NCBI GenBank assembly: GCA_036266555.1
Contig: DATAMW010000030.1
Coordinates: 1-61,520 of the forward strand
Length of the DNA: 61,520 nt
Reading direction: 5' to 3'
Origin: Patescibacteria group bacterium
GTDB lineage: Bacteria; Patescibacteriota; Doudnabacteria; UBA920
In this document: positions 1-61,520 of the stretch, in pieces
How positions within the stretch are numbered: the stretch's first letter is position 1
Layout of the letters: each line of letters begins with the position of its first letter
Program-made: the position numbers and the translations under genes
Notes under the pieces: model-generated
Seen by the model: the letters and a program-made list of their open reading frames with translations, nothing else
Told to the model about the DNA's origin: nothing
The model's database searches: none

Positions 1-553
1 GTTCGTCTGCATCTGCTGCGAACCGTTCTTGATATTGGTCTAATATATTGAACCAGAGTTTATATGTATGGGATTTTCTGCCATCATCTAGTGGCTTGGA
101 GTACTTCGCAAGTGTTGCATCAATTTCTCCAAGAATTTTGCCAGCCTGTTCGGCCATGGTAGTTCCAGTGCAAACTTCGAATGTATTGCCTTCCACACCT
201 TCCAATAAACGCCATCGCCAACTGTTTTGTTCTGGGCCAATCATATCTCCTTGTTCGCCGTCATCTTCAATCCAAAGTTTATCACTTGTTGTTGGAAGTA
301 AAGTTTGAGTTTGCAAACCTTGTTCACGCAAAAATTGTGTCACGTGAAAATAATTAGTCATTGACCCTTCCATGGACACAGCTGGATGCACACATTGCAA
401 AACTAACAATTTATTTTTAGCTGTTTTGCTGTCAAGCGTGCGAATAAGAAAAGTTTTATTTAATAGTCCGCTGCTGGCGCGTTTAATTTCCGCCTCTGTT
501 ATGTTGGCTAATTCTGGGATGCTCCAGTTGTGTAACACTTGTTCTGGTTTCAT
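1..553 (-). CDS. Phosphotransferase (APH/choline-kinase-like) family protein; 3' end lies outside the window
   Basis: Absent from the ORF track because it runs off the window edge. My reverse-strand translation from ATG (553-551) reads MKPEQVLHNWSIPELANITEAEIKRASSGLLNKTFLIRT...KLLVLQCVHP...AEQAGKILGEIDATL with no stop down to base 1. The N-terminal G-x-x-N-K-T-F-L-I-R pattern resembles APH-family kinases. The + strand ORFs 48-308 and 372-563 are shadow ORFs. Confidence 0.5.
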   Translation of the reverse strand, partial: MKPEQVLHNWSIPELANITEAEIKRASSGLLNKTFLIRTLDSKTAKNKLLVLQCVHPAVSMEGSMTNYFHVTQFLREQGLQTQTLLPTTSDKLWIEDDGEQGDMIGPEQNSWRWRLLEGVEGNTFEVCTGTTMAEQAGKILGEIDATLAKYSKPLDDGRKSHTYKLWFNILDQYQERFAADADE

Positions 554-689
554 AAAGTTTTGATAAAGTCAGATAAAGAAATGATAAAGATTTTCTAAAG
601 TTTTGATAAAGCGTTTTTCAGGGTTTTTTGGCAGAGCTGCTTTATATAACCCTAATTAAATAGTATCATACAAGTACTAACCTAAAAAT

Positions 690-1853
690 ATGATAAATAA
701 AAACTCAAGTTCTGATAAAGACGCGGGTAAAGGGAAAATCCTCATCCTCTACACCTCCGTGGGATTAGGGCACAAATACATTGCGTTAAACATCGCCTAT
801 CATTTAGAACAGGCTGGGTTTGAAATAAAATTAGCCGATGTGCTGCAGGTGCAAAGCGGTGTAATGGTAAACGTGGGGGAATGGTTTCACAGCCTCATTA
901 ATACACGATTTCCATTTGTGTGGCGTTGGCTGTATTTTAGTAAAGCGTTCGCAAAAGTAACAATGCCCTTTCGTGTTCCGCTTGCAGGAAAAAACAGTGA
1001 GCACATTCAAGCTGCCGTATATGAGTTTAAACCAGACGTGGTCATTGCTACACAAACCAGTGCATCTGCGCCTATGGCGTACATGAAACAACATGGATTG
1101 TTTAATGGTAAGTTTGTAATTGCGTTCAGTGACTATCACTTTCATCCATATTGGTTTTACAAACAAGCAGATTTTTACTTGGTGAATATTAAAGAGCAGA
1201 AAGATGCGTTAGAAAAACTCGGTATCCCTGCAGAAAAAATTGCAGTATGCGGAATTACCTTAAAACCACATGTGCAAGTTGACCCAAATGCAGTGAAACA
1301 AAAACTTGATTTAACAGGAAGGCAAGTCGTGCTAATGTCGAGTGGTTCCTTGGGAATCGGTTTCTCGCAAAAACTGCTATTAGACTTTGCTAAAGAACTA
1401 ACTACAACAGAACCGAATGTACAATTAGTAGTGACATGTGGCAAGAACGAAACTATGAAGCATCAATTAGAAGAGGAAGCGCAGAAACAAAACTTAAATC
1501 TGACTGCATTAGGATTTTACGAACCAATGTCAGAGCTGTTTGCCATTACAGATGTGTTCCTCACCAAGCCTGGGGGATTAACCGTGGCTGAAGCGTTGCG
1601 CGATAACATCAAAATGATCACCACACACTTTTTACCAGGGCAGGAAGAACTGAATTACGAGTATCTGACTTCTCGCAAACTCATGACGAAGATCCCTAAA
1701 CCTATGACAGCGAAAAACTTGGTAGCAGAGACCATGCGCAGAATGAGTGAAAAAATAGAAGTAGAAAACCCAAATTCTATAGAAATTACGCAGAAAAATA
1801 ACGAGGGATCAGCGTTAATAAAAAGTATCGAAAATTTGTTTCATAATGTTTGA
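690..1853 (+). CDS. MGDG-synthase/UgtP-like GT28 glycosyltransferase (diacylglycerol glycosyltransferase family)
   Basis: N-terminal KILILYTSVGLGHKYIALNIAYHLE resembles the start of UgtP/MGDG synthase. The C-terminal half (VLMSSGSLGIG...FLTKPGGLTVAEAL) resembles the GT-B nucleotide-sugar domain. Confidence 0.7.
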   Translation: MINKNSSSDKDAGKGKILILYTSVGLGHKYIALNIAYHLEQAGFEIKLADVLQVQSGVMVNVGEWFHSLINTRFPFVWRWLYFSKAFAKVTMPFRVPLAGKNSEHIQAAVYEFKPDVVIATQTSASAPMAYMKQHGLFNGKFVIAFSDYHFHPYWFYKQADFYLVNIKEQKDALEKLGIPAEKIAVCGITLKPHVQVDPNAVKQKLDLTGRQVVLMSSGSLGIGFSQKLLLDFAKELTTTEPNVQLVVTCGKNETMKHQLEEEAQKQNLNLTALGFYEPMSELFAITDVFLTKPGGLTVAEALRDNIKMITTHFLPGQEELNYEYLTSRKLMTKIPKPMTAKNLVAETMRRMSEKIEVENPNSIEITQKNNEGSALIKSIENLFHNV

Positions 1854-1906
1854 CGAGCTCTGTGGCATGGGTTAGTATAAGACAAAGAGTATTTAACTGA
1901 TATATT

Positions 1907-2572
1907 ATGCCACGAAAAGAAAAATCATTTTTTGGGAAAATTATGGGGGGCGATGTTACTGATGTTGACCTAGCTGAAGACGAAGAAGTTGCAGAAGAAC
2001 CAGCTGTAGTCGACGATGACGATGAATTGGAAGACCTTGAGGACGAGGAAGATTTGGACGAAGAGGAAGAAGTGAATTACGTTGAAGCTCCTTTGGCTCC
2101 TGAAGCTGAGGATGAAGAAGAAGAGGAAGATGTTGAAGAAATGGAAGTCGCAGTTCAGGGCCATGATGACGAAGACCCAGAACCAGTTGCAGTTGGCAAC
2201 GCTGCAGTGAGCGCTAAAGACGAAGAGTGGATGAATGACTATGAAGGCGCGTTGAACATCGACATGTATCAGACTAAAGATAATGTAATTATCAAATCCA
2301 CAATTGCTGGTGTGCGTCCTGATGACATTGATATTACAGTTGCTAACGATATGGTGACAATTAAAGGCAGTCGTAGCCGTGAAGAAAAAATCGTGCAAGA
2401 CGATTACTTCTACCAAGAATGTTATTGGGGAAGTTTCTCTCGCAGCGTGATTGTTCCAGTGGACATCGATAGCGAAGAAATTGAAGCAGACTTAAAAGAT
2501 GGAATTCTTACAGTGATAATTCCAAAAGCTGCTAAAGCCAAAACTAAGAAAGTTAAGGTTAAGGGGTTGTAA
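1907..2572 (+). CDS. Hsp20/alpha-crystallin small heat-shock protein with a long acidic N-terminal extension
   Basis: The C-terminal ~100 aa (NIDMYQTKDNVIIKSTIAGVRPDDIDITVANDMVTIKGSR...ADLKDGILTVIIPK) is a canonical alpha-crystallin domain. It is preceded by ~110 aa of D/E-rich low complexity. Confidence 0.85.
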   Translation: MPRKEKSFFGKIMGGDVTDVDLAEDEEVAEEPAVVDDDDELEDLEDEEDLDEEEEVNYVEAPLAPEAEDEEEEEDVEEMEVAVQGHDDEDPEPVAVGNAAVSAKDEEWMNDYEGALNIDMYQTKDNVIIKSTIAGVRPDDIDITVANDMVTIKGSRSREEKIVQDDYFYQECYWGSFSRSVIVPVDIDSEEIEADLKDGILTVIIPKAAKAKTKKVKVKGL

Positions 2573-2591
2573 TAGAAATTTCGTATAAAAA

Positions 2592-2622
2592 AAGAGACCG
2601 GGCACGAATGCTCGGTCTTTTT
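2592..2622. terminator. Bidirectional intrinsic terminator between convergent genes
   Basis: AAAGAGACCGGGC-acgaat-GCTCGGTCTTTTT: long GC-containing stem flanked by an A-run and a T-run, between the Hsp20 stop and the stop of the minus-strand gene. Confidence 0.7.
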
Positions 2623-2647
2623 GTATCTGGTCGAATTGTTGCAGGTG

Positions 2648-3133
2648 CTATTTGGTTGTAATTTTTTCGCACTGGTATGGGCAGTGTTCATAGCATCTTT
2701 CCATCATGTAGAGCATGTTATAGCCTTTTAATAGATCCGAAGGATTTAATCCCTGACATAATGTGCTTAGCAACACCGCTAATATAGTAAATTTCCATGA
2801 CGGGATCATACTTACTCTCTCCCATGGAGAGATATCGTCTGGATCGCCGACTTCTTTTTCGTTCAAGAGGTCAGGATTGGTAAGCATTGAAAATTCTTCT
2901 GCGCTGATACCGCTCGCATTCCCTTCTGCAAATAGGTCGGCAGTAATTTGATTTTCCGCCGCCACTCGATTAAAAGCAAGCATAGCGGCTTTGATCGCTG
3001 CTCGTTGACCCTCTAGTTGTTCCGCCTCTTTCTGGTAACCACCAAACCACGTAGACAGGTAACTTATGTGCTCAACCAGAAACAACTGATTTTCTAAGGC
3101 ATAAATGAATTTATCTCTTTGCTTTGTGTTCAT
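2648..3133 (-). CDS. Hypothetical protein
   Basis: 161-aa ORF convergent with the Hsp20 gene; no recognisable motifs. Coding is supported only by length and by non-overlap with neighbours. Confidence 0.5.
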   Translation of the reverse strand: MNTKQRDKFIYALENQLFLVEHISYLSTWFGGYQKEAEQLEGQRAAIKAAMLAFNRVAAENQITADLFAEGNASGISAEEFSMLTNPDLLNEKEVGDPDDISPWERVSMIPSWKFTILAVLLSTLCQGLNPSDLLKGYNMLYMMERCYEHCPYQCEKITTK

Positions 3134-3209
3134 TTTTTATCCTCCTAAAAGATTTATTATTCTAGCTAAATTACGTTTAAAGGTCAACCGTGTACATCAG
3201 GCTTGAAAA

Positions 3210-3218
3210 TGCTATAAT
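3210..3218 (+). promoter_or_regulatory. Extended -10 element (TGcTATAAT) upstream of ftsK
   Basis: TGCTATAAT read directly at 3210-3218, 37 nt upstream of the ftsK ATG. Confidence 0.4.
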
Positions 3219-3255
3219 TTAGAGTGAAATAACCTTTAAACGTGTATATATAGAC

Positions 3256-5463
3256 ATGGGCAGAAATAAAAAACGATCCAATAAAGATAGAGATGAGTCC
3301 GGTTCCCTGTTAAAATCCATTCCTAAGCCTCATTTAGACTTAGCGTCCGAAACCAAGCGTGGTATTGCTGTGGTGGTTTTTCTAATTTTGGCTGGCATCA
3401 CTGCCCTATCTGTAGTGGGCGCGGCTGGGGGACTTGGTCAATTTATTTTTAAAATGTTCCAGCTATTGGCCGGAGTTTTAGCGTACTTGTTACCACTGTT
3501 GTTCGCCTTAACAGCGTACTTGCTTTTCAAAAGTACTCCAGATGAAGAAAATAAACACCCCTACTTCCGCACATACCTAGGAATCTTTTTAGCAGTCGGC
3601 GCTGTGGCTGGATTAATCCACTCTATATATATCACTTCTGAAACTGGCGCTGTGGCAATTGCTAATGCTGGCCGTGCAGGAGGATGGTTAGGCGCATTGT
3701 TCGCTGGGCCAATTGTTGGCGCATTTGGTTTTTGGGCTGGTGACTTATTGTTGATTGGTATTTTAGTAATTGGTGTGGGTGTGACAGTAAACATTTCGCC
3801 AACCATGCTGTTCCGCAAAAAGGCTGCTGAAGAAGCTCCTGTCCCTGGTGTTCAAGAAAAGATAAAAATCAATGCTTTAGAAAATATGGAAGCTGCAGAA
3901 GCAGCCGATGATGAAGAAGAGGAAGAACCAGCTCCAAAAATGGCGCCAGCTATTAATTTGACTCCATCTGGTCCAAGCAAAGATGATGAAGCAATTTCCA
4001 AAATGGAATCAATTATTTTGGAAGATCGCCGTGACTGGAAGTTGCCACCGTTTGATTTGTTAGACGATAACAAAACAGAAGTTGATTCCGGCAACATCGA
4101 AAACAACGTCACTATAATTCAAAAAGCTTTAGCAGACTTTGGCATTGAAGTAGAGATGGGAGAAGTTAATGTTGGTCCAACAGTTACACAATACACTTTG
4201 CGTCCAGCAGTGGGTGTGAAGCTTTCACAAATTGCGAGCCTGCAAAACGATTTAGCTTTGGCGTTGTCTGCACATGCGATTCGTATGGAACTGCCAATCC
4301 CAGGTAAAGCATTAGTTGGTATTGAAGTGCCGAATAAATCTACTGCAATTGTTCGCTTGCGCGAAGTCATGCAAACTTCAGATTTCGTGAACAGCAAAGG
4401 GAAGTTGTCGTTGGCGTTGGGTCGCGATGTGGCTGGTCGCCCAATGGTTGTAGACTTGGCGAAAATGCCACACATGTTAATTGCTGGTGCAACTGGTACG
4501 GGAAAATCTGTAGCAATTAATAGTTTGTTCATTTCGTTGCTCTATAAAAATACACCTCAAGATGTGAAGTTTATTGTTGTCGACCCGAAGCGCGTGGAAT
4601 TGAACATGTACAATGGCATTCCGCATCTATTAACTCCGGCAATTACTGAATCTGATAAAGCGGTAAACGCTTTAAAATGGGCGGTTGCAGAAATGGAACG
4701 ACGTTACAAATTATTGGCCGAGGCTGGCAACAGAAATATTGCCGACTACAACGCAGCCACTGAATTACATTTGCCATACATTGTGATCATCGTAGATGAG
4801 TTGGCTGACCTAATGGCTGTGGCGCAAAATGAAGTTGAAGCTGCGATTGTGCGTTTAGCGCAAATGGCTCGCGCCGTTGGTATCCACTTAATTTTGGCAA
4901 CACAACGCCCAAGCGTGGAAGTTATCACTGGGTTAATTAAAGCCAACATCACTTCTCGTGCTGCATTCGCTGTAGCTAGCCAAGTTGATTCGCGTACAAT
5001 TCTTGACAGTAGCGGCGCAGAAAAATTATTAGGTAATGGTGACATGTTGTTTGTGTCTGCTGAATTTAACAAACCACGCCGCGTGCAAGGCGCGTTCATC
5101 GGTGAACAAGAAGTGCGCAAAGTTGTAGATTTCTTTAAGAATCAAGCTGGCGCAGTCATTTACAATGAAGATGTAATTGAAAAACCAAAACGCGGTCTAG
5201 GTTTGCCAGGCATGGGTGGCGGCGGTGATGAAGATGATGAATTGTTTGAAGCAGCCAAAGAAGAAGTGATCCGCGCTGGCAAAGCAAGTGCGTCGCTGTT
5301 GCAACGTCGCTTGCGTGTAGGTTACGCGCGCGCTGCTCGCTTACTCGACATCCTAGAAGAACGAAATATTATTGGTCCGGGTGACGGCGCCAAACCTCGT
5401 GAAGTCTACGCAATATCTGAAGACGAGAAATCTGAGTATGGTAGTGAAGAAGTAGAACAATAA
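3256..5463 (+). CDS. ftsK: DNA translocase FtsK/SpoIIIE
   Basis: N-terminal multi-TM region and acidic linker. Motor domain with Walker A LIAGATGTGKSV and Walker B IVIIVDELADL. C-terminal gamma-like winged helix LLQRRLRVGYARAARLLDILEE. Confidence 0.95.
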   Translation: MGRNKKRSNKDRDESGSLLKSIPKPHLDLASETKRGIAVVVFLILAGITALSVVGAAGGLGQFIFKMFQLLAGVLAYLLPLLFALTAYLLFKSTPDEENKHPYFRTYLGIFLAVGAVAGLIHSIYITSETGAVAIANAGRAGGWLGALFAGPIVGAFGFWAGDLLLIGILVIGVGVTVNISPTMLFRKKAAEEAPVPGVQEKIKINALENMEAAEAADDEEEEEPAPKMAPAINLTPSGPSKDDEAISKMESIILEDRRDWKLPPFDLLDDNKTEVDSGNIENNVTIIQKALADFGIEVEMGEVNVGPTVTQYTLRPAVGVKLSQIASLQNDLALALSAHAIRMELPIPGKALVGIEVPNKSTAIVRLREVMQTSDFVNSKGKLSLALGRDVAGRPMVVDLAKMPHMLIAGATGTGKSVAINSLFISLLYKNTPQDVKFIVVDPKRVELNMYNGIPHLLTPAITESDKAVNALKWAVAEMERRYKLLAEAGNRNIADYNAATELHLPYIVIIVDELADLMAVAQNEVEAAIVRLAQMARAVGIHLILATQRPSVEVITGLIKANITSRAAFAVASQVDSRTILDSSGAEKLLGNGDMLFVSAEFNKPRRVQGAFIGEQEVRKVVDFFKNQAGAVIYNEDVIEKPKRGLGLPGMGGGGDEDDELFEAAKEEVIRAGKASASLLQRRLRVGYARAARLLDILEERNIIGPGDGAKPREVYAISEDEKSEYGSEEVEQ

Positions 5464-5474
5464 AGTATCTAAAA

Positions 5475-5503
5475 ACATCGCATTAAAACCGCGGTGTTTT
5501 TTT
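5475..5503 (+). terminator. Intrinsic terminator after ftsK
   Basis: ACATCGC-attaaaacc-GCGGTGT stem followed by a T7 run. Confidence 0.6.
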
Positions 5504-5507
5504 AATG

Positions 5508-5536
5508 TTGACTTAAGGTAACCTTTCATCTATATT
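5508..5536 (+). promoter_or_regulatory. Sigma70-type promoter (TTGACT-17-TATATT)
   Basis: -35 TTGACT at 5508-5513, 17-nt spacer, -10 TATATT at 5531-5536. A strong SD (GGTAGGAGG) precedes the ATG at 5562. Confidence 0.55.
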
Positions 5537-5561
5537 TATATATTCTTGGTAGGAGGTTTTT

Positions 5562-5942
5562 ATGGAAGACAATGGTAGAGAAGTGCTTGTTTCTCGCATT
5601 AAAGATTTGTTTCGAGCCCGCCCAGATTATTTTGAAAAATCTTTGAGTAGTGACACTCATCAAAATAATCTTGATGTCCAGAAGTTTTTGGCTATAGCAG
5701 CAAAGAATACGCAGATTGAATTTTACCCAGAAACTGTTTTACGATTTCTTAATAATGACGACACTGAAGAATTGCGCAAGATCTGCAATCGAAGTATTGA
5801 AATAATCAAAATTTATAACGAATGGAAACAGTTTCAGCAGATTCGGAGTCAAGCGGAAAAACAATCTAAGCCTAGCCATGTTCCACCTGCCTCTGAAGCT
5901 ATGCGTGAAATGAAAATATACGACCCTGACTTTAGAGATTAA
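5562..5942 (+). CDS. Hypothetical protein
   Basis: 126-aa ORF with its own promoter, a canonical SD and a downstream terminator. No recognisable domain. Confidence 0.6.
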   Translation: MEDNGREVLVSRIKDLFRARPDYFEKSLSSDTHQNNLDVQKFLAIAAKNTQIEFYPETVLRFLNNDDTEELRKICNRSIEIIKIYNEWKQFQQIRSQAEKQSKPSHVPPASEAMREMKIYDPDFRD

Positions 5943-5960
5943 GCAATTGCTTGGTTCTAT

Positions 5961-5986
5961 AACGCGACCCCGGTTGCGTTTTTTTA
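5961..5986 (+). terminator. Intrinsic terminator
   Basis: AACGCGAC-cccg-GTTGCGTT followed by T7. Confidence 0.6.
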
Positions 5987-6012
5987 TTACCCAAAATCAA
6001 CCACCATTGGAA

Positions 6013-6118
6013 AAACCAAAAAGCATTGCCTAAGAGGAGCATCTGCGCCCAAATTGGAGGCCTTTAAGGCCGAACAATGTAGCGCAGCTCTGCTCTTCGT
6101 GGCAATGCTTTTTGGTTT
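6013..6118. repeat. 106-nt long imperfect hairpin closed by an 18-bp perfect inverted repeat
   Basis: AAACCAAAAAGCATTGCC (6013-6030) is the exact reverse complement of GGCAATGCTTTTTGGTTT (6101-6118). Inner helices are GAGCA/TGCTC, CTGCGC/GCGCAG and an apical GGCC-tttaa-GGCC. Confidence 0.7.
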
Positions 6119-6144
6119 ATCACCTGTATGGTATGATAAATGAT

Positions 6145-7185
6145 ATGCCAATTGAATTTGAAACAAAAAAACTATCGATGGACACGCTGGGAGAGTATCT
6201 TTTAGAGGTGCGAAACCAGTTTGGTTATACCTTGGAAGAAGTGTCCCAAAAAACTGGGATTTACGAGAAGTTTATCCATTATATAGAGACAGGAAAGTAT
6301 CATTTATTGCCACCGGGCGTATATGTACTAGGGTTTTTAAAAAAGTTGGCTCAAATATACGATATTTCCTGCGAGGCATTACTAGAGCAATACAAGAAAG
6401 AGCGTGGGATCATGGAACATCAGGCTTCCGAGAAGTTGGCTGGGGAAAAAACCTGGAAAACTTGGTTTAGCAAGATTACTATTACGCCTAAATTGATCAC
6501 TATTTCCGGCAGCGGCGTGCTGGCTGCAATTGCCTTCTTCTATATAGTGTTCCAGGTGTTCGCCATCAACAAAACCCCTGACCTGACAATTACTGAGCCA
6601 AAGAATGATGCCGTAATTTCTGGCACATCAGTAAATGTAGCTGGTACTACTGAGCCGGGCATTACTGTGAGCATTAATGGCCAAAATGTATTTGTTGATC
6701 CATCAGGAAATTTTCATACTACTATTGGCGTAGCGCCTGGGCAAAAAGAATTGAAAATCAATGCTGCGAATAAGTTTGGGAAAAATAATGAACAGGTACT
6801 AGCGTTGCGGGTAGAGGAAGCGCAAGTGGCAGGAGCAGAAACCACTGTGCCGTCTGAACTCGACTTAGAATTAAAGTTTACAAAAGATACCAAAATTGAA
6901 ATTGAACAAGATGGCACAAAGTTGCCAAGTGAAATTGTTCCTGCTGGTGGTACGAAGTTAATTAAAGCCCAAGATCGTGTGACGCTTACTACCTATGATG
7001 CCGGGAACACTAAAGCGACTTTAAATGGTCAACCAGTTGGTTCTCTGGGAAAAGTTGGGGAAAAGATTACAATTCCTTTTTCAAAAGATGCAGCGAATTT
7101 GATGCAAAGTTCACCTAGCTCCAATTCTACTCCCACAAATACTACTCAAAATACGAATACAAACTCCAGCAAAACTTTAAAATAA
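6145..7185 (+). CDS. RodZ-like membrane protein (N-terminal XRE-type HTH, one TM helix, extracellular C-terminal region)
   Basis: HTH segment LGEYLLEVRNQFGYTLEEVSQKTGIYEKFIHYIETGKY, then a TM helix (LITISGSGVLAAIAFFYIVFQVF). Start moved to ATG 6145 because TGgTATGAT (6129-6137) lies 7 nt upstream and the track start 6112 lies inside the long hairpin. Confidence 0.65.
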   Translation: MPIEFETKKLSMDTLGEYLLEVRNQFGYTLEEVSQKTGIYEKFIHYIETGKYHLLPPGVYVLGFLKKLAQIYDISCEALLEQYKKERGIMEHQASEKLAGEKTWKTWFSKITITPKLITISGSGVLAAIAFFYIVFQVFAINKTPDLTITEPKNDAVISGTSVNVAGTTEPGITVSINGQNVFVDPSGNFHTTIGVAPGQKELKINAANKFGKNNEQVLALRVEEAQVAGAETTVPSELDLELKFTKDTKIEIEQDGTKLPSEIVPAGGTKLIKAQDRVTLTTYDAGNTKATLNGQPVGSLGKVGEKITIPFSKDAANLMQSSPSSNSTPTNTTQNTNTNSSKTLK

Positions 7186-7244
7186 CTTTACATCAATTTT
7201 ATGTACCTTCCGGTATGATAAACAGGTAATTAAGAAAAACCATT

Positions 7245-8336
7245 ATGGCAAAAGAAAAAAAAGCTCCCAAAACTCTGGCTGCTGCCTCTACCTCAGATAA
7301 AGGCCGCGCCGGTGCAATCGATAATGCAATCGATCAAATTCGCGACAAATTTGGTGATGGCAGTATTATGAAAATTTCCGATCAACATAAGTTAAATGTC
7401 GCTGCTACTCCAACTGGTAGTATTAGTTTGGATATGGCGCTTGGTGTTGGAGGAATCCCTCAAGGCCGTATTATAGAAATTTATGGCCCAGAAAGTTCTG
7501 GAAAAACAACGTTAACTTTGCACATGATTGCTGAAGCGCAAAAGCGTGGCGGTGTTGCTGCGTTCATCGATGCAGAACATGCCTTAGACCCAGATTATGC
7601 TAAACGTATTGGTGTGAATTTGGAAGACTTGTTAATCTCTCAACCAGATAGCGGTGAACAAGCTTTGGATATTACCGAAACTTTGGTACGCAGTAATGCG
7701 TTGGATCTAATAGTAGTAGATTCTGTGGCTGCCTTAACCCCGCGTGCAGAAATCGAAGGTGAAATGGGTGCCTCCCATATGGGTTTGCAAGCGCGCTTAA
7801 TGTCACAGGCATTGCGTAAACTTACTGCAATTATTTCCAAGTCGAACACAACAGTAATTTTCATCAACCAGATTCGTATGAAAATTGGCGTGATGTTCGG
7901 TAACCCGGAAACTACTACTGGTGGTAACGCGTTAAAGTTCTACGCATCAATCCGAATCGAAATCCGCCGCAGTGCGCAAATTAAAGATGGTGATAAAATC
8001 ATTGGTAACCGCACTAAAGCGAAAGTAGTAAAGAACAAAGTGGCGCCGCCATTTAAAGTGGCTGAATTTGATATTATGTACAACGAAGGTATTTCCGCAG
8101 CAGGCGATGTGCTGGACACAGGTTTGCTGATGGAAGTAATCTCAAAATCTGGAAACTCTTATTCCTTTGGTGATGTGAAGCTGGGTGTTGGCCGCGAAAC
8201 CGCCAAAACATTCTTAAAAGAAAACAAAGACATTTTCGAACAAGTTGATAAAGCCCTGCGCGAAAAGCTTGATTCCGGCGGCGGCATTCCTGCTAAGCCC
8301 ATGGAAGCCAGCGACGAAGAAGATGACGAAGAATAG
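7245..8336 (+). CDS. recA: Recombinase RecA
   Basis: Full-length RecA-like sequence: Walker [47 protein letters not shown]; acidic C-terminal tail. Confidence 0.97.
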
Positions 8337-8346
8337 TTTTTAAAAT

Positions 8347-8374
8347 AAAAGCCCTGAGACGGGCTTTTATTTTT
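8347..8374 (+). terminator. Intrinsic terminator after recA
   Basis: AAAAGCCC-tgagac-GGGCTTTT followed by ATTTTT. Confidence 0.7.
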
Positions 8375-8378
8375 CCTC

Positions 8379-8384
8379 TATACT
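8379..8384 (+). promoter_or_regulatory. -10 box (TATACT) 6 nt upstream of the ATG (leaderless-type start)
   Basis: TATACT at 8379-8384, ATG at 8391, no SD possible in between. Confidence 0.45.
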
Positions 8385-8390
8385 ATATAT

Positions 8391-10658
8391 ATGCTAAAGA
8401 AAATTTTAGACAAATTAACTGGTAGCGGCGAGGGCAAAATCGGCGTTGCCCCTGACCAGCTGTATTGCAGTGTGGATTTAGAGTTCACCGGTTTTGACCC
8501 ATCAAAAGACCAAATCCTAGAAATTGGATTTGCGTTTTTCCGCATGTCCGAAAAAGGTGCGGAAATTACTGAGCAGTGGTCGCAGGTGTTTAAGTCATCG
8601 ATTGAAGTACATCCAAAGATTTTAGGTCTCACTGGGATTACTCAAGCAGAACTTGATGCCGCCCCAGACTTTAACGAGCACCGTGAATTTTTACAGGAAA
8701 AGTTGGGCAACGCGATTATCGTGGGGCACAATCCAGTTATGGATGTAAAGTTTTTGGAAGCGTATGGTTTAAAGCTGTCCGGAAAAATTGTTGATACCCT
8801 CGAGTTGGTGCAATTTATTTTGCCAACGCATCACAGTTATAACTTAGAAAACTTGGTGCACTATTTTGGCGTGAAGCATCATAATGCGCATCGTGCTTTA
8901 GGTGATGCAATTTCTACAGTGGAAGTACTGGAAAATTTAGTCCGCGTATACAATGCGTTTTCACCTGAGTTGAAAAACGAATTGTTGGCCGTGGCAAACC
9001 GCGGTGATTTTTTGTGGAAAAATTTATTCGCAATAGAGTTAGATAAAAAAGACATTGAGCAAAATGATTCGTTAGCACATAGCGGCGTTGCTACAAATAT
9101 AGAACCTTTGCAGCTTAGCGAAGGCTTAGTTACGATTGATAACACTTCAGACAATCATGCTGCGCGCGTAGCCTTAGGCTTAAAAGAAAAAAAATCACCA
9201 GCTGTGTTAGCGGTTGAATCATCTGCAACAGTAATGAAGTTGTGGCAAGACGGATTAGTACATGGTGTGTTTAAAACCGATGACACATTTTCCAAAGAAG
9301 CATTTGAAAAGTTTTTACAAACTGCATCAACAAACGAAGAGTTACGTTTCTGTTTAAAAATAATTGTGTGGCTACATACTAACTGGCAAACAGAAGTTGT
9401 GTTTGATTTGAACATTTCTTTTTTTGGCGGACAGTTTAGAAGTTCTATCGTTGGGGGTACCCCGCGCATTGGCGACGAACTAATTCTCTGTGTTGATTAC
9501 ACAACGTTACAAACAGAAAACTCGAGTTTGAAAAACAGAAATTTAGTAATTGTCGATATCCAAAATTTTGAAAAATTTATGAGTACTGGTTTTGGCACGC
9601 GCTTAAGTTGGAGCAGTGTGCTTTACTCTTTGAAATTAGTTTACAATCCTGAAACAGATTTTGGTGAAGTGAAAATTAAGGATGAAGTGTTGTCTGCCCT
9701 GGCCGGAGCAGATCTGTTTTTTGGATTAGTGTACATGCTGCTGCATCAAACTTTCCCAAGCAACCAATATGCCACAGTCGAAGAATTGGAAAATAACCAA
9801 CCGCACATTCTCAAGAGACTGCAAACTGCTGCGGAAACTTTAAAGAACAAACTGCAAGCCGTGCAAGATAAAACTCAAGCTACAGATTTAACCAGAACCA
9901 TTGGTTTGCTCGAGACATTTTTTCATCAGACAGAAGGCCGAGTGAAGTGGGTGACTATTGATGAGCGCAACTTGTCCTTCCATGACCAGCCTATCGACAT
10001 AGCTGCGAGTGTGCAAAAAGTCATCGAAGGCTTCTCGCATATAGCATTTACAGAAACTATTGCGCAACCAATATTACTTTCTTACTTAGTCGACCGTCTC
10101 GGGTTACGTACAGAGATATCCGAGTTTATTGATATTAATGAACCAAAGCTACCTCGCAACCTAAATGTTGTAGCTACAGAACAAACCTTAAATAGTGCAG
10201 AGCTGTATCAAGAAGTAATTGGTTCTCCTCTACCATTAGTAGTAATTTTTCCCGACTTAATCAGTGTGAAGAATTTTTACAATGATCACTATTCAGAAAT
10301 TAAAGAAAAAGCCGCACTTTTTGCGCAAGGATACTCTGGCGGCGGTAACAAAATGTTCCGCAACTTTAGTATTAAAGAAAATAGCATGTTGTTAGTCACT
10401 GCAGACTTCATGGCTAAGCAAAATTATAAAATTTCTGCGCAAACAGTAATATTTACAGCGCAACCAGGTGTGGAAAAAGAACATCCATACACTTCGGCAA
10501 TCTTAAAACACTGGGGAGATAAGCATTCAGACTTAATCTCCGCTTTTCAAGCTGCAAAAATAGTTTCTGCACTAAAAAAATTAAAATTATCGCACGGAGT
10601 GTTAGTAAAAATGTACAATGTGTCAGAAAATAATATTTTTGTGGATAACAGTCGTTGA
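8391..10658 (+). CDS. DnaQ-type 3'-5' exonuclease fused to a DinG-like (apparently motif-degenerate) helicase-like region
   Basis: N-terminal DEDDh motifs: SVDLEFTGFD, VGHNPVMDVKFL, HRALGDA. The remaining ~550 aa has the size and layout of Firmicute-type DinG, but I see no GxGKT/S Walker A or DEAH box. Confidence 0.6.
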   Translation: MLKKILDKLTGSGEGKIGVAPDQLYCSVDLEFTGFDPSKDQILEIGFAFFRMSEKGAEITEQWSQVFKSSIEVHPKILGLTGITQAELDAAPDFNEHREFLQEKLGNAIIVGHNPVMDVKFLEAYGLKLSGKIVDTLELVQFILPTHHSYNLENLVHYFGVKHHNAHRALGDAISTVEVLENLVRVYNAFSPELKNELLAVANRGDFLWKNLFAIELDKKDIEQNDSLAHSGVATNIEPLQLSEGLVTIDNTSDNHAARVALGLKEKKSPAVLAVESSATVMKLWQDGLVHGVFKTDDTFSKEAFEKFLQTASTNEELRFCLKIIVWLHTNWQTEVVFDLNISFFGGQFRSSIVGGTPRIGDELILCVDYTTLQTENSSLKNRNLVIVDIQNFEKFMSTGFGTRLSWSSVLYSLKLVYNPETDFGEVKIKDEVLSALAGADLFFGLVYMLLHQTFPSNQYATVEELENNQPHILKRLQTAAETLKNKLQAVQDKTQATDLTRTIGLLETFFHQTEGRVKWVTIDERNLSFHDQPIDIAASVQKVIEGFSHIAFTETIAQPILLSYLVDRLGLRTEISEFIDINEPKLPRNLNVVATEQTLNSAELYQEVIGSPLPLVVIFPDLISVKNFYNDHYSEIKEKAALFAQGYSGGGNKMFRNFSIKENSMLLVTADFMAKQNYKISAQTVIFTAQPGVEKEHPYTSAILKHWGDKHSDLISAFQAAKIVSALKKLKLSHGVLVKMYNVSENNIFVDNSR

Positions 10659-10683
10659 CAAAAGCAAAAATTTATGATAACAT
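10655..10683 (+). promoter_or_regulatory. Sigma70-type promoter (TTGACA-17-TAACAT) overlapping the stop codon of the preceding gene
   Basis: -35 TTGACA at 10655-10660, 17-nt spacer, -10 TAACAT at 10678-10683. It faces an ORF-free region. Confidence 0.45.
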
Positions 10684-10689
10684 ATGTAT

Positions 10690-11206
10690 GTAAGTTAATT
10701 AGCTCCTTGAAAACAAAATAAATATTGCAACTGAACCGAGGGGATCTGCGCTTGAGGTCTAGAGACTCAATTGAGCGTAGCTTTCCTTCTTACTTCTCGT
10801 CATAGCCTATTCTAATCTAGGCTGATTGAAAACAAAAATAAAAATGTAGGTTCTTCGATTGCCTTACAATCGACAAAAATTTTCTTAAAACAAAAATCAA
10901 AAAAGAGCAAAAAAGTTTAGGTCTAACGACCACAAGAGGAGTTAGGAGTGCAGTTTGCAATTGATTAGAATGTAGACATATCTTTCAACAAGTGGTTGAA
11001 AGTCACTTAAGATGATGAAATGTTATCTAGTGCCAAAGGTCTAGGATCTCATAGGATGAGGTCCTGCAGCTTTGGCGCTGAATAGCTCAAGTCTTGAGTT
11101 AGCGTCACAACTGGCCTGTTCATTTATATAATAAGGGGCCCTAGTTGGGGCGCTTTTTGATTTTTAAGGTTAGTTTTTATCACAATGCCAAGCGCATTGT
11201 TTTTTA
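10690..11206 (+). ncRNA. Candidate structured non-coding RNA(s), family unidentified
   Basis: ~590-nt gap with no ORF of 60 aa or more on either strand. Hairpins read directly: AGCCTA..TAGGCT (10804-10824), TCGATTG..CAATCGA (10855-10873), CTTTCAAC..GTTGAAAG (10982-11002), and GCCAAAG[GGATCTCAT-agg-ATGAGGTCC]CTTTGGC (11032-11076). Bounded by a promoter upstream and a strong terminator at 11182-11206. Confidence 0.4.
11182..11206 (+). terminator. Intrinsic terminator
   Basis: ACAATGC-caagc-GCATTGT followed by T6. Confidence 0.7.
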
Positions 11207-11254
11207 TTACAAAATTGCTATAGTATATATAGAGAAGAAATTTAACAAAACTTT

Positions 11255-11560
11255 ATGTTATCAAAAGAATTTATAGAAGAGATGCGCGCTAAACTGTTGG
11301 CGGAAAAGGAATTGCTGACTACAGATGCAGCTGGTTTAGACGAGCACACCGAAATTGGCCGCGAGTCTGATGAAAATGCACAAGAAGTTGAATTAGATGA
11401 TGTGAATGCAGACATGCGCAGCCGCATGAAAGGTGATTTAGAAAAAATTGAGAAAGCTTTATCAAAAATTGATGATGGTACTTACGGTACAGACGACGAA
11501 GGTAAAGAAATTTCTGAAGAACGATTACGCGTTATCCCTTGGGCTGATCAAGCAATTTAG
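11255..11560 (+). CDS. DksA/TraR-family-like protein lacking the C4 zinc-finger cysteines
   Basis: Coiled-coil N-terminal part. The C-terminal IDDGTYGTDDEGKEISEERLRVIPWADQ parallels the GTYGxCxxCGxxIxxxRLxAxPxAxxC motif of TraR/DksA proteins, with every Cys replaced. Sits directly upstream of lspA. Confidence 0.5.
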   Translation: MLSKEFIEEMRAKLLAEKELLTTDAAGLDEHTEIGRESDENAQEVELDDVNADMRSRMKGDLEKIEKALSKIDDGTYGTDDEGKEISEERLRVIPWADQAI

Positions 11561-11565
11561 TTTTT

Positions 11566-12039
11566 GTGTTCAACAAAGTTTCTAAATTTAATTTTTGGTT
11601 ACCTTTAGTAATTTTATTTATTGGAATCGATCAAGCCACAAAATGGTTAGCAATACATTTTGGCTGGTCGATTTTTTTTAATTCACAATTTGCATTTAGT
11701 CTACCTGTCCCACAAGTTGTGATGTATTTAATTTACGTTGTAGTGTTAGTGGGTATGACTGTGTATGTTTACCGAACGTGGCACAGATTTTCAAACATTC
11801 AAATTTTAGCTTGGGCATTTGTCTACGCTGGGGGACTGTCGAACATTGGTGAGCGCATTGCACTTGGTTACGTGCGAGACTTTATTTCCATTTCATCTGG
11901 CACTTTAAATGTTGCAGACTTTTTTATTATCATTGGTTTGGTTTTGTTGTTAGTGAGTAGCCGATACACAAAGATGAACGAAGATTCAGGCGAGCACAGT
12001 ACTGAAGCACCGCCAGAAAACTTGAACAAAACTTTATAA
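11566..12039 (+). CDS. lspA: Lipoprotein signal peptidase (signal peptidase II)
   Basis: GTG start, four TM segments, conserved GGLSNIGERIALGYVRDFI and NVADFFIIIG blocks containing the catalytic Asp residues. Confidence 0.9.
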   Translation: MFNKVSKFNFWLPLVILFIGIDQATKWLAIHFGWSIFFNSQFAFSLPVPQVVMYLIYVVVLVGMTVYVYRTWHRFSNIQILAWAFVYAGGLSNIGERIALGYVRDFISISSGTLNVADFFIIIGLVLLLVSSRYTKMNEDSGEHSTEAPPENLNKTL

Positions 12040-12082
12040 TTTCTTTACGATAGTTTTATCTGCGGTTTGATATTCTGTACGC

Positions 12083-13633
12083 ATGTCAGTACAAAAAATC
12101 ATGACCGCTACTTTAGTGGGAATCAATGCCGCGCTTGTCGAAGTGGAGGCCGACGTTAGTAATGGTTTGCCTGCCACAATTATGGTGGGCTTGCCAGACA
12201 CCGCAGTGCAGGAAAGTCGGGAGCGCGTGCGTTCAGCGATAAAACATTCTGGGTTTTTGTATCCGCAAACGCGTGTGTCTTTGAACTTGGCTCCGGGTGG
12301 CTTGCCGAAAGTGGGCACACATTTTGATGTGCCAATTGCTGTGGCAATAATGCTGGCCAATGGCCTGAAAATTCGCACGCGCGCAGATGTCTTGGAAAAA
12401 CAATTGTTCGTGGGCGAGCTCTCGCTTGATGGTTCGGTTAAGGCCACGCCCGGGGTGTTAGCCATGACTCAAGCTGCTCGCGACCATGGTTTTCATTCTG
12501 TGTTTGTCCCAGCAGAGAATGCTGCTATGGCAGCGCTAGTCAATGAAATCAAGGTGTTTCCAGTCATGAGCCTAGAACAATTGTTGAATCATGTTATTGG
12601 CAGTGAATTAATTGAGCCGTACATTTCTTCTAACCTCAGCCCTGGCTTTGCCAACGCAACGCCAGCGCGCCACCACGATGCAGAAATTGATTTTGCAAAT
12701 ATTGCTGGCCAGCAATATGCCAAACGCGCATTGGAAATTGCAGCAGCTGGTGGTCACAACATTCTGATGACTGGTCCGCCTGGTAGTGGCAAAACTATGT
12801 TGGCCAAAGCCTTGCCGGGAATTTTGCCGTTGCTCGCGCCGGAAGAAGTTTTAGAACTAACAAAAATCTACAACAGCTCGGGTTTGATGAAAGCCGGAAT
12901 TATCGAGCAACGGCCGGTGCGCTCGCCTCACCACACAGCATCAGCCATCGCGCTAATTGGTGGCGGCGCAGTCCCACGCCCAGGCGAAGTAACGCTCGCG
13001 CACCACGGCGTGTTGTTTTTAGACGAGTTGCGTGAATTTTCGAGAAGTGCGCTGGAAGTATTGCGCCAACCATTGGAAGACAATGTCATAACTATTACGC
13101 GGCTGCGAAATTCGTATAGCTTTCCAGCGAGCTTCATTTTAGTGGCTGCAAAAAATCCGTGTCCGTGCGGAAACTATGGTCAAACAAATTTAGAATGTGT
13201 TTGCGCACCAGCCAACATGCAGCGTTACAGAAAAAAATTATCCGGACCACTTTTAGACAGAATCGATTTGCACATCAATGTACCACGTTTGTCTTACAAA
13301 GATTTCACAAGCACGCAAACAAAAAACGAATCTTCAGCCGTAGTCCAACAACGAGTCACTGCAGCGCGCACTAAACAAACCTCAAGGTTCAATGCACCAA
13401 AAACTAATTCCGAAATGTCGCCAACAGAATTAAAAAAATTCTGCGCCATAGATTCCGCAAGCAATAATCTCCTTGAACAAGCTGCAAATAAATATTTGCT
13501 GTCTGGTCGGAGCATCCACAGAGTGTTAAAAGTGGCCAGAACCATCGCCGATCTTGCAAACAGCGAAAACATCAACATTGATCATTTAGCAGAAAGTCTG
13601 CAATATCGATTGCGAGAGGAGCCAACGGCGTAG
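12083..13633 (+). CDS. comM: YifB/ComM family Mg-chelatase-like ATPase
   Basis: N-terminal Lon-protease-like domain (VEADVSNGLPATIMVGLPDTAVQESRERV), AAA+ Walker A MTGPPGSGKTML, Walker B VLFLDEL, and the zinc-ribbon-like CPCGNYG..C.C insertion. Confidence 0.9.
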   Translation: MSVQKIMTATLVGINAALVEVEADVSNGLPATIMVGLPDTAVQESRERVRSAIKHSGFLYPQTRVSLNLAPGGLPKVGTHFDVPIAVAIMLANGLKIRTRADVLEKQLFVGELSLDGSVKATPGVLAMTQAARDHGFHSVFVPAENAAMAALVNEIKVFPVMSLEQLLNHVIGSELIEPYISSNLSPGFANATPARHHDAEIDFANIAGQQYAKRALEIAAAGGHNILMTGPPGSGKTMLAKALPGILPLLAPEEVLELTKIYNSSGLMKAGIIEQRPVRSPHHTASAIALIGGGAVPRPGEVTLAHHGVLFLDELREFSRSALEVLRQPLEDNVITITRLRNSYSFPASFILVAAKNPCPCGNYGQTNLECVCAPANMQRYRKKLSGPLLDRIDLHINVPRLSYKDFTSTQTKNESSAVVQQRVTAARTKQTSRFNAPKTNSEMSPTELKKFCAIDSASNNLLEQAANKYLLSGRSIHRVLKVARTIADLANSENINIDHLAESLQYRLREEPTA

Positions 13634-13639
13634 TATAAT
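13634..13639 (+). promoter_or_regulatory. -10 box (TATAAT) 6 nt upstream of the galU ATG (leaderless-type start)
   Basis: TAG stop of comM (13631-13633) is followed directly by TATAAT (13634-13639), then 6 nt, then ATG 13646. Confidence 0.45.
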
Positions 13640-13645
13640 GCATAC

Positions 13646-14542
13646 ATGCAGAAAAAAGTTAGAAAAGCGGTTATTCCTGTTGCTGGGTTTGGAACTCGTT
13701 TCCTGCCAGCGACAAAAGCCCAGCCAAAGGAAATGTTGCCTTTGGTCGATAAGCCAATTATTCAATATGTAGTGGAAGATGCGGTTTCCGCCGGAATTGA
13801 AGATATTATTCTGGTTACTGGATGGCACAAACGCAATATTGAAGACCATTTTGATTATCCATTTGAGTTAGAAAAGCGTTTAGAGGAGTCTGGCAAGCAT
13901 GCTCAGCTTGAAGAAATCCGAAAAATCGCAAATATGGCCAATTTTTACTATGTTCGCCAAAAAGGGCCATTAGGGAATGCGACCCCGATTTGGAACGCTC
14001 GCCATATTATTGGTGATGAGCCTTTCCTTGTTTTATGGGGTGATGACGTATTTGAGGCTAATCCTAGTCGCAGCCAGCAATTAGTAGATGCGTATGCTCA
14101 AAATGGTGGCAGCGCTATTTTGGCTGGTGTGAATGCGACAAAACCTGATGACTACAAACGATTTGGTTATGCCGCAGGCGTGAAAGGTGATAATGGCTTA
14201 TTAAAGATCAATGAAATTGTAGAAAAGCCAGGTAAGCCTTTAGCTAATGATCATACCGCAGTTGTTTCCGGATTAGTGCTAGGGCCAGAATTTTTCCCAG
14301 CCATGGAAGAAGCTATGAAGCGTTATAGCGACAACAATACTCCAGGTGAATTGGTGTACATAGATGCCATCAATATTCTACTCGAACAAAACAAAGATTG
14401 TTATGCATTAGAAATTGAGAATGGCCGCTACTATGATTGTGGTAACAAACTCGAATATTTAAAAGCAGTGGTGGAGTTTGGTCTCAAGCATGAAGACATG
14501 AAAGATGAATTCAGCGATTTCCTAAAAAAGATTTCCAAATAA
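13646..14542 (+). CDS. galU: UTP--glucose-1-phosphate uridylyltransferase
   Basis: KAVIPVAGFGTRFLPATKAQPKEMLPLVDKPIIQYVVEDA is the canonical GalU N-terminal signature; length is typical. Confidence 0.93.
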   Translation: MQKKVRKAVIPVAGFGTRFLPATKAQPKEMLPLVDKPIIQYVVEDAVSAGIEDIILVTGWHKRNIEDHFDYPFELEKRLEESGKHAQLEEIRKIANMANFYYVRQKGPLGNATPIWNARHIIGDEPFLVLWGDDVFEANPSRSQQLVDAYAQNGGSAILAGVNATKPDDYKRFGYAAGVKGDNGLLKINEIVEKPGKPLANDHTAVVSGLVLGPEFFPAMEEAMKRYSDNNTPGELVYIDAINILLEQNKDCYALEIENGRYYDCGNKLEYLKAVVEFGLKHEDMKDEFSDFLKKISK

Positions 14543-14570
14543 TTTTAGAGCTAAAAAAGAAGAAACAAAA

Positions 14571-15878
14571 ATGAAAAAATATTTTAATAAAATCAGTAAA
14601 GCTTCTGTCTTGTTAGCAATTGCTACTTTGCCATTGCTAGCTTTGGGTTGTGGTGGTCCTTCTGCACCTAACTCTGGTCCAGTGACAATCAAAATTTGGA
14701 AGCCGTTTGTAGATTCAGACAAAATGCAAACTATCATGTCTGAGTATCAAGCGAAACACACGAACGTCACTTTTGAATATACGAAAAAAAATATTGATAA
14801 CTACGAACCAGATTTACTAAACGCATTAGCAGCTGGTACTGGCCCGGATATTTATTCCATCAACAACACATGGGTGCCACGCTACATGGATAAAATTACC
14901 CCTGCGCCTGACAAAGTGTTTACAGTGAAAGATTACAAAGAAACTTTTGTTGATGCCATGGCATCGGATTTAATTAAAGACAACAAGATTTACGGCACAG
15001 CCATGTGGGTAGATTCGCTTGGGCTTTACTACAACAAGGATCTAATGGGAACTGCAGGAATTGCAGTGCCGCCGAAAACTTGGAATCAATTAGCGGAAGA
15101 CTCTCGCAAAATTACTCGCCAAGATGCCACTGGCTACTTTAGCCGCAGCGGTGTAGCAATAGGCACAAACAGCAATGTTAATAGGGGTGTGGACGTTATC
15201 TATTTGCTTATGCTGCAAGCTGGCGTAGTGCCATGGACAGCAGACGGTGCATCTCCGCAGTTTGCCAACACTATTACTAAAAATGGCAACAGTGTTGCCG
15301 CTGGTCAAGACGCAGTAAATTTTTACACATCTTTTGCAAACCCAACCAGCGCTAACTACACCTGGAATGCCAACAGCGACTACTCTATAGATGCATTTGC
15401 AAACGGTCGCGCTGCATTTTTGTACGGCTACTCACACGCCCGCGCCACAATTGACAGCAAAGCACCAAACTTGAATTACGATGTTGCGCCAGTGCCACAA
15501 AATAATTTAGATGATCCAACAGTCAACTACTCAAACTATTTTGCAGAAGTAGTAAGCAAGCAAAGCAAGAACACAGCATGGGCTTGGGACTTCTTAAAGT
15601 TTGCGACCAGCAAAGATTCATTGGACAAATATTATAAACAAGACAAGGAACCATCTTCACGCCGCGACTTAATTGAACTGCAAGCAAGTGATGAACAGAT
15701 CGGCGTGTTCGCTCATGCTAACTTAACAGGTAAGACTTTTTACAAAGCTGATGAAACTAAGTTCGATGCAATTATCGGCGACATGATTGATAATATTATT
15801 TTACGAGGTCAAACAGTAGAGCAATCTTTGAACAGAGCACAGTCACAGGCGAGTACGCTGTCCTTGCTGCGTAATTAA
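14571..15878 (+). CDS. ABC-transporter substrate-binding lipoprotein (family 1, sugar-type), with no adjacent permease or ATPase
   Basis: Signal peptide with a lipobox-like LLALGC. MalE-like blocks (GPDIYSINNTWVPRYMD, YGTAMWVDSLGLYYNKDL). No ABC membrane or ATPase genes are adjacent. Confidence 0.75.
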   Translation: MKKYFNKISKASVLLAIATLPLLALGCGGPSAPNSGPVTIKIWKPFVDSDKMQTIMSEYQAKHTNVTFEYTKKNIDNYEPDLLNALAAGTGPDIYSINNTWVPRYMDKITPAPDKVFTVKDYKETFVDAMASDLIKDNKIYGTAMWVDSLGLYYNKDLMGTAGIAVPPKTWNQLAEDSRKITRQDATGYFSRSGVAIGTNSNVNRGVDVIYLLMLQAGVVPWTADGASPQFANTITKNGNSVAAGQDAVNFYTSFANPTSANYTWNANSDYSIDAFANGRAAFLYGYSHARATIDSKAPNLNYDVAPVPQNNLDDPTVNYSNYFAEVVSKQSKNTAWAWDFLKFATSKDSLDKYYKQDKEPSSRRDLIELQASDEQIGVFAHANLTGKTFYKADETKFDAIIGDMIDNIILRGQTVEQSLNRAQSQASTLSLLRN

Positions 15879-15886
15879 AATTTGAA

Positions 15887-16387
15887 ATGACAACTGAAAC
15901 GAAAACAAAAACTAAACAATACAATTTTGCCCCAAAAATATTTGGTGCTTTAGTCGGGTTAATAGTTATTGCTGCGGTAATCATTATTGCCACTCATGCA
16001 CCGCACGCATTAGCTCAGTCTGCCCCGGCCAATGGCGATGCCGGCGGTTTTGTCCCGTGCGGCAACGAAGCCACTAACCCCTGCCAGATCGGGCATTTAT
16101 TTTCCACTTTTGTGGTGATCGTGAACTACTTAATTGCGATGGCTGGATTCATTGCGGTAATCGCCATAGTTTATGCCGGTTTTCTCATGGTCTACTCTCA
16201 AGGCGAAGAACGACTACGTGAGGCAAAAGGGAGATTGTCTGGCGCGGTAATGGGGCTGGTTTTAGTAGCAGCTGCTTTTGTACTGATTAACGCGTTGTTC
16301 ACTGGTAGTTTAAGCATTGGTGTAAAACAAGGTGGGGACGTACTGTCTAGCCCACTAGAATATATCAAAAACGGCCCAGGAAATTAA
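15887..16387 (+). CDS. TrbC/VirB2-like (T4SS-pilin-like) membrane protein, paralog P1
   Basis: Signal/TM segment, a Cys pair (CGNEATNPC), then the two-helix module VNYLIAMAGFIAVIAIVYAGFLMVYSQGEERLREAKGRLSGAVMGLVLVAAAFVLINALF shared with P2-P7. Confidence 0.6.
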   Translation: MTTETKTKTKQYNFAPKIFGALVGLIVIAAVIIIATHAPHALAQSAPANGDAGGFVPCGNEATNPCQIGHLFSTFVVIVNYLIAMAGFIAVIAIVYAGFLMVYSQGEERLREAKGRLSGAVMGLVLVAAAFVLINALFTGSLSIGVKQGGDVLSSPLEYIKNGPGN

Positions 16388-16397
16388 TTAATATTTT

Positions 16398-16769
16398 ATG
16401 AATAATTTAATTGCATTGGAGCCATTGCCACCAAGGAATACAAACACCACTCCAAAACCGCCTGCTAATACAAACGCTAATGCCAACGCGAACACGACGC
16501 AGGTGGTAATTCCACAAATTACTAATCCATTTGGCAAAGATGCAGCTACTGTTCCTGGTATTGCCAACCGCACTATTAATGTATTGCTGGCCTTAATTGT
16601 GATTGCGGCAGTGGTTGTGATTATTATTTCCGGTTTTCGCATGATTACTGGCGGCAGCAATCCAGAACAACTTAAAACTGCTAAGCGCGGCATTGCTTGG
16701 GCAATCATCGGCATCTTGGTAGCCTTTATGTCGTTCGTTATTGTGCAAATTGTTCAGAAACTTCTATGA
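16398..16769 (+). CDS. TrbC/VirB2-like membrane protein, paralog P2
   Basis: N/T/A-rich N-terminus (NTNANANANT), then the module LLALIVIAAVVVIIISGFRMITGGSNPEQLKTAKRGIAWAIIGILVAFMSFVIVQIVQKLL. Confidence 0.6.
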   Translation: MNNLIALEPLPPRNTNTTPKPPANTNANANANTTQVVIPQITNPFGKDAATVPGIANRTINVLLALIVIAAVVVIIISGFRMITGGSNPEQLKTAKRGIAWAIIGILVAFMSFVIVQIVQKLL

Positions 16770-17920
16770 TCCAAAAATTTAAAACAATTTTGTTTGTCTC
16801 GTTTTTGCTTACACTTCTAGTGCCAGTTTTTAGTAAGCCTCTGGCAGCACAAGCTGATGTTGCATGCACAGCAGAGATAACCTTTGTTCAAAAAACAGCC
16901 AGTGGACAGGTGTATAACCATCCAAGTGGTAATAGTATCCAAATTGCTGACGGTGAAAGCTATTGGCTGCACTATAAAATTCACGCTACTGGCAAAAATG
17001 AGCCTTGTTTCGGAACTTACTATTACCGATTGGGCCAGGATGGGACTAAGGTGCTTCATTCTGCGAGTACTACAATCGCAGTAGATGACACCTATCCTTT
17101 AGATAGCGTCCTTAATCCACCTAAGCCAGGGAGTATAACTTTTGATATTCTTATTTCCCAGTCTCCTGAATTTCGTGGACTGGCGGATAGTGATGCTACA
17201 GAAATTAATTTTGTAGCAGGCAATAATACGCCTCCAACACCTTCTTCTGATCCATATCAGCCACAAAATGTGACGGTATGTAACCTGGGAAGTACTACGG
17301 CTACTATTTGTTGGACTACTAACAGTGAGTCTAACTCTGAAGTGGTTTATGGTACATCGGCGCAAACTTTAGACTCTGATAGCAACAAGCCGAATTTTAA
17401 AAGCGGCACAGCGTTTAATTTAAAAACTCATTCAATTGCCCTGACCCGTTTGACTGCGGCCACTGCGTATAAATTTATTGCTCGGAGTAGTCCGAATGCA
17501 CAAACCACTTCTACAACAAGTAGTGAAATGACTTTTACCACCAAGAACGCAGATGGCACTGGGGGGAGTAGTAACACGAATGCAAACTCAAATACCGGCA
17601 ACCCGAACTCGAATATCAACACTAATGTTGGTGTGAGTTTGGGAAACTTAGACGAACACATTGGCAGTTTCTTTAATCCTCTTACCAAAGATACTTTACC
17701 AGAACTGCTCGCCACAATTTTACGAATTTTGTTTGCGCTCATTGGCACAGTGGCTGTGATTATAATTATCATTGCTGGGTTCCGTATGGTGCTGGCTAGT
17801 GGTAACCAAACAGAATTGACCAAAGCCAAAGCAGCAATTACTTGGGCCGTGATCGGCCTAGTGATAGCGCTCATGGCATTTAGCATTGTGGCGATTATCC
17901 AAAAACTCATTCAAGGCTAG
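16766..17920 (+). CDS. Large TrbC/VirB2-like paralog P3 with an FN3-like ectodomain
   Basis: Start set at ATG 16766 (ATGA overlap with the P2 stop; signal peptide MIQKFKTILFVSFLLTLLVPVFSKPLAAQA). FN3-like segment PQNVTVCNLGSTTATICWTTNSESNSEVVYGTS...YKFIARS, an N-rich linker, then the module ILFALIGTVAVIIIIIAGFRMVLASGNQTELTKAKAAITWAVIGLVIALMAFSIVAIIQKLIQG. Confidence 0.6.
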   Translation: MIQKFKTILFVSFLLTLLVPVFSKPLAAQADVACTAEITFVQKTASGQVYNHPSGNSIQIADGESYWLHYKIHATGKNEPCFGTYYYRLGQDGTKVLHSASTTIAVDDTYPLDSVLNPPKPGSITFDILISQSPEFRGLADSDATEINFVAGNNTPPTPSSDPYQPQNVTVCNLGSTTATICWTTNSESNSEVVYGTSAQTLDSDSNKPNFKSGTAFNLKTHSIALTRLTAATAYKFIARSSPNAQTTSTTSSEMTFTTKNADGTGGSSNTNANSNTGNPNSNINTNVGVSLGNLDEHIGSFFNPLTKDTLPELLATILRILFALIGTVAVIIIIIAGFRMVLASGNQTELTKAKAAITWAVIGLVIALMAFSIVAIIQKLIQG

Positions 17921-17943
17921 TTAAAGTTTTAATAAATCAAAAA

Positions 17944-18360
17944 ATGATAAAATCTTTTCAAAAAACTTTCGCACTATTTTTCACAGCCCTCGCGCTTTGC
18001 ACGAGCCTCCTCGCACCAATCACCGCATATGCCGCAACCGACAACAAAGCTTGCACAGATTTAGAAAATCAAATTACTAACAGCGGCTTTAATGTTAAAG
18101 ATCAGTTGCCAGTGTATTGTACAACTGGATCAATTTACACTAAATTTTTAAACGGCGCGCTTTACGCAGTGGGGATTGTGGCTGTAATAGCCATTGTCTA
18201 CGGCGGCTATTTGTATATGACAGCACAATCAAACGCAGAACAGAGCAAACGGGCGCGTAATATTTTAACGTGGGCAGTACTCGGCCTAATTGTAGTAATT
18301 GTTGCAGCCTTGCTGGTAAACGTTGTTATCAACCTGCTTGTTGAAAACCGGTTTGTGTAA
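17944..18360 (+). CDS. TrbC/VirB2-like membrane protein, paralog P4
   Basis: Signal peptide (..ITAYA), a Cys pair (KACTD...VYCTTG), and the module LYAVGIVAVIAIVYGGYLYMTAQSNAEQSKRARNILTWAVLGLIVVIVAALLVNVVINLL. Confidence 0.6.
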   Translation: MIKSFQKTFALFFTALALCTSLLAPITAYAATDNKACTDLENQITNSGFNVKDQLPVYCTTGSIYTKFLNGALYAVGIVAVIAIVYGGYLYMTAQSNAEQSKRARNILTWAVLGLIVVIVAALLVNVVINLLVENRFV

Positions 18361-18469
18361 TTCCCTGGATATAGTAGAATATAAGTACGTTACATTTAGA
18401 TAAGAACCTGTTCGGAATCAGCTCTATGTTAGCCAGCCGATCCTGAACAGCTTCATCCTCATTCGAAAG

Positions 18470-18904
18470 GTGGTGAAAAAATTGAAACAAACTCTAAAAA
18501 AATTTAGTTGGTTAAATATCGCTCAGATGGTGTTCATGCTATTCTTGGTAACAGCTCCTATTACTGTTCCTGCTGTAGCTCACGCTGGCTTAGTTGATAC
18601 TTTTGTAAACAATTGTCCAGCTGATACTGGCGTGCGTTGTTCAGAAGGCAGCATTGCTTCCATCTTCCGTCTTATAATCAACTGGGCATTGGCAATTGCG
18701 TTTATCGCAGCTGTTATCATGTTGATTTACGGTGGTTTCCTTTACATCACGTCTGCAGGAAACACTGATAACGCTACAAAAGGCAAAACAGCTATTGTTA
18801 ACGCCTTAGTCGGTATTGTAATCATCGTACTTTCTTACATTATTGTTCAAATCGTGTACAGATTCGTATCTGGTTCTGGCTCCGGTGGAATTACTGGACC
18901 ATAA
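18470..18904 (+). CDS. TrbC/VirB2-like membrane protein, paralog P5
   Basis: GTG start after an SD-like GAAAGGTGG. Signal peptide, a Cys pair (NNCPADTGVRC), and the module INWALAIAFIAAVIMLIYGGFLYITSAGNTDNATKGKTAIVNALVGIVIIVLSYIIVQIVYRFV. Confidence 0.6.
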   Translation: MVKKLKQTLKKFSWLNIAQMVFMLFLVTAPITVPAVAHAGLVDTFVNNCPADTGVRCSEGSIASIFRLIINWALAIAFIAAVIMLIYGGFLYITSAGNTDNATKGKTAIVNALVGIVIIVLSYIIVQIVYRFVSGSGSGGITGP

Positions 18905-19039
18905 TTGTTTTCCCGCATTTAAGGTTAGCCTGATGTGCGGGATAGCTCTGGGAACAAAACTAAAACTACAAATGCACAAGTTCGTCGCAGTTTTATTTCC
19001 AGAGTTATTTATCAAAAATTGATTAAGACAATTAAAACA

Positions 19040-19447
19040 ATGAAACAAAAAATTATTTTAAGCTTAGCTGGGATGTTCGTTGCTATCATGGCCATGTTCG
19101 CTTTTGCTCCAAGCTTTGCAACTGTTAGCGCACAAGGCACAGGCTCTGGATGTACAACTAACTGTGTGGGCAGTGGTTTAAATGATATTGCACAAGCTTT
19201 CCCTGCAAGAACTACACACACAATTCCTGAATTGGCTAAACTAGTTATCAACTGGGCGTTGTACCTGGCTGCAATTATTGCCGTAATCTTCATCATCATT
19301 GGTGGCTTCATGTACATTACTTCTGCAGGTGACTCTGCTAAAGCAAGCAAAGGCCGCGCAACATTGGTTAATGCTTTAATTGGTTTAACCATGATCGTGC
19401 TGTCGTACTTAATTGTTCAAATCGTTTACAATTTCTTGACTACGTAG
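19040..19447 (+). CDS. TrbC/VirB2-like membrane protein, paralog P6
   Basis: Start set at ATG 19040 (MKQKIILSLAGMFVAIMAMFAFAPSFATVSA signal peptide). A Cys pair (GCTTNC) and the module INWALYLAAIIAVIFIIIGGFMYITSAGDSAKASKGRATLVNALIGLTMIVLSYLIVQIVYNFLTT. Confidence 0.6.
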   Translation: MKQKIILSLAGMFVAIMAMFAFAPSFATVSAQGTGSGCTTNCVGSGLNDIAQAFPARTTHTIPELAKLVINWALYLAAIIAVIFIIIGGFMYITSAGDSAKASKGRATLVNALIGLTMIVLSYLIVQIVYNFLTT

Positions 19448-19460
19448 TTCTATATAATTT

Positions 19461-20306
19461 GTGAGCATGATTTTTAGCAAAACATCTTTTATCTCCAAGT
19501 TTACTCTCGCCATGCTTGCTCTTGTGAGCATGGCGTTCTTTGTTGTGCCTGCAGACAACGCGCAGGCGCAGTCGGGTGGCAGAGGAACTCGAGTAGTATT
19601 CTGTTTTAACACAGTCACGAAAAACGTCACTTATCCTTCTTCTGTAGACAGCTGTCCACCAGATGCTAATATTATTTCTAAATCTTTTCCTAAAACTGAT
19701 AAAGGCTATTGTGTGACCGGCGCTAGTGCTCCTTATGATGCAGAGGAACCTCTACTAACTGCTGCAGGCGAACCTAAAGTAGCGAATGGCCAATGTCTTT
19801 CTGATGACAAACCTGGTGACCCGGCTCATTCTAGTGTGCCGTTCGGCCCATTTGTAGCATTCCCATCATCTGTTCTCCCTGCGCCAACTCCGACACCAAC
19901 CCCAACCCCAACGCCCACACCTACTCCTACTGTTCCTCCTGGTGGAAGTGGTGGTCCAGGCGGTGGCGGTCCAGGCAATTACACTCAAGGGGATTGTGAA
20001 GACAATTTCCACAAAGTTGGCCCATTGTGTGTGCCGAATAATCCTTTCAACAACAACTCCATTGCTGGGGGCGATGCCACAGCCAGCAGTATTGCTGTGA
20101 GAATCATCAAAATTTTGCTTTACTTTGGGGCAATTGTTGCAGTAATCATGGCCATGATTGGCGGTTACTACGTGATGACTGCAGCTGGCAATGCGGCTCA
20201 AGCAGCTAGTGGCCGTAAAACCCTAACTAACGCAGTAATTGGCTTGGCGATTGTAGTTTTGGCTTATGTCATAATTCAAGCAGTTATCAGTTTCCTAACC
20301 ACATAA
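19461..20306 (+). CDS. Large TrbC/VirB2-like paralog P7 with a Cys-rich ectodomain and a (PT)8 linker
   Basis: Signal peptide, a ~130-aa Cys-containing domain, a PTPTPTPTPTPTPTPT linker, a G-rich stretch, a second Cys pair, then the module LLYFGAIVAVIMAMIGGYYVMTAAGNAAQAASGRKTLTNAVIGLAIVVLAYVIIQAVISFLTT. Confidence 0.6.
   Translation: MSMIFSKTSFISKFTLAMLALVSMAFFVVPADNAQAQSGGRGTRVVFCFNTVTKNVTYPSSVDSCPPDANIISKSFPKTDKGYCVTGASAPYDAEEPLLTAAGEPKVANGQCLSDDKPGDPAHSSVPFGPFVAFPSSVLPAPTPTPTPTPTPTPTPTVPPGGSGGPGGGGPGNYTQGDCEDNFHKVGPLCVPNNPFNNNSIAGGDATASSIAVRIIKILLYFGAIVAVIMAMIGGYYVMTAAGNAAQAASGRKTLTNAVIGLAIVVLAYVIIQAVISFLTT
19884..19931 (+). repeat. In-frame (Pro-Thr)x8 dipeptide repeat within P7
   Basis: cca act ccg aca cca acc cca acc cca acg ccc aca cct act cct act, read directly. 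Confidence 0.9.
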
Positions 20307-20361
20307 CCGTTTTATGGCCTAAACACGCGCTTCACAAACCCAAAAATATATCGTATAATAA

Positions 20362-20388
20362 GGAACCAGAGCAATCTGGTTCTTTTTA
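20362..20388 (+). terminator. Intrinsic terminator after the pilin-like array
   Basis: GGAACCAG-agcaat-CTGGTTC followed by T5. Confidence 0.7.
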
Positions 20389-20413
20389 GAAAGCGCTTAG
20401 AAAAGCACTCCAT

Positions 20414-20500
20414 GCCGGAGTGGCGAAATTGGCAGACGCACCAGCCTTAGGAGCTGGCGGGGGCAACCCTGTGGAGGTTCAAGTCCTCTCTCCGGCACCA
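20414..20500 (+). tRNA. tRNA-Leu (anticodon UAG), CCA encoded
   Basis: Acceptor stem GCCGGAG/CTCCGGC, D-arm GTGGCGAAATTGGCAGAC, anticodon stem-loop CCAGC-CTTAGGA-GCTGG, long variable arm, T-arm GGAGGTTCAAGTCCTCT, terminal ACCA. Confidence 0.9.
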
Positions 20501-20517
20501 GCGCCCTTTGCGGGCGC
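20501..20517 (+). other. GC-rich hairpin directly 3' of tRNA-Leu (processing or attenuation element?)
   Basis: GCGCCC-tttgc-GGGCGC with no following T-run, 19 nt upstream of the ftsH ATG. Confidence 0.4.
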
Positions 20518-20536
20518 TCATTAACATATTTCTAGC

Positions 20537-22438
20537 ATGGGTAAGATTATCAAAAATATTATTCTCGTATTAATTGGTTTTTTAATTATCTCAGTGATTG
20601 TAGCTGCGTTTACAACCAGCAAAGAAGTTAAGTCAGTGCCGCTGTCCGAAGTATCAAGTTTAATTAAAGATGATAAAGTCGAAAGCATTGAAGTTAACTC
20701 TGACTCTATCCTAACAAAGTTAAAAGATAGCGATAGCAAATTAAAATCTTCTATCGGCGCACGCACAGATATTCCAAAATATTTTGTAGACTCAGGTGTT
20801 CCGTCCGACAAGATTGCAAACATTAAAATTGAATTCAGCACTCCAGGCACTGCATCACAAGTTGCAGGAGCAATTTTGCCATTCCTAATTCCGTTTGTGT
20901 TAATTGCGTTGTTCATTTATTTCTTGATGCGCCAAGTGCAAGGTTCAAACAATCGCGCCTTAACTTTTGGACAAAGTTCTGTAAAGTTAAATGACGAACA
21001 AAAGAATAAAGTTCGCTTTGACGATGTTGCTGGTGCCAAAGAAGCGAAAGAAGAGCTCTCCGAAATTGTGCAATTTTTAAAATTCCCACAAAAGTTTTTA
21101 GCTTTAGGTGCAAAGATTCCTAAAGGTGTGTTGTTGCTTGGTAGCCCTGGTGTTGGTAAAACAATGTTAGCTCGTGCTGTGGCCGGAGAAGCGAACGTAC
21201 CGTTCTTCCACATTTCTGGTTCTGAATTCGTAGAAATGTTTGTGGGTGTGGGTGCATCCCGCGTGCGCGATTTATTTAAAAAAGCCAAACGCAATGCGCC
21301 GTGTATTGTATTCATCGACGAAATTGATGCAGTGGGACGACAGCGCGGTGCTGGAGTAGGTGGCGGTCACGATGAACGTGAACAAACTCTAAATCAAATC
21401 TTAGTTGAAATGGATGGTTTTGAAACTGATACAAATGTAATTGTAGTAGCAGCAACTAACCGTCCAGATGTATTGGACCCAGCTTTGCTTCGTCCTGGTC
21501 GTTTTGACCGCCAAGTAATTTTGGACTTACCAGACATTAATGACCGCGAAGCGATTCTAAAAATTCACAGCAAGAACAAACCATTTGCAACAGACGTGAA
21601 TTTGCGTAAAATTGCCGAACGCACTCCAGGTTTCTCTGGTGCAGACTTAGCTAACCTTGTTAACGAAGGTGCAATTTTAGCAGCTCGTACAGACAAGAAA
21701 CAAATTGATGGCGATGACTTAAAGGAAGCGATTGAAAAAATTGTAGTTGGTCCTTCTCGCAAGAGCCACTTAATGTCTGATTCAGAAAAGAAAGTTACTG
21801 CTTACCATGAAGGTGGACACGCTTTGGTTGGCTCGGTGTTAGCTGAATCTGACCCGGTTCATAAAGTAACTATTTTGTCTCGTGGTCGCGCTTTGGGTTA
21901 CACCATGAAGCTGCCAACAGAAGATAAGCACATGAGCACTAAAGGCGCGTTTCTCGACGAAATCGCTGCTTTGGTTGGTGGTTATGCTGCTGAAAAACTA
22001 ATTTTTGGCCGATTAACAACTGGCGCGAGCAATGACTTAAAAGTTGCGACTAACATGGCGCGTAAATTAATCACTCAATACGGAATGAGCGATGCGTTTG
22101 GCCCTGTGGTTCTAGGTGAGCCACATGAAAACGTGTTCTTAGGTCGGGATATGGGTGAGCAAAAAAATTACAGTGAAGATACAGCTCAAAAAATTGATGC
22201 AGAAGTGCGCCGCATTATGTCCGAAGGTGAAGCGCGGGCTACTCAAGTGTTAACTCAGTATCGAACTTACCTTGATACCATTGCAGACCGCTTGTTAAAA
22301 GAAGAAACTTTGGAACAAGAAGCTTTTACTGAAATTGTAAAAGATATTATTCCAGCGAATAAAAAGAAACTTCCCGATTTTGATAACGTTGCACCAGACA
22401 ATACTGCAGACGGTATAGACGTAGCAGCAGTGGCTTAA
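20537..22438 (+). CDS. ftsH: ATP-dependent zinc metalloprotease FtsH
   Basis: Two N-terminal TM helices, AAA+ Walker [15 protein letters not shown], Walker [14 protein letters not shown], zinc motif HEGGHAL. Confidence 0.97.
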
Positions 22439-22494
22439 ATTTCGCCTGCTAGTCTAGCTGCGCGATCAAGTTTAGTTAAAGAAAAAATAAAGCG

Positions 22495-23400
22495 ATGAGT
22501 TACAGAGAGGTTTTATCCCAAGCCTATAACTTAACTATCCGCAACCCGTTGATGTGGCTGTTTGGACTAGTTATGTTGGGGGGATTCAACCTCTCTTTAA
22601 TTAATTTTTTTACTTTGGTGCCAGGCGGCGAATGGAAAACTTGGCCACTGGTTGCCGAAACTATCTTTGGTTCACACGCTGCAAGCTTGGTAGTTCTTGT
22701 ACTCGTTGTTGGTGCAGCGTTCGTTGTTTTGAATTTGATAAAAATTCTGTTCATTGTGGTGGCGCATAGTTTTTTGCATCATACTTCAGGCGACGCCGGT
22801 AGCACGCCGCAGATTGAATGTGATTTGTGTGTGAAAGTTAAAGCTCAAGCTACGAATGATGAACAACTACCATACTTTTCGTGGTTGGTTAAATGCATTA
22901 CATCCAGCGCAATTACTATTGCACTTACAGTTGGGATCACTTTAGCAGCTAACTCAGTTTTGAGTGCTTCTGGCTATGACACCCCCGCAGCAGTGATCAT
23001 CAATTTATTATTTGTAGCTGCAGTGACTTGCATAATTGGCACGTGGAATGTGTTCACTAATTATTTTATTGTGCTGCATGGGTTGAGTTTCCAGAATGCA
23101 TCAGCTGCGGCAATTGATTTACTCGTTAAACACAGCAAGCGCGTGGCAGAGTTTGTGATTTTGCTCTCAGTGATTTATTCATTCTCTGTAGTGGTTGGCA
23201 ATGTGTTTATCCAAACTTGGCATTTTAGTATGCTGGCTCACGCGTTGCCTCTAGTTCGCCTCGCGTTGATGGCCGGTCTGGCGTTGTGGTTTGCAATTAA
23301 CAACTCTTTCTTTAACTTTGCGTTTTTGATTTTCTTTGATCGCACAGTAAAAGCCACGCCAGCCGCAGAAAAATCCGCTCAAGCAGTGGCGCAGGTGTAA
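22495..23400 (+). CDS. Hypothetical polytopic membrane protein
   Basis: 301-aa ORF with about six or seven hydrophobic segments; no recognisable family motif. Confidence 0.55.
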   Translation: MSYREVLSQAYNLTIRNPLMWLFGLVMLGGFNLSLINFFTLVPGGEWKTWPLVAETIFGSHAASLVVLVLVVGAAFVVLNLIKILFIVVAHSFLHHTSGDAGSTPQIECDLCVKVKAQATNDEQLPYFSWLVKCITSSAITIALTVGITLAANSVLSASGYDTPAAVIINLLFVAAVTCIIGTWNVFTNYFIVLHGLSFQNASAAAIDLLVKHSKRVAEFVILLSVIYSFSVVVGNVFIQTWHFSMLAHALPLVRLALMAGLALWFAINNSFFNFAFLIFFDRTVKATPAAEKSAQAVAQV

Positions 23401-23461
23401 AATAGCCCGTAGACAATTCCTCTAAAATAGATTAGACTATGATTGTTTTAAATAACAATTT

Positions 23462-23537
23462 GGGCGGTTAGCTCAGTTGGTAGAGCGTCTCATTGACGTT
23501 GAGAAGGCCACAGGTTCGACTCCTGTACCGCCCACCA
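23462..23537 (+). tRNA. tRNA-Val (anticodon GAC), CCA encoded
   Basis: GGGCGGT/ACCGCCC acceptor stem, GCTCAGTTGGTAGAGC D-arm, anticodon loop TTGACGT, T-arm ACAGGTTCGACTCCTGT, terminal ACCA. Confidence 0.92.
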
Positions 23538-23633
23538 TTAGCTATGAATTAATTAGGGCAAGTGTTGGGAACGTTGCATCAAGTAACTAAACTTGATTCG
23601 AGGTTCGTGATTCTTGCAATAAAGCGAGAAAAT

Positions 23634-24329
23634 ATGTCAGCAATCAAAAAAGATGATGTTGCCAAATTAATCGGTCATTCGCCGAAAAATTTGGACTTGT
23701 ACATTTCAGCGTTTACTCACCGATCTTATCTAAATGAGAATCGGGAATTTAACTTGCCTCACAATGAGCGTTTGGAATTTTTAGGTGATGCAGTGTTGGA
23801 ATTAATTTCCACAGAATACTTGTACAAAACGTATGATCACCCCGAAGGGGAGCTTACCAACTTTCGTAGTGCATTGGTAAATTATAAAATGCTTTCCGAC
23901 ATTGCCGCACGTTTACAATTTGAACAATATTTATTGATGTCACGCGGCGAAGCAAAAGATACTGGACGTGCTCGCCAAGTAATTTTAGCTAATTGTATTG
24001 AAGCGTTCATTGGTGCGTTGTACTTAGACTTGGGCTACGACATAACTGCAGACTTTATCAAAAAAGAAGTGCTTGTGGAATTGTCAAAAATTATTACCGA
24101 TGGGTCATACATGGATCCAAAAAGTAAATTACAAGAATTAGTGCAAGAAAAGCATGGCATCACACCAACGTATGGAGTGGTTTCCGAAAGTGGTCCAGAC
24201 CATGACAAAGTATTTGTGGTTGCGAGCTACATGGGCAAGAAAGAAATCGGTCGCGGCGAAGGTCCAAGCAAACAGGAAGGTGAAATTTCTGCTGCGGCTA
24301 ACGCTCTTGAACAAATGGGTGTGAAATAA
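23634..24329 (+). CDS. rnc: Ribonuclease III
   Basis: Signature ERLEFLGDAVLEL and a C-terminal dsRBD (PKSKLQELVQEKHG...HDKVFVV...GEGPSKQEGEISAAANAL). Start set at ATG 23634; the track start at 23562 would abut the tRNA. Confidence 0.9.
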   Translation: MSAIKKDDVAKLIGHSPKNLDLYISAFTHRSYLNENREFNLPHNERLEFLGDAVLELISTEYLYKTYDHPEGELTNFRSALVNYKMLSDIAARLQFEQYLLMSRGEAKDTGRARQVILANCIEAFIGALYLDLGYDITADFIKKEVLVELSKIITDGSYMDPKSKLQELVQEKHGITPTYGVVSESGPDHDKVFVVASYMGKKEIGRGEGPSKQEGEISAAANALEQMGVK

Positions 24330-24443
24330 TTTTAAAGTTTTGATAAAAGTGGATAACTCGCGTTGACCGCGCATGTAACGAATGTTATTCTAGAGACACG
24401 AGATAATCTCCGAGTAACCAAACAAAGACAAAGATATCAGAAA

Positions 24444-24472
24444 CGACTTCCTAAAATCAGGAAGCCGTTTTT
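24444..24472 (+). terminator. Intrinsic terminator downstream of rnc
   Basis: CTTCCT-aaaatc-AGGAAG followed by CCGTTTTTG. Confidence 0.55.
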
Positions 24473-24483
24473 GTTTAGCAGTA

Positions 24484-24492
24484 TGGTATAAT
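24484..24492 (+). promoter_or_regulatory. Extended -10 (TGgTATAAT) 10 nt upstream of the smc ATG
   Basis: TGGTATAAT at 24484-24492, ATG at 24503, no SD in between. Confidence 0.5.
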
Positions 24493-24502
24493 TATTGAAG
24501 TT

Positions 24503-27142
24503 ATGTACCTCAAACGACTTGAAACACAAGGATTTAAATCATTCGCTAGGAAAACAGTCTTAGAGTTTGAAACAGGAATTACGGCCATTGTTGGCCCGAA
24601 TGGCAGCGGTAAATCAAATACCGCTGATTCTTTGCGTTGGGTGTTAGGCGAACAGAGTTCTAAACTGATGCGCGGTAAAAAAAGTGAAGACGTAATTTTT
24701 GCTGGCTCTGACAAGAAAGCGCGCGCAGGGTTCGCAGAAGTAATTGCCACGTTCGACAATCGTGATCATAAAATTCCTGTGGATTCGGCTGAAGTCAGTA
24801 TTGGTCGTCGCATTACGCGCAGTGGTGACAGCGAGTATCTAATTAACGGCGCTAAAGTGCGTTTGTTAGACATTGTCGATTTAGTTTTAAAGTCGAACAT
24901 TGGTACATCGCGCTACACAGTTATTGGCCAAGGTACAATTGACCAAATGATTCTTGCTGGCCCTTCGGAAATTAAAAATTTAATTGATGAAGCTTCTGGC
25001 GTAAAAACATATTACATCAAACGCGATCGCACTTTGCGTCGTTTAGAACAAACAGCGCAAAATTTAATGCGCGCTGAAGATTTACTTCGCGAACTTGAAC
25101 CACGTGTAAAGTCGCTTCGCCGCCAAGCCAAGAGAATGGAAGCGCGCGAAGTTATTGAAGTAGATTTAAAAGCGTTTCAAAAAGAACATCTTGGTTCGCA
25201 GTGGTGGAATTTGAAGGAATCAATTGATGGATTGCAAAAACAACTTGCTGACTTGCAACTCAACCGTGCACAAGTAGAAAACGTGATGGCTGCGCACTTG
25301 GAAAAAATTGAACAGCATGAAAAAGAAAACGAAAAAGCTTTAGGTGATTACAAACACGTTCAAGAAAAATTGCAAAAACTGCAAACAGAAAAAAATAGTT
25401 TGCTTGAACAAGTGAGTTTAATTCGCGGCAAAATGACTAGCCAGAAAACTGGTGCTGGTGACAGCAACAGTTTGCAAATCGACAGCCACACTTTGGAACA
25501 AAAAATTATTGAAATCGAAACGCAGTTAGCAGCCAGTACAGCGCAGCACAAACAAGCTACTGAGCAAGCTGCCGCCCAAGAACAAGCTTTGGCTACAGTA
25601 AACGCGCAACTTACTGAACTATACACCGCACTTAGTAATCCGGCAGGTAGCGACTGGGCAGCGATTGAAGAACAACTGAATACTTTAGACAACACTTTTG
25701 TGCAATTTGCGCGCATTTTAGAAGATACCGACGATATCCATCAAATTCGCAACGCCACTGCTGGCGTAATGCACGCATGGAAAGAATTCAAAACTACAGC
25801 CAGTGAAGCAGCGAAGCATCCGGATTACAACAACAAATTGCAAGCGCAATTGCAGGAGTTAAACGCTCAAAAGGACAAGCTGTCTGCAGAGCAAAACACG
25901 TTAAGCATGACTGCGTCGAAAGCAGCGATGACTAAAGATTTTCTGGCTGGGCAATTAGCAACTTTGCAAAATGAAAAATTGCATGTTGATTTAGAATTGC
26001 GCAAAGCCAGCGGCAATGGCAACCAAGACACTTACGTGCAAGAGTTGGTGGCAGAGGAAAATAAAGTGCAGGAAAAAGTTGCTGTTGTGGCAGAACAAAT
26101 TACCAAACTTGAGCAGCAGATGCAAAGTTTTTATGATTCAGAATCAAATTGGAAGTCAGCAATTTCTGAAGAAGATAAACGCTTCCGTTCACAGCAAACC
26201 GAGCTTGACCGCATTCGCGACAACGAAGCTAAAGTGCAAGTTGAAAAAGCTAAATACGAAACCCAGTCCGACGCCATTGTCAGCGACATCGTCGCGCAGC
26301 TCGGCAGTGATATTTTAGAAAAAATTCAGGCACATCACATTAAAAAAGAAACTGACGGACTGGCAGAAAAAATTGCAAAGCTGCAACATCAGTTAGGACT
26401 CATTGGGGGAGTGGATGAACTGACTATTCAGGAATATCACGAAACAGAAAATCGTTACACAACTTTGGAAAATCAAGTTACAGATTTAAAAAAGAGTATG
26501 AATGATTTGCGAGCAGTCATGGACGAGTTAGACGAACACATTAAAACAAAGTTTAATGAGTCGTTCCACAAAGTGAATGCACAATTTGAACAATACTTTA
26601 GAATGTTGTTTAATGGTGGCCGTGCGTATTTGTCCTTAGTAAAATCTGGTGATGACAAAACCGAAGCCGAAGCAGTGTTAGACGCAGAAACAGCAGCGGA
26701 AGATGCTAAAGAAGCTGCAGAAGAAAAAGACGGAATGCGCCCTGAAGAAAAAATTATTGCCAAGTACGAAAAGGGCAACTTGGCTGTGGCTGGGGTAGAA
26801 ATCCGCGCCACCCCGCCAAACAAAAAATTGTCTGCAATCCAATCTTTATCCGGCGGCGAACGTTCGCTAACTTCCATTGCCTTGCTTTGTAGCTTGCTAA
26901 CATGTTTTCCATCGCCGTTCGTGGTGCTAGACGAAGTCGACGCTGCGCTCGACGAAGCTAATACAATTCGCTTTGGCCAAATCTTGGGCAAGCTGTCTCA
27001 TCAAACTCAATTCATTACCATTACACACAACCGCGAAACCATGGCTCAAGCCAACATTATTTATGGCGTAACTATGGGGGATGATGGTATCTCCCAGCTG
27101 CTTTCCATTAAAATGGATCAAGCCAAGACGTATGCCAAGTAA
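24503..27142 (+). CDS. smc: SMC-family chromosome segregation ATPase (short form, 879 aa)
   Basis: N-terminal head MYLKRLETQGFKSFA...IVGPNGSGKSN (Walker A). C-terminal head LSGGERSLTSIALL (signature) and FVVLDEVDAALD (Walker B). The long Q/E/A/L-rich middle looks like coiled coil. Confidence 0.85.
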   Translation: MYLKRLETQGFKSFARKTVLEFETGITAIVGPNGSGKSNTADSLRWVLGEQSSKLMRGKKSEDVIFAGSDKKARAGFAEVIATFDNRDHKIPVDSAEVSIGRRITRSGDSEYLINGAKVRLLDIVDLVLKSNIGTSRYTVIGQGTIDQMILAGPSEIKNLIDEASGVKTYYIKRDRTLRRLEQTAQNLMRAEDLLRELEPRVKSLRRQAKRMEAREVIEVDLKAFQKEHLGSQWWNLKESIDGLQKQLADLQLNRAQVENVMAAHLEKIEQHEKENEKALGDYKHVQEKLQKLQTEKNSLLEQVSLIRGKMTSQKTGAGDSNSLQIDSHTLEQKIIEIETQLAASTAQHKQATEQAAAQEQALATVNAQLTELYTALSNPAGSDWAAIEEQLNTLDNTFVQFARILEDTDDIHQIRNATAGVMHAWKEFKTTASEAAKHPDYNNKLQAQLQELNAQKDKLSAEQNTLSMTASKAAMTKDFLAGQLATLQNEKLHVDLELRKASGNGNQDTYVQELVAEENKVQEKVAVVAEQITKLEQQMQSFYDSESNWKSAISEEDKRFRSQQTELDRIRDNEAKVQVEKAKYETQSDAIVSDIVAQLGSDILEKIQAHHIKKETDGLAEKIAKLQHQLGLIGGVDELTIQEYHETENRYTTLENQVTDLKKSMNDLRAVMDELDEHIKTKFNESFHKVNAQFEQYFRMLFNGGRAYLSLVKSGDDKTEAEAVLDAETAAEDAKEAAEEKDGMRPEEKIIAKYEKGNLAVAGVEIRATPPNKKLSAIQSLSGGERSLTSIALLCSLLTCFPSPFVVLDEVDAALDEANTIRFGQILGKLSHQTQFITITHNRETMAQANIIYGVTMGDDGISQLLSIKMDQAKTYAK

Positions 27143-27154
27143 CCCATAACAGCC

Positions 27155-27183
27155 TTGACTAAAAGGACTTCCAGTGGTAAACT
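27155..27183 (+). promoter_or_regulatory. Candidate promoter (TTGACT-17-TAAACT) for rpsP, embedded in the smc terminator hairpin
   Basis: -35 at 27155-27160, 17-nt spacer, -10 at 27178-27183. Overlaps the hairpin at 27164-27194. Confidence 0.35.
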
Positions 27184-27199
27184 ATGGAAGTCCTTTTTA
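27164..27199 (+). terminator. Intrinsic terminator after smc
   Basis: AGGACTTCCA-gtggtaaacta-TGGAAGTCCT followed by T5. Confidence 0.7.
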
Positions 27200-27259
27200 T
27201 TGATGAGACCGTCAAACTCAATCAATGAAGCAATCTATCAATTATATAAATTCATTTAA

Positions 27260-27790
27260 ATGTTAACTATCCGCCTACAACGTGCAGGCAAAAAGAACAA
27301 ACCGGAGTACCGAATTGTTCTTGCAGATAAAACTGCAGCTGCGCAAAAGAAATTTACCGAAGTGCTTGGTTCTTACAACCCGCACACTAAAGCTCTAACT
27401 ATCCGCGATCAAGAACGCTTGAATTACTGGAAAGATGAACAGCATGTTGAACTATCTGCAACTGTTCGCAACCTGTTGATCACTAAAGAAATTATCAAAG
27501 GTGATAAAACTAAAGCTTTCACTATTCCTAAAAAGGAAGTAGTTGCTGAGGAAGCACCAGCAGCTCCAGCGGAAACTTCAACTGAAGCTCCTGCAACCGA
27601 AGAAGCTCCTAGCGAAACACCTGCTGAAGAAGTAGCAGAAGCTGTTGCTCCAGAAGCGCCAGCCGAAGTAGAGACACCTGCTGAACCAGAAGCTCCAGTA
27701 GCTGAAGCAGCTCCTGAAGTTGAGGCTCCAGCTGAAACTCCAACAGAAACACCAGCAGAAGCTCCTGCAACAGAAGAAACTCAAGTCTAA
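27260..27790 (+). CDS. rpsP: 30S ribosomal protein bS16 with a ~90-aa A/E/P/T-rich C-terminal extension
   Basis: MLTIRLQRAGKKNKPEYRIVLADK...GSYNP is the canonical S16 start. From about residue 95 the sequence is EEAPAAPAETSTEAPATEEAP... low complexity. Confidence 0.92.
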   Translation: MLTIRLQRAGKKNKPEYRIVLADKTAAAQKKFTEVLGSYNPHTKALTIRDQERLNYWKDEQHVELSATVRNLLITKEIIKGDKTKAFTIPKKEVVAEEAPAAPAETSTEAPATEEAPSETPAEEVAEAVAPEAPAEVETPAEPEAPVAEAAPEVEAPAETPTETPAEAPATEETQV

Positions 27791-27805
27791 AATTTTAGTT
27801 TAAAA

Positions 27806-27828
27806 CTCCGCCTTCGGGCGGTTTTTTA
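27806..27828 (+). terminator. Intrinsic terminator after rpsP
   Basis: CTCCGCC-ttcg-GGCGG followed by T6. Confidence 0.75.
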
Positions 27829-27857
27829 TTGACTTTTTGTCTACCTCATCGTATGAT
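27829..27857 (+). promoter_or_regulatory. Sigma70-type promoter (TTGACT-17-TATGAT) for the first small anchored protein gene
   Basis: -35 at 27829-27834, 17-nt spacer, -10 at 27852-27857. Confidence 0.5.
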
Positions 27858-27915
27858 ATTAGTAATAAAGCTCATACAGAGCAAACGACAAAGAAATAAA
27901 AATTAATCAAAAAGA

Positions 27916-28395
27916 ATGAACAATAATAAGATGATCACGCTAGGCGTGTTAGTCCTAGCCCTTATAGTAGCAGCGGTTTTGTATTTTAATATGCAAAATA
28001 ATAAAAAAGATGTTGCTATGAACACAAATGTTCCTGAAAAAACTAAGGAAATTGTGAAAACTGATGTAGAAACTAACAAATCTCCGGAAAAATTCCCAAC
28101 TGACATTCCAATCGAATCTGGCGCTACAATTACCCAAAACTACAATGCGACTGCTCCAGATGGCCGTTTCCAAGCCACTCGCGCATTCACTAGTAAGAAA
28201 ACATTGGGCGAAAACTACGCACTTTACAAAGAATGGATGAATTCTAATGGTTGGACCATTGCTTCATCAGTTGATCAGCCAACCTATAAAATGGTTTCTG
28301 GCACTAAAGGCAAGCAAACTCTCCAAGCCTCAATTAGCGAAAATAGCTCTACTAAAGAAGTTACAGTTACCTTATCTTTGACAATTCTCCCTTAA
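27916..28395 (+). CDS. Small N-terminally membrane-anchored protein, family member S1 (unknown function)
   Basis: One N-terminal TM helix, then a ~110-aa domain with the block PEKFPTDIPIESGATITQNYNATAPDGRFQATRAF shared with the ORFs at 33586 and 34067. Confidence 0.7.
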   Translation: MNNNKMITLGVLVLALIVAAVLYFNMQNNKKDVAMNTNVPEKTKEIVKTDVETNKSPEKFPTDIPIESGATITQNYNATAPDGRFQATRAFTSKKTLGENYALYKEWMNSNGWTIASSVDQPTYKMVSGTKGKQTLQASISENSSTKEVTVTLSLTILP

Positions 28396-28411
28396 TTTAG
28401 CCTCTTTTTTA

Positions 28412-28440
28412 AAACTCCCTTGTTTGGGAGTTTTATTTTA
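28412..28440 (+). terminator. Intrinsic terminator after S1
   Basis: AAAACTCCC-ttgttt-GGGAGTTTT followed by ATTTT. Confidence 0.65.
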
Positions 28441-28461
28441 GCTTAATGTGGGGCATTTTAC

Positions 28462-28490
28462 TTGATTTTTCCGTGCATTCGTGCTATAAT
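28462..28490 (+). promoter_or_regulatory. Sigma70-type promoter (TTGATT-17-TATAAT) for giant protein G1
   Basis: -35 at 28462-28467, 17-nt spacer, -10 at 28485-28490. Confidence 0.55.
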
Positions 28491-28531
28491 TAAGTTAATA
28501 AAAAGTCAGAGTTCGAAACAAAAACAAATAA

Positions 28532-31500
28532 ATGAGTAAGAAATTCTTAAATGCGCACGCAAGACAGTGGTTCTTGATGATTTTCGGTCTTTTTGCTATG
28601 GTTTTCCCTCTAAAATCTAATTTTAGGAAAATTACCCATATTGCCGTTCTAATAGCAATATTAGTTGGAACAATTAGTGCTGGAACATTAATCAATCCAA
28701 ATGTAGCCCACGCTAGTTGTGATCCGGCCACTCAGCAGCAAGATTATCAGGCTCCAACGGTTTCAATTTCTCAGCCAACTGGTTCTTACACAGATCCAGG
28801 AAGTATGAGCATTGCGATTTCCGGTCAATTGGCTTATTACTGTGAAGGCTTTGTTGGTGGTGGCGCTGGTTACCAAAATACAGCTACCTCGGTAAACTAC
28901 CAAATTACTAATGACTCAAACGGGAGCATGCTATTTTCTAATACATGGAACTCTCCCTCATGTCCAAACCCATTAGCTTGTTTGCCTGGGCCTTATAATA
29001 TTTCTGATACTGCTAATGCTTCTTTGTGGGGCACAGCAAGTTATACAATTACAGCTAGTGTGTATGATAATACCCAGCATTCAGCAGGTAACCCAAACCC
29101 TATTGCTACAAGCTTTAATCATTTTACAGTTACCCGCACCGCAGCAGTAGGTTATGAAATTCAAGGTAGTCTTGCGATCCAGTCTGTTACTCCTGATCCT
29201 TCGGATACATCGATAAATGTATCTGGAACAGGAACTGGTGGCTATTGGTCTCGAGGAGGCCCTCGTTGTTTCTTTGGATCTAATCGCTCTGAAGCGTTCA
29301 TTCGCATGCAACTGGTTACAACTACGCCTGCCAATGGACCTTATCCGCCAGGATCTGACAGTATTACAAATAATTCTTATCACAATCCACCGCCATCAAG
29401 TTACTCAACAATTTATAAGATAGATGGATCAACTGCTGGCACTTATCCATTAGTTCTGACTTATTCAGGCAGTGATGTTCCTGGAGATCCTAATTGTAAT
29501 ACTACTCCAGATCCGATGGGTTATTCTTTCAATTTTTCTATCAATACTACTGGATTAACTAATGGTCAGCACACAGTGACTGTTACTGCTTGGGATGAGT
29601 CCAAGAAAATGGTAGTTTCTTCTACTTACACATTCACAGTGTCTCATCCAGTTGTCCTTACTCCAGACTGGTCTGTATCTTGTACTCCAGCTTCTGTAAC
29701 CCTGACCCAAGGGAACTCTGGTAGCTATTCTTTATCTACATCACCGATTAATGGATTTAAATCTGCTGTAACTTTTAGCGGCCCATCTTACAGCCCGAAT
29801 CCAGGAGTTGCTCCAAGTGTATCTTTTTCAAACAACTCTCAAGCTCCTTCAGCAACGACTACAGCTATTATAAATACAACAGCATCTACATCACCAGGCA
29901 CATATACCTTAACATTCACTGGCACAGATGGCTTAAATACACACACCTGTTCTGTGCAGTTGATAGTGCAGGCGCTCCCGTCTCCGACAGTAGTGTTATC
30001 TTTTAGCTCTTCGAGCACTGTTACTACTCAAACGATTGCCTCTGGAGCAAGTACAACTATATATTGGACTCCAACCAATACTACTGCCGGTACAAACTGT
30101 ACAGCCAGTAATGCTTGGAGCGGAGCACAAGGCAGTAACTCTGGACAGCAATATAGTTATGCTACCCCATCAATGTCTTCTTTTGGCAGCCCGTATACAT
30201 TTAGCATACAGTGTACTGGGCCAGGTGGAACCACCTCTCTGACCAGTATTGTATTAACAGTTTCAGCTAGTCCAGATTTCTCACTTTCGTGTACTCCATC
30301 GTCTCTTACTCTTACTCAAGGGAACTCCGGTAGCTACTCCTTAACAACTACGCCGTTAAACGGTTACACTGCTAAGGTTACTTTTTCAGGGCCTTCGTAT
30401 AGCCCAACTCCAGGTGTGGCGCCGTCAATTAGTTTTTCAAACAACACCCAAATTCCTAGTGCTACTACTACAGCACTTGTTACTACTACTACATCCACTT
30501 CTCCAGGCACATACAACCTAACTTTCACAGGCACAGGTAGCGGAGCAACTCATAATTGTTCTGTGCAATTAATAGTTACTGCAGTGGCTACTCCAGCAGT
30601 AGAGCTTTCTTTTAGCCCTCATCCAAGTGTGATAACAACCCAAACAATTTCTGCTGGATCAAGCGCTACTTTGTATTGGTATCCAACCAACACTACTGCA
30701 GGTACAAACTGTACTGCCAGCAATGCTTGGGGTGGAGCTTTGGGTAGTAATCCAGGCCAGCAATACAGTCAATCAACTGGCGCCATGCCAGCGGGTACTT
30801 ATACTTATACGATTCAATGTACTGGGCCAGGGGGAAGCACCTCTCCAGCTAGCGTTACATTAACGGTTTCTTCTGCCCCTGTTCCAGACTGGTCTATATC
30901 TTGTACTCCAGCTTCTATCACAATCACTCAAGGCAACTCCGGTAGTTACTCTCTTTCTACATCACCAATTAATGGATTTGCTTCTGCTGTAACCTTTAGC
31001 GGTCCTTCGTACAGCCCATCTCCTGGCGTTGCGCCAAGCATATCTTTTTCAAACAACGGCCAAGTGCCAAGTGCCACTACTACAGCAATTGTTACTACAA
31101 CTGGCTCTACTTCTGCAGGTACATATACTTTAACTTTCACAGGTACAGGTGGCTCAATTACGCACACTTGTTCTGTGCAGTTGATAGTGCAAGCTGTATC
31201 AGTCACTGCTTCTGTAGACATTAAGTGTAACGGTACTGATGGACCATGTCCTGTGGCATCCGGAGGCAGCGCCACTTTGTCATGGACTTCTAGTAATTGT
31301 ACTGGTATTTCTATTGACCAAGGCATTGGCGGCGTGGCTGCCACTGGAACCACTCCAACCGGCAGTACATTCTCGACTAAAACTTTTATTATTACTTGTA
31401 CAGCTGTCTCTGGTGATGTTACTGACTCAGTGACCATAACAGTAAATCCTGCAGACTGGTCTTTGTCTTGTACTCCAGCCTCTATCACTGTTCCTCAAGG

Positions 31501-33529
31501 TAATTCAGGCAGTTATTCTTTATCTACATCACCAATCAATGGATTCTCTTCTGGAGTGACATTCAGCGGTCCTTCGTACAGCCCAACTCCAGGGAATGCC
31601 CCAGGCATTAGTTTCTTTAGCAATGGCCAAGTGCCAAGCGCGACTACTACTGCCTTCGTTACTACTTCTGCGCTCACCACTGCAGGAACATATACCTTAA
31701 CTTTCACAGGTACAGGCGGCGGCATTACCCATACTTGTTCTGTCCAATTGATAGTGCAGACAGTAGCGGTGACTTCAGGCATTGATTTAAAATGTAATGG
31801 CACAGATGGACCGTGTACGGTTATTTCTGGTGGCAGTGCAACTTTGTCTTGGGTGCCAACTAATTGTTCTGGTACTCTTGATATGGAACCAGGCGGTATG
31901 ACTCTTGCAAACTCCCCAGGCTCAATGTCTACGGGCCCACTATTTAGTAGTCGCAATTATTTCCTTTCCTGTTTTGATGGCTCAGGCGGATCTTATTCTG
32001 ATTCTGTTACAGTCAACGTTGGTGTTGATTGGTCTTTGTCATGTAGCCCGAGTGCGGGTACTGTATCGCCTGGTGGTTCAACCAGCTTCTCTTTGTCGAC
32101 TAGCCCAGTAGGTGCATTCGGTGGCGCCATTACTTTCAGTGGGCCAACTTACAGCCCAACTCCAGGGGTGGCCCCATCTGTAAGTTTCACAAATAATAAT
32201 CAACTGACACCAGCTACGACGACAGCCATAATTTCAACAACTGGCTCTACTTCCACAGGTGTATATAATATAACGTTCACTGGAGTCATGACTGGCAGTG
32301 GCGGCATGTTCCCACACAGCTGTACTGTGCAGTTGACGATTGGTTCGGCTCCGCCACCTTCAGACTGGACGTTATCATGTACCCCACCTTCGGCAAGTAT
32401 TATGGCAGGAAATTCTACAAGTTTTTCATTATCTACTACTCCAGTTAGCGGCTTTAACAAGGCTGTCACTTTTAGTGCTCCAACCTATTTCCCAACTCCT
32501 AGCACGCCACCATCAGTTTCTTTTTCAGGCAATAGTCAGGTGCCGTCTGCTGTAACAACTGCGATTATTACCACTACATCGAGTACGTCCACTGGAACCT
32601 ATACGCTTCAGTTTAATGGCGTTGGCAATGGGATTACGCATATTTGTAGTGTCTCGTTGACTATTAGTGGTGGGCAACCGGCTACTCCAATAAACGTGAC
32701 TACTTCCAATTTCCCTTGTGGCACAGTGACTGTGAGTTGGGCGCCAGGGACACCGTCGACTCCAGCCCCAAGTGGGTACAGAGTTTTCCGAGGCACTAGC
32801 TCGAATCCATCTTTTGGAACTTGGACACTAATTTCTAAGCCAACGAAAACAGATCCTGATCCGTTGCCTCCAACCCAAACCAGCTGGCAAGATACCAGCC
32901 CTGGTTACAGCAGTAATTATTACAAGGTTTTGGCTTACAATGGGCTCACTGCGTCTAATGACCCAGGTACTGCCACTTTGGGTAATGCTGCGGCTTGTGC
33001 AGGAGCTTTGACTAGCTCAGATATAGACCTTACTCAGGTGTCTGGAAAAATTAATAAAACCTTTAGTGCAATTTCTTGTAATGGTACTTCTGATGTGGCT
33101 ACGTTGCCTAACAACGCCTTATTCACAGTAGGCGATAGAGTAACATTCAAACTTAATGTTTGTAATTCTGGCTCAGCTGGTTTAACAAGTGTGTCAGTAT
33201 CTAATCCTCTCACCAATATCACCAGTCCAACCGTGGCCACGGCCTCACCTTCTGGTTGTGTAACCGGGCAATCATATAATGTGCTCTCAAATACCTTTAC
33301 CTTTAATTTAGCTGACCTACCATCTGGTGGCGGCTCTACGCAGGTTTGTAGTATTACTTATACAGCAACAGTGACGGCGCCAGCTTCTGCGCCTGGCAGT
33401 GTTTATCGATTCTTGAGCGCAGCCACTATTTATAGTACAGAACTTGGAAGCTATCCAATTACTACGCCACCGTATTTGTTTGGAAATACTTCCACTGTTC
33501 CAGATCGTACTGAAACAGCGCCGCAATAA
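28532..33529 (+). CDS. Giant secreted surface protein G1 (1665 aa): conserved head, six A-type and four B-type Cys-paired Ig-like modules, FN3, DUF11-like tail
   Basis: Signal peptide ending VAHA|SC. ~330-aa head shared with G2. Repeated ~100-aa modules beginning DWS(V/I/L)SCTP...GNSGSYSLSTSPINGF...THTCSVQLIVQA alternate with ~95-aa modules. C-terminal FN3-like (GYRVFRG...YYKVLAYN) and DUF11-like domain. Ends VPDRTETAPQ. The true start may be the internal ATG at 28598. Confidence 0.8.
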   Translation: MSKKFLNAHARQWFLMIFGLFAMVFPLKSNFRKITHIAVLIAILVGTISAGTLINPNVAHASCDPATQQQDYQAPTVSISQPTGSYTDPGSMSIAISGQLAYYCEGFVGGGAGYQNTATSVNYQITNDSNGSMLFSNTWNSPSCPNPLACLPGPYNISDTANASLWGTASYTITASVYDNTQHSAGNPNPIATSFNHFTVTRTAAVGYEIQGSLAIQSVTPDPSDTSINVSGTGTGGYWSRGGPRCFFGSNRSEAFIRMQLVTTTPANGPYPPGSDSITNNSYHNPPPSSYSTIYKIDGSTAGTYPLVLTYSGSDVPGDPNCNTTPDPMGYSFNFSINTTGLTNGQHTVTVTAWDESKKMVVSSTYTFTVSHPVVLTPDWSVSCTPASVTLTQGNSGSYSLSTSPINGFKSAVTFSGPSYSPNPGVAPSVSFSNNSQAPSATTTAIINTTASTSPGTYTLTFTGTDGLNTHTCSVQLIVQALPSPTVVLSFSSSSTVTTQTIASGASTTIYWTPTNTTAGTNCTASNAWSGAQGSNSGQQYSYATPSMSSFGSPYTFSIQCTGPGGTTSLTSIVLTVSASPDFSLSCTPSSLTLTQGNSGSYSLTTTPLNGYTAKVTFSGPSYSPTPGVAPSISFSNNTQIPSATTTALVTTTTSTSPGTYNLTFTGTGSGATHNCSVQLIVTAVATPAVELSFSPHPSVITTQTISAGSSATLYWYPTNTTAGTNCTASNAWGGALGSNPGQQYSQSTGAMPAGTYTYTIQCTGPGGSTSPASVTLTVSSAPVPDWSISCTPASITITQGNSGSYSLSTSPINGFASAVTFSGPSYSPSPGVAPSISFSNNGQVPSATTTAIVTTTGSTSAGTYTLTFTGTGGSITHTCSVQLIVQAVSVTASVDIKCNGTDGPCPVASGGSATLSWTSSNCTGISIDQGIGGVAATGTTPTGSTFSTKTFIITCTAVSGDVTDSVTITVNPADWSLSCTPASITVPQGNSGSYSLSTSPINGFSSGVTFSGPSYSPTPGNAPGISFFSNGQVPSATTTAFVTTSALTTAGTYTLTFTGTGGGITHTCSVQLIVQTVAVTSGIDLKCNGTDGPCTVISGGSATLSWVPTNCSGTLDMEPGGMTLANSPGSMSTGPLFSSRNYFLSCFDGSGGSYSDSVTVNVGVDWSLSCSPSAGTVSPGGSTSFSLSTSPVGAFGGAITFSGPTYSPTPGVAPSVSFTNNNQLTPATTTAIISTTGSTSTGVYNITFTGVMTGSGGMFPHSCTVQLTIGSAPPPSDWTLSCTPPSASIMAGNSTSFSLSTTPVSGFNKAVTFSAPTYFPTPSTPPSVSFSGNSQVPSAVTTAIITTTSSTSTGTYTLQFNGVGNGITHICSVSLTISGGQPATPINVTTSNFPCGTVTVSWAPGTPSTPAPSGYRVFRGTSSNPSFGTWTLISKPTKTDPDPLPPTQTSWQDTSPGYSSNYYKVLAYNGLTASNDPGTATLGNAAACAGALTSSDIDLTQVSGKINKTFSAISCNGTSDVATLPNNALFTVGDRVTFKLNVCNSGSAGLTSVSVSNPLTNITSPTVATASPSGCVTGQSYNVLSNTFTFNLADLPSGGGSTQVCSITYTATVTAPASAPGSVYRFLSAATIYSTELGSYPITTPPYLFGNTSTVPDRTETAPQ
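29663..32680 (+). repeat. In-frame tandem module repeats inside G1
   Basis: A-module starts read at 29663, 30272, 30884, 31451, 32024 and 32360, giving spacings of 609, 612, 567, 573 and 336 nt. The copies are clearly related but diverged at the nucleotide level. Confidence 0.85.
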
Positions 33530-33531
33530 TG

Positions 33532-33554
33532 TGATATGCTTAATATAAGCATAT
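33532..33554 (+). terminator. Hairpin after G1 (weak terminator)
   Basis: GATATGCTT-aatat-AAGCATATC (9-bp AT-rich stem) followed by TTTAAAT. Confidence 0.4.
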
Positions 33555-33585
33555 CTTTAAATAGAGTAGAAATTAAAATAAACAT

Positions 33586-34062
33586 ATGGAGCAAGTTAAA
33601 ATAAAACAATTGTTAACAGTCATTGGGGCATTTATTGTTGCTGGTTTAGTAGTGGCTGTGGGAACAGTGATCTATAAAAAATATGTAGCACCAACACCAG
33701 TGGCTATTAAATTGCCAGTGCAGCAAAAAGATTTGCCAGTGAATCAAGTGCCAGAAAAATTCCCTACAGACGTGCCAATAGAGACTGGCGCAACCATTAC
33801 TCAAAATTACAATGCCACAGCTGATGATGGTCGTTTTCAGGCCACTCGTGCTTTTGAAACCAACAAATCTTTGGCAGAGAACCTGACCCTTTACACAAAC
33901 TATTTGAAAGCTGGCGGTTGGACTCTTAACCCTGTAATTGATCAAGATATGTTTAAATTAATATCAGGCAGTAAGGGTAATCAGCAAATCCAATTTGCTA
34001 TGACTGAAAACAATGTGTCGCATAAAAAAACTGTGACTATTTCCTTAACTGAAATTAAATAA
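33586..34062 (+). CDS. Small N-terminally membrane-anchored protein, family member S2
   Basis: A TM helix, then VPEKFPTDVPIETGATITQNYNATADDGRFQATRAF. A close paralog of S1. Confidence 0.7.
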   Translation: MEQVKIKQLLTVIGAFIVAGLVVAVGTVIYKKYVAPTPVAIKLPVQQKDLPVNQVPEKFPTDVPIETGATITQNYNATADDGRFQATRAFETNKSLAENLTLYTNYLKAGGWTLNPVIDQDMFKLISGSKGNQQIQFAMTENNVSHKKTVTISLTEIK

Positions 34063-34066
34063 TATT

Positions 34067-34555
34067 ATGATGAACAAGAAATTACTTATTGCTGTTGGGG
34101 TTTTGGTAATCGCAGCTGCGGCTCTAGCAGCAATTTACTTTTTTCATATTAAAAAAAATCAACCAAAACCTTTTGCAGTTGAAACAAAAACTTTAGACGC
34201 TGCTGTTTTGCCAAGTGGTTTTCCAAAAAACATGCCAATCGAAGCTGGCTCAACAGTGTTGCAAAACTACGAGGCCACTACCACAGATGGCAGAAAACAG
34301 TCTACCCGAGTTGCTACTACGAACAAAACTTTAACCGCAGCACTGAAAGACTATTCAGATTATTTTGTGCACTTAGGATGGACATTAATTCCTAATACAG
34401 ATGCTGCAACCAATACTACTAGCGCCCTATTAAGATATCAAGATAGAATATTAGTCATTAGCGGCAGTACAAATGATGCTACAAAACAAAACAGTGTTTC
34501 TTTAACTTTGACTGAATCATTTGTACAAGCCCCAGCTAGTAATATTAAGAAGTAG
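34067..34555 (+). CDS. Small N-terminally membrane-anchored protein, family member S3 (more divergent)
   Basis: A TM helix, then GFPKNMPIEAGSTVLQNYEATTTDGRKQSTRVA...HLGWTL. Same layout as S1 and S2. Confidence 0.65.
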   Translation: MMNKKLLIAVGVLVIAAAALAAIYFFHIKKNQPKPFAVETKTLDAAVLPSGFPKNMPIEAGSTVLQNYEATTTDGRKQSTRVATTNKTLTAALKDYSDYFVHLGWTLIPNTDAATNTTSALLRYQDRILVISGSTNDATKQNSVSLTLTESFVQAPASNIKK

Positions 34556-34564
34556 TAAAAGCAT

Positions 34565-37500
34565 ATGCTAAAACAAAACTTTAAATTCATAACCACTAGA
34601 CTAGTCAGCTTGTTAATGACAGTCGCTATCTCTGCAGGAGCAATTACTGCTGGGACTTTTGTTGCGCCAAATATTGCGCATGCTAGCTGTAATCCAGCAA
34701 CTCAAGAGCAAGATTATCAATCTCCAACTGTATCTGTGTCTCAGCCAACTGGCACCTATACAGATCCTGGTACTATTAACATTGCGATTTCTGGCCAACT
34801 CACTTACTACTGTGAAGGGGATGTTCCTCCTGGCGGCGGCGGATTTGGTTATCAGAATACAGCCACTGCAGTAAATTACCGCATTACCCGTGACTCTGAT
34901 GGCACCGCGCTGTTTAATCAAACATGGCATTCCCCAAGTTGTGATGACCCTTTGGCTTGTCTTCCTGGACCATATAATATTTCCGATGGAGCCAATGCTT
35001 CGGCATGGGAATCAGGTGCTTACACCATCAGAGCTGATGTATATGATAATACCCTTCATTCCACTGGAGCGATCGTTAATACCAGCACTAATCACTTTAC
35101 AGTGCAACAAACTCCAGGCGCTCCCGGGTATGAAATTCGAGGTAGCCTAGGTATTAATAGTGTTAATCCAAATCCAGCAGACACATCTGTGACTGTAACT
35201 GGAACCGGTGTTGGCGGCTATTGGTCTCGCGGTGGACCACGTTGTTATCAAGGGTCTAACCGTTCCGAAGCGTTCATTCGCATGCAGTTAGTGACCACTA
35301 CTCCAGCTAATGGGCCATACCCTCCTGGATCCAGTGCCATTATTAACGCTGCTTACCACAATACTCCAGTTCCAAATTATCCGACTACTTATAAAGTAGA
35401 TGGAGTGAATGCTGGCGTTTATCCGTTAGCACTTAACGAGGCTGGCAGTGATGTTCCTGGAGACCCAGCTTGTGACACAGTGCCAGACCCAATGACCTAC
35501 ACATTTAGTTTCCCAATTAATACTGCGGGACTAAGCGGTGGCAATCATACAGTGACTGTGTATGCTTGGGATGAATCCACACAAACAGAAATTTCTTCTA
35601 CAACTACTTTTGCAGTGCAGCACAATGCATTAATTTGTGATGCAACTCATACTGTTCAAAGCGGTACCCCTGCTCAATATTCTGTGGGTATGACTGGTAA
35701 TCCATCTGGCACTATCAGTGTGACTATGTCGAGCAACCCAAGCGGCCCACAAATGACTAATAGCCCATTGAGTTTAAATGCTGGCAATAGTTTTACTGGA
35801 GTTGCTAATGTTTCTACTGCTGGCTTAGCAGCAGGAACCTATAATTTAACTTTCACAGGCATGCCTGGGTCTTTCACCTGTGCTGCCACTTTAATTGTTA
35901 CTGCAGTGCCATCGGCGCCACAAGTAGATATTAAATTTAATGGCAGTGATGCTCCTCCGCCACTAAGCTCTGGCACAACCAGTGGCACCATTAGTTGGGG
36001 GAACCAAAATGTAGTTGGTTGTACTGCTTCTTCTAGTTCTAATCCAGCTGGGCGCGACGCAGTGCTTAGCCCAGTGTGGAATGGTTCATATAACGTCAGC
36101 CCAGCAGGAAATGGTTCGCAATCTGTATCTGGATTACAAGATAACACCACTTACACTTTTGTATTAAACTGTACAGGTGTGGCAGGTAGCAATCCATCTT
36201 CGGACTCTGATAACGTAGTGGTCAGTATTGGATCGTCTGCTCCAGTGCTTAACCCTTCTGCTGACATTAAATGTAATGGCAGTGATGGACCATGTACTAT
36301 CCCAAGCGGGACTAGTGCAATTTTAACTTGGACATCCACCAATACAGCAGGCAATTGTACTATTACCAATATTCCTGGTGCGCAACCGTTAAATAATCCA
36401 AGCCCTGGAATTACTACAGGCAACTTAACTAACCCACCAGGCAGTTACGATTATACTATCACTTGTCCTGGAGTAATGGCTGGTAGCTCGCCACCTAACG
36501 GCACTGACAATGTGCACATCAACGTGACTGCGGCACCACCAGTTCAACCATTTGCAGATATAAAATGTTCTGACAGTCCAAGCTCGGGCCCTAGCGATGG
36601 TCCATGTTATGTAACGCGCGGATCTGTTGGCTATCTAACTTGGGCATCATCAAATACTACTAGCTGTACTTTGTCGGAAAATGGGCAGAATCCAGGTTTT
36701 GCATCTTTGAATCGCCCAGCACCGTATCACACTGATTCAATTGATGTTGATACTACATTTACTTTAGCTTGTACTGGTCCTGGAGGTTCGACTTCGGATT
36801 CAGTTACCTTCATTGCAGTGGATGGCAATCCGCCGCCAAGCGTTGATTTAAAATGTATTGGCGACAACGGGCAAACTTCGGATGGTCCATGTGCGGTGCA
36901 AAGTGGCAATGTTGGTCATTTAACTTGGACTTCTAGTCATGCAGATAACTGTACTATGAGTAGAGATGGCGGCGGCCAATCATCTGTGGCAACCAATCAA
37001 GGTGCTCCGGGTATGGCTACGCCAACGTTAACTGCTAATACCAGTTATACAATTACCTGTTCTGGACCAACAAGTCCAGTAGCAACCGATTCAGTAACAT
37101 TTACTATCACTCAAACACCTCCTCCTCCTCCTGGCGGCGGCGATGATTTTACTTTGGCTTGTACTCCAGCAGCAGTGACTATCCATCCTGGTGACTCAAC
37201 TGCATTCCAGATTAACACTACCAAAGTTGGTAACTTTAACGACTATGTAGTTATCTCTGTACAAACATTTATTCCTACGCCTAGTCATCAAGCGCAAATT
37301 AGTTTTAGCGGCAACAATCAAATGCCTTCTGCTACTACGACTGCGTTAGTTACTACTGATGGCACCACTTCTCTTGGTTCCTACACTGTTGTGTTCCAAG
37401 GTGATGGCGGCGGGATTAATAAAACTTGTAACGTAGTTTTGAATATTGTTGATAGTTCTCCTCCGCCCCCACCACCACCTCCACCACCTCCTGCAGCGCC

Positions 37501-38305
37501 GCGCGCGCCGTCAGTGTCTGCTGATGTATCGCAGTGTGGTAAGGTAACTGTGAATTGGAGTCCAAATCCTCCTCCAACACCATCAAGTTATAATGTGTAT
37601 CGTGGTAATAACTCGAATCCATTCTCTGGTTCTTGGCAATTAATTGCGAGCGTACCAGAACCAGGCCGTTCCTTTACTGATAACGCCCCGGCCACTAGTA
37701 ACAACTATTATAGAGTTGAAGCTGTCACCTCTGGAGGCTCAGCGTCTTCTGGAGCTGTCTTAGGCAACATGTCTCCATGTGTACCGAACATTAATGCTTC
37801 GGACAAAGATTTAACTAGTGTTTCTGGTTTAATTACTAAAAACTTTGCGTTACATCCTTGTAACGGTACTTCTGATGTAGCTAGTTTGCCAGTGAATACC
37901 GTGTTTGCCATGAATGATAAAGTGACTTTCCGCATCAATGTTTGTAACGATGGCCCTGGTGCTTTAACCGGAGTTACTGTTGCGGACACATTAAAGAATC
38001 TTACTAATCCAACTTTTAGTAACCTGTCTCCTTGTGTCACTGGTCATAGTTATAATCCGGGACAAAACACTATCAAATTTGCTTTGAATAATGTTGCTCC
38101 TGGTAATGTAGTGCGCCAAGTGTGTACTATTGAATTTACTGCGACAGTTACAGCACCAGCAGTAACAACCGCTGCGCTGTATCGATTCCAAAACATTGCT
38201 GATATTTCTTCTAAAGAATTACCAGTGAAGCGCGTGATGACTCCGCCATATTTGTTTAGCGTTACAGGCGGTGTTCCAGATAGAACTGAAACCGCGCCAC
38301 AGTAA
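34565..38305 (+). CDS. Giant secreted surface protein G2 (1246 aa), paralog of G1
   Basis: Signal peptide ending IAHA|SC. The head is collinear with G1 (for example ASCNPATQEQDYQSPTVSVSQPTGTYTDPG, RSEAFIRMQLVTTTPANGPYPPGS). Four B-type modules (DIKCNGSDGPC...), one or two A-type modules, a P11 tract, FN3-like and DUF11-like tail. Ends VPDRTETAPQ. Confidence 0.8.
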   Translation: MLKQNFKFITTRLVSLLMTVAISAGAITAGTFVAPNIAHASCNPATQEQDYQSPTVSVSQPTGTYTDPGTINIAISGQLTYYCEGDVPPGGGGFGYQNTATAVNYRITRDSDGTALFNQTWHSPSCDDPLACLPGPYNISDGANASAWESGAYTIRADVYDNTLHSTGAIVNTSTNHFTVQQTPGAPGYEIRGSLGINSVNPNPADTSVTVTGTGVGGYWSRGGPRCYQGSNRSEAFIRMQLVTTTPANGPYPPGSSAIINAAYHNTPVPNYPTTYKVDGVNAGVYPLALNEAGSDVPGDPACDTVPDPMTYTFSFPINTAGLSGGNHTVTVYAWDESTQTEISSTTTFAVQHNALICDATHTVQSGTPAQYSVGMTGNPSGTISVTMSSNPSGPQMTNSPLSLNAGNSFTGVANVSTAGLAAGTYNLTFTGMPGSFTCAATLIVTAVPSAPQVDIKFNGSDAPPPLSSGTTSGTISWGNQNVVGCTASSSSNPAGRDAVLSPVWNGSYNVSPAGNGSQSVSGLQDNTTYTFVLNCTGVAGSNPSSDSDNVVVSIGSSAPVLNPSADIKCNGSDGPCTIPSGTSAILTWTSTNTAGNCTITNIPGAQPLNNPSPGITTGNLTNPPGSYDYTITCPGVMAGSSPPNGTDNVHINVTAAPPVQPFADIKCSDSPSSGPSDGPCYVTRGSVGYLTWASSNTTSCTLSENGQNPGFASLNRPAPYHTDSIDVDTTFTLACTGPGGSTSDSVTFIAVDGNPPPSVDLKCIGDNGQTSDGPCAVQSGNVGHLTWTSSHADNCTMSRDGGGQSSVATNQGAPGMATPTLTANTSYTITCSGPTSPVATDSVTFTITQTPPPPPGGGDDFTLACTPAAVTIHPGDSTAFQINTTKVGNFNDYVVISVQTFIPTPSHQAQISFSGNNQMPSATTTALVTTDGTTSLGSYTVVFQGDGGGINKTCNVVLNIVDSSPPPPPPPPPPPAAPRAPSVSADVSQCGKVTVNWSPNPPPTPSSYNVYRGNNSNPFSGSWQLIASVPEPGRSFTDNAPATSNNYYRVEAVTSGGSASSGAVLGNMSPCVPNINASDKDLTSVSGLITKNFALHPCNGTSDVASLPVNTVFAMNDKVTFRINVCNDGPGALTGVTVADTLKNLTNPTFSNLSPCVTGHSYNPGQNTIKFALNNVAPGNVVRQVCTIEFTATVTAPAVTTAALYRFQNIADISSKELPVKRVMTPPYLFSVTGGVPDRTETAPQ
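37460..37492 (+). repeat. In-frame poly-proline (P11) tract in G2
   Basis: cct ccg ccc cca cca cca cct cca cca cct cct, read directly. Confidence 0.9.
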
Positions 38306-38309
38306 TGCT

Positions 38310-38338
38310 TTGACACGATCAATTGAAAATGGTATATT
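38310..38338 (+). promoter_or_regulatory. Sigma70-type promoter (TTGACA-17-TATATT) for the KH-protein/trmD/rplS genes
   Basis: -35 at 38310-38315, 17-nt spacer, -10 at 38333-38338. The palindrome ATTGCAaaTGCAAT overlaps the -10 and start site. Confidence 0.55.
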
Positions 38339-38410
38339 GCAAATGCAATAGAGGCTACAAGAAAAGGTCGAAGCCAAGCTCTCCTATAGCAGAAATCTAA
38401 CAGAACGAAC

Positions 38411-38791
38411 ATGGAGAATGATCAAGAATTTGTTGAATACATCATCAAGGCGTTAGTTGATAACCCGGCAGATGTTCGCACAGATCGTACCGTTGATGAA
38501 ATGGGTGTTCTAATTACCTTACACATCAATCCTGCAGACATGGGCCAAGTAATTGGTCGTATGGGCCAAACTGCTAAAGCCGTTCGCACCCTTCTACGCG
38601 TTGTTGGTGCTAAGCATAAAGCTCGTGTTAACTTGAAGATTGATGAACCAGAAGGTTCTCATCGTGGACCGCGCCGTGATTACGGTGACCGTCCTCGTAC
38701 TGATGCCCCTGCATCTGACTCAATGTCCAGCGATGACTCTCAAGCGCAAGCCGAAAGCGCCGCTCCAGACATGGATGACTTCAAACTTTAG
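38411..38791 (+). CDS. KH-domain RNA-binding protein (YlqC/UPF0109-like) with a basic/acidic C-terminal extension
   Basis: VEYIIKALVDNPADVRTDRTVDEMGVLITLHINPADMGQVIGRMGQTAKAVRTLL matches the UPF0109 KH fold motif (GxxIGRxG). It holds the usual position between rpsP and trmD. Confidence 0.8.
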   Translation: MENDQEFVEYIIKALVDNPADVRTDRTVDEMGVLITLHINPADMGQVIGRMGQTAKAVRTLLRVVGAKHKARVNLKIDEPEGSHRGPRRDYGDRPRTDAPASDSMSSDDSQAQAESAAPDMDDFKL

Positions 38792-38814
38792 TTTAAAGAT
38801 AAAAAACAAAAGAT

Positions 38815-38834
38815 CGCTGTTACAGCGGTTTTTT
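38815..38834 (+). terminator. Intrinsic terminator or attenuator
   Basis: CGCTG-tta-CAGCG followed by GTTTTTTG. Confidence 0.5.
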
Positions 38835-38842
38835 GTTATCAT
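38834..38842 (+). promoter_or_regulatory. Extended -10 (TGtTATCAT) 6 nt upstream of the trmD ATG (leaderless-type)
   Basis: TGTTATCAT at 38834-38842, ATG at 38849. Confidence 0.4.
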
Positions 38843-38848
38843 TTATAT

Positions 38849-39571
38849 ATGAAGAAAACAGCGAAACGAAAAATCTCAGTCTCAATAATTACTTTGTTCC
38901 CTGAGTTCATAGACCAGTACGCTGGTTTTGGAATTATTGCTCGGGCAATTAAGAATAAACTTTTGAATATTAAAGCAGTAAATCTGCGTGGTTTTTCGTT
39001 TGATAAACGTGGGACTGTTGATGATCGCCCGTACGGCGGTGGCTTGGGCATGGTGCTGCGACCGGATGTTGTGATTAAGGCGATTACAAAGTTGCGCGGG
39101 CGTGTGAGTGCGGCAAATGCAAAAAAAACGCGCGTGGTATTAATGACTCCGCAAGGGAAGCCATTCACGCAGGCAATTGCGCGCAAGTTATCTAGCTACG
39201 ACCATTTGGTGTTTGTGTCTGGTCGCTATGAAGGCTTTGATGAACGCGTGCGCAAATTCGTAGACGAAGAAATTTCCATTGGCGATTACGTATTAATGGG
39301 CGGCGAGTTGCCAGCATTGGTAATTACCGAGGCAGTGCTACGTTTAGTGCCGGGTGTTTTAGGGAAAGATGACTCTGCAGACAAAGAAAGTTTTACTGAG
39401 AGCATGCTTGAGTTTCCGCAGTACACCAAACCAGAAGTTTTAGAGGTGGCTGGTAAAAAATTGCGCGTGCCAAAAGTGTTATTGAGTGGACATCATTTAA
39501 ATATTGAACAGTGGCGCGCGGAAGAGGCAACGAAACGCACCAAGAAGCGTCGACCGGATTTGTTAAAATAA
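38849..39571 (+). CDS. trmD: tRNA (guanine37-N1)-methyltransferase
   Basis: ISVSIITLFPEF, DDRPYGGGLGMVLRPD, VFVSGRYEGFDERV and IGDYVLMGGELPALV are canonical TrmD blocks. Confidence 0.95.
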   Translation: MKKTAKRKISVSIITLFPEFIDQYAGFGIIARAIKNKLLNIKAVNLRGFSFDKRGTVDDRPYGGGLGMVLRPDVVIKAITKLRGRVSAANAKKTRVVLMTPQGKPFTQAIARKLSSYDHLVFVSGRYEGFDERVRKFVDEEISIGDYVLMGGELPALVITEAVLRLVPGVLGKDDSADKESFTESMLEFPQYTKPEVLEVAGKKLRVPKVLLSGHHLNIEQWRAEEATKRTKKRRPDLLK

Positions 39572-39572
39572 T

Positions 39573-40514
39573 ATGGCATCAAAAAAATTCACAGTTGAAG
39601 AATTAAAAACGCGCTTAGATAAATTTTTAGCTGAGCAGTTTTCGGATTTGTCTGGACAAATTATTTCGCGTGGTAAGATTCAGCGCGACATTGAACTTGG
39701 TGCAGCAAAGGTGAACGGCAAAGTGCAAGAGTCGCCAAAATTTGTCGTGCGCAAAGACGACAAAACCGAGTACGCGCCAATTAAAGAAGAAGCGCCTGGT
39801 CCAAAAAATATTCCTTTGGTGACTTTGTACAACAATCACGGTTTGTTAATTCTCGACAAACCCGCAGGCTTAGTAGTGCACCCAGGCGCAGGGTTTAAGG
39901 GAGACTCGTTAGCGCAGGCGCTATTGTATCATTTTAAGGATATTCACTTAGTGGGCGAAGAAGGTCGAAGCGGCATTGTGCATCGGTTGGACAAGGATAC
40001 CAGCGGCGTAATTATGGTGGCTTTGACCCAGGAAATGTACGAACACTTAAAAGATGCGTTTGCAGAGCGAAAGATCAAAAAGGAATATATTGCCTTAGTT
40101 AAGGGGAAAATTGAGCAGCAGCACGGCCAAATTGACGCGCCGTTAGGCAAATCCCAGAAAGATTTCCGCAAATATACCACAAATACAGCGGACATGGTGC
40201 GGGAAAAACCATCGCTGACCGAGTACTGGGTAGAGGGCTATTTTACCGATGGAGTTGACTTTTTCACCCTAATTAAGGTAAAATTGCATACAGGTAGAAC
40301 GCATCAGATTCGCGTTCATTTTTCTTCACTCGGATTTCCATTAATAGGCGATGAGCTCTATGGCGGCAAGAAAGTGATGAAATTCGGCCTCAACAGACAA
40401 TTCCTTCATGCGAAAAAGATTGAAGTGCAATTGCCTGACTCGCAATGGATTGAGGCAGAAACAGACATGCCGAAAGATCTGAAAGACGTTTTGAATAACT
40501 TAAAAAAATTATAA
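39573..40514 (+). CDS. RluA-family pseudouridine synthase (RluD-like)
   Basis: S4-like N-terminus, catalytic motif [15 protein letters not shown]-terminal GRTHQIRVH. Confidence 0.9.
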
Positions 40515-40515
40515 G

Positions 40516-40923
40516 ATGCCAACTGTAAAACATTTAAAATCCGAACAGCTTAAAGAATGGCCAGCTTTTGAAGTTGGTAATACTATTAAGGTACACAACC
40601 GAATTAAAGAAGGCGGCAAAGAACGTATTCAGATTTTTGAAGGCGTAGTGATTGCTCGCAAAGGCGGTAAAGGTGTTAACGCAACATTCATGGTTCGCAA
40701 AATCGCTAGTGGTGTTGGGGTGGAACGTATTTATCCTTTACACTCTCCAAACATTGCGAAGATTGAAGTATCAAAAGATGATAAAGTTCGCCAAGCGAAA
40801 ATTTATTACATCCGTGAACGCCGCGACAATGCACCTCGTACTCGTCGCAAATTAGTTGTTACTAAAAAGATGAAAGAAGCTGCTGCTAAAAAAGAAGCTT
40901 CCAAAGCAGCGAAGGCTGAATAA
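40516..40923 (+). CDS. rplS: 50S ribosomal protein bL19
   Basis: [35 protein letters not shown]...[17 protein letters not shown] is canonical L19. Lys/Ala-rich tail. Confidence 0.95.
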
Positions 40924-40941
40924 AGAGTAATAAAAAAATGA

Positions 40942-40966
40942 GCCCCCGGTATTGCCGGGGGCTTTT
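40942..40966. terminator. Bidirectional intrinsic terminator between convergent genes
   Basis: GCCCCCGG-tattg-CCGGGGGC flanked by an A-run upstream and TTTTG downstream. Confidence 0.75.
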
Positions 40967-40980
40967 GTTAAGATCAGTAT

Positions 40981-41439
40981 CTATTTTAGGATCTTTGGCC
41001 TCTGCCAAAATTCGGTTCCGGATCCTAATTCTGTGATCAGGCCGTTTTTGTCCTTGCGAGCATAAACCTTCCAAGTATCCTTCCATCGAGTGCTTGCCCA
41101 GGCTTCGATTCCGCAGAGAGATTCTTGGCGAGGGGTGGAAACGGTTATTTGGTCGAATTGCTTTGTCCCTTTTTCATTGGCCGAGACGTAAAAAGTAACG
41201 TCGACTAAATCGAGGGTGAATTTTTTGGGAGTGTCTTTCTGCTCAATGCCTAGCCAGTCGTACAATCCAATACTTCTGGTTTTGACGTTAATGACTTCTC
41301 CTACAAACACGACATCTGCAGCGTCAAATTGTTGCTTTGTCGTTAGCTCTGGTTCTGCAAGCGTGCAGGCGTGTGCAATGTTTGCATAGAACATTGTCGC
41401 GAAAAACATCGCAACTATCATGATAATTGATCGTTTCAT
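40981..41439 (-). CDS. Hypothetical secreted protein
   Basis: Start set at ATG 41439 (GGAGG SD 7 nt upstream; signal peptide MKRSIIMIVAMFFATMFYANIAHA). No recognisable domain. Confidence 0.55.
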   Translation of the reverse strand: MKRSIIMIVAMFFATMFYANIAHACTLAEPELTTKQQFDAADVVFVGEVINVKTRSIGLYDWLGIEQKDTPKKFTLDLVDVTFYVSANEKGTKQFDQITVSTPRQESLCGIEAWASTRWKDTWKVYARKDKNGLITELGSGTEFWQRPKILK

Positions 41440-41496
41440 TTTTTTCCTCCGTTGATCTTCGTTGGTGCCAAAGACGATATACCTAGAGAGTAGCAT

Positions 41497-41521
41497 TAAA
41501 AAAAGCCCTCGACAAGCGAGG
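41497..41521 (-). terminator. Intrinsic terminator after sod
   Basis: On the minus strand: CCTCG-cttgt-CGAGG followed by GCTTTTTTT. Confidence 0.6.
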
Positions 41522-41530
41522 ACCTATTTT

Positions 41531-42133
41531 TTATTTAGATTCCATTTTATCCATACCAGTCGTGGAGGCAAGTTGTTCGGCTCCATCCCAGTTGAGGTTT
41601 TTGAAGAATGTGTCGATGTAGTCGGCGCGAGCAACGCCGTAGTCTATCATGTAGGCGTGTTCGTAAACGTCCAAGGCGATGAGCGGGGTAGCGTGCCAAA
41701 TTGGGAAGGCGTCGTGCGCATCACCAAGATAGTTGAACAAAGAGCCGGTTTGCCAATCGAATGCAGTCCATACCCAGCCGCGCGCAGCAATACCAGTGGC
41801 CTTCATATCAGCTTGCCAGTTTTCGAATGAACCAAAATGCTTTTCGATCTGCTGACCAAGCCATCCGTTTGGCTGACCGCCTTTGCCAGAAATATTACCA
41901 AAGTAAAGTTCATGGCTCTTAATGGCGTTTACCGCAAACGAGTAACCCATTTTGAGCGCGCGCAAGTCCGACTGAGTGGCATTGGCTGTGCTTAAGTCCA
42001 CAGTTTTTAATTTTTCAGTAATTTCGTTCGCTTTTTTGATGTAGCCTTCATACAATTTGTAGTGCTCAGTCATGAGGCGTTCAGACATGCCGTCTACACC
42101 ATTGATTGAGTCGAATTTTTTTGCTTCGAACAT
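41531..42133 (-). CDS. Fe/Mn-family superoxide dismutase
   Basis: C-terminal DVYEHAYMIDYG (the D-x-x-x-H metal-ligand motif), SHELYFGN, and an N-terminal ..TEHYKLYEGYIKKAN helix region. Length is typical. Confidence 0.8.
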   Translation of the reverse strand: MFEAKKFDSINGVDGMSERLMTEHYKLYEGYIKKANEITEKLKTVDLSTANATQSDLRALKMGYSFAVNAIKSHELYFGNISGKGGQPNGWLGQQIEKHFGSFENWQADMKATGIAARGWVWTAFDWQTGSLFNYLGDAHDAFPIWHATPLIALDVYEHAYMIDYGVARADYIDTFFKNLNWDGAEQLASTTGMDKMESK

Positions 42134-42165
42134 AGAGTTTTTATCTTAATTATTTTAATAGTAAC

Positions 42166-42194
42166 AAAAAAAGCCGCCGAAGTATATTCGGCGG
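42166..42194 (-). terminator. Intrinsic terminator
   Basis: On the minus strand: CCGCCGAA-tatac-TTCGGCGG followed by CTTTTTTT. Nearly identical in design to the terminator at 42793-42820. Confidence 0.75.
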
Positions 42195-42212
42195 GTTTCG
42201 TACTTGTCGTGA

Positions 42213-42740
42213 TTATGCATCGGCCATCTTGACTATTGGATTCCTCAACTCTGCATGGTCGTCCAGAAATTTATCGATTTCTTCGTCAAATGCTACAGAG
42301 CAATCGTTTTTCCGTATGATTATGGTCAACCCTTTCGAAGATAAGTTGACCCTAAATCTTAGGCGTGCTGATTCAAAGAAATGGAAAATTACATTCTGGG
42401 GTTCTTTGTACTGATAGCATCCGAAGCTCTTGGCATCTGCAAAACAAGAAAACACCGCGTCACGCTGTGTGTTGTCTAAAGATAGCTCAATACACAAGGA
42501 ATCTCCTTGTCCGGGCCACGCGCCTGTTAAGATTGATTCTTCCCTTGCTTTTTCCGCCTTATCTGACAAAGAGCCGATGTAAGGGAAATTGGTTATTAGA
42601 AACTGTATAGCGGAATGGTTATCTGTATCCAGTTTCAGATTAATAGATTCAATTACCTTGAGAATAGTCTGCTTAAGACGATCGTCAATGTCCCTATTCG
42701 ATAATTCCAAGAAACTAGCTAAAATCGGGTCTTTATTCAT
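42213..42740 (-). CDS. Hypothetical cytoplasmic protein
   Basis: 175-aa ORF between the peroxiredoxin and SOD genes, with its own terminator. No recognisable motif. Confidence 0.55.
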   Translation of the reverse strand: MNKDPILASFLELSNRDIDDRLKQTILKVIESINLKLDTDNHSAIQFLITNFPYIGSLSDKAEKAREESILTGAWPGQGDSLCIELSLDNTQRDAVFSCFADAKSFGCYQYKEPQNVIFHFFESARLRFRVNLSSKGLTIIIRKNDCSVAFDEEIDKFLDDHAELRNPIVKMADA

Positions 42741-42792
42741 AGTGCTCCTCCTCTAAGATTTATAGAGTATAGACCTAGAATTTGTAGATGTC

Positions 42793-42820
42793 AAAAAAAC
42801 CGCCGGAGTATATCCGGCGG
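42793..42820 (-). terminator. Intrinsic terminator after the peroxiredoxin gene
   Basis: On the minus strand: CCGCCGGA-tatac-TCCGGCGG followed by T7. Confidence 0.75.
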
Positions 42821-42838
42821 TTTGAGGACTCAATTTAA

Positions 42839-43423
42839 TTAAGCTTTTCCTAAAGTAGCGTCGCCTTTTTTCCAGTTGGCTGGGCAACGTTCGCCGGTTT
42901 GTAATGCTTCGACTACGCGCAAGGTTTCGGCAGTGTTGCGACCAACGCCACCATCAGAAACTAGTGCGTAACGGAGCACACCGTCTGGATCAATGATGAA
43001 CGTGCCGCGTTGGGAAGCGCCATCATCATCTAAAACATTATAGATGTCAGACAATTCTTGAGTCGTGTCCGCAATAATTGGATACTTAATGTCTTTCAAT
43101 CGGTCATCAGTTTCGTACCAAGCCTTGTGAGAATGCTCACTGTCAGTGCTGGCGGCAATCACTTCGCAGTTTAAAGCTTTGAACGCTTCGTAATGTTCGC
43201 CAAATTCCTGAATTTCTGTTGGGCAGATAAAAGTGAAGTCGCGCGGATAGAAAAATAGCACGAGCCATTTGCCTTTGTAGTCGGACAAAGAAGCTTTAGC
43301 AAATTCACCTTGATGATATGTAGTTAGATCTTCAAAAACTGGTGCGGGTTGACCGACTTGTGGGCCAAATTGGTAGCCAAAGTCATCTTCTAATCCGCAG
43401 GAGCTGCAGTTACAATCGTGCAT
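42839..43423 (-). CDS. Typical 2-Cys peroxiredoxin (AhpC/Prx1 family) with a Cys-rich N-terminal extension
   Basis: Peroxidatic motif FYPRDFTFICPTEI and resolving-Cys motif ERCPANW. The extra N-terminus is MHDCNCSSCGLEDD. SD-like AAAGGA lies 6 nt upstream of the ATG. Confidence 0.88.
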   Translation of the reverse strand: MHDCNCSSCGLEDDFGYQFGPQVGQPAPVFEDLTTYHQGEFAKASLSDYKGKWLVLFFYPRDFTFICPTEIQEFGEHYEAFKALNCEVIAASTDSEHSHKAWYETDDRLKDIKYPIIADTTQELSDIYNVLDDDGASQRGTFIIDPDGVLRYALVSDGGVGRNTAETLRVVEALQTGERCPANWKKGDATLGKA

Positions 43424-43458
43424 AAAAATCCTTTCACAGGTTAATAGGTTATATATTT

Positions 43459-43487
43459 AGTTTACGCCGTGGAGAATAAAGAATCAA
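43459..43487 (-). promoter_or_regulatory. Candidate promoter (TTGATT-17-TAAACT) for the peroxiredoxin gene
   Basis: On the minus strand: -35 at 43487-43482, 17-nt spacer, -10 at 43464-43459. Confidence 0.4.
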
Positions 43488-43500
43488 ATTTTTGAAATTT

Positions 43501-43523
43501 AAAAAGCCGCCCCGTAGGACGGC
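43501..43523 (-). terminator. Minus-strand terminator-like hairpin with no annotated upstream gene
   Basis: On the minus strand: GCCGTCC-tacg-GGGCGGC followed by TTTTTAAATTT. On the + strand the T-run is poor. Confidence 0.4.
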
Positions 43524-43577
43524 TTTCGATAGCAGGTTGCTATTGGTTCGACACCATTAACTACATATTATCATAGT

Positions 43578-43607
43578 TTGACCACCGACCTCAATATGTG
43601 GTACAGT
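43578..43607 (+). promoter_or_regulatory. Candidate promoter (TTGACC-18-TACAGT with a TG extension) for rny
   Basis: -35 at 43578-43583, TGgTACAGT at 43599-43607. Implies a ~210-nt 5' UTR. Confidence 0.35.
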
Positions 43608-43823
43608 AAAGCCATAAAATCAATTTTAAATTTCCGTGTAGGTTAAGGCTAAATTTTACTGAATTTCACGACAATGCGACTACTTTCAACAATTTCTACG
43701 TTAGAAACGTTACTAAAACTCAGCTCCCGAAACTTCTCTACTATCGAATAAATTTCGAGCTAGTTTTTCGCATATCAACATAGTTCAGCAACCAGCCTTA
43801 CTCCTAACGGATGTAAGGTATTT

Positions 43824-45371
43824 ATGTTAGCTATTATTTATTCAATTATTGGAGCAGTGATCGGCGGAGTGGTCGGTTACTTGATCCGCCAAAACTTGGC
43901 ATCGAAAAAGGTGTCTGGTGCAGAAGCGCGAGCTGAGCGAATTTTGGAAGATGCCAAGAATCGCGAAAAAGAAATGTTAATCGAAGCCAAGGCAAATGCC
44001 ATGGAAATTACTGATGGCGCTAAAAAAGCTGAAGCAGATTTCCGCGCGCAAATTGTGCGGTTCGAGGAACGTATCGACAGAAAAGAAAAAGATTTAGATC
44101 AGAAAGCGAATCACTTAGATCAAAAAAGTACAGATTTAGACAAGCGTGGCGAAGAGTTGCGTGCTACTGAAGAAGAAATCAAATCTGTAAAAGCGCAGCA
44201 ATTAGAAAAGTTAGAAAAAATTGCTGGCTTAAGCCGGGAAGATGCTGCAAAAGTGTTAATGGAAAATGCAGAAAAAGGCATTTCTGAAGAAATGTTAAAA
44301 TTGCACCGAAAACTTTTGAACGAAGCGCATGAAACTGCAGACAAAGAGGCGCGTAAGATTGTGGCTCAGGCCATTGAACGCATTGCCACAGAAGTTACTG
44401 CAGAAACCACTACTACAACTGTGGTCATTCCAAGCGAAGAAATGAAAGGCCGTATTATTGGTAAAGAAGGCCGCAACATTCGCGCATTCGAACAGCTCAT
44501 GGGCGTGGAAATTTTAATCGATGACTCTCCAGACACAGTGGTGATTTCTGGATTCAATTCCATTCGCCGTCATATTGCGAAACTGACTCTAGATAAACTA
44601 TTAGTAGACGGCCGTATTCATCCGGCTCGAATTGAAGAAGCTTACGAAAAGAGTAAAGCGGAAATTAATGACCAGATGAAACGTGCCGGAGAAGACACTG
44701 TGTACGAATTGGGTATTACTAACTTCCCGCCAAAGCTTGTGCACTTAGTTGGTCGCTTAATGTTCCGTACTTCTTACGGGCAGAACATTTTGCTTCACTC
44801 GATTGAAATGGCTAAAGTAGCTGCGTTAATTGCCGAAGACTTAGGTGCTGATGTATCTATTGTTAAGCAAGGTGCGCTTTTACATGATATTGGTAAAGCG
44901 TTAGACCAAGATATGGAAGGCACTCACGTAGAAATTGGTCGTCGTATTGCCGAGAAGTTTGGTTTGGATGCAAAGGTTGTGGAAGCAATTGAATCTCATC
45001 ACCATGATACAGATGTTTCTGAACATGCTTCTCACCACGCACCACTTTCTATTGAAGCCATGATTGTAGACGCTGCTGATGGTATTTCTGGATCTCGTCC
45101 AGGTGCTCGCAAAGACAGTTTTGAAAATTACGTAAAGCGTTTGGGCGATTTGGAAGATATTGCTAACTCATTCCCTGGGGTTGAAAAAACTTATGCCATT
45201 CAAGGCGGTCGTGAACTGCGCGTGTTCGTTACGCCAACTGCTTTGGACGATTATGGTTGTCAAAAACTGGCTCGTGAAATTGCGAATCGATTGGAAACAG
45301 AACTAAAGTTCCCAGGTGAAATTCGTGTGCACGTGATCCGCGACTTTAGAGTAATTGAGTATGCGAGATAA
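43824..45371 (+). CDS. rny: Ribonuclease Y
   Basis: N-terminal TM helix, K/E-rich coiled coil, KH domain (GRIIGKEGRNIRAFE), HD domain (ALLHDIGKA...HH). Confidence 0.95.
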   Translation: MLAIIYSIIGAVIGGVVGYLIRQNLASKKVSGAEARAERILEDAKNREKEMLIEAKANAMEITDGAKKAEADFRAQIVRFEERIDRKEKDLDQKANHLDQKSTDLDKRGEELRATEEEIKSVKAQQLEKLEKIAGLSREDAAKVLMENAEKGISEEMLKLHRKLLNEAHETADKEARKIVAQAIERIATEVTAETTTTTVVIPSEEMKGRIIGKEGRNIRAFEQLMGVEILIDDSPDTVVISGFNSIRRHIAKLTLDKLLVDGRIHPARIEEAYEKSKAEINDQMKRAGEDTVYELGITNFPPKLVHLVGRLMFRTSYGQNILLHSIEMAKVAALIAEDLGADVSIVKQGALLHDIGKALDQDMEGTHVEIGRRIAEKFGLDAKVVEAIESHHHDTDVSEHASHHAPLSIEAMIVDAADGISGSRPGARKDSFENYVKRLGDLEDIANSFPGVEKTYAIQGGRELRVFVTPTALDDYGCQKLAREIANRLETELKFPGEIRVHVIRDFRVIEYAR

Positions 45372-45385
45372 TTAAATATAAATTT

Positions 45386-45721
45386 ATGGGAGATAGCTTT
45401 GTTCAAATTGGAGGCACTTTTGCTTTTGCAGTCTTGTTCTTTTATGGTGTTATCGGGTTTATAACTGGAAAATTATTTTACAATGATGTTCCGGGCGCGA
45501 TCGGCACAAATATTTATTCTATATCTGGCAAAAGAGCTGATTATACAAGTGCTGGCATAGCTTTATTAGGGTTATTAATTTATCTGCTAATAGCTTACTC
45601 TGCCCCTCCCGTATTTTATGGCAGTTATTTATTGAGCCATATCATCTTCGGACTTACTGGATTGATAACTGCTTTCATTTCTAATTTAATTGCAAAGAGA
45701 AAAGTAACGAATAAAAGATAG
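45386..45721 (+). CDS. Small hypothetical membrane protein
   Basis: 111-aa ORF with three hydrophobic segments, inserted between rny and the ymdB-like gene. Confidence 0.5.
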   Translation: MGDSFVQIGGTFAFAVLFFYGVIGFITGKLFYNDVPGAIGTNIYSISGKRADYTSAGIALLGLLIYLLIAYSAPPVFYGSYLLSHIIFGLTGLITAFISNLIAKRKVTNKR

Positions 45722-45730
45722 TATAAATTA

Positions 45731-46537
45731 ATGGCAAAAATCTTACTTATTGGCGACATAATGGGACGACCTGGGCGGCACGCGCTAGCCCAGGTTTTGC
45801 CTATGTGGAAAGCCGACTATTCGCCTGACGTTGTAATTGGTAATGTGGAAAATTTGGCGCATGGCAAAGGCATCACTTTGAACACGATGGAAGAAATGGA
45901 AGCGCTGGGCTTTGACGCGTACACTTCCGGGAATCATGTGTTTAAAACTGGTTCGCACTCCACAGATTGTTTTAACAAGTATGATAAAATCACGCGGCCA
46001 AATAATTACGTGGGTGATTTGCCAGGCAGCGGCTACTATCGGTTTGCGAAAAATGGCCAACAGTACTTGATCATGAATTTATCAGGCCAAGTATTTATGG
46101 AAAAGCAAACTCCATACGAAATTAGTAATCCATTTTTTGCGTTTAACGAACTTTACGAACAGCAGGCTCAAAAAGATGATATAATTATTGTAGATTTGCA
46201 TGCTGAAGCTACGAGTGAAAAAAATGCGTTTGGCTGGCATGTAGATGGCCGTGCCACAATTATGTATGGCACCCACACGCACATCCCGACCGGCGACACC
46301 AAAATTTTGCCAAAGGGCACAGCATTCCAAACTGATTTGGGAATGACTGGCGCTAAGGACTCGGTCATTGGAGTAATTCCGGAAAATTCTTTGAACATGT
46401 TCCTTGAAAAAGGAAAAATGAAAATGGAATTGCCAGAGTCTGGCCCAGTAGTCGTGAACGCGCTATTAGTAGACACAAACGGAAACAAAGTTATTAAAAT
46501 AGAGCGATTGCAAAAAGAAGTTCACGTCGAAGCTTAA
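45731..46537 (+). CDS. ymdB: YmdB-like metallophosphoesterase (2',3'-cyclic-nucleotide phosphodiesterase family)
   Basis: MAKILLIGDIMGRPGR, GNVENLAHGKGIT and VDLHAEATSEK are calcineurin-like motifs in YmdB order. It holds the conserved position downstream of rny. Confidence 0.85.
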   Translation: MAKILLIGDIMGRPGRHALAQVLPMWKADYSPDVVIGNVENLAHGKGITLNTMEEMEALGFDAYTSGNHVFKTGSHSTDCFNKYDKITRPNNYVGDLPGSGYYRFAKNGQQYLIMNLSGQVFMEKQTPYEISNPFFAFNELYEQQAQKDDIIIVDLHAEATSEKNAFGWHVDGRATIMYGTHTHIPTGDTKILPKGTAFQTDLGMTGAKDSVIGVIPENSLNMFLEKGKMKMELPESGPVVVNALLVDTNGNKVIKIERLQKEVHVEA

Positions 46538-46575
46538 AATGTCGGCCAAATAGTCGCTTAGCAAACAAAACAAAA

Positions 46576-47100
46576 ATGAAATTCATCAATCCACAAAACG
46601 TAGTGTCCCAAATGGGACTAAAAACTGGCCAAACCGTGGCAGATTTAGGCAGCGGTGCTGGCTTCTTTGCTTTAGCTGCCGCCAAGTTAGTTGGCAATAC
46701 TGGCAAAGTGTTTGCCGTGGACGTACAACAGTCTAAACTCACAGCCACTTTTTCTGCAGCCTCGCAACAAGGTTTTAAAAACATTCATTTGGTACAAGCA
46801 GATTTAGATCAGCCAATTAGCGCCATTCCCGATGCCAGCTGCGACGCCGTTATTATGGCCAGCATTTTGCATGAAATGAAAGACAGAAAAATGTTGTTTG
46901 CGAACATGTATCGAATTTTAAAAACTGGTGGTGTGGTGTTAACAGCAGAATGGAAAGTGGCGCATACAATTTTTGGTCCGCCATTGGAAAAGCGCATCCC
47001 AGAAGATCAACTTGAACAAGAACTTGCCCAAACTGGCCTACATAAGGTAAAATCTATACCAGCTGACATGGCGCACTACGCGCTTCTGTTCCAGAAGTAA
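46576..47100 (+). CDS. Class I SAM-dependent methyltransferase
   Basis: Motif I VADLGSGAGFFALAAA; post-I FAVDV; motif II-like AVIMASILHE. Confidence 0.75.
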   Translation: MKFINPQNVVSQMGLKTGQTVADLGSGAGFFALAAAKLVGNTGKVFAVDVQQSKLTATFSAASQQGFKNIHLVQADLDQPISAIPDASCDAVIMASILHEMKDRKMLFANMYRILKTGGVVLTAEWKVAHTIFGPPLEKRIPEDQLEQELAQTGLHKVKSIPADMAHYALLFQK

Positions 47101-47114
47101 TTAACGTAACTCAA

Positions 47115-47543
47115 ATGATATTGAACATCGACCTCCACCACATAAATTGGCGCGAATTCGCAACTACTCAATTTTGGTTCGCCATCGACCGTTCTGGCCC
47201 ACACCCTTCTGATAAAGTAATTCTTTTAGCCGCTGCAGTAATTTTTGTGTTGGGGATTTTGGTTTTAGTGTACGCTCGGTTTGCAAAGAATCAGTTTTTA
47301 GCTGATGTGGCCCGCCGCGTTGGCAAGATTTTTGTGGGCACTGCAATTTTGGAAGCCCTTTGGTATGGTTTGCGCTATGAATATGCACAAGTACTTGGTA
47401 CCAAAGCCGCAGCTGCAGTGATTTTGTTGGGTGGATTAATTTATCTGTACAGCCCGCTGAAATATTTAATTACTCATTACAAAACTGATATGGCTGTTGC
47501 AGAACGCGCTGCTAGCCGTGAAAAATACTTGAAAAAATCTTAA
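47115..47543 (+). CDS. Hypothetical membrane protein
   Basis: 142-aa ORF with about three TM segments; no recognisable motif. Confidence 0.5.
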   Translation: MILNIDLHHINWREFATTQFWFAIDRSGPHPSDKVILLAAAVIFVLGILVLVYARFAKNQFLADVARRVGKIFVGTAILEALWYGLRYEYAQVLGTKAAAAVILLGGLIYLYSPLKYLITHYKTDMAVAERAASREKYLKKS

Positions 47544-47557
47544 GAAAAAATTCAGTA

Positions 47558-47610
47558 AAAGTTTAAAAAAACTTTACCGAAACTTTATAAAAACTTTAAG
47601 TTAACTTTAA
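47558..47610 (+). repeat. Four AACTTTA direct repeats at exact 11-bp spacing, preceded by an inverted copy
   Basis: ACTTTA begins at 47571, 47582, 47593 and 47604. Upstream GTAAAAGTTT is nearly the reverse complement of AAACTTTAC. Confidence 0.7.
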
Positions 47611-47633
47611 CTCGATTATGTCATGCTTACCAC

Positions 47634-48029
47634 ATGACATTTTCTTTTCGAAAAAATTTAGGAACCTGGGGCGAATATATTGCTTGCGAAGAATATTTAA
47701 AACGTGGCTATGTATTAGTAGCGCGCAATGTGTACAACAACAAAGGCAAGCAAATGGGCGAAATCGATCTCATTATGCGCAGCGAAACTGAGCTAATTTT
47801 TGTTGAGGTCAAAACTCGCAGCAGCAACAGATTTGGCACAGGCGCAGAGTCTGTAACTAAAGCCAAGCAGAAAAAACTCATTCGAGTATTGAGCTGGTTT
47901 TGCCGAAAATTTCCCCAATATAACAACTTAAAGCAGCGCATCGACGTATGCGTTGTTGAGCCTGCCTCACTTGACAAATCCGCTGCAAATGTTATAATTA
48001 TCCCAGATGCAATAACCTTAGATTATTGA
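47634..48029 (+). CDS. yraN: YraN-family (UPF0102) endonuclease-like protein
   Basis: GEYIACEEYLKRGYVLVARN...GEIDLIMRSETELIFVEVKTRS matches the UPF0102 core. Confidence 0.8.
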   Translation: MTFSFRKNLGTWGEYIACEEYLKRGYVLVARNVYNNKGKQMGEIDLIMRSETELIFVEVKTRSSNRFGTGAESVTKAKQKKLIRVLSWFCRKFPQYNNLKQRIDVCVVEPASLDKSAANVIIIPDAITLDY

Positions 48030-48051
48030 TGAGCAGCGGCTCATCTTTTTT
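48028..48051 (+). terminator. Intrinsic terminator overlapping the yraN stop codon
   Basis: GATGAGC-agcg-GCTCATC followed by T6. Confidence 0.7.
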
Positions 48052-48147
48052 AATAGGCTATTGTGGTTTCTGAAATATTTTCAGGAATCAAAGCGTACAA
48101 TTAAATATGAGCTCCTATCAATTAGAGAGTTCAAGAAAATTAAATAT

Positions 48148-49359
48148 ATGAACGAACCATTCGAACAAGCATTGCAGCAAATTGCCGAAGAAAAAGGCGT
48201 TTCCCGCGATGAAATAATCCAAATGATCGAAGCTTCTCTTGCAGCAGCTTTCCGTAAAGATTACGGTGAAAAAGATCAAAACCCAGTTGTTGTTTTCGAC
48301 GCCGAAAACATGGGTGCAAAAATTTATGATGAAAAAATTGTAGTATCTGGCAAAACTTTGGAATCCGAAGATCCAGAACTGCAACTTGATCCAGTTAAAG
48401 AAATTGATGTAGAAGCAGCGCAGGCTTTTGGCAAACACAAAGTCGGCGATGTAATTCGCACAGAAATCACTCCAACCGATGGTGTGGCTTTTGGTCGTAT
48501 CGCTGCGCAAACTGCAAAGCAAGTTATCATTCAAAAACTTCGTGAAGCTGAACGCAATGTGCAATTCTCAGACTTCAAAGCTAAAGAACGCACTTTAATT
48601 AATGGGATTGTGCAACGCATCGAAGGCGACACAGTGCTTGTAGATTTAGGTAAAGGCGTTGGTGTGCTATTCCCATCAGAACAAATTCGCGGTGAAAAAT
48701 ATGAAATCGGTCAACGCATTAAAGTACTGATCTTGCATGTTGAACCGGCGACTCGCGGACCGAAAATTACTTTGTCTCGTTCCCACCCAGATATTGTCCG
48801 AAAACTTTTTGAAATGGAAGTACCAGAAATTTTTAACGGCGCAGTAGAAATTAAAGCGGTAGCTCGTGAAGCTGGTTCCCGTTCGAAAATTGCCGTGGCA
48901 TCTACTCAAGAGGGTATTGATCCAATTGGTGCATGTGTTGGCCAAAAAGGCACTCGCGTGCAAACAGTTATGGCTGAACTTGGCGGCGAGAAAATCGATA
49001 TTATTGAGTGGAGTGAAGACCCTGTGAAGTTTATTGCGAACTCTTTGTCTCCCGCAAAAATTATTAACGTGCAACTTGATATGGAAGAAAAAGAAGCTAA
49101 AGTTGGCGTTTTGGAAGATCAATTGTCTTTAGCAATTGGTAAAGCTGGTCAGAACGTACGCTTAGCCGCGCGTTTAACGGCTTGGAAAATTGATATCAAC
49201 CAAGAAAATGTTGGTTCTGCTCCTGCTGATGAAAATGCAGAAGGTGATGAAGTTCCAACCGAACAACAAGCTCCAGCAGAAACAGAAACTTCTGACGAAG
49301 CAACAACAACTCCTGAACACCCAACCGACGTGGTTGATGGTGAAAATTCAGAGGAATAA
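48148..49359 (+). CDS. nusA: Transcription termination/antitermination factor NusA
   Basis: Start set at ATG 48148 (MNEPFEQALQQIAEEKGVSRDEIIQMIEASLAAAFRKDYG is the NusA N-terminal domain). S1 domain, two KH domains (GACVGQKGTRVQ, LAIGKAGQNVRLA), acidic tail. Confidence 0.93.
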   Translation: MNEPFEQALQQIAEEKGVSRDEIIQMIEASLAAAFRKDYGEKDQNPVVVFDAENMGAKIYDEKIVVSGKTLESEDPELQLDPVKEIDVEAAQAFGKHKVGDVIRTEITPTDGVAFGRIAAQTAKQVIIQKLREAERNVQFSDFKAKERTLINGIVQRIEGDTVLVDLGKGVGVLFPSEQIRGEKYEIGQRIKVLILHVEPATRGPKITLSRSHPDIVRKLFEMEVPEIFNGAVEIKAVAREAGSRSKIAVASTQEGIDPIGACVGQKGTRVQTVMAELGGEKIDIIEWSEDPVKFIANSLSPAKIINVQLDMEEKEAKVGVLEDQLSLAIGKAGQNVRLAARLTAWKIDINQENVGSAPADENAEGDEVPTEQQAPAETETSDEATTTPEHPTDVVDGENSEE

Positions 49360-49417
49360 ATTTGAGAATAACTTGTAGCTAAGCGAACGCATCTGAGTAT
49401 GTGGCGCAAAAATTATT

Positions 49418-49452
49418 TAGTTAGCCATGAACGAAGCTAAGTGAGCTAACTA
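49418..49452 (+). other. Hairpin between nusA and clpP
   Basis: TAGTTAGC-(19 nt)-GCTAACTA, an 8-bp stem. The role (terminator or leader) is unclear. Confidence 0.35.
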
Positions 49453-49491
49453 CAATTTATTGTTCTAAAATTATTATTAACAACAAAACAT

Positions 49492-50067
49492 ATGCCCTTA
49501 GTACCAATGGTTATTGAAAAGTCTTCGATGGGCGAACGTGCTTACGATATTTATAGCCGCTTGCTTAAAGATCGAATTATTTTCTTAGGCGAACCAATTG
49601 ATGACAATGTAGTGAATACTATCATTGCGCAATTGCTTTTCCTTGATACAGAAAATAGTTCCGAAGACATTAAAATCTATATTAACTCTCCAGGTGGAAG
49701 CGTGACTTCTGCAATGGCGTTGTACGATACAATTCAACATGTTAAATCTGATGTTTCTACAATTGTAATTGGGCAAGCAGCTTCGGCTGCTGCAGTATTA
49801 CTTTCTGCTGGAGCAAAAGGCAAGCGTCTTGCACTGCCAAACTCCCGTGTAATGATCCATCAAGTGATGGGTGGCATGGAAGGTCAGCAAACTGATGTGG
49901 AAATTCAAGCACGCGAAATGTTGCGTATGAAAAATCAGATTAATGAAATTTTGGCTAAGCACACTGGTCAGCCTGTAAAGAAAATTGAAGAAGATACAGA
50001 TCGCGATTACTTCATGACCCCAGACGAAGCCAAGAAGTATGGTTTAATAGACAAAATCATCCAATAA
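49492..50067 (+). CDS. clpP: ATP-dependent Clp protease proteolytic subunit
   Basis: [19 protein letters not shown], catalytic Ser context [11 protein letters not shown], and MIHQ (His). Typical length. Confidence 0.96.
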
Positions 50068-50084
50068 AACTTTCATATAAAAAA

Positions 50085-50106
50085 ACGCCCGCTCGGGTGT
50101 TTTTTT
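50085..50106 (+). terminator. Intrinsic terminator after clpP
   Basis: ACGCCC-gctc-GGGTGT followed by T7. Confidence 0.65.
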
Positions 50107-50118
50107 GCCATAAAAGCG

Positions 50119-50147
50119 TTGACAATAAGCCATTTTTCTGCTATAAT
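50119..50147 (+). promoter_or_regulatory. Consensus sigma70 promoter (TTGACA-17-TATAAT) for the HTH / tail-fibre-like / beta-helix operon
   Basis: -35 TTGACA at 50119-50124, 17-nt spacer, -10 TATAAT at 50142-50147. This is the best promoter match in the window. Confidence 0.65.
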
Positions 50148-50231
50148 AGTTATAGAAAGTATCGGTTAGCCGAGCAGTATAGCCAAAATTAGCTATTTTG
50201 CTTAGAAATACAAACAAAAACACAATTTTAT

Positions 50232-50495
50232 ATGTCAGAGCAGCAAAAACTTCTGCTTTCACAGCCTCAGAATCTAATTTCTATGGCGAAAGTAGCGAAG
50301 TTAACCCCATATTCTGCTGAATATTTATCGTTACTATCTCGCAAGGGGCGTATTCCAGCAATCAAGATCAACCGCGACTGGCTAACTAGCCGTCAGGCGG
50401 TTTTGTCATATGTGGCTGAGCAAAAGAAAAAGCATGAATCATTGCTCAAGCGGTTTGATAGCTCTGCTGCCTTAGAAAATGGAGGGACACGATAA
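50232..50495 (+). CDS. Small helix-turn-helix protein (excisionase/MerR-like HTH_17-type)
   Basis: LISMAKVAKLTPYSAEYLSLLSRKGRIPAIKINRDWLTSRQAVLSYV resembles the excisionase-family DNA-binding HTH. Its stop overlaps the next start (TAATG). Confidence 0.6.
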   Translation: MSEQQKLLLSQPQNLISMAKVAKLTPYSAEYLSLLSRKGRIPAIKINRDWLTSRQAVLSYVAEQKKKHESLLKRFDSSAALENGGTR

Positions 50496-53400
50496 TGCCA
50501 GAGATTACTATCAATTTAATCCATGATTTGAGAAAGTCTCATGCGCTTAAAAAACCCAAGCCACCTTTTTTTGGTGGGCTGCGAACAGGTTATGTTCGTG
50601 CTTGGGTTTTTGTGGTGCTTAAAGTTTGGTTGATCGTTGCTTTAATCAACGGCGTTACCACCATGGATAAAATTGAAAGAAATATGGCATTGCTAGATAG
50701 TTATATTCGCAATGATTTTTCTCAACCTGAAATATTTTTTCCAAACCAACCTCAGACTACATTAGCAATTGGAAAATTCCATAAACCAAAATCATCAAAC
50801 TCATTGCAAACGAATTCTGGTGTGTTTATGCCACGCGGCCCTGAGCTAGCAACTGATAACAATGAAGAAGGAACAGTGGCTGGAGATTTTACTGCAAGCT
50901 CATCTAGTACACAAAGTATTGTTTCCTCAGCTTCTTCTGCGTCGCTAGTATCAGTACCGCCTTCGCCAGCCCAGGCAACTTCAGGGAATAGTTCTGCTGC
51001 AGCGCTGACAAATGTTACTGAACAATTTGTGCAGCAGACTGTGCAATATTCTTTAGCGCAATCAATTAACTTTGGATTCATATTAGGCAACGGCACAGCA
51101 TTGCGCGGTTGTTTGTTCGCAGACCAATACGGAATTATTTCTGGGAGCGGACGCCGTTGTACAACTGGCGGCGGGGGAAGCAGTAGTTCTGGTGGCGGTA
51201 CTGTGAGCATGGCTATAGGGGACGCAGTTACAGGTGCTACTCAAGGCTCAGTCTTATTTGCTGGAGCTAGTGGAGCGCTTGCCCAAGACAACACTAATTT
51301 CTTTTTTGATGATTCAACTAACAGCTTAAGTCTTGGTGGCAACTTAACTGTGGCCGGCCTTGGCGGTAGCGGCATCAGATGTTTGCAAACTGATAACACT
51401 GGTGCAATTTCTGTAGCCGGTGCATCTTGTGGTTCTGGTGGCAGCCAAACTCCGTGGACAGCCCCAATCGATGCTGATGGATTTGCAGTGACCAACTCAA
51501 CCGGATTTAACGGCTTAGTAGTTACTCCGAATAGCGGCGTAATTACGACTGGAACTTGGAATGGCACTACAATTGCCGTAGCCAATGGCGGCACAGGAGG
51601 TACATCATTTACATCTAATGGAGTGGTGTATGGCAATGGCTCATCTCCATTACAAGTTACAGCTCAAGGCGGAGCGAACACAGTGCTTGTGGCAAACAAT
51701 GGTGCACCAAGTTTCAGTTCGTCCATCACAGTTGGTACAAGTGTTACTTCTCCAACGGTTAACGCAACAACCGCGGTACAAATTAATGGCGCCAACATTA
51801 ACACTGCTGGCACTTTAAATAATGTTGCTTACTTAAATCAAGCGAATAATTTTGTAGCATCAAGTACTGTTGGAATTTCATATACAAACAGTTCTGGGCA
51901 TGCGTTAATGAAGGTTGATGCTGCTAGTGCGTCTCAAGGTGGATATTACATTTACAAAGCTGGAGTAGAAAAAGCGCAACTGGCTGTGTTGGGATCTTCA
52001 AATGATTTAACTTTCAATATGGCAGGCACTCCTCACATGACTTTGCAGGCTGCTGGTAACTTGGGTATTGGCGATGCATCTCCAGCCGCTATGCTAACTG
52101 TAGGTAACGGCGACTTATTCCAAGTCAATAGTAGTGGTGCAATTGCTGCAGCCACTGGCATCACTTCTTCTGGAACAATTACTCTTTCTGGTTTAGGCGG
52201 CGGCGGTGTACAGTGTGTGCAAACTTCTAACACTGGTGTGTTATCTGCGGCCGCTTGCGGTGGCAGCGGAGGAATAACAATCGGCACAACCGCAATCACC
52301 AGCGGCACTAACGGTCGTGTACTGTATGACAACTCTGGCGTTGTCGGGGAAATGACAACTACTGGTTCAGGCACAGTATTAGCTTTGGCAACTAGCCCAG
52401 CATTTTCTACATCAATTTCTACACCGTCTATTGTAACCGCTTCCGGTGCATTAACTGTTACTCCAGCCGCTGGCTCTAATTTAAACATAAACCTCTCTAC
52501 TACTGGTGACTTTGCGGTTAATACAAATCAACTCTATGTTGATACTTCAACTGGAAATGTTGGGATTGGCACCGCTAGTCCTAGTAGCTTATTAACCGTT
52601 GTGGGTACTGGTGCTAGCGATAGTGCTATTACCATAGGCCCAACTACTGCGTCTGATGGTAATGCAACTTTGTATCTAAATGGTAAGAATGGAGGCACTA
52701 CTTATCAAGCAAGTATATATTCTAGCTATCTTGGAGCATTACTTATAGCACCGAATGCTGCTGACCCTTCGGTAATTATCGGCGGTGCGGATTATGTAAA
52801 TGGGAATATGCTAAATGTTTTTGGGAGAGCCGCGATAGGTTCGACATATGCAGCTTCGGCCGCTCCAACTGATGGGATGATTATTGAAGGCAATGTTGGC
52901 ATTGGCGATGCTACTCCAGTTGCCATGTTTACTGTTGGCGCCGGCGACTTATTCCAAGTCAACTCTTCTGGTGCAATTGCTGCTACCACTGGCATTACAA
53001 CTACTGGTGCTTTAAATACTTATGTTGGCGGTGGTGCAGATATCTTTAATGCCTTTGACACTAGTGACAGCAATAATCCAGTTGCTACCATGTACATTGG
53101 TTCTGACAGTGGAATCATGGAATTAGGTGGCGGTGGAACATTAGACCAAATTCATTTAAGTGGTGCTGGAGGTGGATCGTCATATTTCAGAAACAGCCTT
53201 GGGATTGGCACGGATACCCCTGGCTATTTGTTACATGTAGCAGAAAACACTAGCAATGGCTCTAGCTCTATCACCGCAAATATGACGCCGACTTATGATT
53301 ACAGTTCAAATGGCTCCCATCCACAAACTGTTCTTTGGGCTCAGCCGGTAATTACAGGTAGTGCAAATAATACTGGCACAATTCGCGCCTTCAATGCACT

Positions 53401-55105
53401 CGCTGATGACAACACCAATACAGGTGTACTGACCAAAGTGATTGGTGCTGAATTAGCAACAGAAAACAATGATGCAGGTACAATAATCAATGCTTATGGT
53501 TCATATAATAGAGTAGATAAAAATTACACTGGCCCAATCACTACAGCTTATGGAACCTATTCCGCGGTCAACAATAATAATGCTACGAATGCAATCACTA
53601 CAGCTTATGGTTTATATTCTGGCGTCAATAATTCTGGTACTATCGATACTGGGTACGGTTTGTATATTAATGACATTCAAGCTACAACAGGTTACGGAGT
53701 ATATCAGTCAGGCAGTAGTAACAATAACTACTTTGCTGGCGCTGTTGGCATAGGCACAGCTACCCCTGACTATATGTTAGATGTAGCTGGAGATATGGGT
53801 ATAGGTGATGGTTCTTCTCCAGGAACAATTTACGACAACTCAGGTTCGACTGATAGAATTGAATTTTCAAATACTGGTGCAGCCGTTAGTGTAATTTCCG
53901 CGGGAAGCACTTTCTTTACTGCTAATGGAACCGGTGGGGTTATGGATTTCAATCCTAACCAAGAAAATATAGACTGGAGAGTAAGATCAAATGCAACTAC
54001 CTATTCACTAACTGTTAATGGCTTAACAGGTCATGTTGGCATTGGCACTAATAGTGCATCAGAACAGTTAACCGTTGGTGGGAACATTACAACTGAAACA
54101 AGTGATTATGGCAATGGAGCTGCGGGCCCAATTATTATTCTTGGTCGCAACAACAATGGCACTACTGGCGCTGGTAGTGTGAACTTCCAAAGCAAAGCTG
54201 GTACTGCTGGTTACGTGTGGCAAGATAACGCTGGCAATTTAAGAATAAATACTTCTGCACCAACCAACGCGCTAGACACAGCAGGGGTAGTAGTAGGAAC
54301 TCAAACTTCTACTCGTAACACCAAACAAGATATTACAGATTACACAGACTATGCTGCTGCTTTGAACATGGTCACCAGTGCGCCGCTGCATACTTTCCGT
54401 TACATCAAGGATGTTCATGGTTATGGCGCAAACAGCCCATTGGCAAAACCACACATTGGTTATATTGCAGACGAAGTGCCTGCAGATTTTATGTGGGGTA
54501 ATTCAATTGACCAAGTTTCTGTTAATGGTATTTTGATGGCCAGCATAAAAGCATTAAATGCAAAAATTACAGATTTGCAAACTGCTAGTGCAAATCCAAA
54601 CTTGTTTGCATCTGATACGCCAATTATTTTGCAATCACAATTATACTTGTCTGGAGATAATGTTGGTGAAGCGAAAATTTTAGCTGGTCAAAAATCTGTG
54701 CACGTGAGTTTTGTTAAAAATTATCAGTATCAACCAATTGTTACTACAACCCCAGAAGGCCGTGTTGGCAGCGAGTACTGGGTGAGTGACAAGGACGAAT
54801 CCGGCTTCACTATATACATAGATCAGGAAGCTAGCGATGACATTGTCTTTGACTGGCATTCTTTTGCAGGGCAAAGCGCTAAGTTAACTGTGTCTGATGG
54901 ATCTACATCAAACATTGAATTAGTGGTGGCAAGCGCCCCTGTGGCTCCGCCCGCTGGTACTCCGCCATCTGAGCCAACTCCACCAGAGCCAGCGGATTCT
55001 GGAACAGTTGCTGGGGATACAACACCGCCAGATTCTGGGACCGACGGTGGAGTTATAACCCCACGTGGCGATGCACTCCCTGCAGATTCGCAACCAACTG
55101 AGTAA
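50495..55105 (+). CDS. Membrane-anchored giant tail-fibre-like protein (1536 aa) with a peptidase-S74-type intramolecular chaperone domain
   Basis: N-terminal TM helix (WVFVVLKVWLIVALINGV). G/S/T/A-rich body with recurring (N/S)(L/V)GIG(T/D)A(S/T)P..(L/M)(L/F)TV motifs. Near the C-terminus, TSTRNTKQDITDY...PHIGYIADEVPADFMW...NGILMASIKALNAKITDLQ matches the endosialidase-chaperone (S74) pattern with a Ser-x4-Lys dyad. Confidence 0.7.
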   Translation: MPEITINLIHDLRKSHALKKPKPPFFGGLRTGYVRAWVFVVLKVWLIVALINGVTTMDKIERNMALLDSYIRNDFSQPEIFFPNQPQTTLAIGKFHKPKSSNSLQTNSGVFMPRGPELATDNNEEGTVAGDFTASSSSTQSIVSSASSASLVSVPPSPAQATSGNSSAAALTNVTEQFVQQTVQYSLAQSINFGFILGNGTALRGCLFADQYGIISGSGRRCTTGGGGSSSSGGGTVSMAIGDAVTGATQGSVLFAGASGALAQDNTNFFFDDSTNSLSLGGNLTVAGLGGSGIRCLQTDNTGAISVAGASCGSGGSQTPWTAPIDADGFAVTNSTGFNGLVVTPNSGVITTGTWNGTTIAVANGGTGGTSFTSNGVVYGNGSSPLQVTAQGGANTVLVANNGAPSFSSSITVGTSVTSPTVNATTAVQINGANINTAGTLNNVAYLNQANNFVASSTVGISYTNSSGHALMKVDAASASQGGYYIYKAGVEKAQLAVLGSSNDLTFNMAGTPHMTLQAAGNLGIGDASPAAMLTVGNGDLFQVNSSGAIAAATGITSSGTITLSGLGGGGVQCVQTSNTGVLSAAACGGSGGITIGTTAITSGTNGRVLYDNSGVVGEMTTTGSGTVLALATSPAFSTSISTPSIVTASGALTVTPAAGSNLNINLSTTGDFAVNTNQLYVDTSTGNVGIGTASPSSLLTVVGTGASDSAITIGPTTASDGNATLYLNGKNGGTTYQASIYSSYLGALLIAPNAADPSVIIGGADYVNGNMLNVFGRAAIGSTYAASAAPTDGMIIEGNVGIGDATPVAMFTVGAGDLFQVNSSGAIAATTGITTTGALNTYVGGGADIFNAFDTSDSNNPVATMYIGSDSGIMELGGGGTLDQIHLSGAGGGSSYFRNSLGIGTDTPGYLLHVAENTSNGSSSITANMTPTYDYSSNGSHPQTVLWAQPVITGSANNTGTIRAFNALADDNTNTGVLTKVIGAELATENNDAGTIINAYGSYNRVDKNYTGPITTAYGTYSAVNNNNATNAITTAYGLYSGVNNSGTIDTGYGLYINDIQATTGYGVYQSGSSNNNYFAGAVGIGTATPDYMLDVAGDMGIGDGSSPGTIYDNSGSTDRIEFSNTGAAVSVISAGSTFFTANGTGGVMDFNPNQENIDWRVRSNATTYSLTVNGLTGHVGIGTNSASEQLTVGGNITTETSDYGNGAAGPIIILGRNNNGTTGAGSVNFQSKAGTAGYVWQDNAGNLRINTSAPTNALDTAGVVVGTQTSTRNTKQDITDYTDYAAALNMVTSAPLHTFRYIKDVHGYGANSPLAKPHIGYIADEVPADFMWGNSIDQVSVNGILMASIKALNAKITDLQTASANPNLFASDTPIILQSQLYLSGDNVGEAKILAGQKSVHVSFVKNYQYQPIVTTTPEGRVGSEYWVSDKDESGFTIYIDQEASDDIVFDWHSFAGQSAKLTVSDGSTSNIELVVASAPVAPPAGTPPSEPTPPEPADSGTVAGDTTPPDSGTDGGVITPRGDALPADSQPTE

Positions 55106-55117
55106 TTATTTCAAAGT

Positions 55118-58100
55118 ATGAAATTTTTAACACTAAAATCTATATTTTCAAAAACCGCAATCGCATTGTTGGTTCTTGTAGTTGTAGTTAGCGTTGGAAA
55201 TCTTGCAGACCTATCTAAGGTGAGCGCAACTGGAACTCCAACAGACCCTAACTCTACTGGGTATTCTTGGTCAGACATGACTTGTACGCTAAACGCTGGG
55301 GTAAGTTGTGCTGGTGGTGTTGTGACTCGAACAGCAGCGAGCAGTGGTTATGGTGCTGCATACGCCCAAGCTAATCAAACTATTCAATACGGCACCGGTG
55401 CCGTCGCGGTACAAATTAATTCTATTAATGATGTATTTAGATTTGGATTAACTAATACAGGAACTTGGAATATCTTGCCATCAGCAATCACTGCTCCAGA
55501 TCCAAGCAGTGATGAAACTAGTTCCACTGCTCCAACTTTTGGTTTTTCATTCAGTGGTTCAGGGAACTATCGAATTTGGAATCAAGAGTCTGGCAGATTG
55601 TTCAATGTTGATTCTGGAAATGGAGTATTCCAAGCAGGTGACTGGGCAATTGTTTATTCTGATGAAGGAACTGTAAAGTATTATCGAGATCACGCTGGTT
55701 CGCTAACACTTTTGTACACTAGCGACTTCAATCCAGTTTCGCCGTCTTACCCATTGCTGCCACAGATTTCTATCAGTACTAACGGCGCTGCGGAAACAGT
55801 AAAAGTGTTGCAGCCAAAAGCATTTGGTAGCTCTGGAACAGTGTACGTGGCAACAACAGGAACCACATATGGGGCTGGCACTTTGGCTGACCCAATTACT
55901 TTAACTGCTGCTATCGACGGTAGTCGCCCTGTTTGTGGTAGTAGTGGTAATAATGATATTACCATTGCTGATGGTACCTACACTGCACCTTTCACAGCAC
56001 GCGTGAGTGGTAGTTCAGGCACCCTTTGTAAAATTCACGCCACGAATATCACCTATCCACCTTCTGTAAAAATTACTAATGCCACTAATGATATTAGTAT
56101 TACTGTAAGTGGGGACTATGAACAATGGAAAGATGTTGAAATTTATAACTCCAGTACTATTCGTACTACCACACAAGCTGGGGCTAGTACTGAAGCCACA
56201 ATTGACACTCATCGAAATGATGGTTGGCGCAGCGATGGCACCGGGAACCAAATAATCAACTCTGTAATTCATGACGAAGTTAACGGCATAGTTTCTCAGA
56301 CTCATGGCGGCACTATTGCTAGAGGGAATATTTCTTACAATAATGGTTTTAGTGCGAGCGATGGTGGAGCAGGCCACTGTGCTTATGTGCACAACACCAC
56401 AGATGTAGACAGATCGTATTTAAATAACAACGTGTTCTTTGGCTGTTATGGTTTGCAAATGCAATACTATAACCAAAATGGAGGGGACGAGACTGGTAAT
56501 ATGACTTTTGATAGAGACGTGGCTATTGGTGGAATGTTTGGAATTTTAGGACAAGGTCCAAAAACAGATATTGATGTAACCAATACCCATGTTTATAAAG
56601 GTAGCTTAACCTTAGGTTATTCAAATGAGATCAATCATACTGGCGGGGTATTTGATCATGATTATGTATATGGAGTCACGCCAATGCAAGTTAAGACTTG
56701 GGCCGGATTCAGTATCACAAATAATAAAATTGTAGAACAGGCAAATGGTGGTAATCGCATGATGGTGATGAATCAAAAAACTGGTACACCGCTTGGCTCA
56801 TATACTTTTACTGGCAATACTTATTATCGTGGATTAACAGGGAGCTGTCCTGGTGCTTGCCAAGAATTTACCATTTTAGATCAAAACGGAACTTCTCCTG
56901 TGGACTATACCATTGCTCAATGGCTGGGTTTGGGCTTTGATTCCGGCTCAACTTTTTATGATACTGCTAACGAAGCAGGAACTCCATATGGGACAGGCGT
57001 GGCAGTTCGTCCAAACACAACTGATGTATATGTAAACCCAAATGCTGACCAAGTCGGTCGTGCTAACGTGGTAATTTGGAACTGGCCATTGGCTAATAAC
57101 GTTAATGTTAACTTGTCTACTTCTGGATTAACCAACGGGCAACATTATGATGTGTACTCGGTTATATCCGGTAAAAAATTAATTTCTCAAGGTACATATA
57201 ACTCCAGTTCACCGACTGTATCATTCCCAATGAATACAGATGATGCACCTATTGCCCCAATAGGAGATTCTGGTTCAACTATTACTACAACCTTGCCGGA
57301 ATTCGGTGTGTTTGTGGTAATGCCAGGAACTAGTACAGACACCACTAACCCAACTGTTTCAATTACTGCTCCAGCCAACAGCGCCACGGTTTCTGGTTCA
57401 AGTGTCACTGTTTCTGCAAATGCTTCTGACAACGTTGGTGTGGTTGGTGTGCAATTTAAATTAGACGGCTCTAACTTAGGTTCCGAAGATACTTCAGCAC
57501 CGTACTCCATTACTTGGGACAGTACTGGAGCGTCGAATGCCAGTCATGCGTTGACTGCAGTGGCGCGTGATGCCGCGACCAATTCTACTACGTCGTCTAC
57601 TATTACTGTTACAGTGGATAATACACTTCCTACTGTTGCCACGCCGAGTATTTCTCCAAATGGCGGATCATTCAGCAGTGCGCAGTCTGTGACTCTCTCG
57701 ACAGTAACTTCTGGCGCAACCATCCGCTACACCACAGATGGCACTACGCCAACTTCTAGTTCAGGTACAATTTATAGTTCAGCTTTCTTAGTTTCGTCTA
57801 CAGCAACTGTAAAAGCTATTGCGTACAAAAATGGGAATACTGATAGCTCTGTTGCATCCGCATCCTTTACTATCACCATTCCCGCTGTAGTAGCGGATCC
57901 AAGCATTTCCCCGAACGGTGGATCGTTTAGTGATACACAATCCGTGACTCTCTCTACCGTAACTTCTGGCGCTAGCATCCGATACACCACAGATGGCACT
58001 ACGCCAACTTCTAGCTCAGGTACTGTCTACAGTTCAGCATTCAGTATTTCGGCTACAACTACTGTGAAAGCCATTGCCTACAAGAGCGGAGATATTGATA

Positions 58101-58822
58101 GTTCTGTTGCATCAGCAACGTTCACTCTTGCTTCCAGCGGAGGCGGCGGTGGAGGCGGAGGGTCGTCCGGTAGTGGCGGCGGATCTTCAGGCGGCGGTGG
58201 AAGTGGTGGTAGTGGCGGTGGCGGTGGAGTGAATCCTCCGCCAGTTATCCTCCCGCCATCAACAGTCACTGTTCATTTGGTGAATGCTCAGGGAACATTG
58301 TATTTAATTCAGAGTGGTTATAAAAAAGGGATTCCATCACCTGATATTATGCGTTCATGCGGATTCGACTTTACAGATGCTGTCTCTGCTTCTCCTGCAG
58401 ACTTAGCATTACCTACAAGTGTACTCTTGCCTTGTGGGGGCATAACGATGAAAGATTATGTACATAAAACTATTTATCAAATATTTTTGGGCGAGAAGCA
58501 TCCGTTTACGTCTCGCAATGTATTTTCAGGGCTAAGCTTTAAATTCCCTTCGGTGTTTACATTCCCGAACACAACTGTTCAAAGTTTGCCGGACGGGGCG
58601 CCGATAGGAAGTGCCTCTCAGCATCATGCTCCACAAACAGACATTGTTATTAATGGAACGGTTTATTGGATTGATGGCGATTCGATTAGGCATCCTTATC
58701 CATCAACAATAATTTGGAATTCTTGGCATAAGGACAATGATTATTCTTCAGCTGTGACTGCGAATCAATTTGATATTGCTTTGCCAGTTGGTCATGATGT
58801 GCCATTGCGAGTGTATCAGTAA
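55118..58822 (+). CDS. Giant secreted protein (1234 aa) with a right-handed beta-helix-like (pectate-lyase/depolymerase-like) region, an Ig-like domain, two CHB_HEX_C-like repeats, a Gly-rich linker and a triple C-terminal repeat
   Basis: Signal peptide. Region ~55.8-56.8 kb has short N/G/T-rich turns (NNGFSASDGGAGHC, NNNVFFGCYG). The Ig-like segment DTTNPTVSITAPANSATVSGS...DNVGVVGVQFKLDG...APYSITWD resembles a bacterial Ig domain. Two SISPNGGSF...IRYTTDGTTPTSSSG copies resemble CHB_HEX_C. Confidence 0.65.
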   Translation: MKFLTLKSIFSKTAIALLVLVVVVSVGNLADLSKVSATGTPTDPNSTGYSWSDMTCTLNAGVSCAGGVVTRTAASSGYGAAYAQANQTIQYGTGAVAVQINSINDVFRFGLTNTGTWNILPSAITAPDPSSDETSSTAPTFGFSFSGSGNYRIWNQESGRLFNVDSGNGVFQAGDWAIVYSDEGTVKYYRDHAGSLTLLYTSDFNPVSPSYPLLPQISISTNGAAETVKVLQPKAFGSSGTVYVATTGTTYGAGTLADPITLTAAIDGSRPVCGSSGNNDITIADGTYTAPFTARVSGSSGTLCKIHATNITYPPSVKITNATNDISITVSGDYEQWKDVEIYNSSTIRTTTQAGASTEATIDTHRNDGWRSDGTGNQIINSVIHDEVNGIVSQTHGGTIARGNISYNNGFSASDGGAGHCAYVHNTTDVDRSYLNNNVFFGCYGLQMQYYNQNGGDETGNMTFDRDVAIGGMFGILGQGPKTDIDVTNTHVYKGSLTLGYSNEINHTGGVFDHDYVYGVTPMQVKTWAGFSITNNKIVEQANGGNRMMVMNQKTGTPLGSYTFTGNTYYRGLTGSCPGACQEFTILDQNGTSPVDYTIAQWLGLGFDSGSTFYDTANEAGTPYGTGVAVRPNTTDVYVNPNADQVGRANVVIWNWPLANNVNVNLSTSGLTNGQHYDVYSVISGKKLISQGTYNSSSPTVSFPMNTDDAPIAPIGDSGSTITTTLPEFGVFVVMPGTSTDTTNPTVSITAPANSATVSGSSVTVSANASDNVGVVGVQFKLDGSNLGSEDTSAPYSITWDSTGASNASHALTAVARDAATNSTTSSTITVTVDNTLPTVATPSISPNGGSFSSAQSVTLSTVTSGATIRYTTDGTTPTSSSGTIYSSAFLVSSTATVKAIAYKNGNTDSSVASASFTITIPAVVADPSISPNGGSFSDTQSVTLSTVTSGASIRYTTDGTTPTSSSGTVYSSAFSISATTTVKAIAYKSGDIDSSVASATFTLASSGGGGGGGGSSGSGGGSSGGGGSGGSGGGGGVNPPPVILPPSTVTVHLVNAQGTLYLIQSGYKKGIPSPDIMRSCGFDFTDAVSASPADLALPTSVLLPCGGITMKDYVHKTIYQIFLGEKHPFTSRNVFSGLSFKFPSVFTFPNTTVQSLPDGAPIGSASQHHAPQTDIVINGTVYWIDGDSIRHPYPSTIIWNSWHKDNDYSSAVTANQFDIALPVGHDVPLRVYQ
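57644..58131 (+). repeat. Tandem in-frame duplication (255-nt period) encoding two CHB_HEX_C-like domains
   Basis: ccgagtatttctccaaatggcgga... at 57644 recurs as ccaagcatttccccgaacggtgga... at 57899. There are long identical stretches, for example acaccacagatggcactacgccaacttctag. Confidence 0.85.
58134..58230 (+). repeat. Gly/Ser-rich low-complexity linker
   Basis: SSGGGGGGGSSGSGGGSSGGGGSGGSGGGGG, encoded by GGN/AGY-rich DNA. Confidence 0.9.
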
Positions 58823-58833
58823 TAATATTTGTG

Positions 58834-58862
58834 AAGACGCTGCCAAGCAGCGTCTTTTTTAT
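58834..58862 (+). terminator. Intrinsic terminator ending the surface-protein operon
   Basis: AAGACGCTGC-caa-GCAGCGTCTT followed by T6. Confidence 0.8.
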
Positions 58863-58877
58863 TTGGACAGATTTCGG

Positions 58878-58883
58878 TATACT
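58878..58883 (+). promoter_or_regulatory. -10 box (TATACT) 7 nt upstream of the ATG (leaderless-type)
   Basis: TATACT at 58878-58883, ATG at 58891. Confidence 0.4.
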
Positions 58884-58890
58884 ACTGAAT

Positions 58891-59493
58891 ATGCTCTCGG
58901 ACAAAAATTTTACAATTGTAGATGTAGAAACAACAGGCGGAAGCCCGTTTTTTAATCGTGTCATAGAGATTGGTTTGCTGCGTGTGGAAAAAGGTGAGGT
59001 CGTGGAAGAATATAAAACTTTGATAAACCCGGAAATGGACATTCCTGAATTCATTACCAACATGACTGGAATTACTGCACAGGCCGTGGCAAACGCACCG
59101 ACTTTTGCCGAGCTGGCGGATGAGATTTTATCAAAATTTGAGGACTCTATTTTTGTGGCCCACAACTCGCAATTTGATTATGGATTTTTAAAAGAAGAAT
59201 TTCGCCGTTTAGATTACAGCTTTAACATGCCGCAGCTGTGCACGGTGCGGTTATCGCGCGCGTTGTATCCAGAACATAAACATCATAACTTAACAGCGCT
59301 AATTGAACGCTATGAATTTGAATGTGCCAACCGGCATCGTGCGTTTGACGACGCCAAAGTGCTGTGGGATTTTTTGCAGCACGCGCAAACAAACATTGAA
59401 CCAGCCGAATTCCACAAAGCTTTGAAGCAGCAAATTCGCGTGCCGCGCGTTTTGGCCAGTGCACAAGCTCCCACACAAGAAGAATTAGAATGA
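58891..59493 (+). CDS. DnaQ-like 3'-5' exonuclease (DEDDh; DNA polymerase III epsilon-like)
   Basis: Start set at ATG 58891. Motifs IVDVETTGG, VAHNSQFDYGFL, HRAFDDAKVL. Confidence 0.85.
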   Translation: MLSDKNFTIVDVETTGGSPFFNRVIEIGLLRVEKGEVVEEYKTLINPEMDIPEFITNMTGITAQAVANAPTFAELADEILSKFEDSIFVAHNSQFDYGFLKEEFRRLDYSFNMPQLCTVRLSRALYPEHKHHNLTALIERYEFECANRHRAFDDAKVLWDFLQHAQTNIEPAEFHKALKQQIRVPRVLASAQAPTQEELE

Positions 59494-60137
59494 AACCAGA
59501 GAAGAACAAATTGCTTTCCCCGGCTGCAAAGTATTTATCAAAAGTTGATCCAATTTTAGGAGCAGCGATTGAGCAAATTGAACTGGAAGAAAATCGGAAG
59601 CCGAATAAAAATCATCTTCGATCTCTAGTTGAGTCTATTGTTTCGCAGCAGCTCTCTGTAAAAGCGGCGGATACAATTTTTGCACGGTTCGTGGAACTGT
59701 TTGTTGCTAAAGGCGACATCAAAACGGCGCGCAGTTTTCCGACTCCAGCCCAGCTCCTAAACATGTCCGATGCCAAACTTCGTAGCGCTGGGCTTTCCGG
59801 CGGCAAAGTGAAATACATTAAAGACTTAGCTCGCAAAGTGGAAGCAAAAGAATTACAGTTGCATCGTTTGCAGAAAATGTCCGATGAAGAGGTTGTAGAG
59901 CACTTGGTGCAGGTGAAAGGAATTGGCCGATGGACTGGCGAAATGTTTTTAATGTTCAGCCTCGCACGCCCAGACATCTTTTCGCACGGTGACCTTGGCC
60001 TGCGCAATGCTATTATCAAATTGTATAAATTTAAAACCATTCCAACAGAAAAACAAATTCAAAAAATTGTAGCGAAGTGGTCGCCACATCGCACCCTTGC
60101 CAGTCGCTATTTGTGGAAAAGTTTGAATAATGAATAG
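59490..60137 (+). CDS. HhH-GPD family DNA glycosylase (AlkA-like 3-methyladenine glycosylase II)
   Basis: ATGA overlap with the upstream gene. HhH motif VKGIGRWTGEMFLMFSL, followed by HGDLGLRNA with the catalytic Asp position. Confidence 0.8.
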   Translation: MKPEKNKLLSPAAKYLSKVDPILGAAIEQIELEENRKPNKNHLRSLVESIVSQQLSVKAADTIFARFVELFVAKGDIKTARSFPTPAQLLNMSDAKLRSAGLSGGKVKYIKDLARKVEAKELQLHRLQKMSDEEVVEHLVQVKGIGRWTGEMFLMFSLARPDIFSHGDLGLRNAIIKLYKFKTIPTEKQIQKIVAKWSPHRTLASRYLWKSLNNE

Positions 60138-60157
60138 CGAGGGAGTAGTAAGCTGTA

Positions 60158-60186
60158 TTGACAAAACCTCTGAAAAAAGTTAAGAT
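60158..60186 (+). promoter_or_regulatory. Sigma70-type promoter (TTGACA-17-TAAGAT)
   Basis: -35 at 60158-60163, 17-nt spacer, -10 at 60181-60186. This argues against the track start codon at 60158. Confidence 0.45.
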
Positions 60187-60226
60187 ACCACGGTCCGCAA
60201 ATTTTTTTCATGAGGAGGAAAATATT

Positions 60227-60508
60227 TTGGTCGCATTAGAAATTATTCCATTGCATCTGGAGTTACCGAGTAATTCCGATAGCATCGCTAATTGTTTTTT
60301 CGTTGACGAAATAGGTACCGTGCAAAATGTTTCGGCAGAAAGCATCGAAGCCCATGCCGCTAAACATAACCTCAGAAAGCTTCCAGAGAAGTTCCGAGGA
60401 ACAGAAAAAGATGTCTACACCGGTATCGAGAATGATGATGACATTGTGCATCGTCTTCTTGCCAATCGGCCGATTCCGGTCCAGAAATATACTTGTATAT
60501 CAGCGTAA
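60227..60508 (+). CDS. Hypothetical small protein
   Basis: In-frame TTG at 60227, preceded by GAGGAGG (60212-60218). No recognisable motif; a terminator follows. Confidence 0.4.
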   Translation: MVALEIIPLHLELPSNSDSIANCFFVDEIGTVQNVSAESIEAHAAKHNLRKLPEKFRGTEKDVYTGIENDDDIVHRLLANRPIPVQKYTCISA

Positions 60509-60534
60509 ATCCGCAGATATATTCACCCCTTTTG

Positions 60535-60560
60535 GGAAGGCTAATTACCTTCCTTTTTTA
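60535..60560 (+). terminator. Intrinsic terminator
   Basis: GGAAGG-ctaatta-CCTTCC followed by T6. Confidence 0.7.
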
Positions 60561-60584
60561 TTTGCAAATTTCCCCAAAAAACCC

Positions 60585-60613
60585 TTGACAACCCTCACAG
60601 AAACCCTTAATAT
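60585..60613 (+). promoter_or_regulatory. Candidate rRNA operon promoter (TTGACA-17-TAATAT)
   Basis: -35 at 60585-60590, 17-nt spacer, -10 at 60608-60613, about 480 nt upstream of the 16S 5' end. Confidence 0.5.
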
Positions 60614-60813
60614 AGTTAAGGATAAATAAGTAATCCACAGGAGATTTAAAAAGGCAATAAAACACAGCAATTCTACTCAGATGTATCCGCCAGTTTGCGG
60701 AGATTATCTGGGGTCCGGCAAAAGCTTTAGACTTAGCTCCGGAGAATCGGCGCTCTACACAATTCGTGTATGAGTTTTTTATATCCTCAAATCGGCCTGC
60801 ATTCATCCCTGTA

Positions 60814-60822
60814 CTTTAACAA
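60814..60822 (+). promoter_or_regulatory. boxA-like antitermination element in the rRNA leader
   Basis: CTTTAACAA matches the core of the E. coli rrn boxA (TGCTCTTTAACAA). Confidence 0.45.
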
Positions 60823-61089
60823 CTGCATAGTGATTGAAATGTGTACAAACTTAATTTATTAAGTGTGTCGTCTGAGATAGTAGAAATACGAACCTTAGAC
60901 AAAAAACCAATTACGTCAATTTTTTGAGTTCAATGACTCCGTCTGTATTAAAAAGCAGACAAACGTTTTGATAGAGTGAACGTTCTAAAAAAATCAACTA
61001 TCGCCAAGTTCATAACTGAAGCACTGCTTCAATAGAAGCATCTACAGTCATACTTAAAAAACTTTCATCCACACGGTGTGTGATGAATT

Positions 61090-61520
<431 letters not shown>

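Follow-up and report, generated by a model that had tools for sequence, protein, structure and literature searches.

In this study, we show that seven adjacent genes (P1 to P7) in a 61.5 kb stretch of DNA, which we analysed in full and call the window, all encode the same C-terminal two-helix module of the T4SS_pilin family (Table 1). With moderate confidence, we read the locus as a 'pilin array' of the VirB2-like type in an uncultured member of the Saccharibacteria (Patescibacteria), and its seven products probably constitute a fixed, non-redundant set of pilin-like subunits that serves a T4SS encoded elsewhere. The MAG contig carries the label 'Patescibacteria group bacterium', and Candidatus Saccharibacteria MAGs are the nearest relatives; the protein listed at NCBI as VHQ41_02675 is P5. 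A pilin array has been defined as at least two tandem pilin genes, or pilin genes split by one non-pilin gene (PMC12102498), and here seven such genes are adjacent. Arrays of this kind have already been published for tiny epibiotic Patescibacteria (PMC12102498, PMC10633639, PMC7427843), so that the present locus adds one more well-conserved instance to a known type of system; 441 VirB2-like arrays of 2-11 genes each have been counted in 383 Patescibacteria assemblies (PMC12102498).

Table 1. Features of the array and its flanks, with positions counted from the first nucleotide of the window
Feature	Position	Strand	Description
Solute-binding lipoprotein	14571..15878	+	SBP_bac_1 E 4.8e-27; lipobox LALGC; ends 8 nt before P1
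P1	15887..16387	+	166 aa; signal-peptide-like N-terminus, short Cys-pair ectodomain; PF18895 31.5 bits
P1 module	16091-16303	+	followed by a 27-aa C-terminal tail
P2	16398..16769	+	123 aa; without signal peptide; N/T/P-rich 49-aa N-tail; PF18895 37.9 bits
P2 module	16545-16760	+	P2 has two hydrophobic segments only
P3	16766..17920	+	384 aa; signal peptide, two fn3-like beta-sandwich domains, disordered N/T-rich linker; PF18895 40.2 bits
P3 module	17690-17905	+	
P4	17944..18360	+	138 aa; signal peptide, Cys pair; PF18895 40.1 bits
P4 module	18118-18333	+	
TATAGTAGAATATAAG box	18370..18385	+	-10-like; P4-P5 spacer; conserved in six-genome alignment
Shine-Dalgarno site GAAAGGTGGTGA	18465..18476	+	ends 5 nt ahead of the P5 TTG start; conserved in six genomes
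P5	18482..18904	+	140 aa; signal peptide, conserved Cys pair, Gly/Ser tail; PF18895 38.3 bits
P5 module	18647-18862	+	
P6	19040..19447	+	135 aa; signal peptide, Cys pair; short form backed by orthologues; PF18895 34.5 bits
P6 module	19217-19432	+	
P7	19467..20306	+	279 aa (JGI gene call); signal peptide, Cys-rich ectodomain, (PT)n and Gly-rich linker; PF18895 28.4 bits
P7 module	20076-20291	+	
tRNA-Leu(TAG)	20414..20500	+	ARAGORN and Rfam; conserved downstream boundary of the array
ftsH	20537-22438		follows tRNA-Leu

It was proposed in the first-pass annotation that the consecutive plus-strand ORFs at 15887-20306 end in one module, and that this module belongs with the T4SS_pilin family that CPR genomes typically carry. 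Both proposals hold: all seven proteins pass the PF18895 (T4SS_pilin) gathering cutoff of 26.6 bits in a Pfam profile search (28.4-40.2 bits, E 1.7e-6 to 3.6e-10), with every match lying at the C-terminal end, and PF18895 is also precomputed for the orthologues of the array. Alignment of the seven copies delimits a module of ~72 aa in which a turn of the form (G/A/S)G(F/Y)xx(I/V/M)..(N/D/E) occurs together with a loop that contains K/R and a second helix of IVQIV-like sequence. When the entire window was scanned with an HMM in six frames, exactly these seven copies came back, which rules out chance hydrophobic resemblance. The further likeness to TrbC/VirB2 pilins stands as far as membership in the T4SS_pilin family goes, but to the TrbC/VirB2 profile itself it stays sub-threshold. 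Against PF04956 (gathering cutoff 27.9 bits) P2 scored 21.7 bits (E 2.3e-4), P3 16.9 and P4 14.3, all below the cutoff, and the other four gave no match. Profile comparison with hhalign against six annotated VirB2/TrbC proteins gave a probability of 19.6% (E 0.0012, 58 columns) for the module and 1.8% for the P5 family profile. No solved pilin was matched in sequence searches or in fold searches with Foldseek against the PDB, although for a two-helix fold the latter result tells nothing. Among curated NCBIfam families, all seven match NF045849 best, the Mbov_0395 family of pilin-like conjugal transfer proteins (cutoff 40 bits); P4 passes the cutoff at 42.1 bits, and the other six fall short of it at 22.7-37.2 bits. 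In none of the seven proteins did a regex search of residues 1-60 find the prepilin-peptidase site (G|F(T/S)LxE) of a class III signal peptide, and none matches Pfam N_methyl.

Hydropathy and loop charge define a common architecture in six of the seven proteins, namely a signal-peptide-like segment, an ectodomain and a two-helix hairpin with a basic, net positive loop; P2 is the exception, and its orthologues in the relatives L005-L008 are longer and carry signal peptides. The hairpin topology suggested earlier for the module is also what AlphaFold2 predicts (pLDDT 80-94, typically ~90); in the P5 model the helices would span residues 63-93 and 99-134 (pLDDT ~90). The N-terminal parts, as previously noted, are unrelated: they range from 49 to 308 aa and do not align with one another, P4 and P5 have scarcely any ectodomain, and full-length identity among the paralogues is 23-31%. 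These ectodomains are hypervariable; the housekeeping genes on either side diverge far more slowly. The Cys pair reported just before the module in P1, P4, P5, P6 and P7 is indeed present and is kept in the orthologues (6/6 genomes for P1, P4, P5 and P7; 4/6 for P6), and the mature N-terminal part of P7 contains six Cys residues. In P3, a Pur_ac_phosph_N/fn3 match covers residues 189-282 of a 407-aa ORF, or ~166-259 in the 384-aa numbering; the AlphaFold2 model (pLDDT 78) finds tandem FNIII pairs in Foldseek (E ~3e-7), and the homologues of P3 mostly align to its C-terminal ~28% alone. The 407-aa form, which begins at a TTG, was rejected as an over-extension, and the JGI gene call also starts at the ATG of the 384-aa form. 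P5 and P7 also have alternative GTG starts, at 18470 (144 aa; 18482 is preferred) and at 19461 (281 aa), respectively.

The array lies in a conserved chromosomal setting. Pfam, ARAGORN with Rfam, and the sequence itself agree with the flanks first described, a solute-binding lipoprotein (SBP) on one side and tRNA-Leu/ftsH on the other. Synteny extends to eight related genomes, one of them the complete CP064996.1, in which seven or eight pilin genes stand between the SBP gene and a tRNA-Leu that is followed by ftsH. The SBP gene is immediately upstream of the array also in L003, L005, L006, L007, L008, L019 and L020, and tRNA-Leu(TAG) likewise follows it in L003, L007, L008, L019 and L020. The window holds no ABC permease or ATPase for the SBP lipoprotein, whose gene is possibly co-transcribed with the array. 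Best between-genome matches fall at the same array position in 194 of 210 cases, and mean module identity is 55-84% for the same position as against ~35% between positions (52-85% among P1 orthologues over six genomes). Judged by these comparisons, every array position is an ancient, separately conserved orthologue.

It seems that P5 has a special place in this set. It is the most conserved paralogue, with a module identity of 69-97% between genomes and an N-terminal part of constant length, and its closest paralogue is P6 (57% module identity). Its Shine-Dalgarno site, GAAAGGTGGTGA, has a duplex energy of -11.5 kcal/mol, ranking second among 56 ORFs of the window (median -1.85), whereas the energies of the other six array genes lie between -4.3 and +0.5 kcal/mol; a strong, conserved site thus precedes P5 only. 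Because P5 combines the highest conservation with the sole strong and conserved Shine-Dalgarno site, it is likely the major subunit, as far as conservation and translation signals can tell. The TATAGTAGAATATAAG box upstream is a candidate internal promoter for P5, although it was missed in a generic scan for promoters.

The second observation to be accommodated is where T4SS genes lie. As had been stated, VirB4, VirB6 and VirD4 are absent from the 61.5 kb, according to Pfam scans of essentially all ORFs in the window, and no AAA_10 or CagE-type protein occurs from -16 kb to +41 kb of the array. The sole FtsK-type ATPase of the window was considered as a T4SS protein and rejected: it has both alpha and gamma domains and is therefore a chromosomal FtsK. 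Among relatives with annotated flanks (L007, L008, L019 and L020), no T4SS genes were found within 10 kb on either side of the array. The association with virB4 within ~20 coding sequences, described as typical and not obligatory (PMC12102498), is thus not seen in the window. Across Patescibacteria, pilin genes are near virB4 in 1135 of 1948 assemblies (58%) and not near it in ~42%, and VirB4 was found in 2417 of 3035 assemblies (PMC12102498). In Saccharibacteria the T4SS is reported as conserved throughout (PMC11665869; PMC7427843), and in the cultured S. epibionticum ML1 epibiotic growth depends on six essential PF18895 genes, SEML1_0014-0019, that stand beside VirB4, VirB6 and PrgI (PMC10633639). 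A T4SS pilus has so far been seen in no Patescibacterium (PMC12857230).

From these findings we infer a mechanism in which the array proteins form oligomers or a pilus, depend on a T4SS and act in contact with the host. Sec would export them, with a cleavable signal peptide on six of the seven, and the C-terminal hairpin would anchor them in the cytoplasmic membrane. The short basic loop of the hairpin would be cytoplasmic, and the two ends of the protein, the N-terminal one with its variable ectodomain, would face outward. The seven paralogues would represent a fixed, anciently diverged set with divided labour instead of redundant copies. P5, short, nearly invariant and alone in its strong translation signals, may be the major structural subunit, and P1-P4, P6 and P7 may be minor subunits whose fast-evolving ectodomains, among them the tandem fn3-like domains of P3 and the Cys-rich domain of P7, contact the surface of the host bacterium. 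Assembly would be performed by a monoderm-type (MPF-FATA-like) T4SS with VirB4, VirB6, PrgI and TrsD, as in ML1, which in this lineage would have to lie elsewhere on the chromosome.

Two functions were put forward with the first description of the array, interchangeable subunits or a common anchor for varied ectodomains, and the latter fits the hypervariable N-termini, the presence of fn3 domains in P3 and the fusions to PKD found elsewhere. In its strongest form, the PF18895 hairpin would be a self-associating anchor with both ends out that displays surface adhesins or receptors independently of any T4SS, filament or secretion machine, the fn3 and Cys-rich proteins perhaps cooperating with the adjacent solute-binding lipoprotein. 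We consider this unlikely, and it nevertheless draws on two facts that count against a T4SS pilin: T4SS genes are absent near the array both here and in the relatives with annotated flanks, and the link to genuine VirB2 is sub-threshold. A pilin of the VirB2 type would also not normally have an ectodomain as long as 200-300 aa. Furthermore, in this huge family (82,612 representatives) the module is elsewhere fused to PKD-repeat ectodomains as long as 1504 aa, and is repeated 2-17 times in tandem within single polypeptides that are encoded far from virB4, including on one apparently archaeal contig; such fused modules are awkward for a pilus that grows subunit by subunit. However, homologous arrays in ML1 and TM7x sit within a T4SS cluster, array and cluster both being essential in ML1, and the proximity of virB4 to pilin genes in the majority of assemblies (PMC12102498) points the same way. 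Moreover, P4 and P5 have almost nothing to display, and a structural subunit is the better fit for P5, whose conservation is the highest of all paralogues.

That the paralogues are interchangeable major pilins, of which one at a time builds the filament for host-range or antigenic variation as proposed for Bartonella and Anaplasma, has been put forward for Patescibacteria (PMC12102498) and would suit tandem genes as divergent as these. Here it appears improbable, and the corresponding suggestion of the first-pass annotation is disfavoured: every genome examined retains all positions, each with its own size and Cys pattern, nothing in the gap between paralogue and orthologue identity points to a recent duplication or to gene conversion, strong translation signals are confined to P5, and each of the six ML1 paralogues is essential (PMC10633639). 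We give very little credence to the idea, first raised for the TM7x array, that the proteins are Sec-exported effector or toxin subunits released via the T4SS in the manner of pertussis toxin. It accounts for small proteins with N-terminal signal peptides in an array layout (PMC7427843), but each protein has two strongly hydrophobic C-terminal helices and is predicted to be retained in the membrane, all match PF18895 while toxin or enzyme domains are absent, and later work recasts these proteins as pilins (PMC12102498, PMC10633639).

A fixed set of pilin-like subunits compares most closely with the arrays of other Patescibacteria (ML1, the 'Sec-secreted array' of N. lyticus TM7x, and those of PMC12102498), with which the present locus has in common the PF18895 module, tandem same-strand genes, Sec signal peptides, low paralogue identity (literature mean 25%), a Saccharibacteria host and a chromosomal locus without relaxase. 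The likeness to ML1 is at the level of the array, no position-by-position orthology with ML1 genes being established. The ML1 array abuts VirB6, PrgI and VirB4, and ML1 ftsH has different neighbours, whereas here the seven genes stand in a conserved SBP-array-tRNA-Leu-ftsH housekeeping block outside any T4SS cluster, and two members carry ectodomains of 200-300 aa. The PF04956 pilins (Agrobacterium VirB2, RP4 TrbC, F TraA) likewise have a signal peptide, two hydrophobic helices and a short basic loop; P4, P5 and P6 are similarly small, and the weak profile alignment is in register over the whole hairpin. In contrast, scores here are sub-cutoff, the adjacent virB1/virB3 of genuine examples are absent, and a monoderm host, large ectodomains and Cys pairs differ from the pilins of diderm T4SS. 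The NF045849 family of mycoplasma ICEs represents monoderm (MPF-FATA-type) conjugation, a class thought ancestral to Patescibacteria T4SS, but its members are single genes in mobile elements and not a chromosomal seven-gene array, and six of the seven proteins fall below its cutoff. The VirB2 arrays of Bartonella and Anaplasma also consist of several tandem virB2-like genes tied to a host-interaction T4SS, though their copies are viewed as variable or alternative, unlike the ancient position-specific orthologues found here. Type IV pili and type II secretion pseudopili are non-homologous, being built on a single N-terminal helix behind a class III signal peptide instead of the two-helix hairpin seen here. 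By analogy, the logic may nonetheless be similar, since they too combine an abundant conserved subunit with rare subunits bearing extra domains, and it is these minor subunits that prime assembly or bind targets.

The proteins encoded by the seven tandem pilin-like genes P1-P7, numbered 5' to 3', are, as judged from their sequences, firm members of the T4SS_pilin family PF18895. The first-pass annotation had read this stretch as seven tandem genes ending in one shared two-helix module, and the ORF listing indeed gives seven consecutive forward-strand ORFs, whose products all exceed the PF18895 gathering score in an HMM search (28.4-40.2 bits vs. 26.6), with the match at the C-terminal end in every case. 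NF045849, a pilin-like conjugal transfer protein family of mycoplasma ICEs, was the top NCBIfam family for all seven proteins, and P4 scored above its cutoff. The module layout first described, together with the unrelated N-terminal parts, the Cys pair and the flanking genes, also held up. Alignment of P1-P7 gave a module of about 72 aa comprising a helix, a G(G/A/S)(F/Y) turn, a loop with K/R and a second, IVQIV-like helix; the N-terminal parts (49-308 aa) cannot be aligned with one another; a Cys pair lies upstream of the module in P1, P4, P5, P6, and P7 and is kept in their orthologues; and the array is bounded by a solute-binding protein gene (SBP) before it and by tRNA-Leu and ftsH after it. 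A six-frame HMM scan found exactly seven module copies in the window. Gene starts were refined by comparison with orthologues and public gene calls, and the most likely P5 start yields the 140-aa NCBI protein VHQ41_02675.

Positions of the array and of other features in the window
Feature	Position	Strand	Remark
recA, exonuclease and comM-like genes	7245-13633		just 5' of array in all relatives
ORF-free gap	10659-11254	+	~600 nt
SBP, lipobox-bearing solute-binding protein	14571-15878		upstream array boundary
P1-P7	15887-20306	+	seven consecutive ORFs
P2	16398-16769	+	
P3 start	16766	+	
P5 Shine-Dalgarno site	18465-18476	+	
P5 start	18482	+	TTG, most likely
P6 start	19040	+	
P7 start	19467	+	
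tRNA-Leu	20414-20500		downstream array boundary
ftsH	20537-22438		beyond tRNA-Leu
Polytopic membrane protein	22495-23400		301 aa, directly after ftsH
Small single-transmembrane proteins	27916-28395; 33586-34062; 34067-34555		~160 aa
Giant protein	28532-33529		1665 aa
Giant protein	34565-38305		1246 aa, DUF11
Two adjoining giant proteins	50495-58822		1536 aa and 1234 aa
ORFs with very strong Shine-Dalgarno sites	2648-3133	-	
	5562-5942		
	42213-42740	-	
	50495		1536-aa protein
16S rRNA gene, 5' part	61090-61520		runs off contig end
ORF	61054-61368	-	spurious

It had also been claimed that no secretion machinery lies nearby, and Pfam scans of essentially all ORFs of the 61.5-kb window agreed, finding no VirB4, VirB6, VirD4, PrgI or relaxase. 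The window encodes housekeeping proteins, namely FtsK (alpha and gamma domains), a RodZ-like protein, RecA, an RNase_T-type exonuclease, LspA, ComM, a GalU-like protein, RNase III, SMC, S16, TrmD, L19, RNase Y, NusA, and ClpP, besides four giant surface-type proteins, and the GC content of the array equals that of its flanks. Three candidate explanations were rejected. FtsK is not a T4SS coupling protein, as its alpha and gamma domains mark a chromosomal translocase; the polytopic protein after ftsH, for which Pfam showed nothing at E up to 1, was not accepted as VirB6; and a genomic island at tRNA-Leu is at odds with the conserved synteny and the matching GC content. The polytopic protein is syntenic in all relatives and fast-diverging (26-60% identity). 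Over the whole window, Rfam reported two tRNAs and the start of a 16S rRNA gene and nothing else; this rRNA gene is the reason for regarding the ORF listed with it as spurious.

Six of the seven proteins carry a signal-peptide-like N-terminal segment followed by A-x-A-type sites. The exception is P2, which in this genome and its two closest relatives, L003 and L004, no longer has a signal peptide or an ectodomain (the part before the module) and retains a 49-aa N/T/P-rich tail; its orthologues in L005-L008 do have signal peptides and reach lengths of 151-268 aa. In every module both helices are strongly hydrophobic and the loop carries a net positive charge, which, together with the signal segment, would place both termini outside the cell and the loop in the cytoplasm. 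This is the topology of TraA and VirB2. PKD repeats C-terminal to the module in other architectures fit two extracellular termini. AlphaFold2 modelled the P5-family hairpin as helices 63-93 and 99-134 with pLDDT ~90, and P3 (mean pLDDT 78) as a signal helix followed by a pair of beta-sandwich domains (pLDDT above 90 for the second), then an N/T-rich disordered linker and the hairpin. The P3 ectodomain matched tandem fibronectin type III pairs in Foldseek (E ~3e-7). Neither the class III prepilin motif of type IV pili nor an LPXTG motif is present in the array proteins.

At 99.99-100% nucleotide identity, the source strain is also present in SRR12917118 and JGI metagenome 3300037475. Searching GTDB species genomes with P3 yielded four MAGs, of which three bear the title Candidatus Saccharibacteria and the fourth (L004) 'uncultured bacterium'; the matches were restricted to linker and module. 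The gene order of the window recurs in L003, L005, and L006 and in four genomes found through P5 homologues; L004, cut after P4, was left out of the full-order comparison. Among the syntenic genomes are CP064996.1, complete at 943,189 bp, and a JGI contig of 787,846 bp, and the common order is ComM, GalU-like, SBP, seven pilin-module genes, tRNA-Leu, ftsH, polytopic membrane protein, tRNA-Val, RNase III, and SMC. In L019 (CAZVXT010000001.1, 7694-12619), eight genes rather than seven lie between SBP and ftsH, with two pilin-module genes of ~275 aa each at the P7 end, so the copy number of the array is not strictly fixed. When modules were compared between six genomes, 194 of the 210 best hits fell at the same array position, and all 16 off-position hits involved the most distant genome. 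Mean module identity ranges from 55% (P2) to 84% (P5) at the same position, compared with ~35% between positions. This position-specific pattern argues that the array paralogues are distinct and form a set that is both old and fixed, and by the same alignments the array is not a product of recent amplification or gene conversion. The N-terminal parts diverge far faster than the adjacent housekeeping proteins, with identities to orthologues of 22-33% for P3 and 31-42% for P7, against 78-94% for FtsH and 66-91% for SMC.

The N-terminal part of P5 is constant at 59 aa (58 aa in L008, the most distant genome), and its module is 85-97% identical to those of the nearer genomes. Shine-Dalgarno sequences are missing from most genes in this genome (median anti-SD duplex energy -1.85 kcal/mol). 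P5 is preceded, 5 nt from its start codon, by the sequence GAAAGGTGGTGA, whose duplex energy of -11.5 kcal/mol ranks second among 56 ORFs, while the remaining six array genes range from -4.3 to +0.5. Moreover, a TATAGTAGAATATAAG box directly follows the P4 stop codon, and both this box and the P5 site are kept in six genomes. A generic scan found nothing convincing in the way of promoters or terminators in the array, its promoter calls being no better than in shuffled sequence. The strong conserved Shine-Dalgarno site, the conserved box and the extreme conservation of P5 mark it as the probable abundant subunit, which we infer from these features, the generic promoter scan being uninformative. 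The other ORFs with very strong sites are listed in the table.

Homology of the array proteins to classical VirB2 is plausible, but it is not demonstrated here. Scores against PF04956 were sub-threshold (P2 21.7 bits, E 2.3e-4; P3 and P4 lower). When compared by hhalign with six annotated VirB2/TrbC genes of conjugative plasmids, each adjoining virB1 and virB3, the module profile aligned over the whole hairpin at a probability of 19.6%, which is not significant, and the P5-family profile at 1.8%. P2 had no tblastn match in 72,556 plasmids, the module profile had zero hits among PDB sequences at E up to 10, and Foldseek, run with the P5 model on the PDB, returned no pilin (best E 2), a two-helix hairpin making such a search uninformative. 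A further search for P5 homologues, started from the distant orthologue P0115, recovered only the same tight P5 clade, with no link to the pilins of S. epibionticum ML1 or N. lyticus TM7x.

The family extends well beyond this lineage. With an E threshold of 1e-3, a profile of the seven modules matched 82,612 representative proteins, 15,067 of them at 1e-10 or better, and its top hits were single polypeptides with 2-17 tandem modules. Tandem-module proteins include P0176 (820 aa), P0177 (552 aa), P0181 (1775 aa), and P0192 (283 aa), and in other lineages such polypeptides carry one N-terminal signal peptide each. The loci examined in context were L009 and L010, with tandem-module proteins, and L017, an array around the weak P3 homologue P0172; no VirB4 was found within 10 kb of these distant homologues. 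The contig of the 17-module protein (L010) encodes ribosomal protein L39e and is thus probably archaeal. Fusions of the pilin module with PKD repeats occur in L009 (13152-14303, 383 aa) and L017 (11074-15588, 1504 aa), where they adjoin more PKD-repeat proteins; as the module precedes the repeats, the C-terminus would also be extracellular. The fusion of 2-17 modules suggests, in the manner of a Rosetta stone, side-by-side packing in one assembly, and it keeps open a role as a T4SS-independent anchor or scaffold.

Taken together, we favor, with some reservation, a fixed hetero-set of pilin-like subunits. The array proteins would be exported by Sec and anchored by the hairpin, P5 would be the major subunit and the others minor subunits bearing variable host-contact ectodomains, and assembly would fall to a monoderm-type T4SS whose genes would lie elsewhere in the genome. 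That P1-P7 are interchangeable variant pilins is contradicted by the orthology pattern, and we think it very unlikely. Secreted effectors, for proteins that all end in a hydrophobic hairpin, seem scarcely credible.

A display system independent of any T4SS, for which the fused-module proteins speak, we regard as doubtful. Similarly low is the likelihood we give to P1-P7 being obligate, non-interchangeable parts of one P5-centred hetero-oligomeric envelope structure, in which the PF18895 hairpin would be a general both-ends-out self-assembling module, a display platform for adhesin ectodomains (fn3, PKD) that is able to work without a T4SS. This proposal is left open by arrays distant from virB4, by the retention of the array within a housekeeping block, and by the fused modules in other CPR and on an apparently archaeal contig.

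Several other features of the window deserve mention. The ORF-free gap between the exonuclease gene and a DksA-like gene has counterparts of conserved sequence in L007 (2423-3071), L008 (2029-2701), L019 (2599-3173), and L020 (2429-3043). RNAalifold predicted 113 pairs, 32 with compensatory changes; the fold is closed by a long-range helix and has a GC hairpin at its end, with a T-run after it. The gap matched no Rfam family, whether at gathering score or at E up to 1, and was not called as a tmRNA; it is a candidate for a structured RNA of ~450-500 nt, so far unannotated, in Saccharibacteria. The giant proteins within 27916-38305 and the small membrane proteins interleaved with them, which have no family match, look like a surface-adhesin module. 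In the second pair of giants, the 1536-aa protein has a Peptidase_S74 (endosialidase chaperone) domain and is preceded by a small HTH_17-like ORF, and the 1234-aa protein has Big_7, CHB_HEX_C, and Fn3_assoc domains. The DNA uptake and recombination genes beside the array (recA, a 755-aa RNase_T-type exonuclease and a comM-like Mg-chelatase) recall the link reported in class ABY1 between T4SS and genes for competence and recombination.

To our knowledge, no pilus built by a monoderm T4SS has been described. The locus is no new kind of system, as such arrays are already published. Patescibacteria pilins have been presented as the first candidate pili of monoderm T4SS in a 2025 review (PMC12857230), and McLean et al. 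(2020) reported, across Saccharibacteria, a T4SS region (VirB4, VirB6, VirB2) in which 4-6 small proteins with Sec signals form an array (PMC7427843). Quinonero-Coronel et al. (2025) found VirB4 in 2,417 of 3,035 Patescibacteria genomes and VirB2-like pilins in 1,948 VirB4-positive assemblies, near virB4 in only 1,135, as well as, in 383 assemblies, 441 pilin gene arrays with 2-11 members (mean identity 25%), concentrated in Microgenomatia and Saccharimonadia (PMC12102498). Therefore, the window array is a member of a described class, and since pilins often do not lie near virB4 in that survey, an unlinked array is not unusual.

The T4SS and pilin array of Patescibacteria are needed for epibiotic growth in the single species tested. 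Our locus adds a lineage with the array apart from the machine and with seven individually kept paralogues (eight in L019), and it offers one obvious major-subunit candidate, P5, along with hypervariable adhesin-like ectodomains on the other paralogues. Concrete predictions follow on stoichiometry, on the gene to tag or deplete first, and on the domains determining host range. Wang et al. (2023) showed that the T4SS cluster SEML1_0006-0019 of S. epibionticum ML1 is essential and includes a series of predicted pilins; their tables assign PF18895 at least to SEML1_0014-0017, with seven PF18895 occurrences in all, and score SEML1_0016-0019 as essential (PMC10633639). The ML1 pilin genes adjoin VirB6-like, PrgI, and VirB4 genes, and ML1 ftsH has unrelated neighbours (PMC10633639), whereas the window array stands without such T4SS neighbours and is linked to ftsH both here and in the relatives.

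Follow-up and report, generated by a model that had tools for sequence, protein, structure and literature searches.

A variable locus of predicted surface proteins at a fixed position between rpsP and khpA in a clade of Saccharibacteria

The genes rpsP, khpA, trmD and rplS of the trmD operon, as it occurs in E. coli and Bacillus subtilis, are present, co-oriented and in their usual order in the DNA analysed here as well, but 10.6 kb of accessory genes stand between rpsP and khpA. The questions raised by this locus are what these genes encode, how old their presence at this position is and whether they interrupt a working operon. The window, by which we mean the whole stretch of 61,520 nucleotides, comes from a soil Saccharibacteria genome, a CPR (Saccharibacteria/Patescibacteria) MAG, in agreement with the CPR-like organism that an earlier note, made from the letters alone, had suspected. 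That note had also described the rpsP/KH-protein/trmD/rplS cluster as split by about 10.5 kb, and this is borne out: the distance from the end of rpsP to khpA is 10.62 kb (about 11.06 kb to trmD), and the ORF calls in the window place only five genes in it, in the order S1, G1, S2, S3 and G2, with no recombinase found by ORF and family search.

All features given here lie on the forward strand. The upstream border of the locus is rpsP, encoding ribosomal protein S16 (27260..27790; PF00886, E=1.8e-12), which has a long C-terminal extension rich in Pro, Ala and Glu and whose orthologues stand upstream of the island in relatives. S1 (27916..28395) is a small type-II membrane-anchored protein, putatively of the PF27226 'AF_1845' type, and belongs to S subtype A, as does S2 (33586..34062), while S3 (34067..34555) belongs to subtype B. 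G1 (28532..33529, 1665 aa) and G2 (34565..38305, 1246 aa) are predicted to be Sec-exported fibrillar surface proteins. The gap between S2 and S3 is 4 bp and G2 begins 9 bp past S3, so that S2, S3 and G2 look like one operon. The proposal that S1-S3 and G1/G2 are two paralogous sets was confirmed by pairwise identities of 35-45% among the S proteins and, for G1 against G2, of about 70% for the heads and about 49% for the C-terminal modules. Downstream follow the khpA-type KH-domain gene (38411..38791; PF13083, E=2.8e-21), trmD (38849..39571; PF01746, E=8.5e-58), a rluD-like pseudouridine synthase gene (39573..40514; PF00849 plus an S4 domain) and rplS, encoding ribosomal protein L19 (40516..40923; PF01245, E=1.1e-40). 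The rluD-like gene between trmD and rplS, which keeps its place in every close relative whose sequence extends that far, is a further difference from the trmD operon, as is the lack of rimM in the cluster that had been noticed earlier: the 57 bp between khpA and trmD hold no ORF, and none of the ORFs between rpsP and rplS in the window matched a RimM family. In tblastn maps of relatives trmD lies 0.07-0.5 kb past khpA, and gene-called relatives gave no RimM match at this place.

The borders of the locus carry recognizable transcription signals. An intrinsic terminator, CCGCC-TTCG-GGCGG followed by a T-run, lies directly past rpsP (27808..27827, hairpin 27808-27821), and each of the 14 island-bearing loci checked has an equivalent GC-rich hairpin and T-run past rpsP; one island-free relative has an rpsP terminator too. 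It is followed by a promoter-like site for S1, TTGACT-17-TATGAT (27829..27857), and inspection of the sequences found a promoter-like sequence past the rpsP terminator in several relatives as well. S1 ends in a terminator-like hairpin with a T-run (28410..28443, hairpin 28410-28435), and a promoter-like site for G1, TTGATT-17-TATAAT with a TG upstream, comes next (28462..28490). The earlier description of separate promoters and terminators for each set thus suits S1, but not the G genes, since no terminator-like site was found after G1 or G2 and S2, S3 and G2 are arranged like an operon. Promoter-like matches across the region were not above chance (21 found against 27.5 expected), so the khpA promoter that had been proposed, TTGACA-17-TATATT at 38310..38338, the downstream border of the locus, is credible not because of the motif count but because its position and sequence are kept in all relatives examined. 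TTGAC[AC]-17-TAnnnT stands at this position in 13/13 island-bearing relatives checked, and in four island-free relatives (L018, and by inspection L019, L020 and L063) a TTGACA promoter lies directly after rpsP. Between this promoter and khpA is a conserved 5' leader of the khpA-trmD-rluD-rplS unit (38339..38410), with the core GGTCGAA between ..ATAG.. and ..CTAT..CAGAAA; it too is found directly past rpsP in island-free relatives. The leader had no Rfam 15 family match at E<=1, and the covariance models of known ribosomal-protein or trmD-operon leader RNAs, such as Rfam L19_leader, did not match it. A khpA promoter and leader of its own, kept even where the island is missing, set this lineage apart from the trmD operon, and because both occur in island-free relatives the insertion site appears to have been a boundary between transcription units already before the island was there. 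To describe the genes as lying inside a core operon was therefore an overstatement.

The two G proteins have both the secretion signal and the tandem stalk domains by which fibrillar adhesins are recognized. A hydrophobic segment at the N-terminus is followed by A-H-A|S, and the proteins also have Cys-rich sequence. The ..A-S-C.. past the signal peptide is compatible with cleavage by signal peptidase I or with a weak lipobox, and since it fits either reading N-terminal lipid anchoring of G is possible. The heads are the variable part. That of G1 (28715..29656) has two subdomains, varies between species and gave no tblastn match in 16 relatives, and that of G2 (34685..35629), used as a query, found 23 relatives among 1.84 billion representative proteins; neither matched a Pfam or NCBIfam family or any known adhesive domain. 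The stalks are made of Ig-like repeats. In the jackhmmer repeat map the stalk of G1 (29666..32665) has six type-1 and two type-2 repeats and further modules, and at the DNA level four units of about 600 nt follow one another in tandem (direct-repeat family D1, 72-80% nt identity). The stalk of G2 (35639..37447) has two type-1 repeats and four weak type-2-like matches and ends in a poly-proline linker. Between species the length of G ranges from about 690 to 1665 aa, while the C-terminal module is constant.

This C-terminal module comprises an FN3 and a CLIPPER-like domain (32693..33484 in G1). A profile built from 22 such modules and compared with the PDB identified the FN3 domain, placed at 37469..37753 in G2 (titin FN3, E=1.8e-10; an Fn3-like protein, E=4e-6), and gave no sequence-level match to a solved CLIPPER domain. 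The CLIPPER (DUF11) domain of G2 (37787..38260) is recognized by PF01345 with 28.0 bits against a gathering cut-off of 24.6 and by TIGR01451; PF01345 also matches other G proteins (30.3 bits in L002, 32.4 bits in L016), and G1 reaches a sub-threshold 16.8 bits with CLIPPER_2 (DUF7507; cut-off 27). The structure model of the module was poor (pLDDT 56). G2 has a complete putative isopeptide triad, K1081 / D1141 / N1210, as do 18 of the 20 G proteins from relatives. Altogether the K/D(E)/N triad is found in 19/22 G proteins, and the remaining three, G1 among them, have lost every one of its residues; in G1 they are replaced by I/N/S. This all-or-none pattern argues for a functional triad, and the G2 CLIPPER domain is probably locked by a Lys-Asn isopeptide bond. 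Both proteins end in the tail VPDRTETAPQ (33497..33526 in G1, 38273..38302 in G2), whose core P..R.E, mostly P-[DN]-R-x-E, is invariant at the extreme C-terminus of all 22 aligned G proteins. Sequence inspection and Pfam and NCBIfam searches found no LPXTG motif, OmpA-like domain, C-terminal TM helix or S-layer-homology domain on G. Because G thus has no known anchor, we infer rather than observe that it is retained at the surface and projects from the cell, probably with the conserved C-terminal module proximal to the cell and the variable head as the outer binding end.

CLIPPER has been characterised as an isopeptide domain that occurs in fibrillar adhesins; in the standard layout of such adhesins a variable head is carried on a repeat stalk, which differs in length, and a conserved module forms the end (PMC12617251). 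G shares with these adhesins the signal peptide, the N-terminal non-repeat head, the Ig-like stalk and a CnaA-like CLIPPER domain, but it has a single C-terminal CLIPPER domain instead of a tandem CLIPPER stalk, it has no LPXTG, OmpA-like or other known anchor, it ends in a conserved P-D-R-x-E tail, its gene is paired with that of a small membrane-anchored protein, and in G1 the triad is lost (compared with PMC12617251). The four tandem units of G1, and the range of G lengths over a constant C-terminal module, also recall periscope proteins, surface proteins with a stalk length set by repeat number (PMC9704523); the repeats of G1, however, are not near-identical but 72-80% identical, so rapid slippage-type switching of length is unlikely. 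The type IV pili of Saccharibacteria are reported to be host-binding structures (PMC11623550), and they resemble G as episymbiont surface filaments with a host contact that is shown for the pili and proposed for G; the proteins and their assembly are unrelated, and family searches found no pilins or pilus machinery in the island.

For the S proteins, 31 homologues have a highly conserved domain of about 100 aa behind a TM helix, and 23 of them have a precomputed match to PF27226 'AF_1845', a family of small uncharacterised proteins, although the database entry for the window's own S2 has none. In the AlphaFold2 model of S2 (pLDDT 91.7) a TM helix (residues 2-33), the membrane anchor, precedes a small alpha/beta domain. 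The best, though weak, fold matches of this model are Mog1/PsbP-like envelope lipoproteins: Foldseek listed LpqN as the best (E=0.038), with MTC28, DcrB, PsbP and Mog1 also among the matches, all of them non-significant. Both S subtypes are common to several species and are older than the clade's radiation. Exported partners, proteases as well as G proteins, are encoded downstream of S genes. A subtype B gene is usually no more than 21 bp away from G (10/11 in the S tree at -8 to +17 bp, L006 being the exception). Between S1 and G1, a terminator and a promoter intervene, and the coupling of S and G is therefore not universal.

What the locus contains differs among relatives in copy number and in kind, and the five-gene set of the window is not conserved. 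The commonest layout is S_A, a metzincin protease and then S_B-G, and the locus of one relative encodes a subtilisin. In the window the protease has been lost or has given way to a second G. Between the window and L002 and L005 the flanking proteins (smc, khpA, trmD, rluD and rplS) are 77-95% identical and the rpsP protein 68-76%, while the island proteins are just 35-52% identical. Between the otherwise near-identical L002 and L013 the neighbouring genes are 93-100% identical and the protease cassette 27%. The locus has thus stayed in place since the insertion, while duplication, loss and swapping have altered what it contains. The earlier account of insertion followed by duplication is therefore right about the insertion and the paralogy but too simple, since the S subtypes already existed before the clade radiated and relatives have protease layouts.

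There is another reading of the proteins, in which the locus is real and old but G is a structural component of the envelope (S-layer or sheath-like) or a secreted factor, and the S proteins are unrelated small membrane proteins or helpers of proteases or of folding. It draws on the absence of a recognised adhesive domain or anchor, on the secreted metzincin protease that most relatives have in this locus and the subtilisin that one has, which suggests a general 'secretome' locus, and on S genes preceding proteases as well as G. An S-layer, in turn, is usually built from one very abundant protein that is less modular, and a head that diverges so extremely over a conserved base is easier to reconcile with a binding tip than with a lattice. 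A head, a stalk of variable length and a conserved end are, moreover, the standard fibrillar-adhesin layout (PMC12617251). We consider the structural or secretory reading possible, if unlikely, and favour adhesin-like G proteins, with the S proteins, on the outer face of the membrane, probably serving as partners (anchor, docking site or folding helper) of the exported protein encoded next to them.

How the genes came to this position can be read from the wider distribution. Of 47 unrelated bacterial loci, 42 have no more than 2.5 kb between rpsP and trmD (0.3-1.8 kb), and in the five nearest island-free relatives (L018, L019, L020, L021 and L063) the gap between rpsP and khpA is 81-295 bp. 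A genome scan found S/G genes in this gap in 16/16 species with a trmD identity of at least 67%, and in a tree of khpA+trmD+rluD+rplS the island-bearing species form one clade in 200/200 bootstraps. Of six further contexts of S homologues that were looked up, five are at rpsP as well. With all of these related species having the locus and forming a single clade, one old insertion event follows. Gene order and tree together show that rpsP lay next to khpA in the ancestor and that a single insertion took place at the base of a Saccharibacteria clade, and the claim of a derived insertion into a normally contiguous cluster is upheld.

An alternative would make the island order ancestral in the wider lineage and let the island-free relatives have lost the genes secondarily. 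S-family genes do occur outside the trmD-defined set, after rpsP in L092 and, in L089, as an S-H-G module adjoining nusA, so that the rpsP site is not absolute and the module is either older than the sampled clade or mobile. Four of the island-free relatives, however, are successive basal branches of the tree, which would require several clean losses; the contiguous arrangement is the general one in bacteria, and rpsP adjoins khpA also in L021, a more distant Patescibacteria genome. Secondary loss in the island-free relatives is quite unlikely.

A recent, horizontally acquired island specific to the window genome, landed in a ribosomal operon and duplicated there, is very unlikely. In its favour are the accessory and paralogous nature of the genes, the scarcity of relatives of the G2 head, a slightly low GC3 (0.31 in the island, 0.37 +/- 0.06 in the backbone) and a GC skew that flips sign across the island; in addition, the RSCU values of island and backbone correlate at 0.905, which is about 2 SD lower than the null of 0.947 +/- 0.019. 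The skew, however, is explained by the Thr/Ser/Pro-rich composition of G, the codon usage is nearly that of the backbone, the synonymous sites between paralogues are saturated, and both S subtypes are shared with other species. There is no integrase or transposase in the interval, no tRNA at its borders (the nearest is 3.7 kb upstream), no flanking direct repeat and no other S/G copy elsewhere in the window, and the distribution is not patchy as that of a mobile island would be. The earlier note had suggested comparing synteny and composition, and had said that the same five genes found routinely here in relatives, with backbone-like composition, would speak for lineage-typical gene order; S/G genes are indeed routine at this position in the closer species and near the backbone in composition, but they are not the same five genes, and island-free relatives have the contiguous cluster. 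The locus is thus best seen as old and lineage-typical, in place of a recent island of the window genome. Finally, a misjoin through repeats, placing unrelated surface genes beside rpsP, is hardly credible even though a second, independent assembly of this population, from JGI, is interrupted within the G1 repeats, because that JGI contig still has the G1 C-terminus, S2, S3, G2, khpA and trmD in the same order, because more than 20 independent assemblies from other samples have rpsP, S/G genes and khpA on single contigs, and because repeats of 72-80% nt identity are divergent enough to assemble.

We therefore favour, with a probability of roughly 0.7, an old, clade-defining and fast-changing accessory locus of exported or surface proteins between two transcription units. 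It would occupy a short spacer with rpsP and its terminator on one side and the khpA-trmD-rluD-rplS operon, with its promoter and leader, on the other. The version in the window would supply two adhesin-like fibrillar proteins and three small membrane-anchored proteins, each G being built from a Sec signal, a rare variable head, an Ig-like stalk grown by tandem duplication, the FN3 and CLIPPER module and the P-D-R-x-E tail. The fast turnover probably reflects selection on episymbiont structures exposed to the host or to phages, and we infer a role of the locus in host or surface interaction. A more speculative and rather doubtful extension is that the PF27226-type S proteins are membrane docking partners that capture the FN3-CLIPPER module and P-D-R-x-E tail of G; fibrillar adhesins would then be retained at the cell surface independently of sortase, and the swapping of cassettes at one fixed position would determine host range.

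Saccharibacteria in culture grow attached to the bacteria that serve as their hosts and, to our knowledge, little is known of what mediates this contact besides type IV pili. The locus offers a well-delimited group of candidate surface proteins, and their variable heads could account for host specificity. Its fixed address, between rpsP and the khpA promoter and leader, makes it easy to spot in fragmentary MAGs, and it can be used as a marker of surface-type diversity within one clade. The all-or-none Lys-Asp-Asn pattern provides a clean natural test set for isopeptide-bond prediction. More generally, a 'universal' ribosomal cluster can stay interrupted in the long term, here at a boundary that appears to have been transcriptionally independent already, which calls for caution in synteny-based operon inference in CPR genomes.

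ORF mapping and family scans confirmed that the interval between rpsP (27260-27790) and the KhpA-type KH gene khpA (38411-38791) consists of five co-oriented ORFs, S1 (27916-28395), G1 (28532-33529), S2 (33586-34062), S3 (34067-34555) and G2 (34565-38305), where S denotes small membrane-anchored proteins and G giant Sec-exported proteins resembling fibrillar adhesins. The same map and scans placed trmD at 38849-39571 and rplS at 40516-40923; rimM is indeed absent from the cluster, and the khpA-trmD gap is 57 bp. The two paralogous sets proposed in the earlier note are real: S1, S2 and S3 are 35-45% identical to one another, and G1 and G2 share ~70% identity over a head of ~315 aa and ~49% over the C-terminal part (the last ~270 aa). 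Taken with the comparisons below, the locus is a positionally fixed, cassette-swapping set of surface or secreted protein genes common to one Saccharibacteria clade, sited between rpsP and a khpA-trmD-rplS unit that has a conserved leader. It is nothing unusual for variable surface-protein loci to occupy a conserved site; our literature search found no published description of this one.

A TrmD scan using one genome per species gave 80 loci, which were mapped by tblastn and ORF-level blastp. Of the 47 loci from other phyla, 42 have rpsP 0.3-1.8 kb upstream of trmD, so the cluster is normally contiguous. All 16 of the species L002-L017 (TrmD identity 67-89%, labelled Saccharibacteria) have S- and/or G-family genes directly upstream of khpA, and in the 13 with contigs long enough to include rpsP it is 4.2-7.9 kb from khpA. 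The loci L018, L019, L020 and L063 (TrmD identity 62-64%) and L021 (51%) are island-free, with rpsP and khpA 81-295 bp apart and nothing between them. The island-bearing genomes form one clade in 200/200 bootstraps of a neighbour-joining tree built on KhpA, TrmD, RluD and RplS, and the island-free genomes branch below it. Searches with the S family added six further contexts, five of which are again at the rpsP site (L082, L084, L086, L090/L091 and L092). On the strength of the synteny, the tree and the S-homologue contexts, we consider the locus a derived but old insertion typical of its clade, an account to which we give a probability of about 0.85. The earlier note's view that surface genes entered a normally contiguous cluster thus stands, given the baseline in other phyla, the island-free relatives and the tree; a recent, disruptive event is not supported, the locus being present in 16 of 16 close species that form one clade.

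The sixth S-homologue context, L089 (GCA_964618925.1, 10001-12422), holds a subtype-A S gene, a short G-like gene of the type called H below and a third gene whose head resembles that of G1 (38% identity over 200 aa) beside an inverted nusA block; the 10 kb fetched upstream contain no rpsP. This means either that the module is able to occupy other sites or that an inversion breakpoint falls at the island.

The earlier note had also placed the insertion inside a core operon. A GC-rich terminator hairpin follows rpsP in all 14 island-bearing loci checked, and in each a TTGAC[AC]-17-TAnnnT promoter lies ~70 nt upstream of khpA. The island-free relatives have the same khpA promoter, starting a few bases past the rpsP stop codon, and L018 also has a terminator after rpsP. 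Because these signals precede khpA where no island is present, the island did not cut a single operon; it fills the spacer between two units that were distinct before the insertion. Between promoter and khpA start is a 5' leader (38339-38410) with an invariant GGTCGAA core flanked by ..ATAG.. and ..CTAT..CAGAAA, found in L002-L017, L082 and L086 and in the island-free L018, L019, L020 and L063. In two of the latter, L019 and L063, the inserts between the flanking elements are much longer. The leader matches no Rfam 15 family; its folding energy is ordinary (z = 0.31) and there is one compensatory change only, so that folding and covariation neither support nor exclude a structured RNA. The element is a possible new cis-regulatory leader of the khpA-trmD-rplS unit.

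Several other features of the flanking genes were recorded. The rluD-like pseudouridine synthase gene (39573-40514; S4 and PseudoU_synth_2 domains) between trmD and rplS is a second departure from the textbook cluster. The window has it, as do every clade member with a contig extending that far and the island-free L018, L019, L020 and L063; in L084 a NUDIX gene (18239-18682) lies between khpA and trmD. The 57-bp khpA-trmD gap of the window contains a 15-pair AT-rich terminator-like hairpin with a T-run (38805-38837), which could be an attenuator or processing site within the operon. The rpsP product has a C-terminal extension of ~85 aa rich in Pro, Ala, Glu and Thr (27540-27790), including a 12-nt tandem repeat (27726-27769), and rpsP of L092 aligns with a similar extension; KhpA also has a low-complexity C-terminal extension of ~45 aa (38650-38791). 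Further upstream, five consecutive genes (16697-20306) each encode a T4SS_pilin domain (PF18895) and stand upstream of tRNA-Leu, ftsH, a gene for a 301-aa membrane protein, tRNA-Val, rnc and smc; the same pilin array precedes ftsH in L086, L090 and L092.

Within the island, the consensus scan located the rpsP terminator (27808-27821, then a T-run), an S1 terminator (28410-28435) and promoter-like sites at 27829-27857, 28462-28490 and 38310-38338. Promoter-like matches as a class are not enriched (21 observed, 27.5 expected), and a single match carries weight only where relatives conserve it. The proposal that each set has its own promoters and terminators was borne out in part: the S1 terminator is present, but no terminator-like site follows G1 or G2, and the gaps between S2 and S3 (4 bp) and between S3 and G2 (9 bp) are so small that these three genes look like one operon.

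Comparison of GC and codon usage with the flanks revealed a mild deviation and no foreign signature. The codon usage (RSCU) of the five island genes correlates with the rest of the window at r = 0.905, against 0.947 +/- 0.019 (minimum 0.841) for backbone subsets; GC3 is 0.31 in the island against 0.37 +/- 0.06, and overall GC is 44.1% against 43.0%. The GC skew is negative across the island because of the amino acid composition of the G proteins (29% Ser+Thr, 9% Pro). The island has no recombinase gene, flanking direct repeat or adjacent tRNA, and the window has no further copy of it. Where their amino acids are identical, G1 and G2 share ~49% of codons, in head and tail alike, and the S genes ~45-50%, with a longest exact nucleotide match of 20 nt; the duplications are therefore old and free of recent gene conversion. 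Conversion of the G heads, considered in view of their 70% identity, was rejected on the same figures, the heads showing the same codon identity as the C-terminal part. An assembly artefact was ruled out by an independent JGI contig that begins inside G1 and runs through S2, S3, G2, khpA and trmD. The copy number of the G1 stalk repeats in the window rests on one assembly, since that JGI contig, L001 (JGI 3300037475 Ga0400313_0000153, position 1), which comes from the same population, breaks inside the repeat region.

The content of the locus turns over quickly across the clade. Between the window and L002/L005 the smc, khpA, trmD, rluD and rplS proteins are 77-95% identical and rpsP 68-76%, against 35-52% for the island. 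A tree of the S family has two deep subtypes common to several species, A (including S1 and S2) and B (including S3), and the commonest layout in relatives is rpsP, S_A, M, S_B, G, khpA, the S_A gene usually being followed by a gap of ~100-155 bp. Of the 11 subtype-B genes in the tree, 10 lie -8 to +17 bp from the G gene that follows, and the remaining one, in L006, is followed by an M gene. M is an exported protein of 465-560 aa (for example L002 3236-4633, L005 4646-6172, L009 3891-5570, L010 3874-5319 and L091 8882-10408); the HExxH motif in 9 of 9 examined, mostly as HExxHxxGxxH, and weak Pfam matches to M11 and M12B peptidases indicate that it is probably a secreted metzincin protease. 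Some relatives add H, short G-like proteins lacking the C-terminal module, others two or three G copies or unrelated genes such as a LOG-family gene, and in L092 two S genes are followed by one for a subtilisin (PF00082). The window itself reads S_A, G1, then S_A-S_B-G2, with M absent and a second G at its position. L002 and L013 are 93-100% identical in Smc (98.5%), S_B, G (94%), S_A, KhpA (100%), TrmD and RplS, and yet their M proteins (L002 3236-4633; L013 3531-4928), both of 465 aa, are only 27% identical; on this sequence comparison, a different allele has taken the place of one cassette in the island.

Both G proteins begin with a hydrophobic signal followed by A-H-A|S-C and the Cys-rich head of ~315 aa. 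The G1 stalk consists of six Ig-like repeats of type 1, two of type 2 and other modules, with four tandem units of ~600 nt at 72-80% nucleotide identity; in the G2 stalk two type-1 repeats are clear, and there are four weak matches that resemble type 2. Tandem Repeats Finder reported nothing inside G1 or G2, the repeats being too divergent and long, and they were resolved by repeat finding and jackhmmer. After the stalk come an FN3 domain (profile against PDB, E = 1.8e-10), a CLIPPER domain (DUF11, PF01345; 28.0 bits in G2 against a cut-off of 24.6, with G proteins of L002 and L016 also above it) and a tail of which the last ~10 residues read VPDRTETAPQ, its P..R.E core being invariant in 22 of 22 G proteins and mostly P-[DN]-R-x-E. 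No LPXTG, C-terminal hydrophobic segment or other known anchor was found in G1 or G2. They are new members of the CLIPPER-bearing fibrillar adhesins, with an unusual terminal architecture and no known anchor. NCBIfam gave sub-threshold matches only (the 'invert_tail' model NF058595 on the stalk repeats, 27.6 bits against a cut-off of 37), and a literature search for 'lipo-invert' returned nothing. The ..A-S-C.. site is compatible with signal peptidase I and, though weakly, with a lipobox. From the translation, the head has six Cys including the one after the signal, an even number that weakly hints at disulfides over lipidation.

CLIPPER is a CnaA-like domain of fibrillar adhesins in which a Lys-Asn isopeptide bond is catalysed by Asp (PMC12617251). 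In an alignment of 22 G C-terminal modules, the columns of G2 K1081/D1141/N1210 are K-D/E-N in 19; the other three lost the putative triad whole, namely G1 (I/N/S; module at 32999-33484, G2 counterpart at 37787-38260) and the second G proteins of L004 (5991-8918; I/I/S) and L015 (3487-5970; I/L/A). That the three residues are kept or lost together is good comparative evidence that the triad is functional, and the bond is predicted in G2 and not in G1. The genomes with a triad-less G each have more than one G copy, so G proteins without the bond may be a subtype of their own. An AlphaFold2 model of the G2 C-terminal module, from a 4-sequence alignment, was too poor for fold search or triad geometry (pLDDT 56). 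Word-indexed searches with the module gave 2 matches from a single sequence and 9 from the 22-sequence profile, and are uninformative on its spread because the candidate list was flooded with low-complexity Thr/Ser/Pro words.

Nothing matching the G heads was detected by tblastn in the 16 relatives L002-L017, and an exhaustive HMMER search of 1.84 billion representative proteins found only 23 relatives of the G2 head at E <= 1e-3, some being G-type proteins with the same kind of tail and others of ~470 aa ending in ..ELKKKPIFIEN. Among the hits of this HMMER search are eight proteins of ~450-520 aa, of which P0043, P0044, P0047, P0048, P0051, P0053 and P0056 carry the first G head subdomain at 35-52% identity and P0060 the second; in these eight the signal ends in ..[LF]ASC[DN]P, and all have a conserved C-terminal tail unlike that of G, ..KKKPxFIEN. 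They suggest that related organisms have a second class of surface proteins tagged by a tail.

The S family is uncharacterised. We found 31 homologues, most with a precomputed PF27226 ('AF_1845') match, each with an N-terminal TM helix, a variable linker and a domain of ~100 aa that includes the nearly invariant stretch PEKFPxDIPIExGAxITQNYNATxxDGRFQATRxF. The AlphaFold2 model (pLDDT 91.7) has a helix at residues 2-33 and then a small alpha/beta domain. Foldseek of this model against PDB gave no significant match (E >= 0.038; the hits included the envelope proteins LpqN, MTC28 and DcrB and also PsbP and Mog1), and a functional assignment on that basis was dropped; an S profile against PDB sequences gave only chance thioredoxin reductase matches (E ~0.5). 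S genes stand before exported proteins, whether M, H, G or subtilisin, and their conservation is far above that of their neighbours.

In the most likely working of the locus, the G proteins would form fibrillar surface structures, with the conserved FN3-CLIPPER-tail end at the cell and the variable head pointing outward; lipidation of the Cys that follows the signal peptide could mean the reverse orientation. The S proteins would be their membrane-side partners, serving as anchor, docking site or folding helper. The chances that the locus has an adhesin or host-contact role are about even. Its variability would be due to selection where the cell meets its host or phages, as expected for an episymbiont.

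Follow-up and report, generated by a model that had tools for sequence, protein, structure and literature searches.

Eag proteins are adaptor chaperones of type VI secretion effectors, encoded by a small gene immediately 5' of that for a large polymorphic secreted protein; they are soluble and cytoplasmic, and bind the transmembrane (TM) helices of their effectors. The lipase-specific foldase Lif is all-helical, and we know of no case in which the envelope lipoproteins DcrB or LpqN are encoded beside dedicated cargo genes. CPR bacteria (Patescibacteria) live attached to other cells, and the prime candidates for recognising a host include their large surface proteins. How those CPR surface proteins that have no LPXTG, lipobox or TM anchor are retained is, to our knowledge, largely unknown. 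Here we analysed a window of 61,520 nucleotides (the whole stretch of DNA presented here) from a member of the class Doudnabacteria, in which three small ORFs (S1–S3) lie beside two giant ones (G1 and G2). As the same pairing of S gene and giant recurs across this bacterial class, the S proteins are probably dedicated envelope partners, whether tether or chaperone, of exported proteins.

The S genes and their locus

All three S genes were present at the coordinates and sizes given in a preliminary description of this DNA. In S1 (27916..28395, + strand; 159 aa) a TM helix spans residues 4-28 and is joined through a polar linker to a beta-beta-alpha-beta4 ectodomain. S2 (33586..34062, +; 158 aa) opens an operon-like S2-S3-G2 block, and S3 (34067..34555, +; 162 aa) carries the sequence SGFP..QNYEAT..DGRKQSTR and a C-terminal ..NIKK extension. 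The family of small, N-terminally anchored proteins proposed in that description is genuine: each member has one N-terminal TM helix, and alignment recovered both the shared block (K/G)FP..PIE.G.T..QNY.AT..DGR.Q.TR and the later GWT(I/L) motif. S2 and S3 are 44% and 35% identical to S1 over the full-length alignment, which confirms that the three are true paralogs; a genome search found them to be the only copies of the family in this 740-kb genome. Since one database member is labelled PilV, type IV pilin or pseudopilin identity was considered and rejected: the N-termini (MNNNKMITLGVLV.., MEQVKIKQLLTVIG.. and MMNKKLLIAVGVLV..) have neither the Gly-Phe cleavage motif nor the Glu at +5 of a G|F-T-L-I-E class III signal.

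The island is flanked upstream by rpsP (encoding a long-tailed ribosomal protein S16; 27260..27790, +) and downstream by khpA (KH protein) and trmD (38411..39571, +). G1 (28532..33529, +) encodes 1665 aa. Besides its signal peptide (..AHA|SC) and head, it has Cys-paired repeat modules and an FN3-like module, and it ends in a CLIPPER-like domain and a terminal peptide. Its paralog G2 (34565..38305, +; 1246 aa) is 68-69% identical to it in the head and 48% in the tail. As described previously, one S copy precedes G1 and two precede G2. No S gene accompanies two other giant ORFs of the window (50495-55105 and 55118-58822), and so the statement that S "always" precedes giants holds for the G family of this genome but not for these two. 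The intervals are 136 nt between S1 and G1, 4 nt between S2 and S3, and 9 nt between S3 and G2. A terminator-like hairpin 3' of rpsP (27808-27821, +) and a promoter-like TTGACT-17-TATGAT before S1 (27829-27857, +) are consensus matches only; a second terminator-like hairpin follows S1 (28410-28435, +) and a promoter-like TTGATT-17-TATAAT with TG precedes G1 (28462-28490, +). With an apparent promoter and terminator of its own, S1 is therefore unlikely to be strictly co-transcribed with G1.

Residues 1111-1216 of G2 match DUF11/CLIPPER (PF01345) above the gathering score (28.0 bits versus a cutoff of 24.6), while the G1 tail gives only a sub-threshold match to DUF7507/CLIPPER_2 (16.8 bits versus 27). 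The G1 C-terminal peptide, TPPYLFGNTSTVPDRTETAPQ (33464..33526, +), bears a class-wide P-x-R-x-E motif at its extreme end with no TM segment beyond it, and aligns with that of G2, TPPYLFSVTGGVPDRTETAPQ (38240..38302, +); among 31 aligned tails, only the P and E columns are invariant. Neither C-terminus (..VPDRTETAPQ) has an LPXTG motif, a hydrophobic or TM segment, or a basic tail. The two were accordingly rejected as sortase-anchored LPXTG proteins, the sortase signal being absent from both; the genome does encode a sortase, and a pattern scan found one canonical LPITG protein elsewhere as its separate substrate.

Fold, family and topology of the S domain

S proteins consist of an N-terminal TM helix (~25 residues), a polar linker of ~25 residues and a domain of ~105 aa. 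Structure prediction, as the preliminary description had suggested, gave confident AlphaFold2 models of S1 (pLDDT 92 for the full protein; pLDDT 95.9 and pTM 0.88 for the domain alone), in which the domain is mostly beta-sheet with one helix. When the domain-only model was searched with Foldseek, the best-probability matches were LpqN, DcrB, EagT6/SciW, Mog1, PsbP and MTC28, with probabilities of 0.84-0.99 for most (0.69-0.77 for MTC28) and TM-scores of 0.39-0.52; E-values were weak (0.02-0.1) and rmsd was 5-12 Å, so that the likeness is one of fold level only. On these weak scores the modelled S fold appears to resemble that of the DcrB and LpqN envelope lipoproteins and the Eag/Mog1/PsbP fold. 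The proteins matched with best probability are membrane-tethered or protein-binding modules sharing one fold. At the sequence level, Pfam families for the DcrB, LpqN or Mog1-PsbP-like fold were absent from the matches of the three window S proteins and of 50 aligned members, and a PDB sequence search returned nothing below E=0.15.

Profile searches revealed a large, real family, with 115 matches in a 90%-identity cluster database and 2835 representatives at E<=1e-3 in a 50%-identity library, the 150 listed being mostly 145-185 aa long. Most S homologs carry precomputed matches to Pfam PF27226 ('AF_1845'), marked weak at both loci that show the mark; none is listed for S2 or S3 of the window. 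PF27226 is also carried by a distant homolog of lipoprotein type, which belongs to another family of the phylum and which the S profile reached at E=4e-14. A domain that could not at first be assigned to any named family can now be tentatively placed in PF27226 through weak matches, with a fold that appears DcrB/LpqN/Eag-like, although we found no description of PF27226 or literature on it and treat it as uncharacterised. Within the class, S genes occur in 107 of 146 genomes, in 1-5 clustered copies, and in several S-negative genomes the position directly upstream of the tail-bearing proteins described below is taken by a weak S-profile match (E 8e-5 to 0.3) or by a small TM gene without a match. 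Outside the class, the distant PF27226 homologs are stand-alone genes, often for lipoproteins; these remote members are single-copy, and giants adjoin none of the nine examined elsewhere in the phylum. The S genes of this class are, by contrast, a TM-anchored, multi-copy expansion tied to surface-protein genes.

S1-S3 have no lipobox Cys, only an uncleaved-looking TM helix without Cys, and were rejected as DcrB/LpqN-type lipoproteins on this ground; the domain is free of Cys in 99% of family members. The positive-inside rule favours neither topology, the net charge beside the TM helix being +1.35 on the N flank and +1.22 on the C flank. The N-tail is short and K-rich, with the look of a signal-anchor n-region. 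Lipoprotein signal peptides are present in several distant homologs that share this Pfam family, which implies that the domain is exported and lies outside the cytoplasm. From this we infer that S1-S3 are most likely type-II membrane proteins, with the N-terminus inside and the domain outside.

Pairing of S genes with secreted proteins across the class

To assess neighbourhood co-occurrence, another analysis proposed in the preliminary description, 43 related loci were surveyed, counting the last S gene of each tandem run and using the other genes of these loci as controls. An ORF of at least 700 aa lay same-strand 3' of S in 37 of 77 cases, versus 54 of 601 for other genes (Fisher odds ratio 9.4, p=1e-15). 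Conversely, the gene directly upstream was an S gene for 34 of 70 tail-bearing proteins, and for 53 of 70 an S gene lay within four genes, with ten more lying at contig edges. The gap between S and tail-protein genes had a median of 2.5 nt and was at most 25 nt in 32 of 34 cases, which suggests co-translation. For 22 of the 101 S genes of the class there was no tail-bearing protein within four genes downstream; together with the remote members that adjoin no giant, these qualify the pairing proposed in the preliminary description. These data support the arrangement of S followed by a large secreted protein as a conserved module of the class and not a coincidence of the window. The pairing recurs far beyond chance, but giant size is not what defines the partner. 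Partners carry a Sec signal, most have a CLIPPER/DUF11-like domain followed by a conserved terminal ..TPPYLF..P-x-R-x-E-T-A-P, without TM segment or LPXTG, and they fall into adhesin-like proteins of 700-2400 aa with a CLIPPER-like tail, metzincin proteases of ~500 aa, and other secreted proteins of ~400 aa.

On the S tree, S3 falls in a B-type clade (support 98/100), 19 of whose 20 members lie directly upstream of tail-bearing adhesins. S1 and S2 fall in an A-type clade (support 97/95), within which their sister relation is weakly supported; A-type genes usually precede ~500-aa metzincin proteases at a gap of ~130 nt (100-161 nt in relatives). Partner class was strongly clustered on the tree, requiring 38 changes versus 53.8 in shuffles, none of the 200 being as low. 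That the S subfamily corresponds to the class of protein encoded downstream fits a cognate-partner role. Because the 136-nt S1-G1 spacer is of A-type length, G1 has probably taken the place of an A-type protease cargo in this genome. A mirror-tree (Mantel) test of 20 S-to-tail pairs detected no co-evolution of S with tail or head (r about 0.1, p 0.12-0.15). Since the C-termini of the metzincin partners of A-type S are quite unlike those of the tail-bearing proteins, one mechanism based on the C-terminal peptide cannot serve all S proteins.

Proposed function and comparison with known systems

The explanation we favour, though tentatively, is that the S proteins are type-II tethers, each subfamily dedicated to one class of Sec-exported protein, which dock their cargo at the membrane. 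The TM helix and polar linker would hold the small beta-sheet domain near the membrane's outer face, and the class-specific expansion would have produced subfamilies that are each immediately upstream of, and dedicated to, one surface-protein class. B-type proteins such as S3 would pair with adhesin-like proteins bearing a CLIPPER-like domain and P-x-R-x-E peptide (here G2), and A-type proteins such as S1 and S2 would usually pair with metzincins or with other secreted proteins of ~400 aa. A conserved polar motif where the ectodomain begins (E67, Q74, N75, Y76, Q86, T88 and R89 of S1) may bind the cognate partner on its exit from the Sec channel, after which the bound partner would stay docked, probably via its conserved C-terminal module. 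As neither an LPXTG signal nor a lipobox nor a C-terminal TM segment is present in the G proteins, such docking, which like the binding itself we infer, would be what holds them on the cell. Weighing against this explanation are the negative mirror-tree test, the S genes and distant homologs without a partner, the differing C-termini of the metzincins, the balanced TM-flank charges, the weak Foldseek E-values and the apparently separate transcription of S1. The narrower proposal that the B-type ectodomain is a membrane receptor for the TM-less ..TPPYLF..P-x-R-x-E-T-A-P signal of CLIPPER-tail adhesins is rather unlikely as it stands. If true, it would amount to an undescribed, sortase-independent anchoring of giant adhesins in ultra-small episymbiotic bacteria, and the metzincin co-encoded in relatives, with its own A-type S, could be the release protease.

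A transient role instead of a lasting anchor is possible, if less probable: S could be a private extracytoplasmic chaperone or foldase that holds or folds very large, Cys-rich and repeat-rich cargo. The fold appears like that of the Eag chaperones EagT6 and SciW (TM-score 0.43-0.52), the S gene lies directly 5' of its cargo as eag genes do, and A-type S proteins would serve metzincins, which commonly need folding or activation help. S3 also has a weak NCBIfam match to 'lipase secretion chaperone' (NF002334), which reflects a common TM-plus-linker layout, but at 14.8 bits this falls far below the cutoff of 285, and the mostly beta-sheet S domain with its one helix is unlike Lif. Eag proteins, moreover, are cytoplasmic binders of TM helices.

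Specific coupling may be absent altogether, although we consider this unlikely; S would then be a general small PF27226 envelope protein in a variable rpsP-khpA/trmD island, inherited and duplicated as cassettes. The stand-alone distant homologs, the missing mirror-tree signal and the 22 of 101 S genes without a nearby tail protein would be accounted for, and cassette inheritance alone could cluster partner class on the tree. Against this, the pairing is kept in genera and families whose island lies somewhere other than between rpsP and khpA, it is kept even with highly divergent S-like genes, and the gaps or overlaps of a few nucleotides are conserved.

It is doubtful that S acts as a membrane-tethered inhibitor, shield or regulator, guarding the producer's envelope against the protease or adhesin encoded with it, or controlling adhesin release, an idea drawn by analogy with the adhesin/protease release systems LapA-LapG and PPEP-1 with its substrates. 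The locus of relatives does join a secreted metzincin to an adhesin with Pro-Pro near its C-terminus (TPPYLF), each preceded by its own S subtype. This genome, however, keeps three S genes although no secreted metzincin was found in it, and Pfam and PDB sequence searches gave no similarity of S to known protease inhibitors. Least credible is a cytoplasmic S domain (N-terminus outside) acting as an Eag-like adaptor on the giant's hydrophobic N-terminus before export, with which the Eag-like fold and the even TM-flank charges would agree but the exported distant homologs and signal-anchor-like N-tail do not.

S is a conserved, small and easily expressed partner directly upstream of adhesins, with subfamilies matched to cargo class, which makes it testable whether its ectodomain binds the C-terminal module. 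The pairing gives PF27226 its first functional context, and the S gene together with the terminal P-x-R-x-E motif provides a simple genomic marker for surface-protein islands in these genomes.

With their signal peptide, head, repeat stalk and CLIPPER-like domain, G1 and G2 resemble fibrillar adhesins (bioRxiv 10.1101/2025.04.25.650565). Like sortase/LPXTG fibrillar adhesins with CLIPPER (DUF11) stalks, they have a conserved C-terminal signal; unlike sortase substrates, with their LPXTG motif, hydrophobic segment and basic tail, they carry P-x-R-x-E-T-A-P at the very end. For S itself the top fold matches are DcrB (PDB 6e8a) and LpqN (PDB 6e5d; probability 0.95-0.99, TM-score 0.41-0.48, E-values 0.02-0.03), which are likewise small domains tethered at the outer face of the cytoplasmic membrane, if the S topology proposed here is correct; S differs in having a TM helix in place of a lipobox and a domain of ~105 aa as opposed to 140-170. 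The Eag proteins (DUF1795; EagT6 and SciW, PDB 6xrf and 6xrr) appear similar in fold (probability 0.84-0.99), but S is TM-anchored and probably extracytoplasmic, and its partners carry Sec signal peptides and CLIPPER tails. S was thus rejected as an Eag effector chaperone, given its N-terminal TM helix and its Sec-type partners, G1 and G2 having shown no match to PAAR or Rhs. S was likewise rejected as Lif, on its mostly beta-sheet model and the sub-cutoff score of its sole sequence match. Lif has a comparable layout, its extracytoplasmic domain being joined by a linker to an N-terminal TM anchor, and is encoded next to its single secreted client; this layout and gene placement suggest that S may work in a similar way.

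The S genes and their locus

The three small genes of the preliminary description are present in the window exactly where it placed them: S1 (27916-28395, 159 aa), S2 (33586-34062, 158 aa) and S3 (34067-34555, 162 aa), each with a single N-terminal transmembrane (TM) helix. Each encodes both sequence features that it claimed for them, the block (K/G)FP..PIE.G.T..QNY.AT..DGR.Q.TR and, further on, the motif GWT(I/L), and end-to-end alignment with S1 as reference gave 44% and 35% identity for the two other proteins. The layout it described, one S gene before the giant adhesin-like protein G1 (28532-33529, 1665 aa) and two before G2 (34565-38305, 1246 aa), was likewise confirmed: S1 lies 136 nt 5' of G1, across a spacer that contains a hairpin resembling a terminator and a site resembling a promoter, while S2, S3 and G2 are consecutive, separated by 4 and 9 nt. 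No S copy beyond these three came out of a profile search covering the entire genome (740 kb, 46 contigs), and in a six-frame ORF scan G1 and G2 were the only proteins that have a head and tail of the G type. The block, with rpsP on one side and khpA-trmD-rluD-rplS on the other, thus interrupts a cluster of housekeeping genes that is otherwise conserved. Two more giant ORFs in the window (50495-55105 and 55118-58822) have no S gene 5' of either; one, of 1536 aa, has a Peptidase_S74 'chaperone of endosialidase' domain, and the other, of 1234 aa, has a signal peptide and Big_7, CHB_HEX_C_1 and Fn3_assoc domains.

Pairing and distribution of S genes across the class

Regions of 16–20 kb around S genes were compared at 40 places in the class (equivalent to its order in the taxonomy used, with 146 species), ORFs being called by a simple longest-ORF rule. 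Within the window's genus, gene order was very regular (SMC, S16, S, secreted protein, S or S-S, tail-bearing protein, KH, TrmD). Outside this genus, in other families too, the island sits at different places, but ORFs of 1100–2000 aa come after S there as well. Co-occurrence of the kind anticipated from the window was evident: the last S gene of a tandem run was followed by a same-strand ORF of at least 700 aa in 37/77 cases, whereas 54 of the 601 other genes in the same loci were of that length (OR 9.4, p=1e-15; loci L043-L082 were selected around S matches and L083-L100 around tail matches, and related genomes are non-independent samples). In another 18 of the 77 cases the ORF was of 350–699 aa, and a signal-peptide-like N-terminus was seen in 62 of the 77 downstream neighbours. 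Counted from the side of the tail proteins, Sec-signal surface proteins that end in a CLIPPER-like domain and a short terminal peptide, S was directly upstream of 34 (n=70) and within four genes of 19 more; 10 were at a contig edge and seven had none. Direct S-to-tail pairs are tightly spaced (n=34, median gap 2.5 nt, 32/34 at most 25 nt), with the S1-G1 gap of 136 nt as the single outlier. Across 20 direct pairs, S was compared with tail, head and TrmD by Mantel and partial Mantel tests, which gave r of 0.05–0.16, not significant, at low power and with sequences of 30–50% identity whose divergence is near saturation.

The S family comprises 115 clusters in a 90%-identity database, and 2835 representatives at E<=1e-3 (1139 at 1e-10) in a 50%-identity library; the 150 representatives listed are mostly single-domain proteins of 145–185 aa. 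S was found in 107/146 species of the class, in 1–5 copies clustered a few kb apart. In the rest of the phylum, evenly sampled, only 14 of ~283 genomes had a match, each a single copy (E=1e-6 to 1e-14). Tail-profile matches were present in 123/146 genomes of the class, and nine of the 39 genomes scored S-negative had strong tails. Since in several of the S-negative genomes that were fetched a small TM protein with a weak S-profile match (E=8e-5 to 0.3) or none is encoded directly 5' of the tail gene, the true co-occurrence is higher than the raw table. The preliminary description had named S homologues that commonly lack an adjacent giant gene as evidence against a two-component module. Such homologues exist, in that none of the distant ones from other families of the phylum (L107-L115) adjoins a giant gene; within the class the pairing recurs.

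Fold, family and topology of the S domain

An AlphaFold2 model of S built from a 50-sequence alignment was confident (pLDDT 92), with a TM helix at residues 4-28, a polar linker of ~20 residues and a short strand, then the extended conserved segment PEKFPTDIPIESGA, which leads into a beta-beta-alpha-beta4 domain. The ectodomain modelled alone, as had been proposed, was also confidently predicted (pLDDT 95.9, pTM 0.88). High-probability Foldseek matches in the PDB were mostly LpqN, DcrB, EagT6/SciW, Mog1, PsbP, MTC28 and TM1622, which we take to have a Mog1/PsbP/DUF1795-like fold in common; probabilities were mostly 0.84–0.99 (0.69–0.77 for MTC28) and TM-scores 0.39–0.52. Because E-values were 0.02–0.2, the model points to a resemblance to the LpqN/DcrB/Eag group at the level of fold, not to membership.

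Profile searches, also proposed at the outset, recovered a large family, most of whose members in a large protein database have a precomputed match, weak where marked, to PF27226 ('AF_1845'). Scans against a Pfam set that lacks this model, NCBIfam and PDB sequences returned no significant match. For S1-S3 and the 50 aligned members, Pfam and NCBIfam yielded only sub-threshold noise (SpoIIIAH, DUF1510 in 6/50 members with a best E of 4e-4, SurA_N and lipase chaperone), and a profile search of PDB sequences gave nothing below E=0.15. PF27226 is the nearest named entity, which we take to be uncharacterised because no description or literature was found; searches with AF_1845/PF27226 and Patescibacteria adhesin or partner terms returned no paper on the S family. 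Cysteine is absent from the domain in 99% of members. A pilin identity was rejected, the N-termini having no type IV pilin (class III) signal peptide.

Net charges flanking the TM helix average +1.35 on the N side and +1.22 on the C side, so that the positive-inside rule leaves orientation undecided. The S profile also reaches distant homologues in other families of the phylum (E=1e-9 to 1e-17), one of which was checked and carries PF27226. As the N-terminus is a signal peptide of lipoprotein type in several of the nine examined (..ATGC, ..LGGC, ..LSAC, ..FSAC), we take the S domain to be extracytoplasmic, and the signal-anchor helix of S proteins to stand in place of a lipid anchor. The distant homologues have the motifs LP.DFP.D.P.Y.GA and ..FY...L...GW in common; in one of them the cytoplasmic N-tail is long and rich in Pro and Gln.

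Partner proteins and the possible role of S

The large partners share, across the whole class, a C-terminal module consisting of a CLIPPER/DUF11-like domain (a Pfam match in G2), whose strands include ..RFQN.A.I.. and, as the last, TPPYLF, followed by a terminal peptide, (V)P-x-(R/I)-x-E-(T/I)-x-P, beyond which the protein ends within 2–5 residues. Only the P and E columns are invariant among 31 aligned tails. Neither a hydrophobic segment nor LPXTG was found in this module, and the G proteins were on these grounds rejected as sortase substrates. The genome does encode a sortase-domain protein of 515 aa with a long N-terminal extension, and one canonical LPITG-TM-RRKK substrate (C22:2818-4365 and C35:10338-11315, outside the window); a classical route of anchoring thus exists, though it is one that G proteins leave unused. 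An N-terminal lipid anchor was rejected by eye, as ..AHA-SC has His at -3, unlike the lipobox of the PROSITE pattern. Many partners have a Cys 0–5 residues past the predicted cleavage site (AHA-SC, AEA-LC, ASA..C; 28690-28705 and 34680-34690 in the window, and partner N-termini in L043-L081) that is not part of a lipobox and might be conserved for a disulfide or thioester.

The heads of G1 and G2 (28700-29660 and 34670-35640) show 68–69% identity and, among 60 related loci, are nearly confined to this genome, yet the tails are only 48% identical, about as divergent as those of different species, which suggests a recent head exchange or duplication within the genome. The G1 tail (33400-33526) reads ..YRFLSAATI.., where that of G2 (38180-38302) and nearly all relatives reads ..YRFQN.A.I..; the residue replaced in G1 is an Asn conserved in the CLIPPER-like strand before the last and expected to be the isopeptide donor, so that the G1 terminal domain may lack this cross-link.

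When 101 S proteins were placed in a tree by maximum likelihood, two supported clades were associated with different cargo. One, the B-type clade (98/100 support), consists of S3 and 19 other proteins; 19 of these 20 are encoded immediately 5' of a tail protein. The A-type clade (97/95) has 32 members, including S1 and S2 as weakly supported sisters (87/79), whose partners are metzincins (9), other secreted proteins of ~400 aa (10), tail proteins (8, five via an A-B tandem) and small ORFs (5). Partner label was strongly clustered on the tree (38 changes versus 53.8 in shuffles; 0/200 as low). The metzincins, secreted zinc proteases of ~470–560 aa recognised by HExxHxxGxxH and Reprolysin/M10/M11 Pfam matches, follow the first S gene in most genomes of the genus, between it and the second (for example L059:4275-5801, L046:8186-9598 and L053:10452-11978), at gaps of 100–161 nt (n=9, median 131 nt). 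None was found anywhere in the window's genome, where G1 occupies that slot. On the simplest reading, S3-G2 represents the ancestral pairing of a B-type S with an adhesin, G1 has replaced the protease cargo of S1, which is the ancestral A-type gene of slot 1, and S2 is an extra A-type copy making an A-B tandem, as in several relatives. A third class of S-associated secreted protein (~380–410 aa, C-terminus ..V(T/R)G.G(Q)(I/V)N, with no Pfam match; L046:9699-10895, L053:5107-6246, L053:9191-10417, L044:7431-8594) often lies between S and the metzincin and tail protein, in the order S-S-Y-M-T, Y being this class, M the metzincin and T the tail protein.

The analysis shows a conserved, tightly spaced gene pair and a correspondence of subfamily to cargo. 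The cargo has a Sec signal and no recognisable anchor, and S is predicted to be a membrane-tethered domain whose modelled fold resembles envelope-tethered or protein-binding modules. Its ectodomain would bind the cognate exported protein at the membrane; for adhesins, this binding would retain the conserved C-terminal module and so serve as an anchor. The conserved polar residues (E67, Q74, N75, Y76, Q86, T88, R89 and Y104 in S1), which lie in the extended segment, first hairpin and helix, are, judged by sequence position, the obvious candidate binding site. We tentatively favour a dedicated tether or docking partner, at somewhat less than even odds. That S acts instead as a transient chaperone private to each cargo, for which the same pairing would speak, is rather unlikely. 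Less probable than either are a role as inhibitor or regulator of the partner; chance adjacency with no functional coupling, which the recurrence of the pair speaks against; and a cytoplasmic, Eag-like S, a placement opposed by the lipoprotein-type homologues.

The nearest folds to S are the envelope lipoproteins DcrB and LpqN and the Eag adaptors. None of these, nor PF27226 or Lif, combines a TM-anchored domain of the S fold with a dedicated CLIPPER-tail adhesin or metzincin pairing, and no paper describing such a combination was found in the literature. If the tether reading is true, a possible novelty would be a C-terminal signal that anchors proteins independently of sortase, along with the receptor for that signal. 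S belongs to a known kind of arrangement, that of a large secreted protein with a small accessory gene of its own, and its nearest functional analogies are the Eag-effector and Lif-lipase pairs.
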